From contig NC_135763.1 of the NCBI RefSeq assembly GCF_052425735.1, forward strand, positions 37,882,001 through 37,946,000: a stretch of DNA of 64,000 nt, written 5' to 3'. Made by a program: the position numbers and the translations under genes. Numbering within the stretch: position 1 is the stretch's first letter; every line of letters begins with the position of its first letter. Below are positions 1-64,000 of this stretch, piece by piece. Source of the DNA: Oculina patagonica (lineage: Eukaryota). Under the pieces are notes generated by a model. It worked only from the letters and a program-made list of their open reading frames with translations, did no database searches and was not told the origin of the DNA.

Positions 1-700
1 TTGGAATCAATAGTTACCCCTAAAAGCTTAAGAGTATCTGCGGTCTTAATTTTCTGATTGTTAGTATAGATCACTGCACTAGTGCCTGAGTCAGTTGTCT
101 TGCTGCAGCCGATGTTTAACGTCTGATATTTCTTTAGGTTTCCGGCCAGCAAGTTTGACTCGTACCACTTTGTTGCCTGATCCGCACTTTCACTAAGCTT
201 AGATGTAACCTCCACTAGATCATGACCACTGTGGTAAATTTGATGATCGTCAGCATACATAGATGGTCTGGTTGCTAAGCACAAGGGGAGGTCGTTCTGA
301 AAAATGTTCCATAGTAACGGCCCCAGGGCAGAGCCCTGGGGACAGCCTCTATTCACCAACCTGTACGAACTGACTTGGTTGCCCATTTTGACACGATTGT
401 ATCTGTCACTAAGGTAGCTTTTCAGGAGTTGTATAAGTCCGTCCTGGAAACCGTATGCTTTAAGCTTACTCAACAACAATGGTGGGTGTAGGGAGTCAAA
501 TGCCTTTGACATGTCAGTGGAAAGAATGTTCACGACAAGACTCTCGTCCCTTGCCCTCTTCCATGCCTCGACCAGGGTGATCAAGGTAGTTTCACAGCTG
601 TGATGTTTACGATATGCAGTTGAGTTTTCATACATACAGGAGTCAAAACCTGCGGCTATCTGATGACACACCAGTTTTTCCAGAACTTTGTTTACACATG
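1..700 (-). mobile_element. LINE (CR1/L2-like) reverse transcriptase ORF2, 3' part, split by the Maverick
   Basis: Minus-strand frame reads CVNKVLEKLV...STDMSKAFDSL...GCPQGSALGPLLWNIFQND...MYADDHQIY...KLLGVTIDS, which are the RT motifs. It runs off the left window edge. Confidence 0.9.
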
Positions 701-1800
701 AGTAGTAAGGACCGCTCTCCTGGCGGTCGACCAATCACAGAGCAGCATTTCTGCGCATGCGTAAAAGGGAAAACCACGTGACTTAGGAGGGTGATGACGT
801 CATAGGAGTCGGTCCCAGTCCCCAAACGGTGGGAATGAACTCGGTCCCAGTCCCCGCGCGGAAAAAAACGACAAGGCAAGAAAATAGGTGTAAAAGGGCA
901 AACCACGTGACTCAGGGGTGTGTTGACGTCATAGGAGTCGGTCCCAGGACGCTTGAGACTCGGTCCCAGTCCCCGGAGGGTGGGAATGAACTCGGTCCCA
1001 GTCCCCGCGCGGAAAAAAACGACAAGGCAAGAAAATACCAATCACAGAGCAGCAGTGGTGCGCTTGCCTTTAGAGAGAAAATCACGTGACAGAAGGGTGA
1101 TGACGTCATGAGAGTAGGTCCCAGGACGCTGGAGACTCGGTCCCAGACCCCAACGGTCATAAACTCGGTCCCAGGCCGTCCTCAGCCACAGTGTCGTCCC
1201 AGACCTTTTTCAAGACATGTCGCCTCCTACGTCATCGGTCCCAGACCCACCCGACCACGCCCTAACTCGCTCCCAGTCCACCTCGGTCACACTCTCGTTC
1301 GTCCCCAGACCCCTGCAAGACAACACACGCAGTTTCTAGTTTCACATTTTAATAACTGGATTAAAAAAAACCTGTTGTTTACAAACGAGACGTGTGCGAA
1401 GCCCTAGTGGCCGCGCACCCTGGGAATGAACGTGTACAAACTTAGCAAGACCACCATCCTATAGATATGGTTCACAAAGTGCCATACTGTCCTTGTGGTA
1501 TTTGGAACTCAATACTTTGCACTAAACGCACGTGCAGATGAGTCTACGCGATACACTCACGATTGATAATTAGTTACCTCTCTTGCGAAGACCACAAAGG
1601 TTGTCTCAGAAAGCGCCATGCCTTCCTTATGGTATGGTTCTTCCTGGCACTAAACGCATGCGCAGATGAGTCTGCATTGCTTTTTCTAGGTCGGCGATTC
1701 TGAGAAAACGCACGCTTGTGAAGTATTAAAAAAAAAGAAACACGTCAGAGAGGGGGGATGAGGGGGTATCCCCCTTTCTCGGGTGTACTGGGAACGAGTA
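701..1800 (+). repeat. Left terminal inverted repeat of the Maverick
   Basis: Reverse complement of 19942-21042. About 5 substitutions and a 1-bp homopolymer indel seen by eye. Confidence 0.97.
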
Positions 1801-1946
1801 CGAATCGAGCGGTGAGAGTGTTTATATCTCAAAAGATGTCGACAAGTAAGTTATTAAATATTCAGTTATGGAGAACGATCAACGTGGGTATGATTGAAAC
1901 TATATCAACGTGTTGCGGTAGGTTTCCTATCTGGGGCATGGTGGTA

Positions 1947-4900
1947 TTACGTACTGAAGTAACCATAGGGGTATGACATAAACGTGTTGGCATCTACCAC
2001 TCTCTTGTCGAAAACCACTTGATAGCGCTTGATCTCCGTCACAGTGTTCAGGGTTTTGGTGGTTTTGTCTCGAGTGATCTTGTGAGGGTTAAACACGGCA
2101 ATGCTCCTCGTTTCGGCCAAGGGTTCTTTCACTTCGGATTTGACGTTGTCTTTCAATGTCTCAAAGTTGAGATGGGCGGATCCTCTCACGTTCAAGGAAA
2201 AACCCCTTACTTTACAACAGGTTTTTCCCAGCTTCGTCTTGTAGGCATAGTTTTTTGGTCCCGCGGCAGCAAATTCCACAATGAAGTCATCATCGTCTAG
2301 TTCGTTCGTGAAGTCTCCCAGGTAATCACCCAATGGCAAGGAGGGCTGGCCTTCTCGAAGTTTGTAGATGAGGGAATCTGTGTCAAAATACAAGATCTGT
2401 TCGGGTTGTAGGATGGAAAGACCTTCTTGGTACAGCTTCAAACGGGCCCAGGTGGTCGTGAAACAGGCAACAAATATGTTGATATCCGGTTGAACGTTGG
2501 CGCAGTCCTCCTTGCACTTATGGACCACCTCCAACATGTCTGGATTGACGACCCGTATGTCGTGGATGTCTCGAGAATCGTCTCTTAACAAGTCGTGAAA
2601 CTCAGCTGCAGAGGTAAAGGCTTCGACTTGGGTCTTGTTGCCTCTCTGGCCATACTTGCCCCAAAAACTATTGAGCATGATCTTGGCCAGGGATCTGCGT
2701 CCGGGGTTCTTTTCAATTTTGTCCGGATCCAACTGGAGGCCTTCTTTGAGAAAGAACTGTCTCAGGTATTCCTGGCGCTTGTCTGGATCGTCGCCCACCC
2801 AGGAGGGCCAACCGCTCGCTTCCTGCTTCATCTTCAGGAAGGTGTTGACATACTCTTTAAACATGGTGTTGGATTTGCGGTCAAAGTGCCACACCTCGTG
2901 AATGTGCTCCACCACGTACCCTTGCTTGACGGCCTCTTCCAACTCGGGCGTGCACCACGTTCCGGTCAGTTGGCGTTCTTGGGGGCTGTGAGCGCATTTG
3001 GAGGATCGTTGGGTCAATGGCTTGGGCTGCTCCACTTCCACGCAGGTACGGCAGAGGGGGAATGTCAGTTTACCCCCTTGGCGATAGGGCAACACGGGGC
3101 TGTACAACCCGTAAGGTGGCGTCACCGTACACTTTGCCAGACCGAAGAATTGTGAAATGTTCGTGTGTCCCGGTTCTAGGATCACTTCGGGATGCCCTTG
3201 AGGGTAGTCACAGTTTTTGTTGACCCAGGGGTAGAGAGAAGTAAAGTCCACGTACCGGATCTCCTCTTCAGGTTCAGCAAGGTCATAGAGGCGGACGGCA
3301 TTGGTTCTACCGCCAAAGAACGCGTCTCGGGGCTCCAAGCGGGAGTTGATCGCCAACGAGTCCACGAACGATTTCACCTCGGGATCACTGTCCTTGAGCG
3401 CTTTCCACTGGCATTCCCACATTTCTACCACGCGGTAACCCGCATCCCGGATCCGTTGCGTCTTTTGTTGCGTTTCCGCGTACACGTCCCTCAGACTTCT
3501 GTCGCCCATCTTCCGGTGCTTCTGATCGCGATTGGGAAAACAGTCAGGACAGCCGTGAAAGTAACAGCCGTGGAACTCGTAAACCGTGCGATCCTCGTAC
3601 CCGTCGACGTTGATCAGACGGCCTCCAATCCACAAGGCTCGTTCTCCACCGTTCCTGGCGTGGCGGATGGTACCCTGCGTCTGGCTGTCTTGATACAGCA
3701 ACCATTCCAGCGAGACGTGCGAGTGAGGTTTGCCCTTGCCTTCCCAGCCTCGTACCGGTTCAGAAGCCAACGTCTGTTCTTGCATGCACTTGGTGCGGTA
3801 GAAGCGATTACAGGCGGAGGCAATGGTGAGGCACTTGTCCATGGGATCGAACCCGGCAATGGCTTGAAACTCTGCCCGGAAGACCTTGCACCCTTCGTGC
3901 AACAGCTCCACGTCGGAGCGACAGTAGTCGACAAGTTCGTTCCGAAAGTGGAACTCGTAATTCTCCGCCACGCGTTCTTCGTACCACTTGTCGAATTCGG
4001 CTTTCCTGGCAGCGGACATTCCCTCTGGATCGTAATAGTCTCTGGCAGGCATGCTTCCCACATAGTTTTGATTTTCCTTCGTGTTAAAGAAGTGGGGGAA
4101 AAACCCCTTTTTTTGCTCGGTGAGGCCAAAGGCTTTGGGAAAGGTAGCAAGGCTCATCTGCAGAAAACACATGGAGTCCTTAAAGGTGATGTTTGGGATG
4201 TTCATGCTGATTATTTTGGCACCATTGACGACTTGTTCAGGGCAGATGGCTTGGTCGTACAACTCGTTTAATATGAAATACGAGTCGTACCCTTGGAAGT
4301 TATGAGCGACAGCTATCACGCGGTGTTGTTCGGCGATCTCCCTCAACCAAGCGAGAAAGTCTTTGACACAAGTCTCTCCCTCGAAGGTTCTCCTCTCGTC
4401 GGTGTCTCCTCTCAGGGCGCAAATCAAGTTGGCGACGTGCTGGCCTTCTTCCTGCCTGGCTTCGGCGTCCCAACTGACGAACACGGGTGGTTGGTCTTCT
4501 TTGCGTTGACCGGCGCTGGTTCTCTTGCGGTTCTGTTTTTGTTCCACCTTGAGAGGATTTTGTATGTAGCACTGGTGGTAACGAAGATCTTGGTATTCCT
4601 TGCAGGACGGGCAGGAAGCGTGGCCGCACTTGTGACTGTTTCTCAGTTCATAGTCACCGTACGTCTTGAAACAGCCCGCACACCGTTTGTGCTTGTCACA
4701 CACACTGTTCCTCTTGTCTCGGGCCATGTCTTTGCCGGTGTCGGTGCGACTCTTGTGCAATTGAAGACAGCGGGTTCCAAAAAAGTCCCGTTGACAGTCT
4801 GTACAGTTCACCCTGGGTACAGCGTGGGCTCTCTTCCATTCGTGGCAATCTGTCTGATGGCAGGCGGCGCATCTGGCACCCGGGCAGCGGTGCTCCTTAG

Positions 4901-5816
4901 GATTGTTATGGGAGAACCCTTTTTCGCATTGGGTGCAATAATAACTCTTGCCAAAAAATCCGCCTAGGGAAGTGCAGCCGTGGTAATGGTCATGGTGCTT
5001 GATCAAGATCAAACGTTTGTCGTCGGGGCGTTGTGCTCCTTTGAAGATGATCTGGTACCCATGTTGGACAGACACCACCACAATCTGGTAGTCGTTCAAG
5101 TGCGCTTGAAATTTGGCCAATTCGTCCAAGCCGCAAGGACCTTCTGGCACGTCGGACAAACGATGCAACTCTCTGGCTGCCTTTTCTTGGATGGGGTATG
5201 CTCCACGGACATTCTTGTAATACCAATGGTCGTGGCCGTAATCGACGCGAGCCTTCATCATCACCAAGGCGCGGGCACAACATAACTGGTCGGTGTTTTT
5301 GATTTTCAGCACACATTTTTTGCGGTCCAGGATCTCCTCAATGGGATCCAAACCGGGTTTGTATTTCTGATGGTCTCCCCCTCTGCCTGGATCTTGTATG
5401 TGAGACACGTTTAGGTTGAACGTGTCGTCGACTTGAAAAGTCTGATTACTGTTCAGCATGTCACTGATTTGTTTTAACAACTGTTGGGCAGCGACGGTGT
5501 TTTCTCTCCACTCTCCCACTCTCAGCCGTCTGGAATGAAAAGCATTTTGAATCCTGTTACTGTTGATGTTGATCAACAAGTGATCGTCATCTCCAACGGC
5601 TCCATCATCCAAGATATGTTGCTGCACGGCTCTCTGCAGGGCTCTGGCAATCTGCTGCACCAATATGGGTCGCGGTCCTAGGGGAGCGGATTCCACTGCG
5701 GCACCACCACCACCTGTCTGCACCAATCGTCCGGTAAAGTTTCTGATGTGGAGACCAAATCTCCTGACTCGCCGATCTACATGGGCTCTCAGTTGAAATT
5801 CAAAAGGAACATCCAT
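1947..5816 (-). CDS. Protein-primed family B DNA polymerase (pPolB), main exon
   Basis: 1289 aa with exonuclease motifs (WDAE, AHNFQGYD, YCRSD), polymerase motifs (DFTSLYP, KIMLNSFWGKY, YFDTDS, KNY), an inserted VDG...EFHGCYFHG nuclease-like segment and an N-terminal Cys-rich region. Confidence 0.97.
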   Translation of the reverse strand: MDVPFEFQLRAHVDRRVRRFGLHIRNFTGRLVQTGGGGAAVESAPLGPRPILVQQIARALQRAVQQHILDDGAVGDDDHLLININSNRIQNAFHSRRLRVGEWRENTVAAQQLLKQISDMLNSNQTFQVDDTFNLNVSHIQDPGRGGDHQKYKPGLDPIEEILDRKKCVLKIKNTDQLCCARALVMMKARVDYGHDHWYYKNVRGAYPIQEKAARELHRLSDVPEGPCGLDELAKFQAHLNDYQIVVVSVQHGYQIIFKGAQRPDDKRLILIKHHDHYHGCTSLGGFFGKSYYCTQCEKGFSHNNPKEHRCPGARCAACHQTDCHEWKRAHAVPRVNCTDCQRDFFGTRCLQLHKSRTDTGKDMARDKRNSVCDKHKRCAGCFKTYGDYELRNSHKCGHASCPSCKEYQDLRYHQCYIQNPLKVEQKQNRKRTSAGQRKEDQPPVFVSWDAEARQEEGQHVANLICALRGDTDERRTFEGETCVKDFLAWLREIAEQHRVIAVAHNFQGYDSYFILNELYDQAICPEQVVNGAKIISMNIPNITFKDSMCFLQMSLATFPKAFGLTEQKKGFFPHFFNTKENQNYVGSMPARDYYDPEGMSAARKAEFDKWYEERVAENYEFHFRNELVDYCRSDVELLHEGCKVFRAEFQAIAGFDPMDKCLTIASACNRFYRTKCMQEQTLASEPVRGWEGKGKPHSHVSLEWLLYQDSQTQGTIRHARNGGERALWIGGRLINVDGYEDRTVYEFHGCYFHGCPDCFPNRDQKHRKMGDRSLRDVYAETQQKTQRIRDAGYRVVEMWECQWKALKDSDPEVKSFVDSLAINSRLEPRDAFFGGRTNAVRLYDLAEPEEEIRYVDFTSLYPWVNKNCDYPQGHPEVILEPGHTNISQFFGLAKCTVTPPYGLYSPVLPYRQGGKLTFPLCRTCVEVEQPKPLTQRSSKCAHSPQERQLTGTWCTPELEEAVKQGYVVEHIHEVWHFDRKSNTMFKEYVNTFLKMKQEASGWPSWVGDDPDKRQEYLRQFFLKEGLQLDPDKIEKNPGRRSLAKIMLNSFWGKYGQRGNKTQVEAFTSAAEFHDLLRDDSRDIHDIRVVNPDMLEVVHKCKEDCANVQPDINIFVACFTTTWARLKLYQEGLSILQPEQILYFDTDSLIYKLREGQPSLPLGDYLGDFTNELDDDDFIVEFAAAGPKNYAYKTKLGKTCCKVRGFSLNVRGSAHLNFETLKDNVKSEVKEPLAETRSIAVFNPHKITRDKTTKTLNTVTEIKRYQVVFDKRVVDANTFMSYPYGYFST

Positions 5817-5951
5817 CTTGAAACAAAGGAAACAAGGTAATGAATGTCCGTAATTTTCTGTTTTACTGTACAGCTCATTAGAATATTACACAGCATATTA
5901 GCATACGAAAAACGGGTTACACGAATTCACTCTACTCTAATAACTAGTTAC

Positions 5952-6211
5952 CTCTTCCTCGGAGTCTTCTTGACTTTGAATACCGCGCTGTTCACCACTT
6001 GTGCTTGCACCCTGCGATGGCCAAAACATGGTATTAATAAAAAAACGCACGTGAATTGAACACGACCAAACGCATCTCATCAACGTACCTCTTCCAATCT
6101 AGCCCTCTTGGGACTTTCTTCGACCATCTCAGGTTCCATAATTTCTCCTTCAACCTCTTCTTCTATCTTACCAGAGTCTTCTTTTTCTCCACCAGTCTTC
6201 TCTTTTTCCAT
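5952..6211 (-). CDS. Predicted upstream coding exons of polB (6211-6089 and 6011-5952)
   Basis: Canonical GT/AG sites, exon lengths 123 and 60 nt, both introns phase 0, joining in frame to the ATG at 5816. Confidence 0.7.
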
Positions 6212-6273
6212 ATCTTGATGAGTGCTTAGACCAAACAAAGTTTGCGAGTGACAAAAGTCAAGCGGAGCTCTCG

Positions 6274-6558
6274 TTATATAGAGAGAATTAACCAATCAGC
6301 TTTTACTTTTTATTATAACCAATTAAATACTCGGTCCATTCTTTTTCGAGGTGACGTGTACAGAATCAACCAATGAGATCTCATGATCAATGTCGCCCAC
6401 GTGACGGGATTTTCCCCACAAGGGTAAAATCCCAAGCTCACGGGATTTTCCCACAAGGGTAAAATCCCGGGATTTTCCCCCAAGGGAAAAATCCCGACGC
6501 ACGCGCGTGGAGAATCTTTCTCGGAATTCTCGGAACCCGCGTGTGTTCATTCTCGGAA
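6274..6558 (-). promoter_or_regulatory. Putative polB promoter/enhancer (TATA, CCAAT, kB-like and GAS-like sites)
   Basis: TATATAA on the minus strand at 6280-6274. CCAAT at 6292, 6319, 6370. GGGATTTTCC x3 with inverted partners at 6406-6495. TTCTCGGAA x3 at 6518, 6527, 6550. Confidence 0.6.
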
Positions 6559-7062
6559 AAGTACAGTAAAAACGGACGAAGTTTTCTTGTCGGATTACAG
6601 CTCTTTTCAAGAAGGATATAAGCTTTAAGGTGAGCTAATGTCTCCATACTCTACTGTACAAGACGAAGAGCGTTTGATAAATTGTATTTACTGCGAAAAA
6701 TAAATTTGGTTACGTTGTAAATCTTGACGAGTGGTTTGTTTTTGTTCGTGCGGCCATCATGAACCCTGCATAGTAAAGAAGAAGAAGGTTTTAGACCCGT
6801 TCATTTCGTTCAAGGTTTTTTGGTCTAGTTTTGTTTATGGTCAAAAAAAGAAGAAACCAAACTTTACGAATGAACAAGTCGTTTTTGGTGGACTGAATTA
6901 TTCTTTTAAGCGAAATTGCTCGCGCAGTTGTCGTTGTCTTTCATAAACAACAACGCCTTCATCTTTTCTTTTTGCGGTCTCAAAATCGAGGGAACATCCC
7001 ACTATGATTCAGAAAAAAATAAAACCTAGCCACCTAGAAATGAAGCTTAAACGTTGTAAATC

Positions 7063-7985
7063 CTAAACAAGTGTGTCACCGCCTCCGTTGTGATTTTTCA
7101 CCGGTCGCGAAAAATATAATTTTAGCGAGCGGTTCATTTGACCGTTGTTCAAATGCATTGTTTCTCGAGGAAAAAAATTTTGTTTCGGCCCTTAAATCAA
7201 AGAGATGTCCAACCATGAATGGTATTAATTTAGTAAAACGCAAAGCAAGCCATTGAGCCGACTCTTTTACATTTTTAGACTCTAAACAAGTGTGTCAACG
7301 ACTTTGTTGTGATTTTTACCGTTCGCGAAAAAATATAATTTTAGCGTGAGGTTCGTTTGGCCGTTGTTCAAATGCATTTTTCTCGAAGAAAATTTTTTTT
7401 TTGCGGCCCTTATATCAAAGGGACGTCTAACCATGAATGATATTATTTCGATGAATGTTATTGAGCCGAAAATTTCATATTTTTGGACTCTAAGCACAAG
7501 TGTCATCGACTTTGTTGTGATTTTCACCGTTCGCGAAAAAATATAATTTAGCGTACGGTATTTGTTGTTGTTTAAATGCGTTTGTTTGTTTGTTTGTTTT
7601 TGCGGCCCTGAAATGAAAGGGACGTCCAACCATGAATGATATTATTTTAGTGAATCTCAAAGCAAGTCATTGAGCCGGATCTTCACATTTTTACACCCTA
7701 AACAAGTGTGTCAACGAGTTTGTTGTGATTTTTCACCGGCCGCTAAAAATATAATTGTTGTAGGTGGTTCATTCGGCCGTTGTTAAAATGTTTTTTTTTT
7801 TTTGCGGCCCTTAAATCAAAAAGGACGTCCAACCATAAAAGATATTATTTCGATGAATGTTATTGAGCCGAAAATTTCATATTTTTGGACTCTAAGCACA
7901 AGTGTCATCGACTTTGTTGTGATTTTCACCGTTCGCGAAAAAATATAATTTAGCGTGCGGTATTTGTTGTTGTTGTTAAAGCGAT
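7063..7985. repeat. Non-coding tandem array, ~4.5 units of ~195-220 bp, inside the Maverick
   Basis: Units start at 7063, 7282, 7490, 7698 and 7892 (CTAAACAAGTGTGTCA or CTAAGCACAAGTGTCA). 7440-7570 and 7842-7972 are nearly identical. Confidence 0.9.
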
Positions 7986-8035
7986 TGAATACCATACTCT
8001 CGTAATTCAGTTTCGGCATGGAGCAATTTTTAAAT

Positions 8036-8557
8036 TTATTTAACAACAAAAGTGTGATACCATAACCAGAAAGCATGACATTCGGTCATTGGACAATGTC
8101 CTTCGTATAGATGAAAACCGCAACTAGGTAAAGGTTCTACAATTGTCTCTTTCAACACGTCGTATTTCGGACATCCGTACAGTTCTAAATTCACGCTAGG
8201 AATGTTCAGTTTGTTCAACAAGTCTCTTTCGACGTGTCCTCCCTTGTAAGCCACCACGGTTCTCTCGGGGGTTTTGGTCTCCTCGTACAAATCCCACATC
8301 ACCTCCTCCACCCTGTCATACTCGTAGGCCTTTTCTTCCTTTCTGGGTTGATACGTCAGTCCGTGCACGTTGTATTTGACGTAAGACACGGTTTTTCTGT
8401 CTCTGGAAGATAAGTTGCACCACGGCATTCTCATGTAGAAAGCATGGCGTCCGAACTTTTCTTGCCAAGTGTAATAACCCAACTCGCGTACTCGAAACGT
8501 CTTCTCCACAAAGTAACCTTCCAAGTCCAAGATCATGCACACATTTTCCGGAGTCAT
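8036..8557 (-). CDS. DEDD/DnaQ-like nuclease-fold protein (possibly Maelstrom-like)
   Basis: ILDLEG motif I, VAYKG, C-terminal CxxH...HC...C cluster, and AATAAA at the stop. Confidence 0.6.
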   Translation of the reverse strand: MTPENVCMILDLEGYFVEKTFRVRELGYYTWQEKFGRHAFYMRMPWCNLSSRDRKTVSYVKYNVHGLTYQPRKEEKAYEYDRVEEVMWDLYEETKTPERTVVAYKGGHVERDLLNKLNIPSVNLELYGCPKYDVLKETIVEPLPSCGFHLYEGHCPMTECHAFWLWYHTFVVK

Positions 8558-8622
8558 GCCAGAGCCAACTGCACTCTGATGCTTGACGTAGAAAATATAT
8601 GAAAATGTTTAAACTGTAAATC

Positions 8623-9531
8623 TCAATGATCCAAATTACGATATTGTTTCTGGGAAATGCGCTTCAGATACAGTTGATTTCTCAGCATTTTCTCTTCATC
8701 CGAGTCGTACTTCACGCCAGCCAATTCCGGGGGAAGAATAATTTTCCCTTCTCCATCCACCCAAAACTTTTGCTCTTGACACTGTTTGACCAATGACTCG
8801 TCCAAGGGAAGATCACCAATCCAATCCTTGACCGGGGGTGGGTAGTGTTGTACTTTGAAGGCGGGTCTCCCATCCAGAATTCGTTGCGGTCTATCCACCA
8901 CGTCTTGTCCTCTACTGGGGTATCCAAATTCGTTCCTTGAGTCCAGTCCAGACCTTCTCGAGTAGAGGGGATCCTCGTTTCCCACATATTCCTTTCCTTC
9001 CAGCCAGGCTTTGATCTTGCCAAACGGAACACTGTCGGCCCATTGGAAGAACCGGCATTTACCCTTTCTGCACTTGAGGTAGATCCTGTCCGGGTTGCTC
9101 TCTGATTTCGACATGCTCAGAATGAGACTCTCGTTGCAGTAACATTTCATCTTATCCATGTTCCAATAATAGTAAGCCGGTAATTGTTGATTGACCGCCA
9201 CCACGTACTGGTCAATGTGGGCGCTACCGGTGCAAATGAAACAGATGGTGCCTTCGCTCGTGTGGGGGCAAAAGTAGAACTCCCATCCCCCGTCCGTCAT
9301 TCTCTTGGTCAGCGGTTCTTTGTGGACGGGGCAAACCGGGTCGCGCTCCGTGTCGTCAAAGGTCTGTTGTAGGAACTGGTCGGGGTCGAAAATTTCACCC
9401 TCCTCCAACACTTCCTCTTTCAACTCCATCTTCTTCTTTGTAGGATGTCTCTTTTTACGGGGGACTTTGGGTTTCTTGGGGTTTCCAGTCCCTCTCCTCT
9501 GTCGCTTTTTTCGGGGTTCTACCAAGTCCAT
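8623..9531 (-). CDS. GRF-type zinc finger protein with basic NLS
   Basis: CYC-x13-NPDRIYLKC...CRFFQWAD fits zf-GRF. A second degenerate CxxH...C...C module lies upstream. N-terminus is K/R-rich. Confidence 0.75.
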   Translation of the reverse strand: MDLVEPRKKRQRRGTGNPKKPKVPRKKRHPTKKKMELKEEVLEEGEIFDPDQFLQQTFDDTERDPVCPVHKEPLTKRMTDGGWEFYFCPHTSEGTICFICTGSAHIDQYVVAVNQQLPAYYYWNMDKMKCYCNESLILSMSKSESNPDRIYLKCRKGKCRFFQWADSVPFGKIKAWLEGKEYVGNEDPLYSRRSGLDSRNEFGYPSRGQDVVDRPQRILDGRPAFKVQHYPPPVKDWIGDLPLDESLVKQCQEQKFWVDGEGKIILPPELAGVKYDSDEEKMLRNQLYLKRISQKQYRNLDH

Positions 9532-9559
9532 GGTGCGTCGACTGAGGTCTAGTAGAGGC

Positions 9560-9700
9560 CGGCGCTAGGCTTTTATACTCTACCCTCGGAATGACGTCAA
9601 TACGCACGAACCAACCAGAGAGGTAACACGTGACCTCTTCCGACCAACCGGCAATGACCCAGGTGACGTCATCCAACGTATAAAAAGAGCTGCGCGTCCA
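9560..9700. promoter_or_regulatory. Symmetric bidirectional viral promoter
   Basis: TATAAAA on the minus strand (~9570-9576) and plus strand (~9680). TGACGTCA at ~9592 and ~9664. Central CACGTGAC. It lies between divergent ATGs at 9531 and 9722. Confidence 0.65.
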
Positions 9701-9721
9701 TTTGTCGACTCAGTTGCAGCG

Positions 9722-9997
9722 ATGGAAAGCACAGACAGCGATTCCAGCCAAACTCAAACTCAAACCCAACAAGTCAACGGTGTCTTTGTACAAGGAGATC
9801 CCAAGGACTGGGAACCATTGCCTTACTATAGGGATCTAAAAAGGGACGATTTTCAGTCGGACGAAAATTACCTATTGGCGCGCGCGAAACGTGGCATGGA
9901 AGCAGGCTACACGTTAATGCAGTGTCAAGAGCATTGGATGTGCGATCTCGAGAGGGCATTACACAAAGGTTTGGCCGAAGCAAGCCAAGAGCAGTAA
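9722..9997 (+). CDS. Hypothetical Maverick protein (91 aa)
   Basis: ATG ~40 nt downstream of a TATA box; abuts the next ORF. Confidence 0.6.
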   Translation: MESTDSDSSQTQTQTQQVNGVFVQGDPKDWEPLPYYRDLKRDDFQSDENYLLARAKRGMEAGYTLMQCQEHWMCDLERALHKGLAEASQEQ

Positions 9998-9998
9998 C

Positions 9999-10769
9999 AT
10001 GGGTACGAGAGAAAACTGGATGGACCTGGAACAACGCCTCTTCTACACCAATTGTACAAAGCTAGAAAAAAAGATCCAGACCGACACGGGAATGAGTACG
10101 TTGTCGTTAGACTATCCCACCACCATACCCGAAAACATTCCAAGGAGAGTCTATGTCTTCGAGGACATGGTGAAAGAGCGCGGGTGTGCCAAAAACCGCG
10201 TCACCGAAAGTGAATGGCTCAAAGAGAACCCTCACTGGAAGGGAGCCGTCCTAACGACTCTCAAAGACATTGGGCACGGTTATCTCTGGGATAGACATTG
10301 GAATGAATTTGTCTACGTGCCATTACAGCGAGCCTTTTTCTTCGCGACGTCTCGCAACCCGCCGCCCATTGGCAACGGCGTCTCGTTCTGGTTGAACGCG
10401 AACGTCGGCGACTTTGACGAACGGAGTGGTTTAGACGATCTCATCGCCCCGTTGAGAGCGAGTGTAGCCCTAAGCCAGACATTGTCTGCTTTCTTGAAAC
10501 AACCCATCACGGTCGACGCAAACACGTACGAAGAACTGTGCAACCAACTGGCAACTCAAGTAAAATTGCAACGCCTAGAAAGCAATCGCTGGCAAGAAAT
10601 AGCGGATAGACTGTTAGACAGAGATCTCTGCAACCGTTGCGCCATGGATAAAGACGAAGCTTACCTGGGCGACGACTACCAAAAAGCCAAACTGTGGAGA
10701 CCTAGAAGTTGTGAAACATGTACAAAATCTTTTGATAACATATTTATTGATGCAGGCTATTTAAATTGA
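9999..10769 (+). CDS. Hypothetical Maverick protein (256 aa, C-terminal CxxC...CxxC)
   Basis: Long ORF with CNRC and CETC pairs, followed by AATAAA at ~10779. Confidence 0.7.
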   Translation: MGTRENWMDLEQRLFYTNCTKLEKKIQTDTGMSTLSLDYPTTIPENIPRRVYVFEDMVKERGCAKNRVTESEWLKENPHWKGAVLTTLKDIGHGYLWDRHWNEFVYVPLQRAFFFATSRNPPPIGNGVSFWLNANVGDFDERSGLDDLIAPLRASVALSQTLSAFLKQPITVDANTYEELCNQLATQVKLQRLESNRWQEIADRLLDRDLCNRCAMDKDEAYLGDDYQKAKLWRPRSCETCTKSFDNIFIDAGYLN

Positions 10770-10796
10770 CGTTGTATAAATAAAAGTTCATTTGTC

Positions 10797-11108
10797 ATGG
10801 ATCTGTATGGAAAGTGGGAGTGGTTGAAAAGATTGTGCGAGAAAGCGTATGCTGAATTTGGGAGGGGTATAGATATACCGGAAGATACAAGTGACTCCCC
10901 CTTGAGAGTGTTCGAAGCCACTCACATAGAAATAAACTATTTCAGATTGATACCGTTTATATTATGGTTGAGACATTTCAAGGATCCAGCCGAGCTGTTT
11001 GCTTCTATTTACAAACTTCATCCGACCACGATCGAAGCAGCAGCTCATAAATTACACGGCACTTATATGAGGGTGATCAGAGCGTCGTCGACATGCCAAA
11101 GAAGCTGA
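10797..11108 (+). CDS. Hypothetical Maverick protein (103 aa)
   Basis: Fills the gap before the integrase and overlaps its start. Confidence 0.5.
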   Translation: MDLYGKWEWLKRLCEKAYAEFGRGIDIPEDTSDSPLRVFEATHIEINYFRLIPFILWLRHFKDPAELFASIYKLHPTTIEAAAHKLHGTYMRVIRASSTCQRS

Positions 11109-12172
11109 AAAAGGATGAAAAAATACTTTCGGACTACCACGATCCCAGTCAACCGGGTAGCTTGGGTGGGATAGCAAGATTCGCCAAATCGCACAAGATA
11201 TCCGTCGACACAGCCAAAAAAGTATTGGAGCGCGATTTGGGTTATACCCTTCACAAACCGCGCAGACGTCGTTTCGCCACGTTACCGGTCCTGGTGTTTA
11301 ACGTCGACCAGCAGTGGGTAGCCGATTTAGTGGAAACGCAACCGTTGTCCAAATACAACAAGGGTCACAGATATCTACTCAACGTGATCGACGTCTTGTC
11401 TAAATATGCCTGGGTGGAACCCCTAAAAGACAAGACGGGAAAAACGGTGTCGGACGCCTTTGCCAAGATTTTGAAACGAGCCGATGGACGCAAACCTCAG
11501 AACCTACAGACCGACGACGGGAAAGAATTTTACAACAAGACGTTTGCCGCGTTGATGAAACGAGAAGGCATCCACCACTTTTCCACGGCCGGAGAAACCA
11601 AAGCCAGCATCGTGGAACGCTTCAACCGCACTCTCAAGGAACGCATGTACAGATACTTTACCGCCAAGAACACGCTCAGTTACCTACCTGTACTCCAGGC
11701 CTTGGTGAGAGGTTACAACGGATCCCACCATCGTAGCATCGGCACCAGCCCCGAGACAGTGAATGCGAGCAACGAAGGAAAAGTGTGGGAACGCCTGTAC
11801 GCGAAGAGATTGTCGTCGGGTAAAAGAGAACGAAAAACCCCGCTAAAAGTAGGAGAACGCGTGAGATTGAACAAGAAATTTCGCACGTTCGAGAAAGGGT
11901 ATTTACCCGGCTGGACCGAAGAAGTGTTTGTGATACGAGAGGTGCGTCGGGGACCACCCGTCACGACTTACAAGATCCAAGAGTTGGACGACACCCCCCT
12001 TCGCGGTACGTTTTACAAGGAAGATCTACAAAAAGTCGCAGTGTCCGACGACGATGTCTTCAGGGTAAACAAGATCGTCAAACGAAAAGGAAATAAAGTC
12101 TTGGTGCACTGGAAAGGCTGGCCAGACAAGTACGACAGCTGGATCGAGAAGACGGCTCTAAAAAAATCATGA
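11093..12172 (+). CDS. Retroviral-like (rve) integrase with C-terminal chromodomain-like region
   Basis: WVADL...QTDDGKEF...VERFNRTLK DDE triad; C-terminal VLVHWKGWPDKYDSWI. Confidence 0.96.
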   Translation: MPKKLKKDEKILSDYHDPSQPGSLGGIARFAKSHKISVDTAKKVLERDLGYTLHKPRRRRFATLPVLVFNVDQQWVADLVETQPLSKYNKGHRYLLNVIDVLSKYAWVEPLKDKTGKTVSDAFAKILKRADGRKPQNLQTDDGKEFYNKTFAALMKREGIHHFSTAGETKASIVERFNRTLKERMYRYFTAKNTLSYLPVLQALVRGYNGSHHRSIGTSPETVNASNEGKVWERLYAKRLSSGKRERKTPLKVGERVRLNKKFRTFEKGYLPGWTEEVFVIREVRRGPPVTTYKIQELDDTPLRGTFYKEDLQKVAVSDDDVFRVNKIVKRKGNKVLVHWKGWPDKYDSWIEKTALKKS

Positions 12173-13200
12173 GCCACGAGGAAGGATTTTACGTCACGTT
12201 ACCCAGTCACAGCAGCGGAACCGAGTTTCCAGAGAATAGAGCAAACTCTTTCAAGGTGCGATTACCTCACCCGCTACGATTAGAAGGAACCGGTTGGAAA
12301 GTGGGATTGAGTAGCATTTCCGTGCCAGATGCCAGCATCGACTTAACTCGCTTTAAGTCGTTCAAGTTTCCTCTCTTGAGTGCTCAGTGGATGCTCAAGC
12401 GCAAAGACAACGAGGGTCGCGTGCAAAGCAAGTCGGTGACCACCGATCTGACGTTCCAGGACATTCTATATGACGACAACATCGTGGATGGCCTCAGTTT
12501 CATGAAAGCCCTGGTCTTCAAGTTCGATCAAGTCAAAGAATACAAGCGTATCGTGGGAGACTTGACCAAGTCGCCCGATAATGGAAAGCAGTGGGAATAT
12601 ACGTTCAAGTGGGAAGGTGAAGAACTAGTCCTCGACAACTCGAACTTGGACGTCTCGGAAGTGAAAACTGAAGGCGTCCCATATTACATGTCTTTCAACG
12701 AGGATTTGGCCTTTGACATGGGATGGGTAAAAAAGGACGAGAAAGAAAACGTGTTTCTCGGGCCGAACCTGAAGCCGGAATGCCACCACGCTACGATACC
12801 CGATCCTATAGACGTGGATGATTTTGGAGAGGGCAAGAAAAATTTCTGGGTTGTTGAGAATGGACAGCTTTTCTTGAGTTGCTATTGCAACTGGCGCTTT
12901 GTGAAACTCAACAGAGCCTTCCAAAAAGTGATTGGAGATGCATCGCGTACGCTTTTCGTTTACTCAGATGTGGGTGGTAGTTCCGTTGTGGGAAATCAAG
13001 TCACGGATCTGTTGCGGGAAATTCACTTTCAACGTGAAGGAAAAGGGATCAAGTACTTTGAACCTCTCCACATACAATATATTCCACTCCGCAACCAGAT
13101 CGTGGACATTATTGAAACGCAAGTGAGCGAGACTACAGGTAAACTGGTGGATTTTGGCGAAGGCAACACGATCGTGACCTTACATATCAAGCGAACATGA
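12169..13200 (+). CDS. Minor capsid protein/penton (PX)
   Basis: FYVTLPS...FPENRANSFKVRLP...WKVGL N-terminus and LFVYSD...LLREI...YIPL...VTLHIK C-terminus, typical of Polinton penton. Confidence 0.85.
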   Translation: MSHEEGFYVTLPSHSSGTEFPENRANSFKVRLPHPLRLEGTGWKVGLSSISVPDASIDLTRFKSFKFPLLSAQWMLKRKDNEGRVQSKSVTTDLTFQDILYDDNIVDGLSFMKALVFKFDQVKEYKRIVGDLTKSPDNGKQWEYTFKWEGEELVLDNSNLDVSEVKTEGVPYYMSFNEDLAFDMGWVKKDEKENVFLGPNLKPECHHATIPDPIDVDDFGEGKKNFWVVENGQLFLSCYCNWRFVKLNRAFQKVIGDASRTLFVYSDVGGSSVVGNQVTDLLREIHFQREGKGIKYFEPLHIQYIPLRNQIVDIIETQVSETTGKLVDFGEGNTIVTLHIKRT

Positions 13201-13454
13201 GAGGCGGTGCCCTGACGCGTTTCACACCGGATCCTCCACCTCAAGAGGGGAACGGATTTTTGGCCGACATCGTGAGAGAGTCTCTGGGTGGAGCCGTGAG
13301 AGGATTTAAGAGTGGGCGCGGCGTCGCGGACCGCATTCGTAAAGCGGGTCAAGGAGCCAAGAGTGGTCCTAAACGAGTCGTGAAACGCAAACTGAAAAAC
13401 GTCATAGAACGAAAAGTCAAGAGAAAACTGAACGACATCTTTGCCGAAAAATGA
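13197..13454 (+). CDS. Small basic core-like protein
   Basis: K/R-rich with MRGG and QEGNG putative adenain sites; ATGA overlaps at both ends. Confidence 0.65.
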   Translation: MRGGALTRFTPDPPPQEGNGFLADIVRESLGGAVRGFKSGRGVADRIRKAGQGAKSGPKRVVKRKLKNVIERKVKRKLNDIFAEK

Positions 13455-13687
13455 ATCCCGTTTACTCGCGATCGTCTAGATTGGTCCGATCCAAACGCGC
13501 CCCCGTCAGACAGCGGGGAGAAGGATTCTCACTGGCACTTTTGAACCAGGCCTTGTTGGGACAAAAGAGCCGACGACGAAAAGTACAAAAGGGCGGGTGG
13601 ATAGGTCCCGAGGTCAGAAAGCCTCCTGGCTACGACTGGATACAGACCTTACGGAAGCGCAGTGGAAGAAGGAAGAGAAGACGATGA
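13451..13687 (+). CDS. Small basic core-like protein
   Basis: R-rich with QRGEG and QKGG motifs; ATGA overlaps at both ends. Confidence 0.65.
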   Translation: MNPVYSRSSRLVRSKRAPVRQRGEGFSLALLNQALLGQKSRRRKVQKGGWIGPEVRKPPGYDWIQTLRKRSGRRKRRR

Positions 13688-15087
13688 CCGAAACCATCTC
13701 GAGTGCCTACCCGCAGTCGAGACGCGAGGCCAATCCTCGATTGGATCTATTCGCCGTACCACCGACAGACGTCAGCGTCTCGTCGTATCGGATGGTCCCC
13801 GTTCAGACCTACACCACAGGCATCAATCCGGTGGAGTTTCAGATCGACCCCCAAGAAGATTACATCGATCTCAGCCGTAGCTTTTTCGAGGTAGAATTGC
13901 AACTGAAGAAAGACAACGATGAGAACGTGGCAGCTGCCGACAAGCTGTGGCCCGTCAACAATCTAGCCCATTCTCTGTTCAAGCAAATCAGCGTGCGTCT
14001 CAACGGTACTCTCATCAGTCCCCAGACGGACACGTACCATTACAGAGCCTTCTTGGAAACGTTGCTGAATTACGACAGACGTGATGGAGAAACCATTTTG
14101 AAACCTCAAGGATGGTACAATCATATCGATTTCCCAGCCACGTGGACGGACAATAACACGAACACTGCAGCCAACGCTGGAGCTGGACACGCAGACTATG
14201 TAGCCCTGACCGCCAATCACAAGGAGGCTCTCAAGAACTCTAAAGCAGAACAAGCCAATTACACGGAAGGCAAGCGACACGTGTTGCGTTTCAAGCCCCT
14301 CATCGAAGTGTTTCATCTGAGCAAGTTGTTGGTACCCAGAGTGCAAATAGGAATACAGATGTACTTCAATTCTCCCGACGTGTTCTTGAACGGAGTGGGT
14401 CTTGCAGGAAAGTTGACGGCCGAGGAAGTCAAAGTTCGATTGTACCTGTGTCAAGTGCGTCTCAATCCCACGACGTACAGGAGACTGATGGATGAGATGA
14501 CCACCAAGAGTCAAGTGGTGAGTTACCCGACCGTGAGAAGCGAGATTCGGACCTTCAACATGCAGGGAGATCAACGACGGTACGAATGCACCAACTTGTT
14601 CCAAGGAAGAATTCCCAACCGCGTGATCGTGGGTATGGTACTGTCCACAGCCTTCACCGGGAACGTGGTCAACGATCCCTTCTGTTTTCAGAAGTTTGGA
14701 ATGAGCAGCATAAAACAACTCGTGGGAGGAGAAGAGTATCCTTACGAGACGCTAGAGTTGGTCCACAACGATGGCACCAAAGATCTCAGAGGGTACCACC
14801 GTTTCTTGCAAGCCACCGGATGCCTGTGCAAGCAGCAAGGAAACATGGTGAGAGGTGACGATTGGGGACAAGGAAAGAATTGCACGTTATTCGTGTTCGA
14901 CAACGTGGCCAATGGATGCGTGGACAGTTACAGGATGAACCCCAAGCAAGCCGGAAATCTACTAATAGAGCTGAACTTTGGAGCCAACCCAGCTGTGAAC
15001 TTGACCATCATCGTGTACGGAGAGTTTGAGAATCTCTTGGAGATTGACAAGAACAAAGCCGTGTTGTACGACGTGTACCAGCGTTAG
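13684..15087 (+). CDS. Major capsid protein (PY, double jelly-roll)
   Basis: LDLF..PPT, YIDLSRS, NNLAHSLFKQI, YHYRAFLETLLNY and IPNRVIVGMV motifs of Polinton MCP. The ATG at 13684 is preferred over the 13597 start given in the ORF track. Confidence 0.92.
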   Translation: MTETISSAYPQSRREANPRLDLFAVPPTDVSVSSYRMVPVQTYTTGINPVEFQIDPQEDYIDLSRSFFEVELQLKKDNDENVAAADKLWPVNNLAHSLFKQISVRLNGTLISPQTDTYHYRAFLETLLNYDRRDGETILKPQGWYNHIDFPATWTDNNTNTAANAGAGHADYVALTANHKEALKNSKAEQANYTEGKRHVLRFKPLIEVFHLSKLLVPRVQIGIQMYFNSPDVFLNGVGLAGKLTAEEVKVRLYLCQVRLNPTTYRRLMDEMTTKSQVVSYPTVRSEIRTFNMQGDQRRYECTNLFQGRIPNRVIVGMVLSTAFTGNVVNDPFCFQKFGMSSIKQLVGGEEYPYETLELVHNDGTKDLRGYHRFLQATGCLCKQQGNMVRGDDWGQGKNCTLFVFDNVANGCVDSYRMNPKQAGNLLIELNFGANPAVNLTIIVYGEFENLLEIDKNKAVLYDVYQR

Positions 15088-15089
15088 TG

Positions 15090-15659
15090 ATGGAGAAAGT
15101 GACTTTGAATAACGTGCAATTGGATCAGTTGGCCAGACATCACCCTTGGTTGAAACCTTATTTTTACGGGACAGTGGCCTGCGATCGATTACCTCGCAAA
15201 CCATTCAAGACGGAAGCCCGCGGGTACATCGTCAACACCGATCCTCACTACATGCGCGGTCGGCATTGGATCGCGCTGTGGACGAATGGAAACGTGTGCG
15301 AAGTATTGGACAGTTACGCCTTACCCCTAGAAGTGTACCAGACGGCGCAACCGTTGCAAGATTGGTTGGACGCTCATTGGAAGTACGTGGAGCGCAACGG
15401 ACAGAGTCTACAATCGTTGTACAGTCAGAGCTGCGGCGATTACGCGTTGATGTATCTCATCGATAGGGCCGAAGGACGTAGCATGAGTCAATTCGAAGCG
15501 AGATTCAAGAAACACGATTACGTGTACAATGATCATAAAGTTGGGCAAATGTTGAAGCAATTGATCTCGAAGGAAACGTCGTGGCACAAAATTTGTCAGA
15601 TGGAATACCATCAGGATTGTGAACCGTCTCTCTGCGGTGTAAGACACTTGTTGTTGTGA
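15090..15659 (+). CDS. Adenain-like cysteine maturation protease
   Basis: IVNTD...GRHWIAL (His), DSY (Asp), QSLYSQSCG (Gln/Cys). Confidence 0.93.
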   Translation: MEKVTLNNVQLDQLARHHPWLKPYFYGTVACDRLPRKPFKTEARGYIVNTDPHYMRGRHWIALWTNGNVCEVLDSYALPLEVYQTAQPLQDWLDAHWKYVERNGQSLQSLYSQSCGDYALMYLIDRAEGRSMSQFEARFKKHDYVYNDHKVGQMLKQLISKETSWHKICQMEYHQDCEPSLCGVRHLLL

Positions 15660-15791
15660 GATGACAAATAAAAACGTGGAAATAAATAAGGTGTGTGTCG
15701 TCTGTCGCTCGGGAGATCGGGATTCGTTGCAGACTTTTTTTCTGCAACATGCTTATATCATTGCTCGTTTTTTGACGAATGTCATTTCGCC

Positions 15792-16457
15792 ATGGAGCGC
15801 GGTGAAGCCTTTAGCTTTCGGATGCCCTCTAGCATTTTGATCGTGGGCCCCTCTAGCTGCGGAAAGACTTGTTTTACCGAGTCGGTACTTTTGAACCACT
15901 CAAAAGAGTTGTTTAGTACACCCCCTGAGACCATTCATTACTGTTTTGGGGCTTGGCAAGACGGTTTCGCGCACATGAAAAAGCGAGGCGTGAAATTTCA
16001 CGAAGGGATTCCCGAAGAAGTAGATTTGACCAAATGGTCTCCCCGTGGAGGGGTGATGGTATTGGACGATCTGATGGAAGAAGGAGGAAACGACAAGAGA
16101 GTATTGGATCTGTTCACCAAACTTTCCCACCACAGGAACATCACCGTCCTGTACTTGTGTCAAGACATGTTTCCGCCGGGAAAATACGCCAAGAGCATTT
16201 CTCGAAATGCGCATTACATCGTGGCTTTCAAGAACCCTCGCGATCAATTGGGCATGAGGAATTTACTGTTACAAGCGTTTCCCTCCCGATGGCAAGATGT
16301 GATGGACGTCTACACCAAGACGACGGAAAGACCCTTTGGTTACATGGTATTGGATCTACACCCTGCCAGTGGCGACGACAGACGGATTTTTAGCCACCTC
16401 TTAAAAGACGAGGGATGCATGAGATGTTACAGATTCGTTCGAGATGTTCGTACGTAA
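15792..16457 (+). CDS. A32/FtsK-like packaging ATPase
   Basis: Walker A GPSSCGKT, Walker B MVLDDLM, SHHRNITV..LCQ, ISRNAHY. First ATG at 15792. Confidence 0.94.
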   Translation: MERGEAFSFRMPSSILIVGPSSCGKTCFTESVLLNHSKELFSTPPETIHYCFGAWQDGFAHMKKRGVKFHEGIPEEVDLTKWSPRGGVMVLDDLMEEGGNDKRVLDLFTKLSHHRNITVLYLCQDMFPPGKYAKSISRNAHYIVAFKNPRDQLGMRNLLLQAFPSRWQDVMDVYTKTTERPFGYMVLDLHPASGDDRRIFSHLLKDEGCMRCYRFVRDVRT

Positions 16458-16683
16458 CGATCACGTGTGGCACGCGTTCTTGGACCTGTGCAGTCGTCAT
16501 TTCGAGCGTATGAGAGAAGAGGACATGGATTACGACGCCATGCAAACCGTGCTACATTTGGCCGAAAAGCGCCAGATGTGGAAATTCGTGAGAGAATATA
16601 ACGAGACTTACTTCAGCGAATTGATCCAGACATTAGAAGAGAGAGCTAGAAAGACATGTCAAGACATTCGCCAGCAGGAGTAG
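16444..16683 (+). CDS. Hypothetical Maverick protein (79 aa)
   Basis: Tiles between the ATPase and the next ORF. Confidence 0.5.
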   Translation: MFVRNDHVWHAFLDLCSRHFERMREEDMDYDAMQTVLHLAEKRQMWKFVREYNETYFSELIQTLEERARKTCQDIRQQE

Positions 16684-17057
16684 GAACCAGTCCTAGTGCC
16701 ATTCCAATCGTCGACGTCAACCGAGGGGGATTGGAACAGACATTGGATCGAATCGACCCCATAGTCCTTAGACGGTACTTGGATCAATTACCGTCTCCTG
16801 CAGTGGGTACGGGAACTTTGAGACCTTCTTCCTCGAGGTCCAACGTACCTGCTGGTCAAGGAACGCTAACGGGTGGTCCACACCAATTGAATCAAGACGA
16901 CATGCAACGTCAATTGCAAATGCTGTTCAACGATCAACGTCAAGTGGCGGCTGGACGTCGCATCGCAGGCATCACCACGACAAACACCATCACTACGACC
17001 TATAAAGACGGGGGACGACCGACCGTTCGTCGTACCTCGACGAGAGTGAGCCATTAA
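16656..17057 (+). CDS. Hypothetical Maverick protein (133 aa)
   Basis: Tiled ORF with a Thr/Arg-rich C-terminus. Confidence 0.55.
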   Translation: MSRHSPAGVGTSPSAIPIVDVNRGGLEQTLDRIDPIVLRRYLDQLPSPAVGTGTLRPSSSRSNVPAGQGTLTGGPHQLNQDDMQRQLQMLFNDQRQVAAGRRIAGITTTNTITTTYKDGGRPTVRRTSTRVSH

Positions 17058-17059
17058 AG

Positions 17060-17554
17060 ATGTCCCTACTAAACGGTTCGAAGACGAACTTGGATCCAGA
17101 CCTGTTACACAGATTGGACGGATTGTATACCTTTTACCACAAAAAGTGGTGGTGTCATCGTCAAATGTTTTACCATTTTAAGTGGTGTCATGCTTCATTG
17201 AATGCTTTGGCTTTGTTCATCGTGGCAGCGGGTGTCATTGCGGGTTCCCTTACAGAAAATAGTGTTATTGTGGCATGCCTAACTTCAGCTGGGACTGTCG
17301 TCAAGGGCTGGAACGATTTCAAGAAATATTCGTTCAAAGTGGACGTATGTCGTTTTGCCTACACCAGCTACGACAAGACGTTGATCGAATTGAGAACGTA
17401 CGCGCGCGGTCTTCCGATGGACGAACTAGAAGGATTCTTGATCAAGATGCAAACTCTAGATGACACGATCACCGATTTCACGCCGCCCGTGGCCGACAAG
17501 TACGTGCAAGCGTACGAACGACAACACGATAAATCCGAAGGTACCCCCGTCTGA
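17060..17554 (+). CDS. Predicted membrane protein with hydrophobic hairpin
   Basis: LNALALFIVAAGVIAGSL and SVIVACLTSAGTVV segments flanked by charged helices. Confidence 0.65.
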   Translation: MSLLNGSKTNLDPDLLHRLDGLYTFYHKKWWCHRQMFYHFKWCHASLNALALFIVAAGVIAGSLTENSVIVACLTSAGTVVKGWNDFKKYSFKVDVCRFAYTSYDKTLIELRTYARGLPMDELEGFLIKMQTLDDTITDFTPPVADKYVQAYERQHDKSEGTPV

Positions 17555-17572
17555 AGTGACAGTTATGGTAGG

Positions 17573-17794
17573 ATGGGAAGAACGAAACGTAAGGCCAGAA
17601 GAAAGAGGCAGCGAGGTGGGGCTCTCGCGAGACGTAAACATCGTTTGGTGGACAAGATAGCCGAGGGGGCCAGCATGTTTCTCTCGGGTCCTTCACCCAC
17701 ATTCTTCACGTTGGGTGGTAAATTGGCCAGTCAAGGATTTAAAGGGATAATGGATAATGTAAATCATTATAGACGTAGACCGCGACGACGATAG
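17573..17794 (+). CDS. Small basic core-like protein
   Basis: Poly-R N-terminus followed by QRGG and an amphipathic segment. Confidence 0.6.
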   Translation: MGRTKRKARRKRQRGGALARRKHRLVDKIAEGASMFLSGPSPTFFTLGGKLASQGFKGIMDNVNHYRRRPRRR

Positions 17795-17798
17795 GACC

Positions 17799-18005
17799 AT
17801 GAGGAGAAAGAAACGTGTGACGCAAAGGCGGAGACGTGCTGGCAGGAGAAGAATAGGACAGAAGGGTGGTATTTTACCCTTAGCAGCCTTGATACCAGCT
17901 TTGATCGCGGGTGGAAAAGCAATCGCTTTGGGTGCTGCATCGGGTGCTGCAGGTTGGGGTGCAAAGAAAGCCTTGGATGCAGCCACTCGAAAGAAAAAGA
18001 GATAA
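17799..18005 (+). CDS. Small basic protein with post-cleavage hydrophobic helix
   Basis: Poly-R followed by QKGG|ILPLAALIPALIAGG. Confidence 0.65.
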   Translation: MRRKKRVTQRRRRAGRRRIGQKGGILPLAALIPALIAGGKAIALGAASGAAGWGAKKALDAATRKKKR

Positions 18006-18073
18006 AAACACTATAAGAGGATGGGGGCATTGGGCGTCACCGGTAGTTACAACAGACTGCATTCTGTGACAAG

Positions 18074-18277
18074 ATGGTGCGAGGAAGAAAGATAGTAAGG
18101 AGAAGACGAAAACAACCTAAAAGAGGACCCGTGTGGAGAGGAGAGGGTTTATTGGACATACTCAAGTTTGCCGGCAAGTTAGGTTATAAATTGGGAAAGG
18201 ACAAACACTATAAGAGGATGGGGGCAAAGGGCGTCACCGGTAGTTACAACCGACGTCCAGCCCCGTGGGAAGTATGA
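18074..18277 (+). CDS. Small basic protein with amphipathic helix
   Basis: Poly-R followed by WRGEG|LLDILKFAGKLG. Confidence 0.6.
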   Translation: MVRGRKIVRRRRKQPKRGPVWRGEGLLDILKFAGKLGYKLGKDKHYKRMGAKGVTGSYNRRPAPWEV

Positions 18278-18609
18278 ATCGATTACGTCGACAGCGTCCG
18301 TTCTTGGAGAGCATTCTGAGAGAAGCCAATCGGTTCAAGCGAGAAGAGATGTTACAGCACGCCAACGCCGATCAGATCAACGCCGTGAGTGAGATGGTAT
18401 TGAATTTGCTCAAGAACCGCATTCCGCTCAGTCCACCGATCACCGCCAAGCTGCGACGATATAAGAAGGTCTTGCGCAAACTGGGTAAGCGCAGAAACTC
18501 GTTGAAGAGAAGGCGAGAAGGTCTCCTGTCACAGAAGGGTAGTGGGTTTTGGAAAGGACTGCAACAGATCTACCAAGCATGTCTCTGCAAAACACCCTCC
18601 AGACAATGA
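18274..18609 (+). CDS. Conserved Polinton PW-like basic protein
   Basis: INAVSEMVLNLLKNRIPL...LRRYKKVLRKL...QKGSGF pattern; ATGA overlap start. Confidence 0.65.
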   Translation: MNRLRRQRPFLESILREANRFKREEMLQHANADQINAVSEMVLNLLKNRIPLSPPITAKLRRYKKVLRKLGKRRNSLKRRREGLLSQKGSGFWKGLQQIYQACLCKTPSRQ

Positions 18610-18941
18610 TGAAGATGTTACGCGAATCGGCGGACAGAGAAGCAGAGTGGGAAAAGAGAGCAGACCATTGGCACAAAGCCTACGCCCGCGTCAATCATGA
18701 CTATTTGGCTTTAAAATACGACGCAGAGTGCGAAGATTGCATTCGAGAGAGGCAAGAGACTCCGGAAGGAAAGACCCTAGTACTGTGCCAGGAGTGTAGC
18801 GACAAGTGTACATCGAGAAGCGACTTGAAAAGGCGCCTAGACAAGTTAGAAGAGGAAGTTCGTTACTGGCAAGGGTGTTACGAAAGCTTGTTGGAAGAAT
18901 ACTTCAAAGATGACCGAGGAAGTCGTGATGGTTCCCGCTAA
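18579..18941 (+). CDS. Coiled-coil protein with zinc-ribbon insertion
   Basis: Helical heptads interrupted by CEDC...CQEC. Start codon uncertain. Confidence 0.55.
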   Translation: MSLQNTLQTMMKMLRESADREAEWEKRADHWHKAYARVNHDYLALKYDAECEDCIRERQETPEGKTLVLCQECSDKCTSRSDLKRRLDKLEEEVRYWQGCYESLLEEYFKDDRGSRDGSR

Positions 18942-19512
18942 AGACTTGAATCGTTTGGTGCAATATTACAAAGGCGAAATCACGGACAATGCATTGTTGA
19001 ACAAAGCGGCTCGCATAGCAGCCGAAAGTCACTTGCTGTTAAAAGATAAATCCGTTCCCGACGGTATCGCCGTGGCACGAGTGAAACCTCTCGCTCGCGA
19101 ACGGGCTCGTTTGACCAAACGGATACGTCAATTTCCCATGGGAGGAGTAACAGCCAGACGGCCGGGCGAAGAAGCGGAGGAGGAGGAGGAGGAGGAGTTG
19201 GAGAATGTAGGTTTGGTGACGGGACCCGTGGAGACCATGTTGAAACAACTCATAAAAGGGAGTGCCAAGAAATCACCTCCCACAGTCACCCCGAAGGCGA
19301 CAAAGAAAGCAAAAACGGCACCTGCGGGCAAACCGACATTGGCAGAGAGATTCAAGAGTTTAGAAGAGAAACTAAAGACGAGGAAAAAGCCAGCTGTGCG
19401 AAAAACGGAAGCCGAGAAACTGAAACCATTACCCGGTTGGGAAGATTGGGCCAAAGGCAAAAAGTTGAGACGAAAATTGGAGTATGACGAAGACCAAGAA
19501 GAAGAGGACTGA
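18910..19512 (+). CDS. Hypothetical Maverick protein (200 aa, acidic and basic tracts)
   Basis: Long tiled ORF with poly-E and a K-rich C-terminal half. Confidence 0.65.
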   Translation: MTEEVVMVPAKDLNRLVQYYKGEITDNALLNKAARIAAESHLLLKDKSVPDGIAVARVKPLARERARLTKRIRQFPMGGVTARRPGEEAEEEEEEELENVGLVTGPVETMLKQLIKGSAKKSPPTVTPKATKKAKTAPAGKPTLAERFKSLEEKLKTRKKPAVRKTEAEKLKPLPGWEDWAKGKKLRRKLEYDEDQEEED

Positions 19513-19849
19513 AAAAAAGACGACACGGCGACGACAACGCGGACGTGGGATCGACATTCAGAAGTGGCTCGGCAAGACTGGAATCGAATTTCACTGGCCC
19601 GGTTATCAGTACATGGGTCCCGGAACCAAATTGGCCAAGCGATTGAAACGCGGGGACCCGGGCATCAATCGATTAGACAAGATCGCCAAACAGCACGACA
19701 TCGATTACAGTCACGCCAAGAATCTAAGGGACAAGTGGAAAGCCGACGAGAAAATGATTAAAGCCATCAACAAATTACCTGGAAGTAAAACCATGACGGA
19801 ACGCATTGTCAAACGAATCATGCAAGCCAAGAAAAAGTTGAAACTTTAA
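19484..19849 (+). CDS. Parvovirus VP1u-type phospholipase A2
   Basis: PGYQYMGPGT Ca-binding loop and LDKIAKQHDIDY catalytic HD motif, preceded by QRGRG; AATAAA at ~19864. Confidence 0.9.
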   Translation: MTKTKKKRTEKKTTRRRQRGRGIDIQKWLGKTGIEFHWPGYQYMGPGTKLAKRLKRGDPGINRLDKIAKQHDIDYSHAKNLRDKWKADEKMIKAINKLPGSKTMTERIVKRIMQAKKKLKL

Positions 19850-19941
19850 TGTTGTTGAACACAATAAAGACGTGGTTAAACGTTTACATGTTGTCGTATG
19901 TGCATTCGATCACCGACTCGAGTAAACAAACAAAACTCTCT

Positions 19942-21042
19942 TACTCGTTCCCAGTACACCCGAGAAAGGGGGATACCCCCTCATCCCCCCTCTCTGACGT
20001 GTTTCTTTTTTTTTTAATACTTCACAAGCGTGCGTTTTCTCAGAATCGCTGACCTAGAAAAAGCAATGCAGACTCATCTGCGCATGCGTTTAGTGCCAGG
20101 AAGAACCATACCATAAGGAAGGCATGGCGCTTTCTGAGACAACCTTTGTGGTCTTCACAAGAGAGGTAACTAATTATCAATCGTGAGTGTATCGCGTAGA
20201 CTCATCTGCACATGCGTTTAGTGCAAAGTATTGAGTTCCAAATACCACAAGGACAGTATGGCACTTTGTGAACCATATCTATAGGATGGTGGTCTTGCTA
20301 AGTTTGTACACGTTCATTCCCAGGGTGCGCGGCCACTAGGGCTTCGCACACGTCTCGTTTGTAAACAACAGGTTTTTTTTAATCCAGTTATTAAAATGTG
20401 AAACTAGAAACTGCGTGTGTTGTCTTGCAGGGGTCTGGGGACGAACGAGAGTGTGACCGAGGTGGACTGGGAGCGAGTTAGGGCGTGGTCGGGTGGGTCT
20501 GGGACCGATGACGTAGGAGGCGACATGTCTTGAAAAAGGTCTGGGACGACACTGTGGCTGAGGACGGCCTGGGACCGAGTTTATGACCGTTGGGGTCTGG
20601 GACCGAGTCTCCAGCGTCCTGGGACCTACTCTCATGACGTCATCACCCTTCTGTCACGTGATTTTCTCTCTAAAGGCAAGCGCACCACTGCTGCTCTGTG
20701 ATTGGTATTTTCTGGTCTTGTCGTTTTTTTCCGCGCGGGGACTGGGACCGAGTTCATTCCCACCCTCCGGGGACTGGGACCGAGTCTCAAGCGTCCTGGG
20801 ACCGACTCCTATGACGTCAACACACCCCTGAGTCACGTGGTTTGCCCTTTTACACCTATTTTCTTGCCTTGTCGTTTTTTTCCGCGCGGGGACTGGGACC
20901 GAGTTCATTCCCACCGTTTGGGGACTGGGACCGACTCCTATGACGTCATCACCCTCCTAAGTCACGTGGTTTTCCCTTTTACGCATGCGCAGAAATGCTG
21001 CTCTGTGATTGGTCGACCGCCAGGAGAGCGGTCCTTACTACT
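19942..21042 (-). repeat. Right terminal inverted repeat of the Maverick
   Basis: Reverse complement of 701-1800, ending in CTTACTACT. Confidence 0.97.
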
Positions 21043-21083
21043 CACATGGAAGGATGGTAATTGGCCTGTAGTTCTCTTTAGAA
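21043..21083 (-). mobile_element. 5' stub of the interrupted LINE
   Basis: Encodes SKENYRPITILPC, which joins in frame to VNKVLEK at the left flank. Confidence 0.85.
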
Positions 21084-21323
21084 AGCTTGCGCGATTTTTC
21101 GCGCAACACCTTCCCAGAATTCTGTTCAACATGGCCTGGACGCGCGCGCGAAATGTTGCGAGTTGGCGCTGCGCTGAAATCGTCACGTGTAACATGCATG
21201 TTGCCAAGTACATTTTGCACGATGTTGCGCGACAAGTTGATTCGTTTAACATACCACGAAAAGTTGACGCGGTGTTGCGCGAAAAATCGTTGTTTCAAGT
21301 TGCCCAGTGTCACATCACTTTTA
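21084..21323. mobile_element. Partial palindromic MITE
   Basis: CGATTTTTCGCGCAACAC and GTGTTGCGCGAAAAATCG form an inverted pair; one end is lost at the LINE junction. Confidence 0.55.
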
Positions 21324-21824
21324 ATTTCTAGAATCAAAATTTCTTTAAAAAAAACACACATGTTTACAAAACTTACTGTATTTGGCATGAAGAGTACCAA
21401 TGAAAAAAACGATCACCAGGAAGATGAGAATCTGTCTTTTGACAAGTCCCATTCTAGGACGCGTTTTCTTTAGGTGACTACTGCCATTGCTTCGACGAAC
21501 GAACGTTAATTAAAATTGAATTATATACGTCATAATATTCCCGGCTTTCTTTTCGAGCTCAAATTTCAGTTTCGTTCTGTTTGTTTATAGCGACATCGCC
21601 AACATTTTCACCAAAATTAAAAAGGTTTTGCTGTAAAAATGGAAAACATACATTTCTTATCTCGGGAGTGTGCTAAATCAAATTAAGCGGTAGCCTACAA
21701 GCAGGATCACATTAAGGTCACACGCGCGAGCGACAAAACTGCCACAGCGAGTCGGAGAGCAAAGCGAGCCTGCAAGCGATGCACAAAAAATTGAGCCTGC
21801 TCTAATCTCTTTTATTATTCCTAC

Positions 21825-22410
21825 CTATATGGAGGAGATATATGGAGCAGAGTTGTCCCTGGTAGTAGGGCTACCCTCTCCCCCAAGCTATCTTTTGCCG
21901 AGCGTTTATATGAAAAACTTGTCCCTGTTGACCGAGCCAAAACTTGGCCCTCTAGGTTTAAAAGACTGGCGAGAGTTGTTTTGAAACATCTATTATGTCT
22001 GCCTTTTTAAAATGAGGAACGTTGAAACATCGACCACGACCATTTTTTGGACAAATTTACCGCCGACTTTAATTTCAATGTATCTGCAATTTTGTTTTGG
22101 TCGACTGCAGCGTTTGCGCATGCTCTGTATGTGTCAACTTGTCCCGACTTGTCCCTGGTAGGCGAGGCGAAAATAACCAAACTGTTTATATTGAAAAAAG
22201 TTGGCTCGCTCCCCAGGGTCACCCTACCTTCAAAGCGAGTTACCCTCCACCCAGGGTCACCCTGCCCCCCGAGCCAACTTTGCAATTTCTCATATAAACA
22301 GTTCGCAGCTATTTATAAAGAAACGTATAAAAAGTTCTCTCGCCCGGGGTGGCTCGGTATGGAGGGTAACCCTCCTATCAGGGACAACTCTCCTCCATAT
22401 AAACAGGCCC
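21825..22410. mobile_element. MITE-like element
   Basis: TATATGGAG..GAGTTGTCCCTG and CAGGGACAACTCTCCTCCATATA inverted ends. Confidence 0.6.
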
Positions 22411-22476
22411 TAAGTAAAGTGAAGTACAATTAATACGGGAACGAGAGAAAGGTAAAAAACTGACTAAATCTTTAAC

Positions 22477-22630
22477 TACCTTACTGTTACTTGTTTTCGC
22501 GGAACTCTATTGTATTTTTATGTTAATTGCGTTTTTTTTTTCGCCAAATCGCGAAAATTAGGTCCCGCGAAATATGCACGTTCCAGCTTCGCGAAATTAA
22601 GTTCCCGCGAAAATAAGTAACAATAAGGTA
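22477..22630. mobile_element. TA-flanked MITE (Tc1/mariner-like)
   Basis: TACCTTACTGTTACTT...AAGTAACAATAAGGTA ends with internal CGCGAAA repeats. Confidence 0.6.
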
Positions 22631-23109
22631 GTTTTTTCGTTTTTTTTTCTTTTCGATCAGCATGCATCTTGGATGTTTCTGACAAGTATCTAGTATATTT
22701 CTCACATACCTTCTCTTTTCAGTGAAGCTTCACGTAAACTGAACAGTGTCCAAATGTTCTAACAAATCAATTCCCAGCAAAAACTAATGTGAAATTACAC
22801 AAGCGCGACAAGCTTTACTGCGAGTACAAAATGCTGTTAGATTTCAATGGTGCAGTTTTGTGTAGTGTGGGAAGGATAAATGATTTTGTCTTGACTTATT
22901 CACCCTGCCATTGATGGTCGTTGGGGTTGCATGTTTTTATCAGCGTTGAAATTTGTCGTACGCGCGGAAAATCCCTATAGCCATTTCTCGTTACCCTGAA
23001 GGCGAAAACAACAAGATGGGTACACACATTGCTCCCCAAAACCACCCAAAAAAAGAGAATGACATTCTCTTTGTTAGTTTTTTTTTTATAAAGCAAAACG
23101 ACTTTGAAA

Positions 23110-23860
23110 CGATTAAGGATTAGATGCAGTGTATTTTAGTTTCAGTTTTTATAACGTTCAGAAGTAGTAAAACACTGCGGTGCTTCCCAGCCAGCAGCTC
23201 CACTGATGCTGGATCCAGCTTGGAAGTCGTCAGGAGGAACCATGGCAGACAGTTTCGGCCCCTACTCTCCGACTGCCTTCTGCCATGGCGGGGCCCCTCC
23301 CTAAGGAGGCTTCCCAAGAGCTGGTGCTGGCTGGGACATGAGTTAAAAAGAAAATAAAAAAATAGCCGAGCCACACTTTGTCATCACGCTTTAGCCAGAT
23401 AAAGTATGAGGCTTTCTCTGCTGCCTGTTGCAGGGCGGCTACCAACGTTCTCTGTTCTCTTGTGGTGAATCCAAACCGACCACGCATCAAGTTTGCCAGT
23501 TCTCGACTAACATACCCACGGAAACCTACAGCAAGGTGGTAATACTCTGGATTCCAGCCAGCCTCTTTACAAGCATCAATTAGTTCCTCGTACCGCCTGT
23601 ATTTCCGGTCCTCTGCATCTCCAAAGTTCTCTTCCCACGGCACTGTTAATTCAAGCAAGATCACTTGTTTGGCATCGTCACTCCACACTACAACATCCGG
23701 ACGTTGGCTTGTTGTTACAATGGGAAAAACAAGGGCACTGTCCAAGTCAGCCGCCACCTTCCATGTTCCCTGCCAAGGGAAATATTTAGGTTCATGCTTT
23801 CTGTCACAGCTTTTGAACAACCCTTCAGTTAATATAACTGGCCGTATCTGGATGACGCGT
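23110..23860 (-). mobile_element. 5'-truncated RLE-type non-LTR retrotransposon (HERO/NeSL-like)
   Basis: RPDVVVWS...VILLELTVPWEEN...RKYRRY...GFRG restriction-like endonuclease motifs followed by a GC-rich 3' UTR. Confidence 0.8.
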
Positions 23861-25593
23861 AGAGCAGGACATACCAATATACGTATATTGAATTGCAATC
23901 GTAACGCGAATCGCGTTTTTAAAACTTTACTTTACACGAGTAAGCGCAAAGGGCACTTTGATTTCTTTTATTGAAAGTTATGAAAGATTGACAGCGTAAA
24001 CAGTGGCGGTTCCAGACCTTCAGATAACGGGGGGGGGGGGGGAGGGGAGAGCCTCGAAGAACGAAGGGCTCTGTGGACATGGGAGTTTAGATAAATTCGA
24101 ATTTTTTTTATTGGCTGTTTGGAACAAAGAATTCCAAAACGGAAGTCGAAAATTTAACGACTCTCTCATGCATTCTTTTAAAACGTCATGACTGCAGGAC
24201 CGGAAGTCCTAGAATCTAGGACTGGAAATTCTGTGTCACCAGAGCTTTTCGTTTTCTCGTGCAAGGCCCAGCCGGCTAAGAGAAACGAAAGGGCTATGGG
24301 GACGAGAATGGGTGAACATGTGATAGTGATGTTCATTATAAGCCCCTCGGCCTTCCCAGTCCCCTACTTTTCCATTCAATCTCCACCCTTCCAAGATGGT
24401 AACTAATGACGATGAGTCCTAAAAAAATACTATTTACACACAAAAAAAAATACAATCCTGACAACTTCAGGTACAACATTTATTTATTTCCATACAACAT
24501 CTTTATTTGTACTGTTTATTACCTTTACAAAGATTTGATTCACATTATTTTGATTCATGACCTTTCATCTGTTATAACTTCGGCTGAGTTTCATGAATAA
24601 AGCATCTTGGATTTATTGGCCATATAAACATCATAGTCAAAATCTGATTGATAAATACCTCAATCAGGAACGACCGTACTTACATTTAATTTCAACACAC
24701 ATTCACGAGGAATATAAAACTACAAAGCTAGTTTAGTGTGTGACCTCTTCAGTTGGTTGCCATGTAAGAGTTTAATCTGTGATGACTTCATGTAACCACA
24801 TATGAAAAATATACCTAGATATCAAGTTCCAAACTGTTTATCTATATTTATTTTTAAGCTATATTTATAGTAAATTTAGTTGTTATTTCTAACTAAAGAA
24901 TTTGAGTAAATACATTAAGATTAAGATGAGCAATTAAACTACACAAGGTTTTAATGAACGTCAACCCTGCACATTTACATTTGTAAAATTTTCAAATGTA
25001 AATGTGTATGGCATTGGGACATTGAAATGGTATGTAATTTTATTACTCATCTTTCTCTTAAAGTATTCAAAAACCTTATTTTTTTATTATAGTTATTTAT
25101 AATGTTTCCGTTGGTTATTTTTTAACATAGCTGTTGTCATTTGGAAGCTGGTAACAAAGTTTATGTTTCATGCATAGCTACATGAAGTCATCTCAGGTTC
25201 AAATCTATTTTGACAACCGACTGAAGAGATCACAGACTAAACTGGTTTTGTAGTCACATATATTACATAAATGTGTGTTGAAAGTAAATGCAACTGAGAT
25301 CTTTCCAAATTAAGACACTGTTTTAAGTCATGCTTTCTTTTCAATTCAATTCTCCTTACTAATTCCCAAACATTTCTTTTAATGTTCATTCTGAGAGTTC
25401 CGTAGTGCATCAGGACAGTATCCTCTAGCTGATGATTGTCTTTATTCTCACTACTTGACTGATGGACAATAGATTAACTATGTATGGAGAAACCAGTTCT
25501 TAATCACTTTATCTTCTCAGTCATGTTTGTCAGTAACGACAGGACTTGGCAGTCACACAGCATATTCAACTGACTACGAGTATGTTCTTTCAG

Positions 25594-27818
25594 TCATTGA
25601 TCTCCACTGCCTTTGTTATGTAACAGTTGGGATGTGATGATATTCGCTTCACTTAGTGCTGGTGAATTGGCAAAGAAGTCAACAAATGCTTCACATTCTT
25701 CTAAGGATTCTGTTAGACTGGGAGTCTTGTGAAACAGATCTAGAGCCTGCAAACAAACAAAAACATAACTAAGATTTGCAAGCAAGAAATAACTGCTAGA
25801 AGAACTGGAACTGACTTACAGATACAGTAGTGCAACTGCTCGAATGGGGTCACTAGGAACATAGCTATGCTATGAAAAACATTACCGGTAAATTGAGAAC
25901 AAAAGGTGGCCACCTTAACACTGAAAAATATAGACTTTTTCACTTTTGCACTTCACGCTCTGTGAGCTCGACTTTAATATAGGGAAGTCTATGAAGAATA
26001 CAGCAAAATTTCAATCCAATTTCTTGATTGGTTTATCAACAGTTTTTGTTTGGCCAATCACAAAATGAGTTTTTGACAGAAAATTATGATCATTTGCTTC
26101 CAATTGTTTGTCTGCAATGCAGGCTACCAAGGATGGGAGTTTATAAAGATGCGTATGCTCTTGCTTGTGCATTGAAATGTTTTTTACTGTTTATGTGGTT
26201 ATCTTGATATTTTACTTATTTTGCAGGCCATTTTCCCGTATCTCAACTTAGCTAAAAGCATACAAATTATAATACCATTTTTCTTAGGCCCTCTATCTTC
26301 ACACCACAGCATCATCTCTGTTATTTAGCAAGGAAACTATATTGACACAACATTGATCCTTGTCTGTGGAGACTGTAGACTGGACCCCAACTATGAAGAC
26401 AAGATTAATAATCAGTAAAAATATAGCATCAGAAAATCAAAACCATGTCAATCAAGATGATAGGCAAGCTCTTATATCAACATATTCATACAACTTGTAA
26501 TAAATTGTTAGTCAAAAACATCCAAAGGTCATTACTAACTAATAAATTTACTTTGACTTTGATTTATTATGACTCACCCAGAAGAACACTGCTCGTTTCC
26601 CTGCACATTCATCTTTCTTGGAATACTTAGCCATGTTAGTCAACATCCAGTATCCCAAGCTGGAAGATCAAAGAAAACACAACGAAGATTAACCATTTAT
26701 GAAATTGTTCCATGTTATTTTGCTGTAACAACACATTCTCAAAAACACTTCACCTCAATTTGACAATTTATGTTGATTGACCATTTATGAATGCTCCATA
26801 TCTGTTGTTTTACTGTAATGTTCAGCACATTCTTGAAGACACACTTATGTGTAGTTTATAATTTGCAGAAAATATTTTTTTGGCTTTTTAGCATTATACA
26901 TAATTAAATTATGTTATTTATAACAGGCTGGTACTTGAGAGGGACAGGTAGCAGGCCATAGACTACCCCTTGATCAACACAGGCCAAGATATACAGGAAG
27001 GAAACCCTCGGATGTGAGCAAATTTGTTGTTCCGATCATACATCATGTAAACACTTCCCTACAACTGTAAAAATTCCAATAAGCTTCCAGTTCCTTCTCC
27101 TTGAAAATAAGTACAATAAAAATAAAAGTAACACAGACTTGAATAAATACCATTTTTCTTAGGTCCTCTATCTTCACACCACAGCAACATCTCTGCTATT
27201 TAGCAAGGAACCTACTGATCTGATCGGACTTGAACTCAACTAAGAAAAAAAGTTAAACGATCAGTAAAAATGTAGCATTAGAAAATGCAAACTCAGGCAA
27301 TATAGTCAAGCTCTGATACAACATACTTTTGCCACTGCATAATGATCTCTGTAATAAAAAGAAGTATCCCTATTTCCACAGACGCCTGGCTTAACGTTGC
27401 TTTGTAGAATGCAAACATGTAAATGGAAATTGCAGAAAATTCTTTTGGGATTTTGGGGGGTTATAAATATTATAAGCTTAAATATACGTTTTAACCATAA
27501 GTTAGGCAAGAACAGACACCATGCGAGACTCCCCTGGATCCAACGTGAGTCCAGATCTACTGGGAAAAAAGCCCCTGGTTCATTTTTACAACGTCAAAAT
27601 TGCGTTTAAAACTTACATGAAAGGACGACAGTGGACTTATTCAACCTGGTGTGATTTCCAAGAAAAGCGGGTTTACAAACTGTACATGTCAAAATTCGTA
27701 ACTCACCGTTCGCCATCTTGAATGGGAAAGTAAAACTGCTGGTCATCTACTGTTTGTACTGTCGTCTCAAGAGACTCTTCTCTGGTCCCAGGGTCTTCTC
27801 TTCTTTTGAGGTTGCAGG
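25594..27818 (-). CDS. Unidentified host gene, last three coding exons (27818-27707, 26659-26578, 25746-25594)
   Basis: GT/AG sites and phases join into ...FYFPIQDGER-LGYWMLTNMAK...AVFFW-ALDLFHK...GDQ*. Confidence 0.55.
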
Positions 27819-28689
27819 CTGTGCAAGAAAAAATCGTTCACAAAATCGCAAATTTTATACTAGGCATTCGTATTCCAACGTAGCCCTGCCATAGCCCTTC
27901 ATAGCCATATATAAGCATACCTTACACATACATATCCAAAAATAGCGTTACAGGTGGATATCGATAGTCATCCAGGCGATCCATAGCCGCCATTTTGAAA
28001 ACTCGTCGCCAAGAAGGCCCTGGGGACAAGGTTGGCAAAAACCTGAAAAATAATAAGAACGAAATGCAAACTGATCCGCACAGCAAAAAGAAAAGATCGA
28101 TCAGTTAATTACAGGAAAAATAATCGATTTTTTTTTAAAAAAAATCCTTTGATTCAATCTCTTCTCCTTACTCTGATCATTAGTTTTCAACAACTAATAA
28201 AGTAAGTTTGACCGTACGGTTGGGTGACAAACTGTAATTTCCAATATTTCGTCCACCATGGCCTGACTTCTTCAGGGATGAACTGTGTAGTTCATTCCCT
28301 GAAGAAGACACAGCAAAGCCGGACAAGCCTGATTTCATCAGGGAATGAACTAAACAGTTCATTCCCAAAGAACTCAGGCCATGTCAGGCCGTGCCGTGAG
28401 TTCTTCAGGGAATGAACTGAAGAACTCACTGCACGGCCTGACAGAGGGGGTGAATTGGTTCGCGGATCGACAGATTTCAAATCAGATCTCAAAAAGCGTA
28501 CCGATTACGGATTTTTGCGATACATTGTGCGCATTCAAGATTTCGAAAATACAGCGGATCGCAGATTTTGACCGGATTCCGTGTCAAGAAGTTCAGATTG
28601 CGGTTTTTTCGGTCTTCTTTGGTATGTTGGCGCAATTTTTAGCGTCCCAGTCGAGTGTTGAATATACCAGTCAACACTGTAATTCTCAG

Positions 28690-29190
28690 AATAAATACGT
28701 GAGATTTGGAATTCAGAAGAATTTTCTGACGTTAATTGAAAATATTCTGAGATGTTCGAAGATGTTCGGTAATCGATGTACTGAAGCTGCCGAAGACGTC
28801 CGAAGCTTTACGAAGATTTTCAGAGTACCCGGAGTTCCGAAGATGTTCCTGACGTTTTTTGAATTTTTTCGGAGATGTTCGAAGATGTTCGGTATACGAT
28901 GTACGAACGCTGCCGAAGATGTCCGAAGCTTTCCGAAGATCTTCAGAGTAACCAGAATTCCGAACAGTTTTCTGACGATTTTTTTCAAACTTTCCTGAGA
29001 TGTTCGAAGATCTTTGGTATACGATACGGATGCTACCGAAGATTTCCGAAGGTTTCCGAAGATCTTCAGAGTATGCAAAATTCAGAAGATGTTTTTAACG
29101 CTTTTCGAATATATTCCGAGATGTTCGAAGATGTTAGGTATACGGTGTATACGGACGCTTCCGAAGATGTCCGAAGCTTTCCGAAGATTG
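28690..29190. repeat. Tandem repeat, ~4 units of ~125 bp rich in CGAAGAT
   Basis: Recurring GAGATGTTCGAAGATGTTCGGTATACGAT...CCGAAGATGTCCGAAGCTTT. Confidence 0.85.
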
Positions 29191-29579
29191 CTTTGGCAAC
29201 GATTGTTATAATGATTTATCCTGAGCGAGTTTGTGGCTTCGTGCCCACTACCACAGTGCGTCTGGACTCGGTTTGGAGGTTTCGATCATTCAGACTTTGT
29301 TCCGAAATTTAATCGAATTCACATACCGCTCGGTATAGGAGCTAGTAGTTCGATTTTCTGAGACAGGCGTGCGCTAAGAAGAAAAGTAAGTAAAAGTAAA
29401 ACTCCCATTTATCTACCATATTGGAAATGAAATTAAAAAATAAATAAATAAAGGATACCAGTTTTCCTCGTCCGGATCTGAAAAGGTGAAACAAAAAGAA
29501 AAAGAAAAAAAAATAGGAAAAAAAGAAGAAGAAGAAACGCACCCGAATTGGCACACTAATTTGGAAGGCGAGTATCATA

Positions 29580-30010
29580 ACCACTATGTTATACTTACAT
29601 AGCCATAAAGAGTCATATTGTAATACATGGACCTACATAACCTTACATTGTCTTACATGACCATTATTAATACACTTTAATTACATGGCCATACATAACC
29701 TACATAACCTTACAGAGTCATACATGATCATACATACGGTCATTAATACACATTGCCCTGTAACTCTACATGGACTTTCATAGCCATACATTAACATACA
29801 TGAACCATCATAACCTAACAGAGTGATACATAACCATTATTTAGATACAATTCTAGATTTTTATCTTCCCCGTTATCCCCTACATGGTCTTACATAGACA
29901 TACATTAACATACATGAACCTTCATAACCGTACAGAGCTACATGACCATTATTCAGATACAGGTTTAGATTTTGCCCAAGCCCACCCTAATGGTCTTGCA
30001 TAGCCGTACT
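29580..30010. repeat. Degenerate CATACATAACC-type minisatellite
   Basis: Repeated TACAT/ACCAT motifs. Confidence 0.65.
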
Positions 30011-30309
30011 TCATCTTGCGAGCAGCCACGGTCTTCTTCCTGTCTAACGTGATTCATAACTGACAAGTTAGTATTCTTAACAATTATTCCACAAGCGCGC
30101 ATGTTGGGTATGAGGTGGCCGGCTATTATCATCTCATATCCAACAAGCGCGAGTAGAATAATTGTTTTACTAAAACAAAAACGAAAATACGATTTTTTTT
30201 TTTTGCAAAATATTAAGGACCTTAGAAAGACTGAGGGAATAATTTTCTTTTCAGAGGTCAGGATTTACATGCAATGTAGCAGTTTCATTTATTAAAATCA
30301 TTTTCAGGC

Positions 30310-31595
30310 ATATAAATGAGTGAATCAACTGGAAATCACTCACTCGCTGTTCCCATCATAGCTCTGCTCAGATGGTAGAGCAGTGGACCTGTAACCCGAA
30401 GGTTGTGGGTTCGAATCCCAACTAAGCCACTTTTTTCATTGTCAAGATTTACTGTTTATCTTGGTTTAGAATAATCGTCAGGTACATAAATGAGTTAATC
30501 AAATAACATCGCATTCATGCGCTGTTTCCATAGTGGCTTTGTAGCTCAGATGGTAGAGCAGTTGACCTGTAACCGGACGGTTGTGGGTTCGAATCCCAAC
30601 CTTTCTCTTACACTAGAAAGTGGGATGATTCCAGAAATGTCGACAAAATTGATCTGATCTTATCTTAATATGTTTTTTAGCCATATCTAGTATTTGCATT
30701 TTAATTTTGATACTTCAGTCCAACTGACATAAAGCCAGTTCGTTCTCTGACCAAATGGACACAGGCACACGCTCAGTGTCTTGCAATCGTTAGCTCTGGC
30801 ATGGAAGCGTCTCTGGCATATGGCCGACATTCTGGCACTGGCTCTGTGCCATAAGGTCAGACGGAAGAAACAAAGGCCGCAATATTTAGAGAGGAAGCCA
30901 CATCAGCCGTAGCTGGTTTTCATGCGGGTCCTCTGTCTAGATCGAATTGGAATTTGAAAATGTTAAAGAAAAAACCTCGGAGCAAGGCAAAAACCAACAG
31001 CAAACTCATGCAGCCTACTTAGTCATGTACATTCATACTTTACCCTACACTTTATCAACTGTATATCAGTCTGGTGGGCAGGTACGATCTTATTCCTGTC
31101 AAATGTGATTCAAAACTAACAAGTTAGTATACTTAACAATTATTCCACAAACGTGCAAACTGTTGAATATATGAGCAACAGCAAACGTGAGTGGAGTAAT
31201 TGCTGAACTTATTATAGACAAACATTTAATAGTTATGCCGCAATTTCTCTTGTTTGTATTGTATTGTTTAGTTTAGAATCATCCACATTCCCCCGCTATT
31301 AATGAGTAAATCAACTGAGAATCACTCACGCGCTGTTCCCATCATGGCTCTGTAGCACAGATGGTAGAGCAATAGACCTGTTACCCGAATGGTTGTGGGT
31401 TCGAATCCCACCTGAGCAACGTCCTGAATTTTTTCCAACGTCGCATTTTTATTTGTTAGAATCATCGGCAGGCATATAAAAAAGTGAATCAAAAGGGATT
31501 CGCTCATGCGCTGTTCCCATCATGGCTCTGTGGCTCAGATGGTAGAGCAGTAGACCTGTAACCCGAATGGTCGTGGGTTTGAATCCCATCTGGAT
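30310..31595 (+). pseudogene. Four tRNA-derived repeats in two tandem pairs (~30360, 30535, 31346, 31524)
   Basis: A-box-like (consensus TAGCTCAGATGG) and B-box-like (consensus GGTTCGAATCC) sequences present; loop CCTGTAA; anticodon stem mispaired; shared upstream spacer. Confidence 0.7.
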
Positions 31596-33669
31596 ATCAT
31601 GACTTAAGGCTTGCCTATCTCTTCCACTAGAAAGTACAACCTGTTCCCGAGAATCCTAGATCATTGATTTCTTTAAGATTTTTGGATGCAGAAGGTGTAA
31701 GCTTAATCGATTTATTGTTTAGAAAGAGACCTGTTCTAAAGTCTCAAAATAATTTCTTTTATGACATAATACTCGCTTTCTTTACCCTGATGATGACAAC
31801 ACGTCGAAAACGTTTGGTTTCTTTTAAATTTTATAACTTTTTAGGCTTGCAAATAAAATTTTATTTTTATATATATATATTTCAGTGGTGATTATATAAG
31901 ATAAAAGTGCTAAACTCTTAACGTACCTCTATAAGGCGGGCATTTTCCATTGCCTTTCCTGTCTTATCTGTGGCCACATTCTTGAACTCAGTGATTCTAT
32001 CCAAAGATCTGAAAAAATAAGAACTATTACTTGTTGTAATGTAATGATCTTCAGGTATGGTGTGATAAAAATGTTTTGCAACCAGGTTTTTTTCTTTGAG
32101 GTTCTGATGTAAAGAAAATGATCAGCATTTACTTTAGTAAATCACAACGGAAAACGTGCGGCATAAGCATTTAACTTTTGTCTTGGAAAAAAAAATAGGA
32201 AAAATACAAGGCAAATTGTGTAAAACTCATCTACCGGAAAAAGTGACAGTCTTCCATCGCAAAAATGTTCACAAATAGTCCTGTTCTTATCAAAATGGTG
32301 ATTATAAATAAGAAAAAAATTCTAAAATCTTTACTAACCTCCGCAAGGCTGGTATTTTTCATTGCCTTTACCGTCTTATCTGTGGCCACATAATTGAACT
32401 CGGTGACTGAATCCAAAGATCACCTGAAAAAAAAAAAAGAAAAATGTCTTTTATTTGTCCACCAAAATTTGTCGGCCACCACTTAGGAAAGGAGCAGTTC
32501 AGTAGCTAAAATGCTGACAATTCTGAGATCCACATTAAAAAAATTACGCGTTAAATTAACGTTTCCTTACCTGCCATCAAGGTTTCAGTTTCATGGTCAA
32601 GTGAATAACTTTTAAGAAGCTTGTTCTTGAAAGCGCAGCCCTTGCTTCTTTCTAAAGTTGGAATGTAAAGAAAATAATCGACATTTAAATAAGTAAATCG
32701 CAGTGGAAATCGTGTTTTTTCCTTAGGTATTGCCGTGGTTTGTCCTTATCATTCTTTCACGTAAAGTAGAATACTACAAGGAAAAATTTAAGGCAAAGCG
32801 CGCGAACCTCATCTAACTGGATAAAGTAACAGTCTTCCGCTGGCGCTTTTCTAAACGAGAATTGATGCAATCCGTAAAAGAAATCAAGAAATGTGCCGTC
32901 TCTAAATGAGAAAAGATTGGGGTTTTGCTGGTGGTTGAATTTCTGCAGTGCGCTAGCTGCTATTCTGAGGTTAGCTTTGCCTGAAGTTGTTGTTAAGACA
33001 CGAAAAAATATTCCGAAATGGTCCTACTCATTAGTCTCAAAGTAAAATCTCCATAATTTATTTGTTAATTATATAAGACATGTTTTAAACTCTAACTAGC
33101 CTCTATAAGGCGGGAATATTCCATTGCCTTTTCCGCCTTTTCTGTGGCCACATACTTGACTGTATCCAAGATCTTTCGAAAAGAAAATAGGAGAAATGTG
33201 TTATACATTAAAGTTTGTCGAACACCAGAACTAGAAAAGGTTGAAATGCTGACAATTTGAGCTGAGATCCACATGAGAAAATTACACCTTTGAAGTAACG
33301 TTCGCTTACCTGCCAAGTTTCATCTTTAAAGAAGCTTGTTCGTGAAAGTGCAGTCCTTGCTTAATTTCCAAGCAAAACTCGCTGTATTCTTTCAAAGCGG
33401 AATCGTTTACCTGAAGTTGACGGAAAGATCGGTAAACGTAACGCGTAGTGGATGTAACTTTGTCCAAAAGTTGATTTGGAGCAAACTGAAAGACGGTTGC
33501 GAAGTTGAAATTTGAAATTGCAAGTAGGCTAAAGTGCGCATGGATGAATAAAATCGCATCATAATTTTGAATTATAATCAAAACGTGCAAATTCTCCACG
33601 TGCAGCAAAGCTGAATAATACGTTATTGCAAAATACCCATTGGCGCATGTTTCGATTTAATTATATACT

Positions 33670-34103
33670 ACTTATTAACCGAGAGTGAGGTCATTACAGG
33701 GGAATCTCAGACCGAGGCCGTGATGTATTGACCGAGCGACAGCGAGGTCAATACATCAAGGTCGAGGTCTGAGATTCCCCTGTAATGGCCGAACGGACGA
33801 GGTTAATAAGTTATTTATTATATGGCCTTTAAGCACTATTCAAAAATATCGCTCTCTGTGGCTCTCTTCGTCGCTCATACTAAAGAAGTATCGGTATGCT
33901 TATATTTTTCTTTCAGTTATTGAAAAGATAGTTATATTTTGTCGGCATTTTTTGTTGTTTTTGCCCCCTCGCTAGTAACTTTTACTCACAACTCAAAAAA
34001 CCGTCGAGCCGAGAAAAATTGTCATAATGCCCGGTCATTACAAGAAAATAATGCCCACTCAGCAGCCAATCAGAGCGCGCGTACTATTGTAGACATATAA
34101 TAA
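33670..34103. repeat. Interspersed repeat with ~140-bp internal palindrome
   Basis: CATTACAGGGGAATCTCAGACC...GGTCTGAGATTCCCCTGTAATG hairpin bounded by TTATTAACC and GGTTAATAA. Confidence 0.65.
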
Positions 34104-34454
34104 TTACTGGTAAAGTGTTATTTCATGTGCGCTTACACGGAGCGAAAATTTTTATTTCCAAGGCATTGCTTAATTAGGGACCCGCGTATTCATCTCTCTA
34201 TTGTCTCGAATTGTTTTTCATTGCAATTGAATGCAGAGGCAACTGGTAGGTAAATGATGTTAACAGCAAATACATTAATGGAGCTTTTTTTTAGTTTCGC
34301 CTTTTTTCTGAGGGTGGGAAATACAGTCTTTTTATAAAATCCAAAGACTAATACTTTTGAAATACAGACTGTAAAAAAAGAAATACAAGAGATTATAAAA
34401 TAACTGATATTTTCGCGGGTATCTTTCTTATAAAAAAGTTGTTATTTATCAAGC

Positions 34455-34790
34455 ACTAGCCAAACGGTAACGCAAGTGGACGCAAGTAGACGCAAGTTCA
34501 ACTTGCTTACAGACTTGCGTTGGGTGGCCAAACGAGACATGCAACTTAGTCACAAGTGCACGCAAGTTTGCAAAAGTCATTTAAAATGCTACGAGGTGAA
34601 ATTTAGTATTTGAAGTAAACTGCAAAAAATGCGTTGACTTGCGATGGGTGGTCAAACGGTGAAAAAGTTGCGTTAACTTAGGTGCAAATTTGATCACGAT
34701 CAAATTGAACTCAAGTCAACGCAAGTGCACGCAAGTCCTGGTCAAACGGAGACCGTGAAGTAGACGCAACTTGCGTTGGTCAGGGCTTCA
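34455..34790. repeat. ACGCAAGT/ACTTGCGT-rich MITE-like repeat
   Basis: Many direct and inverted ACGCAAGT and GGCCAAACG motifs. Confidence 0.6.
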
Positions 34791-35629
34791 AAGCATAAAG
34801 AATAAATATGACTGGTCAGTTACCTGAACAATACGAGTCAATTTTTTCCATTATCATCAGCCATTGTAAAATGTTCATGAGCGCGCAAATAAAATGAGTC
34901 GCTGTAAGGGACGGACCATTATTTTTTGTAGGGAGGATCAAAAATCCCGAAAAAATTATTTACAATAACAAAAACGCCCAAATAATTTGTTTGCACACAT
35001 TAAAAAACATTGTCTGGAGAAAGATGCAGCCGGAAAAATTGTTTAAACAGACAACAACACTAAAAAAAGTTTTTCTTGAACAAATTTTACCCCCCCCCCC
35101 CCTCCAAAAAAATAACGTTGCGTCCCTAACCTCGCTTCTTGTAAGTTTGTCCTGTTGTTATTTCATAAAAAGGAAACAAAATTCGCTTTTTACGTCTTTA
35201 TACTTTGATAAAGATCATGGCATGAATTTTGCTCCCTTGAATTATTTACAGAAACCACTGCTACCCGACCCACACAAACCACACGTTTTGCTTCGTCAAC
35301 CAGGAATTTTAAAATAATTAATTTTGACAATCAGATTAGCAGGACATGTTTTCATGTGGTGACTATCACTGAGCAAATTTTACGGTCTACCAACTTAATC
35401 TAATTTTTAGAGATAATAAAGTTAATTACTTCTTACATCAAAAATGGCATCCAGTGTTGTCACGTATTCAGTTGAGTTCCAGTCTCATTGAAATATCTCA
35501 GTTCAAATGTATCGATTATGAAGAAAAAGTTAAAACGCTGAATGACTCTTGCTTGAATTGGGCAGGTAGTACATCCACCAGAGTTTTACAAGGAAGCCTT
35601 TTGAACTACATTGGAAAACAGAACTTGAA

Positions 35630-36193
35630 ATGCATTCCGCTGACGACTTTGAGGAGAGGCTGCAAGAGGAATATGGGACGATATTTAACAACATTGCGTA
35701 CATCAGAGAGAGAAAGCGCAAGCATCGTGTTCGTGAGCGAGAAAATAGCAAACACGGACAGAATCATTGTCTTAACACATCTTACAGGAAGGGTGAAGGG
35801 AAGGTTGAGCTACTAAACGACGAGTTGCCAAAAACATCTGACAAGTTAGAACAAGACATGATAAATACCAAAAAGCGAACAAGTTCTAAAACTGTCCGTT
35901 GGCAAATGGAGGGCCAAACGGGAGCGAGTACTTCTGAGAGCGAGCCTCAAAACTGCTCACTGTACGAGAAAGTTGCGATGGACTTGGAAACAGTTTTTAA
36001 CAAATACATCACGATTAATCCAAACCCTGCCTGTGAGAAGAGATTTGAAGGCGAGAAAAACCGTGAAACTACCTTGGATGCTCCGAACGAACCCATCTCT
36101 GAGCGGGAGAAAGCTACCCTGAGAAACGATATTAAATACAAAACAGTTCATACTAAAAACGACACCTTGTACATATGGATTGCTTCTGTGTAA
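35630..36193 (+). CDS. Hypothetical 187-aa ORF
   Basis: Open frame in AT-rich DNA with no recognised motif. Confidence 0.3.
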   Translation: MHSADDFEERLQEEYGTIFNNIAYIRERKRKHRVRERENSKHGQNHCLNTSYRKGEGKVELLNDELPKTSDKLEQDMINTKKRTSSKTVRWQMEGQTGASTSESEPQNCSLYEKVAMDLETVFNKYITINPNPACEKRFEGEKNRETTLDAPNEPISEREKATLRNDIKYKTVHTKNDTLYIWIASV

Positions 36194-36626
36194 AGAACTG
36201 TAAAAACTCATCAGAAAAAAAGGTATTCATTTAAGCATGAATTTAATATCAAAGGATCTCATAAACTTGGTAATTAAAGAGGTAAAAGAGGGCAGCGAAA
36301 ATCAACACTTGGAAAGGAAAGCAAGAACTTTATGGGAGTGAATTCGAGACCTCCTCAGTTGTATCATTTGTAGCGAATCGATGTGTTTTAATTTTCTTTT
36401 CAAAGCGGCAAAGTAAAAATTCCTGAAATTAATCAAGTGCGCAATGCGAAGTAAAATTTAATTATTTCTTTGTTGCGGCAACAATAGCTACATGATTTTA
36501 ATTGAAAAATCATACAAGCATGGTCTTAGAAATTAAATTCTTAGAGGGAGAGCAAATGGAAATAAACAATAGTAAATACCGCTAAATTTCAGAAATTTTT
36601 CTATTCAATGTCATTCGCACTAACGC

Positions 36627-37520
36627 AGTAGTAGTAGTAGTACTTTATTTAAACACATGTCACCAATGAGCCTGGGGCTCGTTTAAAAGTGAACGTGTAT
36701 TCTAAAAATTACAATGTAAAAAATTTAAATATGATTATCTATTCAATAAAAATACAAAAATTAGACTATAAAATTAAAATTTAAAAACTAGACTATAAAA
36801 ATTTAAAAATGTAAACTAATCGATACAAAGATTACAGCAGCAGTTGGCCTCGGTGGTCAGGGTAACATTGTTCAGTAAATTTTTAAAAATTCTAAGAGAG
36901 GACGCCCCTTTTATATTGTCAGGTAGGTTGTTCCATAAACGTGAAGTTATGTAGCGATAAGATTTATGTAAAAACTTTGATTTAAAAGCAGGCTGATTAA
37001 GCTTACAATAGCCTCTTAGATCATAAATGCTAGAACGCAATGAGAACAATTTCTTGATGTAGCTTGGCCCCGTAATAAATAAAGATTTATAAAGGAGGAT
37101 TAGGGCTTGCGTGTATCTGCGATGCTCCAGGGACTTAATGTTTACCATCTTAAGTAGATCGCCATATGGAGTTGTCTTGGGCAGATTCATTAGTGTTCTG
37201 ATAGCAAACTGATTAGTAAATTCTAGCTTGTTAGAAAGTCCAGATGAAAGTCCCACTAAAACAGGTGCGCAGTATTCCAAATGTGGTAAGATGAAGGCCT
37301 TGTAAATATTGATCATCACATCAGCAGGTATAAACTTTCGTACCCTCCTAAGAGCAGCAACCTTAGCATTGACTTTATCACATACAGATTTAACATGGGC
37401 CTTGTAAGTTAATGAGCTGTCTAAAGTTAAGCCCAAGAGTTTTAATTCTTTAACTACATCCAAGGGTGGCTTGGTACGATCTGCAAAAAGCTGGATATGT
37501 GTTGGATTGTCGCCCAATGA
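36627..37520 (-). mobile_element. 5'-truncated LINE (CR1/L2-like), ORF2 C-terminus plus 3' UTR
   Basis: LKLLGLTLDSSL...YKAFILPHLEYC...RLWNNLP, then AATAAA and a (TAC)n tail at ~36627-36650. Confidence 0.88.
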
Positions 37521-38479
37521 CGTAGTCAGTTAAACAGGGTGCCATATTGCGTTGCATTTTTTTTCTCATTTGAACTTCTCTCATCATCTTGTCAATCACT
37601 AAAATTTTCGTTTTCTGAACGCTAGCAACGTTGGATCCTTTTTGGAGACCGGCTTTACTGAGCCTTGCTTTCCTTTCCAACTTTAATAAACCATTCGATC
37701 TTAGGATATTGTTTGCTTTTTCCATAGCTACAAAACGTTATTTTGAGGTTTTATTCCCCCCTTCTTTGCGCAATAACTGTGCACTAAACATGTCAAAAAA
37801 ATTGATTATTTAACAAGAAAAGCTTGCAAAGATTTATAACCAAAATGAGACATTTCTGTTTACAGGTTGTTGCAGTGACTGAATTGAATTCAGTAGATCA
37901 GGGCCAAACAACACAACTGAATAAAATTCTTTCACTTTTATTGTAACAACAGCGTAAACATTTTGACAATCAGTCAAATAACTTCTTAAAAAAATACACC
38001 TGGTGCTTTAAAATAAAGAGGGATTTTTTTTACAATACAATGCCCTCATTGACTGATAATAATAATAATAATAATTGTGTAGCTTGAATGAATAGCCGTT
38101 TCTAGTCTGTGCTCTCAATTCTTCCTGCGCTCAAGAGATGTTTGACAGTCGATCAAAAAAATCCCACACTAATGACATAATTTTAGAGATATCTGATTGG
38201 TCGATGCTTGGTTTTGAGCAAGAACCAATCAGACACAACACTGATCTTTGCAGAGTGGGTAAAACTCGGACGGCTTAAGCCTCCTACGAAGGTGTCCTTT
38301 GGGCTTGTCACACATTCTTCCAAAACAAGACGATTGCGTGACAAGCCGGGGCAAAGAGCACCTGCTTAGCAGGTTAGGATGTCTTTTGAGTGAAGGAAAA
38401 ACTGAGCACATGTAGAGTTGACTGTTTGTTCATGCTAACAACTATATTCTATGTACAACTCTTCTACATGTAACATCTT

Positions 38480-41400
38480 TTAACCACATAACGTGGCGTC
38501 AATCTGTGTGACAGTGGGAAGGGCGAGTTTAACTTTTCGCCTGTAGGCTGTGTCCTGCCAGATTGGATTTCTCTCCAGGTAAATTGTTTTCAGCTTGGTG
38601 CAGTTTTTGAACTGGTCCAGATCTTCCCAGGAGTCCAGCTGATTGTCATTGAACTGCAAGAAGAAAACAACATGTCAAGTTGGTTAACAGCTGAAACCAC
38701 ATTCTCGTCCCAATAGCCCTTTTCCTTTCTCTTAGCCCGCTGGGCCTTGGCACAAGAAAACTAAGGGCTCTGGGGACACAGGATTTCCAGTCCTAGATTC
38801 TAGGACTTTCGGTCTTCATGTATGCAGTCATGACGTTTGAAAAGAATGTATGAGAGAGTCGTTATGTTTTCGACTTTTGTTTAGAAATTCTTTGTTCCAA
38901 ACAGCCAACCAAAAAAATCGAATTAATTCAAAAATCCTATGTCCCCAGAGCTCTCCGTTTTCTCGTCCCAGCCAGCTAAGAGAAACGACAGGGCTATGGG
39001 GACGAGAATGCTGAAACCAAAGCAGATTTCACACTGGTACTTATTCCCTCGACCGAGCAGTTAGGGAGCTAACTAATCAACCTTCACCTTTATGGGTATA
39101 AATAAACCACTCATAACTTGAAGCAAAATATGCAACCAGCAAGAAGCGTGAATAAAGTACCATTGGCCAAATCACCTGATTGACTGCCCGTACCACTTTT
39201 TCACTATGATTGGATGATGGAAATATGCATTGCTACATGCATGCTTAATATTAAATAAGTGAAGATGCCATGCATGTTATAATTGATGCAACACATTTCT
39301 GCAGGATGTAGTCTGAAGATTGCTTTAAAGCACTCATCTTCGACTCAGGATTTACATACAAACTCTTCTTGTGATGGTTTAACATTCTAGGTGTTTCATC
39401 AAGTCGTTAACCAATAGAAATGAGGGTGCAAGTGCTTAAAAAATCTGTACACTTTGATATTGTTCAGCAAGCTGAGAAGTTTTGTCAAAGTGATGCAAAC
39501 TGCCTTATCAGTAACTTGCGTTCAATTCTCGCAGTAACAGCTGGAAAAGGAAAAGTTGAGTGAACCAAAAGCTAGCGAGCTGTGACAAACATACCCAGAA
39601 TTCCTCCAAGTTGACTAGATGGGAAACATTCTTGATCCTTTTTATCCTGTTAGATGCTAAGTCCAGTGTTGTCAGTTTTGTCTGTGCAAACAAAATAACG
39701 AAAAACAAAATCAGCTGCAGTCATAGAAAATGCAAAGGTTATCATTTTTTAGATGGTCCAAGCACATCGGCCCCCTAACAGAACAGGTTGGGGAGAGGAT
39801 AACCTTGAACTCAAGATGAAAACGGTTAAGACACACTCTGTCCACAAGTTAAGAACTTGGAGTACTGCTACTGCCCAGTAGTTCCTCATGTTGCCCCTTT
39901 TTTTTGCTGGTACCCATTTTATTAAAAACTGGAGCACTGAATAATGTATAACCAGAGTATTGATTGGCTTGCCACTGATGTTATATTTTAGTCATTATAC
40001 CATGCTTGAAAAAATGGTTGAAAACACCATCTTCCAGTCTTTTTATACAAAATAAAATAACCAAGATTTACCAAAATTTCTAGTTATTTTTAATACAATA
40101 CTTTTCCACTTGTGCTTGTGGGTATGAGATGATAATTGCACGCTTTGCTCTATGCATCTTGTTGGCTATCTACTATCACATATCTAATTATGCTTCTGTA
40201 ATAAGTGTTTAATACTCCTAGTTGGGGTATCTCACTTACCAGGTTATCCAGCCCCTCTATTTCCTCAATACCATTATCACTGATGTAGAGTTCCTCTAAG
40301 TTCAACAAACTATCCAAGCCTTCTAGTTTGATGATACGATTGCTCTAAGAATAAAACATAATTGCCAGAAAAGCAATTCCATATTTAAAGAAGATTTCTT
40401 GTTATTAACAATATGAACTACATCAGGTTGAAGATGCCTGGCACATGCTCATTCTAGGACTTTCTTGTAATCTCAGAGCACGTGGTTGTGCAGTGATGTG
40501 TAAATACATTTGATTGGCTAAATCACACTATATAACGGAACCATTTTAATAATTATTTTTGACCAACATAGATGTTGTCGTTCAATTTCACTCTTGGCAC
40601 AATTTTTATTCTGATGTATGGTACCAGAAATATATCATGATGAATATTAAACAAAGGAAAAAAAACAGATTGTTCAATTTCACTCTTGGCACAATTTTTA
40701 TTCTGATGTATGGTACCAGAAATATATCATGATGAATATTAAACAAAGGAAAAAAACAGATTGTAACGAAAGTTAAATTGAACCACAACATAGATAATAA
40801 AAAGCTAAACATGTTCTTAAAATAAAGAAATCCATCAGCAAGATTACCTACCTGTATACTTAGAAGCTTTAAATTTGCGAGACAACCAAGATTCTGCCAA
40901 CAAGGGAAATAAACAGCCAAAAAATATTCAGATAAAAGTATGAGTGGTGAAAAAATGATTTCATAATACTTCAAAATAAAGCTGTCCATCTTAGTGCCAT
41001 TTGGAAAATTTTCAGTTCCACACCTATACATGATCATGTACACAGAAACTGTCATACATAAATGCACTTATTGTAAAAGTATAATTACATTAGAAGACTC
41101 TGTTCTTTAACCAATCACATTTCAGAAGTCTCTCAGCCTGTTCTCTATTTTAAAGTATAAAATAAAGAGACATTACATTAACCGTTACCAGTAATAGGAT
41201 ACCCACCTGAAGTTTTGTGATTTTGTTCTTTCCAACAAATAAACTGTGTACTTGCGTGAGCCCTTCAAATCCTTCTAGAACCTTCAACCAATAAACAAAA
41301 AGAAAATTTATTTAGTAATCAAATAGAAACTTAGTACACTCCACCATTTTTATACTTACCCTTATTTTATTTGCACCAAGCTCAACCATCTCTAGCTGTG

Positions 41401-44400
41401 TAAGATTCTGAAGACCCTCAATCTTAGAGATCTTGTTTGAAACAAGAAACAACGTCTTGACTTTTGTTAAACATCCCAAGTTCTCTATAATCTTGATCAC
41501 GTTGAAAGACAAATCCAGACTCCTGAAAATAGATATTTAATATTAACTGGTTATAATACAGTTATTTTGTTTGTATGTTCATTGGACTTCCTCTTTCCGT
41601 TTGTTTATTTTTTTTTTCTGAAATCACAGCCCAAAAATAGGGTGCATATTATACATGGGCACGCATTATACACGGGTAAATATGGTATTTGATGTCTATT
41701 CATGTTTGTTTTGTTTTTGAAGATAAATCTTCAGTTCATAACTAATTTTGTCCTGTATTAGAAAAAAAATTAATCTGATCTGTGGTTTGTTCATGTTGAC
41801 GATGTCAAGTCAGGGGCCGCGGAGCATTTTTCCAATTGGGGGTGCTGACTAGTGACTTGAAGTGGGGGCTTCAGAGACTGTTCTTTAAGTAAGTCTTTAC
41901 TTTTTCGAAACATGGGGGGGGGTTAAGCACCCCCTCCCCAAGCCTCCCCGGCTCTGTAGTCCCTGCAAGCGCATTGTGCAAGTCTTACGTGAGATTGGTG
42001 AGGTTTTCCAGCCCCTCTATCTGTGTGATCTGATTATCATAAAGGTCCAGCTCCTCCAAAGTTGTTAACGTGCTGAGTCCTTCAAGCTTAGTTATAGTGT
42101 TTCTTCTTAGACAAAGGGACTGAAAATAAACAGCGACCCATGTAAATAAGTTTCATTCTGCATAATGTGATAAAGATTTAAATAATAAAGTACCTTAACA
42201 CAAGTCAGTCTTTCAAAGTTCTCTAGTTTTTCAATTTTTGCATGAGTGAGGTCAACTTCCTGCAAGATTAAAAATAACATTTCATTTGAATTAATATCTT
42301 AAACATGTTTCAAGCACTGATTTCAGTAAAATTGCTGTCTAGCTACCTAGTAAAGAGTTCAAGATTCCCACCGGTATTTATTAGTAGATAAATCTGAAGA
42401 AAACCAGATGTGTCTATTTTTTTGCCCCCACATGGATAATAAGGGTTGGGCAAGGGTTTCAATAAGTCAAATACCATAGGAGTATACCTCCCCCCTAACC
42501 TGACCTCCTTACTGACACAGCTCACAAGAGATCGGCTGAAGTTTTAATAGCGTCGCGCACAAATTCTAAAAATAGATTTGGTCTCATGCGACCCCCCGCG
42601 TGACTCAGACAAACATTGCAGTCGGCCATAAGCGAATGTATGCGAGAGAGCGTCAATACGTGAAGAAAACATGAGAAAAGTTAGGTAAATCGGAGTTTAT
42701 GCTTTCTCAAAGAGCAAAGAATGGTTAGTACAAAGCATTGCTGTCATGGTGAGTGCAAAACCGATTCAAAGTATCCTGAACATTGGCCAAAATCGCTCTT
42801 AGAGCTGGAGGAATCAGGGAAGAAAGTCTTCATTCCATGCGGCTTACGGTACTAATTGCGAAACGAAACGGTACTTTGCGAAACGGTACTGTAGGTAAAA
42901 ATATTGTACAAATATTAAATGGGGCAAATAAACATTGATTGCAAAACAGGTATAAGTCACGACAAGTCGACCCAGATTTGCGTGAGGGATAGATGTGATG
43001 CCTGCTTTTGAATCGAAACTTGTCGCGTCGCGAAATAATTTATTTTTGAACATGAATCAAAAATGCAAAACGTGACTGAAAGTAACATTTAATGTCACGC
43101 ACAATCAAAAGGACACCGTTTATGTGGAGAAAGGTAGGGGGAATAAGTGTTGTCCTGGACCCGAGAGCTGCCTGCCATGGGCGAGGCCAGTACTCGGGGC
43201 TAGTGTCAGCGAGTGGCATATAAGACCGTGAGATGGGTGTCACGGGGCACAGAGGCAGGGTGGCGTGTACCTATGTCAAGCTCCTGGAGGGATGGTAGCG
43301 AGGGGAAGTGGATGTGTCCACCGTTTCTCACCCAAGCTAAGGCAACCCAGGCATAGCTTCAGTGTGGGACTGAAGGGTTGTCGCCAGCAACACTTATCCC
43401 CCAAACCGTTTATTAAAGAACAACAACAAATAAAATGGTATTACAAAAATCGCTTTTTTTTTATATATATATATAAACTATAGATAAACTGGATATAACA
43501 TCACAAATGAAACAGATGTAAACTAGTAGACTACGAGAAATGCTTTGTCTGAGTGGCAACAGTAGGGCTATGGGATAAATGCGGAGGGTGGGTGGGGAAA
43601 TAAACGCTACAGTCCAGCAGCTTAGCTGAATTGCAAGTGAAGATCGTCTGTGATCACAAGAGTAAACAGGGGAAGGCTGTGTGGATCTGATTGGCCGACA
43701 ATCTGTGAACGCGTGCAAGCTTATCATTCATAGGCCAGTATAAATAGAGGGAGATACAAGTACATGTTTACGGTTCAAAGAGCGGGGTACAGATTGCCGG
43801 AAAAACACATCCACGGGGAGAGCAAGGTTTAATTGAGCTAAACATTAACTCCAGTTTATGCTTTGGCAAAAACAGCCATTAATGTCACGCACAATCAAAA
43901 GGACACCGTTTATGTGGAGAAAGGTAGGGGGAATAAGTGTTGTCCTGGACCCGAGAGCTGCCTGCCATGGGCGAGGCCAGTACTCGGGGCTAGTGTCAGC
44001 GAGTGGCATATAAGACCGTGAGATGGGTGTCACGGGGCACAGAGGCAGGGTGGCGTGTACCTATGCCAAGCTCCTGGAGGGATGGTAGCGAGGGGAAGTG
44101 GATGTGTCCACCGTTTCTCACCCAAGCTAAGGCAACCCAGGCATAGCTTCAGTGTGGGACTGAAGGGTTGTCGCCAGCAACACTTATCCCCATAATTCTG
44201 GAAACAGAATCCTCCCACACTGAGGCTGCTAAGAGAGCTGTATATTTAGGGAAGCGAACGGTTGCCCCACCCAGGATGGTGCGGGAGTAGCATACTGTTA
44301 GAAGCCTCAGACAGGATTCCTAGTGCGTAGTTGCCACTCTCAAAACTAGTAGATATGTTAACCAAAGAAAACTATCATAATTAACAAAAATTAAGGTATC

Positions 44401-47400
44401 AGTTTTAGACTACTGTCCGTGCAAATAGGCGGACCAGTATGGTCCAAGTTCTGTTCAATAAAGGTGCAAAAAACTGCAGTGTTTGTAAAGTTATCATATC
44501 CATGGGTCAAATGTGGTTAAGTTCTCATTGCCAGTGTGGTTCCGGTGGTAGGCAGCCATAGTAGATGGTACTTGCAGTATAGTAGCTTGGGGGAGGTGAA
44601 TGTACCTTTCATAGGAGTCGGAGCGCCAGCGGCCAAGAATCTTGATGAGCCATGAAGGAAGGCCGGCAGCAGCCGCGGTCGTGGCTGCCCCAATTCTGAA
44701 ACTGTGGGTGTTGTAATTATTGGATTGGAGGCCGCACAAATCAAGTAGAGTGTGTAGGTTAGAGGCCAAGATACGTCATGAGAGAGGAGTGCCATCCTTA
44801 AACTGGAACATGGGGCTCTGCGGGGAGGAGCCAGGTGTTTGTAGAAGGAAGTCTCTTGTGGCAGCCACTGCACAGATGTTAGATTGTGAACTGGCGATGG
44901 TGATAGTTGAAGATTGCCTGAAAGGGTCTGTCTTGGACTTTTTGATGCAGACTGTCATGTGTTGCGGACTGGTGATATTCGGGAAGAATGCAATGTCCTC
45001 ACGGGTGAGGTGCACGTTGCGGTCAAACTGACCGTTACATGTGAGTTCACTGCACCTCAAAAAGCCGAAGAATGCTAAAGAAAAAGCGGCCCAGAGCATA
45101 ACCGTGTCGATATCGAGGGAGTGATTGGGGGAGAGGAGTGTGAAAATGCTTTCGAGGATAAAAAGGGTAATGGGCAGACGGTTTCGTCTGGATAGCCCTA
45201 GGGTACGTTTGATCCCACGGAGGGTGTTTTGGAGGCGAGGCATGTCGGCGAAGTTGAGGTTGCAGTTGAACTCTACATGTAAATTTTGTATCGCTGCTAG
45301 GTAAACTTTAATGGTGTGAAATCTAACATATTCAGCTAAGTGGGAAACAAAATAAATTAAAGTGACCTCCTTAGCGGGGAAGAGAGGGGTGGCAGGTGTT
45401 ACGAGACCAAACTTCAAACAGAACAGGATAAATTGTTTTTCTCCAGATGCATAAGTTCTTCTAGTGGAAGGTGCCAGGGAGCCCCATAGGTAGCTGGAGA
45501 CTTTACTGGTTAAATACGAGTCAGATATTCCGGGATGGGGTAGCCAGTAGGCGAGGCTTCTGGTGCCAGCTCCCTGAAACGTTCCATCTGGAAACGAGAA
45601 AGGGAGTCAGCAATGCCATTCTGGAGGCCTGCTAGATGAACTGCTGTTAGGGTAAAGTTGTGCTGCAGGGTGAAAAGGGTAATGGGCCTAAGGAGATCCA
45701 TGATGCGGGGGATTTTGGAGCTTTTTGTGTTGATAATGGACACCACTGCTTGGTTATCGCAAGAGAAACGGACATGCATATTACGCCAGGAGGGCCCCCA
45801 TACGGCGCAAGCTAAGTAGATGGGAAAAAGTTCCTGCCAGGCAATGCTTATGTCGGGGGAGGACCCTAGTTGCTGGTGGGGATGCCATTTGCCATTGAAC
45901 CAGTGAGGGGAGAAAAAGGCCCCATAGCCAAGTGACCCAGAGGCATCGGTGACTAGGGAGACAAAATCAGAACAGGGGGAAAAAGGAGGGAGGAAAAGAT
46001 TAACCCCATTCCAGGAGGCCAGGAAGAGTGCCCACATGTCCAGGTCTTTTTAGAATTCCTTGCATAGCCGGATAAAAGAGCTGGGATTGGACAAGCCCCG
46101 GGTTAGTGATATCATGCGTCGAAGAAAGGGACGACCAGGGGCCACGACTTTGCATGCAAAATGTAGTGACCCAATGAGTGATTGTAGGTCGCGTAGGCGA
46201 CAGTTGGTTTTAGACTGCCAGGCAGAGACAAGTGAACGAAGCCTGTTCAGTTTGTCGTCTGGGAGTCTGGCTTCCATGCGGGAGGAGTCCAGTAGGATTC
46301 CCATGAATTCTAGTTGTGTAGAGGGGGGAAAGTCTTGCCTGGGGCAAGGGGGATATCCAGGTCAGTAAATACAGTCAGGAGGTTACACAGTGCTGTGGAG
46401 CATTGGGACCGAGGCGGGGTGAGGCCAATAAAGAAATCATCCAGGATGTGCATGACTCCAGTAATGTTGAGTTTGTGGCGAATTATCCATTCCAAAGCAT
46501 CTGATAGCATATTAAATAGGAAGGGGGCGCTCCGGAGCCCAAAGGGGAGTACGGTATCAAAGAAGTAAAGCCCTTTCCACTGCATGCCTAACAGTTCCCA
46601 GTCTTGGGGGTGGATAGGGATTATGCGGAAGGCAGACTGAATGTCTGTCTTGGACATAAATGCACCCTTCCCGAGGGAGAGGAGGAGATGGATGGCATTG
46701 TCCACAGTGATGTACTGGAGGGTGTAATCCTCAATGGGAATATTGGCGTTGATACTAGTGGAGGAGGTTTTAGGGTATGAGAGGTGAAAAATAGTACGCC
46801 ATTTGTCTGAGTGTTTTTTGGGAACTAGACCCAAAGGGGAGATACGAAAATTTTCAAAAGGGGGGACAGGGAAAGGGCCGGCAGTGTGGCCGTTAAGGAC
46901 CTCAGTCAAAAGGTTTTGTTCCAGGATATCTGGGTGGAGGTTGGCGGAGCGTAGGTTGGGGTAAAAAGAGTGTGTCCGGGGACCAGAATACCCAATACGA
47001 AAGCCCTCCCGTAAGCCCAAACAAAGCGAAGTAACAAAATGAGGGTCGGGATGGCCTTCGAGGTAGGATTCGAGAAGATCAACATTAACTGGGGTACGCG
47101 GTTTAATTGTAGAAAGAAAATCATCGACGCTTGTGATCACTTGACTTTGAAGCTGTACTAGGGCGTTTACTGGGGTGGGCGGTGGCAGGGTGAGCTTCGT
47201 TGCAGTTGTAGACTGAACAGCGGTGGGGGTAGGGGCAAGGTGTCCTGATGCAGGCAACTCCCCGGTTGAAATTTCGGCAGGGGTCGCCACCTGAGGTTGG
47301 GTTGTCCCTATGGGAAGAGAGAGGGCAGGAATGAGACATATGGTCGGCCCCACCGCAAGTGAAGCATGCTGAACGCGACATGCCGGTAAATTTTTCCAGA

Positions 47401-50400
47401 TACAACTGGGGGTGGATTTTGGACCAAGTAAGGGTCGGGTCTTGGGCAGCCCTTCTTCTGAAGTCGATATCATAAGCGAGCCAGGAGAGACCTAAGAATT
47501 TTTTTGTGAGCAGACTGGATAATACTAAGGTAAGCAAACATCTCCACGGCCCGGTGTGGAAATGCAGACAAGAGAACGGTGGCAAAAACGGAGAAAGCCG
47601 ACAGCCATCGATCGAAGGAATCGATGGGGACTTTCTTAGCTCTCCGCTGGCTCGGAAAAGAAATAGGTAAAGATTCACCGTTGACAGTAAGGGTAACAAG
47701 ATCGGAAATGGTCGAGAAAGCGGTAGAATTCTCGGGTAACAGCGACACAAAATCAACGTACTCACCCTTTACAATAGCTTTCCGAGTTTTTTCGTCGATG
47801 TGCACCGCGAGGTCACCGGAGTTTGAAGCTGGAGTACTGGATAGGAGCTGTTGTACGGAGTTTGGATCGCCCAAGTTAACGGCTGGGTCCACCGTTGATG
47901 CACTTGCTTGTCCTGGCGCGTTAGTGAGGGTGGCCAATTTGCTTTCGACGATCGCCGAGACGATTGATGTTATCTGATCCACGGTGATCGGAGACTGTGC
48001 ATGTGCTTCGTTGCGTGGTTCTTCGCCAGTGGTGTTGCCATCTGGCGTTGGATTTGCGGCCTGATCGTCAGGTTCCTCTATGGACTCGGCGTCAGGAGTG
48101 ACTTCGGTAGTGCGAACACGCGTTGAAGAGGTTTTTTTACGTTTGGGACGTCCAGCGGGCGCACGGCTACCGGTCCGTTTGGCTGGTTGTTGTTGCGCCT
48201 GGAGGCGCGCGGTTCAAAGAGCGGGGTACAGATCGCCGGAAAAACACATCCACGGGGAGAGCAAGGTTTAATTGAGCTAAACATTAACTCCAGTTTATGC
48301 TTTGGCAAAAACAGCCACAAAAATCAAAAATAAAGACGCCTGTAAAAGCACTACTCTCGCTGTAGTCATCCGAAAATGAAGGAAGCGAAGTCTTTCTGCC
48401 GCCGAGGATTTCTTATCTTTTTTACTGGTGCATGAATGTACGCCGCTCGGGGCGCCAGTGTGTAAACAAAGGTCGCGATGGTCACGTTTGTCATGCTTTC
48501 TTGTAATGTGTAGTCACGAAAACGAATGGACTAAAAGTATGTTTCTTAACATGGCGAACGTTTATTAAGATAGAATAAAAGTTTCACAGAAGGTTCAGGA
48601 ATTTATGGCATTTATTTGCGGAGAATGTGTTATCTTTCGGGCGACAAACGCCGACATGACAACTGTGATTATGCAAATGTCGGCTTTACCGTTCAGCTAC
48701 ATTTTTGCCGATAAGAATTATTTCGAGCCGATCAAAATAGCTATTTTCAGTCAATTCTAAATTTAATGCTAGGTTCGTGATTAGTGTTTAGTAATACGAT
48801 TTTTACGGCTCGATAGTAGTCTAGCCTTTATACATTCCGTAACCAGGCGCGTAGGAGGGGGGTTCGAGGGGTTCGAACGAACCCCCTTTGGAGGTCAATA
48901 ATGGAAGACCGAAAACACAAACTGTTGATTTTCAGCTTTTAACAAATAGTGGGGGAATGGAAAACAAACTTTGAGAGTTGCAGCTTTTAAATTACCCTGC
49001 ACGAAAACGCTAAAAGTATCGGGAAAGTATTAAATTGTTAGGAGAATGGATCTTAGTGCCCTAGTATTATATGTAGTCAAAATAATCCCATTGCTGAAAA
49101 AGTATTTCCTTAACAGGCGTCCGGGATTTGATAAATGGAGTATCAATAAACAAAATGCGGGGATTACTATTTCGGGGGACCCAGGTGATACGTGCATTCA
49201 TAGTTAGTACTAACTATGGTGCATTTAGTGCATATTGACGATTTGACGCCGCTTTTAGTACATTGAAGGTGGAGCCGGGGTGGGGGCTTAACCTTTGCAG
49301 CACACATCAAGCTTTTGTAAAACGTTTAGTGTACTAAGCCGGTATGTATGTATGAATGTATCAAGTTAACAAAACGCCGGAAATATTGTTGTTATGACTA
49401 AAAATACCTGTTATTTTACACTCCATCGAGTTTGAAATATTGACGTACACAATGCTGAAAATAGCATTTCCGGGCCTCTAGATTCAAAATATTCTGGGGG
49501 AACATGCCCCCAGATCCCCCTAGAGGCTCGCGCCTTCGGCGCTCGTATTAAATAACCCCCCTTAATAAATATTCCTGTCAATACGAACACCCTTACAAAA
49601 ACTTCAGCTACGCGCCTGGTAACACACTTAATTTTAGCCCTCTGCACTTCAGCCATCGTTTTAACTGATCCACAGTGTAGTTCTCTGCTTCACTTTCAAA
49701 TTTCGAGCCAGGAACGCCATCATTTTGCGTGAGAACGGTCAAAGACCGAAGCGAAGTGCTCGCGAGCGACATAATTTCTACATATCGCTCTTGTAGTTTG
49801 TCTGAGTCAAGTGGGGGGTCTCAATTTTGGTGACGTCATTTGTGCGCGACACTATTAAAACCCTATACAAACCATTGACTTATTAAAACCCACTGTTGGC
49901 ATCAATGTTTGTTAAGACTGAGGGGAGGGGGAGGGGGGCTGGGCATAGGCTGGGGATGTGACAGCAGATATCTGCTCCTAGTGAGGCCTTCCAAGGGGTT
50001 TTGCCGACAGGCAACATTTCTCTAAACTAGCTAAAAATGTAGCGACAATCTTGTTCCAGAGCACCGAAAGCCGGCAGAAACCTGAAAGGTTGAATATTTG
50101 CGACAGCGACAATGTTTCCCTTGCCAAATATAATAAGCGACAAGTGGGTTCGAATCGAGCAACAAAGCGACATCAGAAACCCTCTTGGAAGGCCTCCCTA
50201 GTGGGGGCTTTTGGGTTTACCTCGGTGTAAAAACTTATGAAATTTTTCTTTGTCTTGGAGCTATTGTATTTTTGCTCTATATTAATTCGAGTTCTTTGTT
50301 GTCTTGATCGTTCACTGTTTTATGTCACAAGGTAGTTTCACAGGTTTTTACACTGAGCATGCGCCGGACTTTTGACTGCGTGTAGTGGACTTTTTACACA

Positions 50401-50928
50401 TTATTAACGCTGCATGACGTCAACTGACGCTTTTTTAAATCATCCAAAAATACCTTCGTGTAGGGCATAATTTTGAACAGAAAATCTCAGCTAGGTTCAA
50501 ATCACCCGCCTATGCCCGGCCTTCCCGGCTCCCTGTGGTAAGGGCAGAACAACCAGAACTTACATGTACGAAGAATCGAATGCTTATAATTTTTCCCAGA
50601 TATATTTTCATTTAGCAATGTTTATGGTCTGTAATGGAACCTTTTTTGGCTAAGGTGCGAAGCCAGGTTTGGAAATTTTAGCCAAATCCCGGGAGAAAAA
50701 TAAGCTTATACGCTCCACAGGGACGTTTTGCAAAAGCAACTTATAGCATGAAAACTAACCTCTGCCTCAGCTTCCACGCCAAGTATTCGAGCTTCACCAG
50801 ACACTATCATAAAAATCAGAGTTAACACATGATGTAGCACCTAATTTCAAGACGAATTTAACGAATAGAAAGCTGTCTTTACCTTCTTCGTTTGGTGAAG
50901 TCGGCGGAGGAGAGACGTTTCCCTCCAT
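38480..50928 (-). CDS. PPP1R7: Protein phosphatase 1 regulatory subunit 7 (Sds22), 10 exons
   Basis: Exons 50928-50883, 50803-50760, ~42260-42195, ~42120-41990, ~41523-41360, ~41281-41207, ~40894-40853, ~40345-40241, ~39681-39595, ~38653-38480. They encode SDS22-type LRRs (LEELDLYDNQITQIEGL, GKNKITKLQNL) and the cap YLERNPI...YRRKVKLALPTVTQIDAT. Confidence 0.93.
38700..39010. mobile_element. MITE in a PPP1R7 intron (partial inverted copy at ~24050-24310)
   Basis: CATTCTCGTCCC.ATAGCCC and GGGCTATGGGGACGAGAATG TIRs. Confidence 0.7.
44494..45500 (-). pseudogene. Tyrosine recombinase with in-frame stop
   Basis: FFGFLRCSE, SKTD, HSFRIGAAT, GRWRSDSYERY; premature TGA at 44778-44776. Confidence 0.9.
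45510..47160 (-). pseudogene. RT/RNase H (one frameshift, one nonsense codon)
   Basis: KTDIQSAFR, LPFGLRSAP, HILDDFF, TDAS, QELFPI, CDN, ADSLSR. Frame change near 46325 and TAA at 46052-46050. Confidence 0.9.
47121..48130 (-). pseudogene. Gag-like ORF (frameshifted)
   Basis: IVKGEYVDFVSLL, WLAYDIDFRR, CCHC knuckle CFTCGGADHMSHSC and CRNFN Zn finger. Frameshift at an A-run near 47500. Confidence 0.8.
48844..49618. mobile_element. Non-autonomous DNA transposon
   Basis: CAGGCGCGTAG and CTACGCGCCTG TIRs flanked by a GTAAC direct repeat. Confidence 0.7.
49983..50196. mobile_element. MITE
   Basis: GAGGCCTTCCAAG and CTTGGAAGGCCTC TIRs flanked by a CCTAGT direct repeat. Confidence 0.7.
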
Positions 50929-51073
50929 TTTCACTTGTCAAACGATGTCAGACGATGTCAAACTATACTCTTGCCAGCGGTATCACGATAATGTTGTGTA
51001 TGTGTACACGAAATGTCAAGCACACCCAACAATGCAAGATGGCGGCTGAAAGAGGTTGAGAAGTTGTGTAAAC
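50929..51073. promoter_or_regulatory. Bidirectional promoter PPP1R7/PIGP
   Basis: Only 145 bp between divergent ATGs; YY1-type CAAGATGGCGGC at ~51035. Confidence 0.7.
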
Positions 51074-52694
51074 ATGACAGAACATTCTCCTTCTCCCACC
51101 CCTGAAAGAGCAATTTATGGATTTGTACTATATTTAGGCACCTATTTTGGATTTGGTAAGCACCTATTTTGGATTTCTTCTAGAACATCTATAAGCTTAT
51201 TATCTGTTTATAATAAAGCGATATGATGGTAAAGCCAAATATTTTTTTGTTTTACCTAGTAAGGTATACTTAACTTTCCTTAATTTACCTAATGTTTTAA
51301 TCACCAGGCTTGTATTTCATCTGGGCCTGCGTTCCAGAAGAATGGCTTCATAGTATTGGGATAACCTATCTTCCTCAAAGGTTTTAACTCATTAGATATG
51401 TATTTATTGAGAAAAATCACTTTAGATCCATTAAATGTACCCAGTAATTACTAAATAGATTAAACTGTAACATTTACATCTTTGTATCAGGTTTAAGCTG
51501 TATTTTAGTTCTTTACAATTCTAAATGACCCATGCTTTCAGCCCAAGAACAGCAGCTTTCGTAATTTTGCAATTCTACTGGCCCTCCAGTGTAGCAGTTG
51601 CTATGTTTTTTTTTTTTTTTGTTGTTGTTGTTGTTGTTGTTGTTTTTTTTTTTTTTTTTTTGGGGGGGGGGGCTAGGGGCATTGTTCCTGTTGTTTGTTC
51701 TATTGTTCTCTGGAAGGGAAGGGAGCCATTCATGCGAGACGTTGCGAGAGCTGCTCCGCAAGAAAGCAATCTCTTGAGTACCCATGCCTTTTACATAGTG
51801 TCATGTTTGATTCAGACCACTTTACCATTTCTCTTATTTAATCTTTGCTTTTGTTTATCAGGTACTGGGTGTTAGCTGGACCAATTTATCTTTGTGTTGC
51901 ATTTTTATTTGTGGTTGTCCTTTATGTGGCATACAATTTCACCATCACTCTCCCAGCGGACTCCATCAACACAATAACAGGTTTGTGTGGCTTTTTGCAG
52001 ACCTTTCACGTCAAAGGAGAAAAGGGAGTTTTATTTTTATTTCTAATTAGTTTTTATTTCTAATTAATCAGTTATAAGAATGTGCAGTTCCAGAAAATAT
52101 CCATACCCACCCAAAGATCACTGAAAATTTTTGAAGGGGTGCGGTCTCAAAAGTAAAATTTTTTTAAAGGAAAGTGTGGGGCTTAACTGGAATTTTCAGA
52201 GGGTTGGGGGATTCAAATAAAAAACCTTCTGTTTCATTACTCACATAATTTTAATGAAGAGCAGCAGTCCATTAAATCTTAAAATATGTGATTGATAGTA
52301 CTTAATTTAAACTGTAGCCTCTGTTGACACTGCTCTTCATTCTAGAGGGAAAGTAACACTTTGGAAGTTGGAACCAAAGTTTAAGTTTAAAAATTTCTGG
52401 TTCAGGGGTCGAGGGGAGCCCCTTGCCCTCCCCCTACAGGCCTGTAAGCTACCCTATCTTGTGATCAGTGACCAACTATTGACATTTTTCAGTGAAATAA
52501 ATTAAACATTACCACACTTGTATGCATATTAAAGGAAAGTTGTTGAGTGAGAAATCAATATGCTGATGTTTGTTTTTACAGATAAACATGCTCGACATGT
52601 GGGTAATGAAACAAAACCAGTGCCTGCTGGGTCAGTTCCACCAATCCATGATATTCCACTCAGCCAAGTGAACAGAGTTCTTTATAAACACTGA
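51074..52694 (+). CDS. PIGP: GPI-GlcNAc transferase subunit P, 4 exons
   Basis: [20 protein letters not shown] / [24 protein letters not shown] / YWVLAGPIY...SINTIT / ...[19 protein letters not shown], with GT/AG junctions. Confidence 0.92.
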
Positions 52695-53971
52695 GAAAGC
52701 AGCTGCTTTGTGAAATGAAATGAACTGCTTTGTGCCCAGGTGATGGGAGCAGTGGGTTCAAATGGATCTACCGCCAAGCGTGAAATGGAGGGAGACGTTG
52801 GAACTTGACAAACATTTACCATGAACATTTTAGTTGTCTTTTAACATTGTAATTAAATAGGCCAGTTATATGAAAGTCAAGCCACAGCCGAAAAACCCAA
52901 TCTGAACAATGGGCTATTTTTAATGTGGTCACTCTTTTGCTAGAAAATGGGGTTGTTTAATAAAAACGGTGACCAACACTTTAATACAACAAAAATACGT
53001 CAGTTGTGATAAAATGGATGTTTGTAAGGTGGGGCTCTACTAAAGATAGGTAGGGACCAGGGCCTTGAAGGGACTAGCCGACAGTCAAGTTCAAGGACAG
53101 GTGTGACACTTCAATAGGAAAACTATCATTCTTAGGAGCACAGTGCAATTTTCATTGCTAACTGATCTTCTGAAGGTGAACACAATCAGGTTGTGTAGTT
53201 CACAAAAATTTCAATTTTTCACCACAACTTGGCTACCTACCAAAACTCCCAACCTGCCTGCTGAGTTCTTACCTAAGTACTGGGCATGCCAGTTTTCTCA
53301 TAACTGAGCACAGCATTGTAACAGTGGAATTAGGAATAAGGTGTAACATTGATTAACTGGGCCACACCACTCAGCAGGAAACAGATTGAAAAGGATGCAG
53401 TCATTTTTAAATCTATGTGAGACAGCAGATATCATGCACACAGGTTTTGTAAGAACTCTTTAATATTTGCTTTGGCCTTGAGCTAAGATGCAAATAACTG
53501 AAGACAACAATTTTCATAACTACATTCATAATAATATTACAAAATCTTTTTTTTATTAAGAACATGAATAAGTTGCAAATGAAAGGCATTCTACAAAACT
53601 AGAGGAAATACAAGCTGAAGACTGGCATTAAATCATTTCATAATTCCTGTTATGATTAGCAATTATTAGTACCACACAATCCTCATCCACATTTTGCTAT
53701 AGGCTGTATTGGGGAATATTGGATCCCTAGTCTTGCTTTTCTTGTTTCAGTTTGTTCGTTTTTTTGTAGACCTTGCTTGACAAGGTTGTCCATACCGTCG
53801 TGACCTTAAGCAAGGTCAATATTGATATTCCCCAGTACAGCCCTTGGTAGAGGAAACAGACATGTCCAGAATGCTTAACCTGAAAATTTTGTGATCTCAA
53901 ACATGGAAAAACGTAATATCTTCAAGACAGTAAGATTAGTTTTGAGGTAACTGCTTGAGTTAAAATGTTAT

Positions 53972-54329
53972 TAGGGAGCTTTAGCGAACCACAATGGCAA
54001 CATGAATGAAAACGTCACCAAACAACAGGTTTAATGAGCCCTGCACGTGCGTTTTATATCCTGGTACATTTCTTGGCTGTTCTCTGCAAAACAACAACAT
54101 CATATGACCAAGTTCTGCGTATTCTAAAGAGCGTGAATGACGTCGGCTAAATTTTCGAATTCTATTTGATGATAAACGCTTTCTGACATATTTAGCTCCA
54201 GCTTGTTCCTAAACCAATAGATACACTGAATACATTTGGATAATAGCGAGATTCTCAAGTAAAATATAAATTCACCTTGCACCAGGCATTGTCCCTGGCA
54301 TGGGCGTCGTTATTGCTAAAGCTCCCTAT
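53972..54329. mobile_element. MITE
   Basis: TAGGGAGCTTTAGC and GCTAAAGCTCCCTA TIRs. Confidence 0.7.
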
Positions 54330-54863
54330 TAACTGTAGTTGGTTGCCTGACCAAAAGAAGTATCGACAACTCATTCTTGACTGGCAACTATTGAATAAAG
54401 TGATCTTATCAAAGGCCACCATGGATGTAAAGTAACCATACTCATAAAATTTACCCCAGTAGCTCCCAATGTACTTATTTGGTTAGTTAGTTGCGTTAAA
54501 TCTACCTTTGCTTAGTTTAAATTAAGGCCAAAATGTGATCTACAGCCTACTCAGGTAATCAAACAGAGTTCATTTTACAAGGAAGCCAAAAGCATGAGTT
54601 TTTGAAAAGATTGATAACCTGCAAGATCATGGCTTCCATGTTGTTCTATTAAAATGTAAGTTACCCTTACACTGGGTGAAATGTTTTTTTTTTTGGCGAG
54701 TAATTTTCACTGGGTCCTCAATCTGTGAAAAATATTGATACCAGAAAATTATACAAAAGTTCTAGAGATTTTAGAAATCCCCAGGCTGTGACTAATTAAT
54801 TTTCACATCACAAATTGAAGATTGTTTCAGTGTTTGATCAAAGAAGTCGCTAAGTCTATAAAA

Positions 54864-59432
<4,569 letters not shown>

Positions 59433-59653
59433 GGTAAATGTAAAGTGTATCCAAAGCCCTAAACACTTATAATATTTTAAACAGAAAACAACTTTCGAAG
59501 CGGCAAATAAACCCCTACAACCAGCCGGAAACACCGCTTTCTCCACAAGATGGCCGCCGCTCCTACCACACCAGCAAAACAACCAATCATACGTCACTTA
59601 CCAAATATGGCTTATGCCAACAAGAAAGTTAATTTTAAGTCTTCGCACTCAAA

Positions 59654-60335
59654 AGAGTGAATTCGTGTAACCCGTTTTTTATATGCTAATGCGCTGTGTA
59701 ATATTTTAATGAGCTGTACAGGAAAACAGAAAATTGCGGACAAATCGTAAGTATTTGCAAGTGGAAGTCAGGTTAAAATTCGTGTATTACTGTAAAATTC
59801 AAGCATTTACCAGTATGTAAAAACAAAAAACAGATAACGGGGCTTAAAATTTATCATGCCTTGAATTGTCTTGCGATTTTAGATAAACATTTTATATTCA
59901 ACATCGCGTAAAGAAAAACAAATTAAGCTTGACTGTAACACAATTCTGCGCGCGCAATCCAATGGGGAGCTTTAGCAAATCACGATGACAAACAACTTTT
60001 GTTTAGCAAACAAAAGGTTTTTAAAATTAGCAGGAAAATAGCTGCGTGTTCCATTACTCTTGACAAATTTCTTTCCCGTCTTCTGAAAAACAACAACTTG
60101 AAATGACTAAATCCTTCGTATTTTAAACCAGACCGCTAATTTTTCGATTTAGGTTCAACAAGTTCTTAAAGTGCTTAAAGAAAGACACCTCCTGTTTATA
60201 CTTATTTTCTGTATAACTATTAAAGTGATTTCTTTGAGGTTTTCTGACCACTCGTGTATTGTTTTATTTTACACAAACATTAGAATATTATACGACTCAT
60301 TAACATATAAAAAACGGGTTACACGAATTCACTCT
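59654..60335. mobile_element. Non-autonomous DNA transposon with AGAGTGAATTCGTGTAACCCG TIRs
   Basis: ~55-bp imperfect TIRs with AAA on both flanks. Confidence 0.75.
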
Positions 60336-61656
60336 AAAGGCAGATCATTCTGGCAAATTTAACAGGGAAATGAGTTGGAAAAATATATGTACATATATCT
60401 GCAAGCGTTCAAAAGAGTCTAAAAGAAATTTAAATACCAGCCATCAAGGCGCTTTATGTCCTTTATTTTTTTCTTGTGACGTAGCGCCCCTCCACTCCCA
60501 AAGTTGAGCTAACTATTTTAGTATCAGTTTTCACTATTTTTTTCCCATCAGTTTCTTCTCCGAGGTTTTACGTTTCGCTATAATGCGCTGTTTCTATCAT
60601 TTTTTCTCCCTCTTTTTCAGCTAAAAAATAATTTGAAAAAGATGTCACAAATAAAACGGTCATCTTGTAAAAATTCACGGTCAATTTATTTTTGTTCAAA
60701 TTAACATTCAATAATTTATTTGTCGTATTTCGATACAAAAACGAAAATCTGTCATATGTAAAGCAGACATGACCACATTAGTAAATGGAGCTCTAATTTG
60801 AAAGTCAAATTCTCTTACAAAGAGATGATGTAATTCATTATTTTGGTCTATTATTCTCGACACGTTGTTTTAAAATCATTCAAAATTCAAAACACTCGGC
60901 TTTCCAAAACACTACCGGAAACATTGTAAGGGGAACAGTCAATGGTCACTAAAGATTTTCTGATTTCGGATGTCAGATATTTCACAGGTATGAGATTTAA
61001 TACAAAGCAGTTTTTAATTGAGAAAGGTTTAGAGAATTATTTTACTGGTTATAACTCACAAATTCACCTGTTGTATTAATTGAACAAATTTTTCTAATAG
61101 CATAACCATAACTGGGGTGTATCGTATTCGATGACTTGCGGAACACTTCCCTCGATTTAACCGCACAGAATCTCTTAGGAATATTTGGCCGATTATCTAT
61201 TTTTCCGTCTATCATGAATTTTATACTCAGTCTTAAAGTAGACTTGACAAATGTTATTTTAAGCGAGGTAAACATCATTTCAAAATTTCGCGTGCTTCAC
61301 TGCATTGTCACAATTGAAATTTCCAAAATTCGCGTGCCGGAGATATAAAAAATTGCCTACCGAAAGAAAATCGAAAATCCTTCGTCCCGGAAGCGGAGAG
61401 TGTTCGTTCAGTTAAAGTTTTAAAATCCCCAAATCAAAATGATATTTGGCAATATTCTAATAAAACTGACTTCAAATAATCTCCAAATTTGGCGCGAAGT
61501 TATTACGTGACACTTCACGATATGGCGTTACTGTACTTGAAGAGACTGCAAATTATTTTTGGGGTAAAGCTAGTCTTGTAAGTCTCCATAGGCGTTTCTG
61601 TGGTCTAAAACAACAATTTTGACTCAGTTCTGCATTTTTATATCAGGAATTTGACG

Positions 61657-63719
61657 ATGAATGAACTCAGTTTGAACTGTTTACCAGTCGGAGTGACATC
61701 AGCCGGAAAGAATGTCTACCCAGTATGCAACACGTGGGAAGAGTCCACAACAAATGCTGATGATGTCATAACCGAAAAGGGTAAATATATTTCAAAGTAA
61801 ATAAGGTTCATAACTCCATCAGAAAGATGGTTTTAAATAATAAAAAAAATTGTCTTTAAAAAAAAACCGCTCATACTTTAGAATAAACGCGTTAAACGTG
61901 CGGATGTGATGCTGAACTCTCAAATTAGCTTCCGTTTCACTGTATATTTATTTGACGAAAAATTAAGAAAAAAAAAACTAGAAAAATAAGGGACGGTGTA
62001 AGGGGGAAGCATTCTGGAAAAAACTGAGTCACTGACAAATATCCATATGAAAAAATAAATTAAAAATCACAACAATACCACAACTCATGACAACTCTCCC
62101 TCCCCCCCCCCCTAAAAAAAGAAATCGAATAATAAAAATTTCTTCTTTAATAAATGTGCCCCACATGCGGAAATCACCAGTTTCACACCAAAAACTTTAC
62201 ACATCTATCTGTCACATTTTATATTAGCGAACAGCCCCTAGGGCTTTCCACAAGTTGCTCGAGATTTCCCAAAAAGTTGCCCGTAATTTCTCAAAAATTG
62301 CTCAAAAGTTGCTCCAAAAATCCAAAAAAGTTGCTCCTGGTAATAAAAGTTGCTCGAAAGTTGCCCCAAAAAATCCAAAAAGCTGTTTCTAATCAAAAGA
62401 ATTTCTCTAGATATATCCTAACTCCCCTTTGAGGGTAACATTTCTAAGCTAATTTATGCAATTTACAGAAAAAAAGGGGAAAATTTGTTAAATAACATGA
62501 AATAATAAGGATTTCTTTAAGTAAGAAAGATCGTAAAGATATCTATGACGTCATGTTTGCTGACGAGTTATGTAACGGTTTTAAGGCAAAATGAGCCGAA
62601 AGTTGAAACGTCTTCAGACAATTTTCGGCAAACATCGTAAATCTTCGGAGACGTTCGTATGGCCTTTGACAACACTCGGATAATCTTCGGAGATCTTCGG
62701 TCAAGAAACTGCTCAAAATGCAACAAGTTGCTCGAGAGGAAAAAAGTTGCTCGAAGGGGAAAAAGTTGCTCGAAAGATGAAAAGTTGCCAAAAAGTTGCC
62801 GAGCAACTTGTGGAAAGCCTTAACAGCCCCCCCCCCCCCCCCCCCTCCCCCAACCTCCTGGGATGAACTTTCTCTTCGATGAGCGTGACATCAGTTGGAC
62901 GTTCTGTACCCTGTGGAAGGAATATGAAGATTAACATACCATATTTACTGAACAGGGGCTGACTCGTGTGTTCTGACTGGCTACCGTGAGGTCCAACCTG
63001 AAGGGTGTGGCAATGAACAAGTAGAGGGGAGTGGGGAAGAAGTCTTTCCATTTACAGAGAATCACGAACTGAGCTTCATGTATCCAGCCGTGAGACGGTT
63101 TTCCATCAACCTACTCGCTAATTTTGAAGGGTAAGAAATTTACTTATTTCCTCAGAGCCGTTAGCCTGCGATAGCAGACGGTTTTTTCGGCTCGAGCTCG
63201 AAAAAAGTCGTCTACAGTCTTAGTCATTCTCTATGTTGTGTTAGAATCCCTGATGTGTAACCTCTAATTACTGGCCGCGGTTTTGGAATGTCACGTGATC
63301 GGCGATAAATTCCAAGGAGATGTGTTGCAGGAAATGTAGTCACATAAAGCCTATTTTACTCAGAATCTAACGCAAAACAGGCGCCATTGAAGAGTTTATT
63401 TATGATCTTTGACTAATTTCACGGCGGTGATCTATGCCAGCCATGAATTCAGTAGAAACGGTTGCCGTAAAAGCGGCTTATAACGGGTAGGTTAGCACGC
63501 TGTTATGCGGCGTATTCTCATGTTATGCCGACGCCGAAATTCATGCAGTTTCGTTTCATTCGTTGTTAATCTTAATTGATTTTATCCATTATCTCAGGAC
63601 AATTATGGTTTTGTCAATGGAAACTCGTATCACTCTGGAAAAATTCTGCGATGACATGCGAGATATTTTCAAATTTGGCGAAGACGACGACTTCACCTTG
63701 AAATGGTTGGACGAAGAAG
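61657..63719 (+). CDS. 5' exons of an atypical-PKC-like PB1-domain gene (61657-61780, 63058-63130, 63598-63719); continues beyond the window
   Basis: Phase-compatible exons. GTIMVLSM...FCDDMRDIFKF...FTLKWLDEEG resembles the aPKC PB1/OPCA motif. Confidence 0.65.
62239..62822. mobile_element. hAT-type MITE
   Basis: TAGGGCTTTCCACAAGTTGCTCG TIRs, 8-bp TSD ACAGCCCC, subterminal AAAGTTGCTC repeats. Confidence 0.85.
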
Positions 63720-64000
63720 GTTAGTGCTAAGTATCTCTCGACATGTTAATTTTTTCCGCGTTCTAAACTGGTGTTTATTGATACGCTACCGATCTCGTCA
63801 CTTTAAATTTGTACTTCATAGTTTCTAATGATTTTATAAAAACATTTATATGGAATCGTGCTGAGCTTTTTGAAGCTCAATAATTAAGCAAAACTCGTGC
63901 ATCTGCAGTTGTTTTGTAAATAAACATTTTCATTTTTCGATCATCGCCGATCGTACGATGTCATACACGCTTCCAGTAAAATATATATTTAAACGTAGTG

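Follow-up and report, generated by a model that had tools for sequence, protein, structure and literature searches.

The polymerase leader of an Oculina patagonica Maverick is spliced, and elements with closely related backbones and divergent polymerases part mostly inside its second intron

Intact vertebrate Mavericks/Polintons have no introns according to the available text of PMC8097293, through which the intronless statement of Kapitonov and Jurka (2006) is also given. A coral survey (PMC11131425), in which Prodigal was used for part of the data, contains the terms intron, splic and exon nowhere. No spliceosomal intron in a polinton polymerase is reported in the accessible portions of PMC11131425, PMC8502044, 10.1101/2023.08.22.554363, PMC11296320, PMC12220804, 10.1101/2024.03.25.586562 and 10.64898/2026.10.13.758929; Repbase entries and bioRxiv supplements may annotate exons. 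The literature, as far as these portions go, describes Mavericks as intronless or is silent on introns, and the leader described here is already present in two public gene models. The protein-primed polymerase (pPolB) of polintons has been described with a TP-vOTU-polymerase layout (Krupovic et al., 10.1101/2024.03.18.585575), the terminal protein (TP) being proposed as likely cut off by the vOTU domain and staying on the DNA ends. The words intron and splic do not occur in the accessible text of that work, nor does it describe an acidic tail and its exons. Different polymerase classes have been reported on related element bodies, and for this replicase mosaicism homing endonucleases or autonomous modules, not introns, are proposed in the available text of 10.64898/2026.10.13.758929 and 10.1101/2023.08.22.554363. 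In adenovirus E2B, shared 5' exons serve separate pTP and pol mRNAs (PMC11304566, available text).

The window analysed here is a stretch of 64,000 nt of O. patagonica DNA (contig NC_135763.1) that contains an intact Maverick/Polinton (Table 1). The element has the AGT-type ends of this group, long terminal inverted repeats and a 6-bp target duplication on both sides, and it encodes the expected pair of Maverick enzymes, a protein-primed polymerase B (PF03175, E 7e-47) and an rve integrase (E 3e-13) with a chromodomain. These features, together with an OTU-like domain at the N-terminus, ahead of pfam03175, are shared with Mavericks/Polintons and with the PolB of alpha-type adintoviruses (Starrett et al. 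2021, PMC8502044, available text). The difference lies in the spliceosomal introns of the polymerase leader, where the available text of PMC8097293 gives none for intact vertebrate elements; intronless core genes are a descriptive trait of those elements rather than a definition, and the window Maverick departs from it. Pfam matches to a packaging ATPase (Pox_A32, E 0.077) and an adenovirus-like protease (Peptidase_C5, E 0.011) are weak, a Walker A motif is visible in the ORF at 15792-16457, and a Pfam search with the 467-aa and 343-aa candidates for the double and single jelly-roll capsid proteins gave no match. The closest named homologues come from stony corals. Accessory ORFs lie at 8036-9531, 17060-17554 and 19484-19849; those of the element include a possible DEDD-type exonuclease (by eye), a GRF zinc finger (PF06839), a weak SLATT match and a parvovirus-like phospholipase A2 domain (PF08398, Pfam).

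Table 1. Features of the Maverick/Polinton and its polymerase gene, in window positions.
Feature	Position	Strand	Remarks
Maverick/Polinton element, intact	701..21042	.	20.3 kb; AGTAGT ends (at 701 and 21042), target duplication CACATG
Left terminal inverted repeat	692..1736	.	Partner 20007-21051; 1045 nt, 99%
TATA-like box	6274..6280	-	Candidate promoter element, followed by a conserved motif at 6250
Leader exon 1, coding part	6089..6211	-	ATG 6211; 123 nt, 41 codons, acidic, ends S-P-K-R-A-R-L-E-E
Intron 1	6012..6088	-	77 nt, GT..CAG, phase 0
Leader exon 2	5952..6011	-	60 nt, 20 codons, open, Ser/Thr/Gly/Glu-rich
Intron 2	5817..5951	-	135 nt, GT..pyrimidine tract..AAG, phase 0
Remnant of host MITE end in intron 2	5845..5933	-	89 of 135 nt; full MITE in L009 and at window 59654-60335
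Terminal exon, pPolB ORF	1947..5816	-	ATG 5816; 1289 aa, PF03175
Predicted terminal-protein domain, residues 1-140	5397..5816	-	Invariant L-N-S-N at 121-124, candidate linking Ser
Predicted vOTU protease domain	4947..5339	-	Invariant C179, H277; after disordered G-R-G-G linker 144-147
Internal basic cluster core, candidate NLS	4518..4529	-	Residues 430-433 of pPolB
rve integrase with chromodomain	11093..12172	+	Backbone part, 95-97% to copies with other polymerases

The initial annotation had read pPolB as the last exon of a three-exon gene. Its coordinates, both intron sizes, the phase 0 of both introns and the PKRARLEE end of exon 1 are all exact on the minus strand, and the proposed product of 1350 aa agrees with the codon sum (41 + 20 + 1289). 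Acidic residues make up 22 of the 61 residues of the leader, and the K-R-A-R motif is embedded among them. Reading on from exon 1 into intron 1 meets a stop after 2 codons, the first ORF with intron 1 retained stopping after 43 codons, and an in-frame ATG occurs at 6029. Because the ORF's own ATG sits in good context right at acceptor 2 (5816), a 1289-aa product is also possible. A three-exon model with all exons in phase 0 was found once in the real sequence and in 0 of 1000 sequences obtained by dinucleotide shuffling of the 474-nt region, under a simple donor/acceptor rule that was set after the sites had been seen and with acceptor 2 held fixed. The TATA box noted about 65 nt upstream is present, beginning 69 nt before the ATG, but it fits less well as a mark of the transcription start, since contigs of three probable RNA runs (X8, X5 and X2) extend upstream through the box in a sister copy, L013. 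A short tandem motif array is located upstream of the box at 6400-6500, and AT-rich repeats of about 200 bp are located at 7054-7974, between pPolB and the next genes.

Contigs of sequencing runs from related organisms, guessed to be RNA and unstranded, were aligned to the leaders. One contig of run X8 (334 nt, depth 4.77, 105 letters on the short side) skips exactly the 135 nt of intron 2 with a GT-AG joint (CT..AC on the plus strand), and this is the junction, 5952^5816, that had been put forward as a check of the model. Among the four runs compared with the window, the joint was absent in X1, X2 and the DNA-like X14 (270 contigs). The X8 junction contig spans exon 2, reaches 45 nt into intron 1, ends where a copy type without donor 1 diverges from the window, and probably derives from that copy type. 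No joint of intron 1 was found in the seven different runs aligned, in which cover there was low; in X8, depth over 6074-6207 came from a contig that could not be placed. On L013, four contigs from three of four runs and three studies leave the reference at the acceptor (1225-1226), belonging to X8 (depths 87.9 and 10.9), X5 (6.99) and X2 (14.9), and none of the X10 contigs does so. No break of genomic DNA was seen at this acceptor in the parsed copies of the polymerase class of L013, all of which keep the acceptor tract. Unspliced contigs are also present on L013 (X2 record 9, X5 record 22). Inside intron 2 of L013 (1225-1607) and L014-L018, the acceptor and the first codons of the polymerase occur a second time in decayed form. 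Intron 2 matches a U2-type intron in its GT-AG ends, its pyrimidine tract and its removal in one probable-RNA contig, and intron 1 does so in sequence signals and frame conservation.

Genome searches yielded 59 DNA and 45 protein matches, and the leader region was parsed by motif in 28 copies. Conservation in related copies, as the initial annotation had asked for, was found: among copies with the donor, 15 of 17 have an open, in-frame exon 1 (81-165 nt), exon 2 is open and in frame in 20 of 21 (36-78 nt), and acceptor 2 is in phase 0 in 27 of 28. Five copies lack donor 1. Intron lengths vary freely, at 72-83 nt for intron 1 and 135-1352 nt for intron 2. When distinct length classes were counted, with five type-C copies left out, multiples of 3 accounted for 17 of 20 exon classes vs 4 of 16 intron classes (Fisher p 4e-4), a comparison that overstates independence, as the copies are related and many of the exon length differences are 3n-unit repeats. 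Seven copies (L012, L029, L055, L064, L065, L066 and L070) need an upstream exon because a stop closes the frame at the acceptor and at least 53 codons follow without a Met, with none preceding the conserved N-terminal motif. Two copies (L014 and L028) have a frameshifted leader and yet an open polymerase of about 1310 aa. The public eukaryotic gene models P0001 and P0004, whose source may be this genome or one very near to it, start with the leaders that were parsed for L018 and L009, respectively. Copies L003-L006 and L030 all lack donor 1 and have a polymerase frame that breaks early; they form a non-autonomous subfamily that has spread nonetheless and is probably still transcribed and spliced. 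In the type-C leaders (L055, L064, L065, L070 and L029), the first exon is rich in lysine and arginine and repetitive, and out of frame from the first ATG.

Taken together, the polymerase leader of this Maverick is spliced, with removal of intron 2 seen in RNA-like data and that of intron 1 likely. For the window copy itself, the comparison with other copies suggests that intron 1 would be removed as well. The leader model is carried at intron 2 by a contig and at intron 1 by comparison, and frame conservation, the Met-less copies and the gene models lead us to infer that an acidic leader is translated.

The statement that pPolB "gains" an acidic leader is misleading. The N-terminus is indeed acidic and carries an NLS-like motif, but the extension is the norm in the family and is usually encoded in the same ORF. 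Among other homologues that align from the N-terminus, 46 of 49 have at least 15 extra residues, 42 of them acidic. A metagenome search with an alignment query gave 80 loci, and of the 54 that match from query residue 5-6 and were examined, 42 have a Met at least 15 codons upstream in the same ORF, five have no Met and seven a short start. Related loci were found neither in viral contigs nor, with a single query, in metagenomes. Unspliced acidic leaders also occur in the same genome (L061-L063, L073), and three metagenome loci of one lineage have a single phase-0 intron of their own in an acidic leader. By eye, L069 (G000:C5) has phase-1 micro-exons and L075 a single acidic exon, both leaders being apparently separately spliced. 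The acidic tail is an old trait of the family, in which charge rather than sequence appears to be kept, and splicing is one way to supply it.

The tail precedes a domain that is predicted to be the terminal protein. The predicted structure of residues 1-290 (mean pLDDT 84.5) contains an alpha/beta domain joined by a disordered G-R-G-G linker to an OTU-like domain; S123, C179 and H277 are invariant in 41 aligned sequences. A Foldseek search of PDB gave OTU domains as its top three matches (E 1.2e-3 to 4.2e-3; OTU matches overall E 1e-3 to 1e-2), but nothing reached E 0.001 and the TP domain drew no match, and adintovirus proteins were on top in a BFVD fold search. As modelled, residues 1-290 fit the TP-vOTU scheme in the available text of 10.1101/2024.03.18.585575, sharing its predicted beta-beta-alpha-beta-alpha-beta N-terminal domain, the invariant Ser after the second long helix and an OTU-like domain with invariant Cys and His. 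An insertion at residues 737-815 (~3608-3370) is a candidate for a VSR-type nuclease, resembling that of marine pPolB2 in the available text of 10.1101/2023.08.22.554363.

We hypothesize that the host spliceosome likely joins the two short in-frame exons to the terminal exon and thereby would extend the predicted terminal-protein domain by an acidic tail of 61 residues, as the counterpart of the acidic extension of 20-90 residues that is part of a single ORF in most relatives. Should the vOTU domain cleave behind the TP domain, as has been proposed for polintons, the leader would remain attached to the cleaved TP on the genome ends. There it could serve as a flexible charge or phosphorylation handle: S-P-x-R, which we take to be a CDK-type site, occurs in 10 of 15 in-frame leaders. 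K-R-A-R would be an optional import signal, the conserved basic cluster in the polymerase body being the likelier main NLS, and intron 2 would be a neutral region where a MITE has inserted, many deletions have accumulated and recombination between co-resident elements takes place. We consider this explanation likely as a whole.

A competing reading is that intron 2 alone is normally removed and that the upstream exons are a spliced 5' UTR with an upstream ORF, translation starting at 6029 or 5816 so that polymerase output is throttled. It draws on the only RNA-like contig across intron 1, which retains at least 45 nt of it, on the two ATGs at these positions, and on the type-C leaders, whose exon 1 is out of frame from the first ATG in 4 of 4 copies having that ATG and whose different, 48-nt exon 2 has an ATG of its own in five copies. 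We nevertheless regard this as distinctly improbable: exon 1 keeps its frame to the donor over nine length classes, a TAG at acceptor 1, directly before exon 2, closes the retained reading in eight copies (L013-L018, L054 and L071), and loss of donor 1 accompanies broken polymerases in 5 of 5 copies (at 178-189 aa). Chance or host-imposed cryptic splicing of inactive copies, with the polymerase being an ordinary single-exon ORF, would agree with the reported intronless state of intact vertebrate Mavericks (PMC8097293, available text) and with the existence of unspliced contigs. The seven Met-less copies, the conserved frame, the shuffles and the exact GT-AG joint already largely refute it, and very little credence can be given to it.

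The alternatives also concern what a translated leader would do. The initial annotation emphasized its NLS-like motif, and K-R-A-R might be a required NLS, with nuclear import of pPolB, or of the terminal protein on genome ends, as the leader's job. The classical monopartite NLS consensus is K-(K/R)-x-(K/R). K-R-x-R is found in 8 of 15 in-frame leaders with two different exon-1 types, R-x-R is found in 15 of 15, and several phage terminal proteins carry NLSs (PMC4974454, available text). As a general feature of leaders the motif does not hold up, and we judge a required NLS unlikely. The lysine is missing in 7 of 15 leaders, four of which precede open polymerases of about 1300 aa, so that the classical consensus is not conserved across functional copies; K[KR]x[KR] occurs in 1 of 46 homologous N-terminal extensions; and in the window copy the motif is surrounded by acidic residues. 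The R-x-R beside the donor could be kept for splicing, and 10 of 10 aligned proteins, spliced or not, have a basic cluster in the polymerase body, near residue 430. The case for a leader NLS is weak, and such a signal is at best optional.

Under the preferred reading of a spliced acidic tail, intron 2 is also where elements would recombine. The polymerase tree (22 rows) and the leader types disagree: exon 1 of type B precedes polymerases of three clades at 97-99% DNA identity, and that of type C polymerases of two clades at 95-99%. Three copies have polymerases that are 45% and 67% identical to that of the window in full and, for the third, about 60% at the N-terminus, and match the window backbone at 97.1%, 96.6% and 95.5% over 8-9 kb, including integrase and capsid candidates. 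Similarity is lost inside intron 2 in five of six pairs with different polymerases and 67 nt into the terminal exon in one, and intron 2 is also the joining point in four of four pairs whose polymerases are alike and leaders unlike; these are 10 hand-picked pairs that are not independent, and junctions could build up in any non-coding stretch ahead of a gene. Backbones of 95-97% identity with divergent polymerases, and junctions mostly inside intron 2, are new here. Compared with the mosaicism in the available text of 10.64898/2026.10.13.758929 and 10.1101/2023.08.22.554363, these swaps are recent, with 95-97% backbone DNA identity that includes the integrase, and have their junctions in a spliceosomal intron. 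The homologue P0007 has its own Met a few codons before the place of the acceptor in Met-less copies, which suggests that self-starting polymerase genes may have been turned into terminal exons.

We tentatively propose, with somewhat more doubt than confidence, that the phase-0 leader works as a plug-in socket: the backbone would keep the promoter, the start codon and the acidic tail, and an incoming pPolB with a phase-0 acceptor would become the new terminal exon by recombination in intron 2. If true, exon shuffling would let co-resident Mavericks trade polymerases sharing as little as 45% identity, together with their terminal-protein domains, and the known mosaicism of polinton replicases would have a mechanism. 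As intron 2 coincides with the polymerase exchange points, this mechanism for replicase swapping is testable. Spliceosomal introns in the replicase imply that these elements are transcribed in the host nucleus by host machinery. Annotation of Maverick genes as single ORFs misses the true N-terminus of pPolB, the part that would become the genome-linked terminal protein, and for the seven Met-less copies an ORF caller would truncate the TP domain itself.

The resemblance to the spliced adenovirus pol/pTP leaders that had been suggested stands for the layout, a large terminal exon joined by host splicing to short 5' exons (PMC11304566, available text). It fails for the sharing of exons between separate genes: adenovirus shares three 5' exons between two genes, whereas TP and polymerase are one ORF here, and no second acceptor gene for the leader was found. 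The leader here also adds about 60 acidic residues and its introns are short; the likeness is one of layout, and homology is not claimed.

Two notions about the MITE in intron 2, which is complete in L009 and an 89-nt remnant in the window copy, were considered and rejected. It did not create the intron, as the donor position is the same in L010, L011, L012 and L054, which show no MITE match. Nor does it derive from the Maverick, as the genome holds at least 40 dispersed full-length matches, with 3-bp duplications in 11 of 11 host copies checked. Elsewhere in the window, reverse transcriptase fragments (PF00078) occur at 3-635, adjoined by the Maverick insertion, and at 46310-47473, and four tRNA-like 57-nt repeats at 30366-31589, in which ARAGORN found no tRNA, are possibly SINE heads. 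The full MITE in the window, presumably Harbinger-like, is 682 bp long with inverted ends and 3-bp target duplications.

Follow-up and report, generated by a model that had tools for sequence, protein, structure and literature searches.

Tandem kB sites stand in the LTR enhancers of HIV-1 and XMRV. The ie1 promoter of WSSV is described as acting through shrimp STAT and Dorsal/Relish, with the host immune response being used for viral gene expression (PMC4728583, PMC3171479), and only three out of 40 WSSV promoters for which kB sites were predicted are reported to respond to Dorsal (PMC3171479). For Mavericks, a vertebrate survey could only suggest a giant virus as the trigger (PMC8097293). Polintoviruses are reported to be transcribed in corals, and their genes in Stylophora to be expressed alike in heat and control samples, grouped by colony, in a data set with which a statistical test was impossible (PMC11131425). 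The word "promoter" is missing from the main texts of that study and of the account of Alpha adintoviruses (PMC8502044), and no report of host-factor sites in Maverick promoters was found in the open literature, searched by titles and the starts of abstracts with subscription papers outside its scope. Here we describe a Maverick of the coral Oculina patagonica in which kB-like and STAT-type words stand together upstream of the polymerase gene. The window, i.e. the whole stretch of 64,000 nt that was analysed (contig NC_135763.1), contains the element with the following parts:

701..21042, no strand: Maverick/polintovirus of the Alpha-adintovirus type, 20.3 kb, with AGTAGT termini
701..1803, no strand: left terminal inverted repeat of about 1.1 kb, 99% complementary to 19939-21042
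1947..5816, minus strand: polB main exon, protein-primed family B polymerase (PF03175, E 7e-47)
6636..7980, no strand: non-coding block that travels with the module described below, 77-79% identical in family 2
8036..8557, minus strand: ORF of 173 aa, DEDD/Maelstrom-like (atlas score 0.88, a lead only)
8623..9531, minus strand: GRF zinc-finger ORF (Pfam)
11093..12172, plus strand: rve integrase with chromodomain (PF00665, E 3e-13)
13684..15087, plus strand: major capsid protein, double jelly roll (alignment-based model, pLDDT 86.8)
15090-15659, plus strand: adenain-like protease (Peptidase_C5, E 0.011, below cut-off)
15792-16457, plus strand: A32-like packaging ATPase (Pox_A32, E 0.08, below cut-off)
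19484..19849, plus strand: PLA2-like (PLA2X) gene (PF08398)

The element is flanked by the 6-bp target-site duplication CACATG (695-700 and 21043-21048). Together with this duplication, the terminal inverted repeats with AG(T) ends, the combination of PolB and rve integrase, and the double jelly-roll capsid identify it as a Maverick/Polinton, while a pfam03175-type PolB and the PLA2X gene are the traits of Alpha adintoviruses; an N-terminal OTU domain on PolB had no match in the Pfam scan. The capsid model finds its best matches in the capsids of PBCV-1, iridovirus, Sputnik and mavirus (E 1e-15 to 1e-12), the His/Asp/Cys motif of the protease and the Walker A motif of the ATPase are visible in the sequence, and the core genes have open reading frames. 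In gene set, terminal repeats, 6-bp duplication, PF03175 PolB and PLA2X, the element agrees with what is described for the polintoviruses of stony corals (PMC11131425) and for Alpha adintoviruses (PMC8502044). It is an unremarkable representative of the Maverick/Alpha-adintovirus group.

Several further features of the window were recorded. The ORF at 12169-13200 is by position a candidate for the single jelly-roll minor capsid protein and has no Pfam match, the atlas search gave no lead for the ORF at 9999-10769, and a two-TM ORF at 17060-17554 has a weak SLATT_1 match (E 3e-4, below cut-off). With the DEDD/Maelstrom-like ORF, the element may carry a factor of a small-RNA pathway. Positions 9560-9700, between the two gene blocks, form a compact bidirectional promoter-like stretch (TATA, CRE, E-box, CRE, TATA). 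At 7054-7980, four to five repeats of about 200 bp form an array; four of them contain an E2F-like TTTTCGCG in an imperfect palindrome, and the array is common to both Maverick families discussed below. In the left terminal repeat, repeated CRE and E-box motifs are found together with a GAS word (1698) and a palindrome of kB consensus (1763). The GAS pair of the terminal repeats, lost or broken in several copies, was set aside as support. A G-rich palindrome with kB consensus marks the inner edge of both terminal repeats (1750-1780, 19962-19992); such a palindrome also lies inside the polB promoter of two relatives, L076 and L078, and a third such site was seen in L152. In host DNA, 28250-29960 contains a 123-bp tandem repeat, short inverted repeats and repeats of 10-bp period, and 46310-47473 is a reverse-transcriptase fragment of a host retroelement.

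The original prediction for this locus concerned a cluster of NF-kB-like and STAT/GAS-like sites upstream of polB, which might wire the provirus to host immune or stress signalling. The features in question are:

6273..6374, minus strand: polB core promoter, with TATA at 6273-6280, CCAAT at 6290, 6317 and 6368, and TGACGT at 6352
6398..6403, no strand: E-box CACGTG, missing in most sisters
6406-6433, 6442-6468 and 6469-6495, no strand: three tandem kB units, each composed of an 11-bp site and a 12-bp site in inverted orientation
6518..6558, no strand: three GAS words TTCTCGGAA, two to four in sisters, the third overlapping the initiator-like TCATTCT

The kB-like words GGGATTTTCCC are indeed present at 6406, 6442 and 6469, each with its inverted 12-bp partner (GGGTAAAATCCC at 6422 and 6457, GGGAAAAATCCC at 6484), and so are the three identical GAS-like words TTCTCGGAA at 6518, 6527 and 6550, which conform to the TTC-N3-GAA consensus and are the only copies of this word on both strands of the 64 kb. 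Agreement with the kB consensus had been claimed for the block as a whole: it holds for three strict GGGRNWYYCC sites, whereas the 12-bp partners deviate from this consensus and contain a GG-N6-CC core, the block amounting to three strict sites and six such cores. The distance of 130-280 bp given to the TATA/CCAAT is borne out for the minus-strand TATA (TATATAAC, 6273-6280), from which the sites lie 126-278 bp away, but only some 30 bp separate the nearest CCAAT from the first kB site. An Rfam search of 5800-8100 returned only mir-4484, whose 23 bits (E 0.44) fall short of the gathering score of 90.

The kB block consists of three copies of one 27-36-bp unit (repeat family D15), and two of the three GAS words are arranged head-to-tail. 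The enrichment check against shuffled sequence was run as 5000 dinucleotide shuffles of 6200-7000, in which at least three kB sites arose twice and at least three GAS words 159 times. These raw figures overstate the enrichment on account of the tandem copies. Since the kB sites are copies of one unit and two GAS words lie head-to-tail, a fair test asks for at least one of each, and at least one kB site plus at least one GAS word was obtained in 134 of 5000 shuffles (0.027). Composition therefore excludes chance only weakly, and the case rests on comparison.

In the coral genome (G000), 33 modules were found by an anchor pattern beside the cluster, of which 32 were analysed, one of two near-identical copies on C1512 being left out. 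Conservation in related elements, one of the checks proposed, was observed: at least two GAS words (TTCN3GAA) occur in all 32 modules and at least three in 25, the strict kB 10-mer GGGRNWYYCC occurs in 25, and at least two GG-N-W4-N-CC cores, a pattern written after the variants were seen, occur in 31. The signature published for Nematostella NF-kB is GGxxxxxxCC (PMC3630861). Among the 27 family-1 modules, in which the number of kB units ranges from one to four, GG-N6-CC is kept in 155 of 166 kB arms and broken in 11. Distinct GAS changes fall six times into spacers and three times into half-site cores (binomial P 0.042, or 0.088 after dropping one likely conversion), evidence which is modest since the region around the GAS words is generally conserved. 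Likewise, with family-1 sisters being about 80-97% identical, much of the retention is due to common descent.

Among 60 stretches around more distant polB matches, the module was found in four, and the other 56 showed no kB cluster within 2.5 kb, a distance that can miss promoters behind long introns and did so for L076. A single GGGAAATCCC occurs in five of these 56. In L076 and L078, an unrelated polB promoter carries a different kB-consensus palindrome upstream of CCAAT/TATA. The kB/GAS feature is specific to its own lineage and not general to Mavericks. The composite kB pattern and polB relatives were both absent from viral_contigs, and the module anchor from metagenome_contigs; as coral host DNA is scarce in these collections and near records are possibly missing, these blanks carry no weight.

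Within its lineage the module does not stay with one polymerase. It precedes polB genes that are 44-97% identical to that of the window, and sisters that are 93-96% identical right of about position 6346 carry other core promoters and a polB of 45-73% identity. A second Maverick family accounts for five of the modules; its PolB can be aligned with that of the window over no more than some 120 residues. On a FastTree tree of 37 polB rows, from which L079 (open frame below 1000 aa) was left out and in which long branches make deep placement unsure, the distribution of the module corresponds to four changes. In four of the five family-2 modules the kB block has been rebuilt with other spacers, the cores being kept while the fold register is shifted and the flanking G lost; in L127, three GAS words are kept and all kB cores are lost. 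What is conserved is a linear word and not a hairpin.

Some observations accompany this exchange. Core promoter and polB are swapped as a cassette at about 6346, with a polB identity of 45%, 65-67% or 73% (L065-L067, L130-L134). The second family (L125, L127, L128 and L129) has a PolB with N-terminal C2H2 fingers, a weak PF03175 match and a different gene order, and a regulatory block of 0.5-0.9 kb is common to both families at 77-79% identity. In L136 and L144, polB breaks off at about codon 155 and is continued by sequence of the right end, with module and right-hand genes kept; L004 and L006 are likely alike, as their polB match stops at the same residue.

Taking these comparisons into account, it is distinctly unlikely that the cluster consists of neutral slippage repeats in a young, recombining family, with a coincidental likeness to kB and GAS sites. 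The 2.7% of shuffles containing one kB unit and one GAS word within 800 bp would be compatible with such an origin, as would the freely varying copy number, the 11 broken arms and the lack of the cluster in most other Mavericks of the genome. However, the family-2 cores survive indels and rebuilt spacers, the GAS changes lean to spacers, a second kB-type word stands in the promoters of L076 and L078, and three GAS words are identical to words at the host STAT locus.

The palindromic arrangement could also be read differently, and binding of a viral protein or hairpin formation had been named from the outset as the alternative. Baculovirus hr repeats offer a precedent for palindromes that serve as sites for an element-encoded protein or as single-strand replication hairpins. 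Every kB unit can fold as a hairpin, the block reaching about -30 kcal/mol, the exact kB composite is restricted to the modules (39 of 39 genome matches), and the element encodes uncharacterised and zinc-finger proteins. Against the fold, arm changes in L017 and L028 are not compensatory, the family-2 core lies in the loop instead of the stem, and L127 has no such hairpin, which weakens the hairpin alternative; furthermore, protein-primed replication begins at the termini. Against a viral protein, the words are the same in family 2, although the stretches read show another set of genes there. The words also match those at host immune loci, which speaks against both versions, and we give little credence to either.

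The coral encodes both host factors in question. NF-kB is represented by an RHD on C4 (E 6e-31) with the intact DNA-contact loop RGFRFRYPCE, and STAT by a STAT_linker match (E 1.6e-5) with flanking DNA-binding and SH2 exons; the STAT_bind and STAT_int HMMs had no match in the genome, in which genes were matched exon by exon. Of seven IRF matches in the genome, six were fetched, one of an identical-scoring pair being left out. In the 1.2 kb upstream of eight immune transcription-factor loci (STAT, NF-kB and IRF) we counted seven kB words against 0.82 expected (P 2e-5) and seven GAS words against 1.15 expected (P 2e-4), values that belong to a 1.2-kb window chosen after looking, a background that is not promoter-matched and unmapped starts. 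The kB word is missing in three of the eight loci, GAS in four, and both in two.

At the STAT gene, four GAS words (TTCTCAGAA twice, TTCTAGGAA and TTCTCGGAA) lie at most 730 bp upstream of the ATG, and these 9-mers are the commonest words of the viral modules plus the L127 variant. At the NF-kB gene, 2.6-2.9 kb upstream of the ATG, TTCTAGGAA is accompanied by a kB word and a 12-bp GGG-W6-CCC, which resembles the viral partner sites and is the sole copy in the 92 kb of host DNA counted. One IRF gene has GAS at -222 and kB at -206, 16 bp apart. What STAT does in an animal that lacks interferon is hinted at by the GAS clusters at host STAT and IRF loci. Across the whole genome, triple-GAS clusters show no enrichment over the reversed control (69 against 91). 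Twelve host clusters of this type from the listed part (L160-L171) were viewed, nine with a Pfam-named neighbour and three without. The neighbours include MOV10, a TENT/TUT-like nucleotidyltransferase, ApoL-lectin and sacsin, and further HIT, BTB-PHR, Ig, TMEM121 and GIY-YIG; MOV10, TENT/TUT-like, ApoL and sacsin we take to be antiviral-type genes.

The host words also bear on whether the sites, although real, are read by other host factors. CSL/RBPJ, NFAT5 and HIVEP-type proteins recognise kB-like words, and BCL6-type proteins and heat-shock factor recognise TTC..GAA. A CSL-type word overlaps the kB unit in 13 of the 32 modules and is missing in the other 19, a second, weak RHD match lies on C7, and TTCCTAGAA equals what we assume to be the BCL6 word. 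Three-pentamer heat-shock elements (inverted nGAAn, 2-nt spacing), in contrast, occur in none of the 32 modules, and the words cluster at the STAT, NF-kB and IRF loci, so a reading by such other factors seems very unlikely indeed.

Towards polB, the module faces a gene with a predicted 5' exon structure:

5952..6011, minus strand: predicted polB exon 2, in frame, phase 0
6089..6211, minus strand: predicted polB exon 1, acidic, ending in the NLS-like PKRAR, with the ATG at 6211

One contig of run X7, a run guessed to be RNA, lacks precisely the 135-nt GT..AG intron at 5817-5951, as a spliced transcript of a sister polB copy would. The 77-nt GT..AG intron at 6012-6088 is a prediction only, and the spliced X7 contig retains part of it. 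It should be noted that no run with a match is recorded as RNA, that 13 of the 18 listed runs are guessed to be RNA, that none has a treatment label and that depths were not taken as expression. Another X7 contig is unspliced across 6359-6950 at depth 41, and the kB/GAS block may thus also be read through. Vertebrate Mavericks are described as intronless (PMC8097293), unlike the coral polB with its predicted 5' introns, one of which was seen spliced. Within polB intron 2, a 90-bp piece (5845-5934) finds matches of up to 97% elsewhere in G000, and its depth in run X17 is very high; this piece is a dispersed host repeat.

In the opposite direction, a second signal borders the module:

6627..6635, plus strand: splice donor AAG/GTGAGC of a predicted divergent transcript, conserved, GTAAGC in L129

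This plus-strand donor (6629/6630) lies 71 bp right of the last GAS word; all 12 aligned modules retain it, one of them as GTAAG. The initiator-like sequence that the third GAS word overlaps lies some 80 bp before the donor. With a conserved donor and a GAS word at an initiator-like sequence, the module probably works in both directions; polB need not be the sole target of the GAS sites, which may act on the divergent RNA. A contig of run X1 departs from the stretch directly behind 6629, which is a weak hint and comes from a single run; X1 is without cover at 6716-6887, where X17 has cover.

One may go further and suppose that host factors bind but that their main target is the divergent plus-strand spliced RNA, or that their effect is repression of polB during antiviral defence. 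The GAS word at the initiator-like sequence, the conserved donor, the departure of the X1 contig and its gap in cover would fit the former, as would the module staying with the right-hand backbone while polB and core promoter are swapped. However, the kB block faces the polB promoter in all 24 modules with a polB match in the mapped stretches or the window, and in family 2 the plus direction leads only to the terminal repeat. For repression, p50-like homodimers are described as having no activation domain in mammals, but in the same source a native reporter was activated by Nematostella NF-kB (PMC3630861). We consider these two readings together unlikely.

We therefore favour, as the probable explanation on the strength of sequence comparison, a model in which binding of host NF-kB and STAT to the block increases adjoining transcription during immune or stress signalling, so that the replicase would behave as an inducible early gene. 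Words, position, retention in sisters, copy-number turnover, travel across polB cassettes and words shared with host loci are the observations that support it. In this model, nuclear NF-kB, as a p50/p52-like homodimer, would occupy the GG-N6-CC cores and activated STAT the TTC-N3-GAA words. The bound factors, together with the CCAAT/CRE/TATA core, would activate the replicase at an early step of replication, by analogy with WSSV ie1, and both polB and the predicted divergent spliced RNA would be raised while immune or stress signalling is on. Slippage or unequal exchange would lengthen and shorten the arrays, which are likely kept because more sites give a stronger response. The immune wiring of the provirus put forward in the original prediction is in this respect partly supported by the motifs kept in sisters and by the words shared with host NF-kB and STAT loci, but it does not extend to Mavericks in general.

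A broader proposal is more doubtful, and we make it only tentatively: coral Mavericks could be immune- or stress-inducible, helper-free proviruses, comparable to prophages, whose NF-kB/STAT sensor cassette is traded between distant families and would launch viral replication on a signal of infection or bleaching in the coral, with about 30 copies seeding immune-responsive enhancers and a spliced outward transcript in the host genome. Published work calls for caution regarding the trigger. Nematostella NF-kB is reported to be needed for antibacterial rather than antiviral genes, and knock-down of Nematostella STAT did not blunt the cGAMP response (PMC8713801). A STAT5A-labelled gene is reported to rise in poly(I:C)-activated Nematostella cells (PMC13319465), and in an anemone at low pH one Polinton transcript and NF-kB were both raised, as a correlation only (PMC6505742). 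The trigger could be bacterial or thermal as much as viral. As to heat, NF-kB activity is reported to rise with heat stress in cnidarian symbioses (PMC13042239) and homologues of interferon-stimulated genes to be raised by heat in hexacorals (10.1101/2024.12.19.629480). A responsive provirus would therefore link bleaching conditions to endogenous virus activity. By naming two host factors and their exact sites, the 250-bp module turns the question of Maverick activation into a testable one.

Compared with known systems, the Maverick module is most readily set beside WSSV ie1, likewise an early promoter with STAT and NF-kB sites in a dsDNA virus of an invertebrate (PMC4728583, PMC3171479). These sources describe WSSV as an exogenous nimavirus whose promoter drives a transactivator and has an experimentally demonstrated function, whereas the coral element is an integrated Maverick, the proposed target is the replicase, the sites form tandem arrays and their function is inferred. 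With the LTRs of HIV-1 and XMRV the module has in common that proviral kB sites lie upstream of a TATA, and NF-kB is reported to raise HIV-1 and XMRV transcription (PMC3171479). Unlike these mammalian LTRs, the coral module is internal, outside the terminal repeats, is paired with GAS words and moves between polymerase cassettes. Endogenous mavirus and PLVs are described as integrated relatives that are switched on conditionally, as proposed for the coral element, but their trigger is a helper giant virus (PMC8097293), while the trigger of the coral element would be host signalling via host transcription factors. By this comparison, the regulatory logic appears to be one already known from WSSV ie1 and retroviral kB enhancers, and its occurrence in a Maverick would be new.
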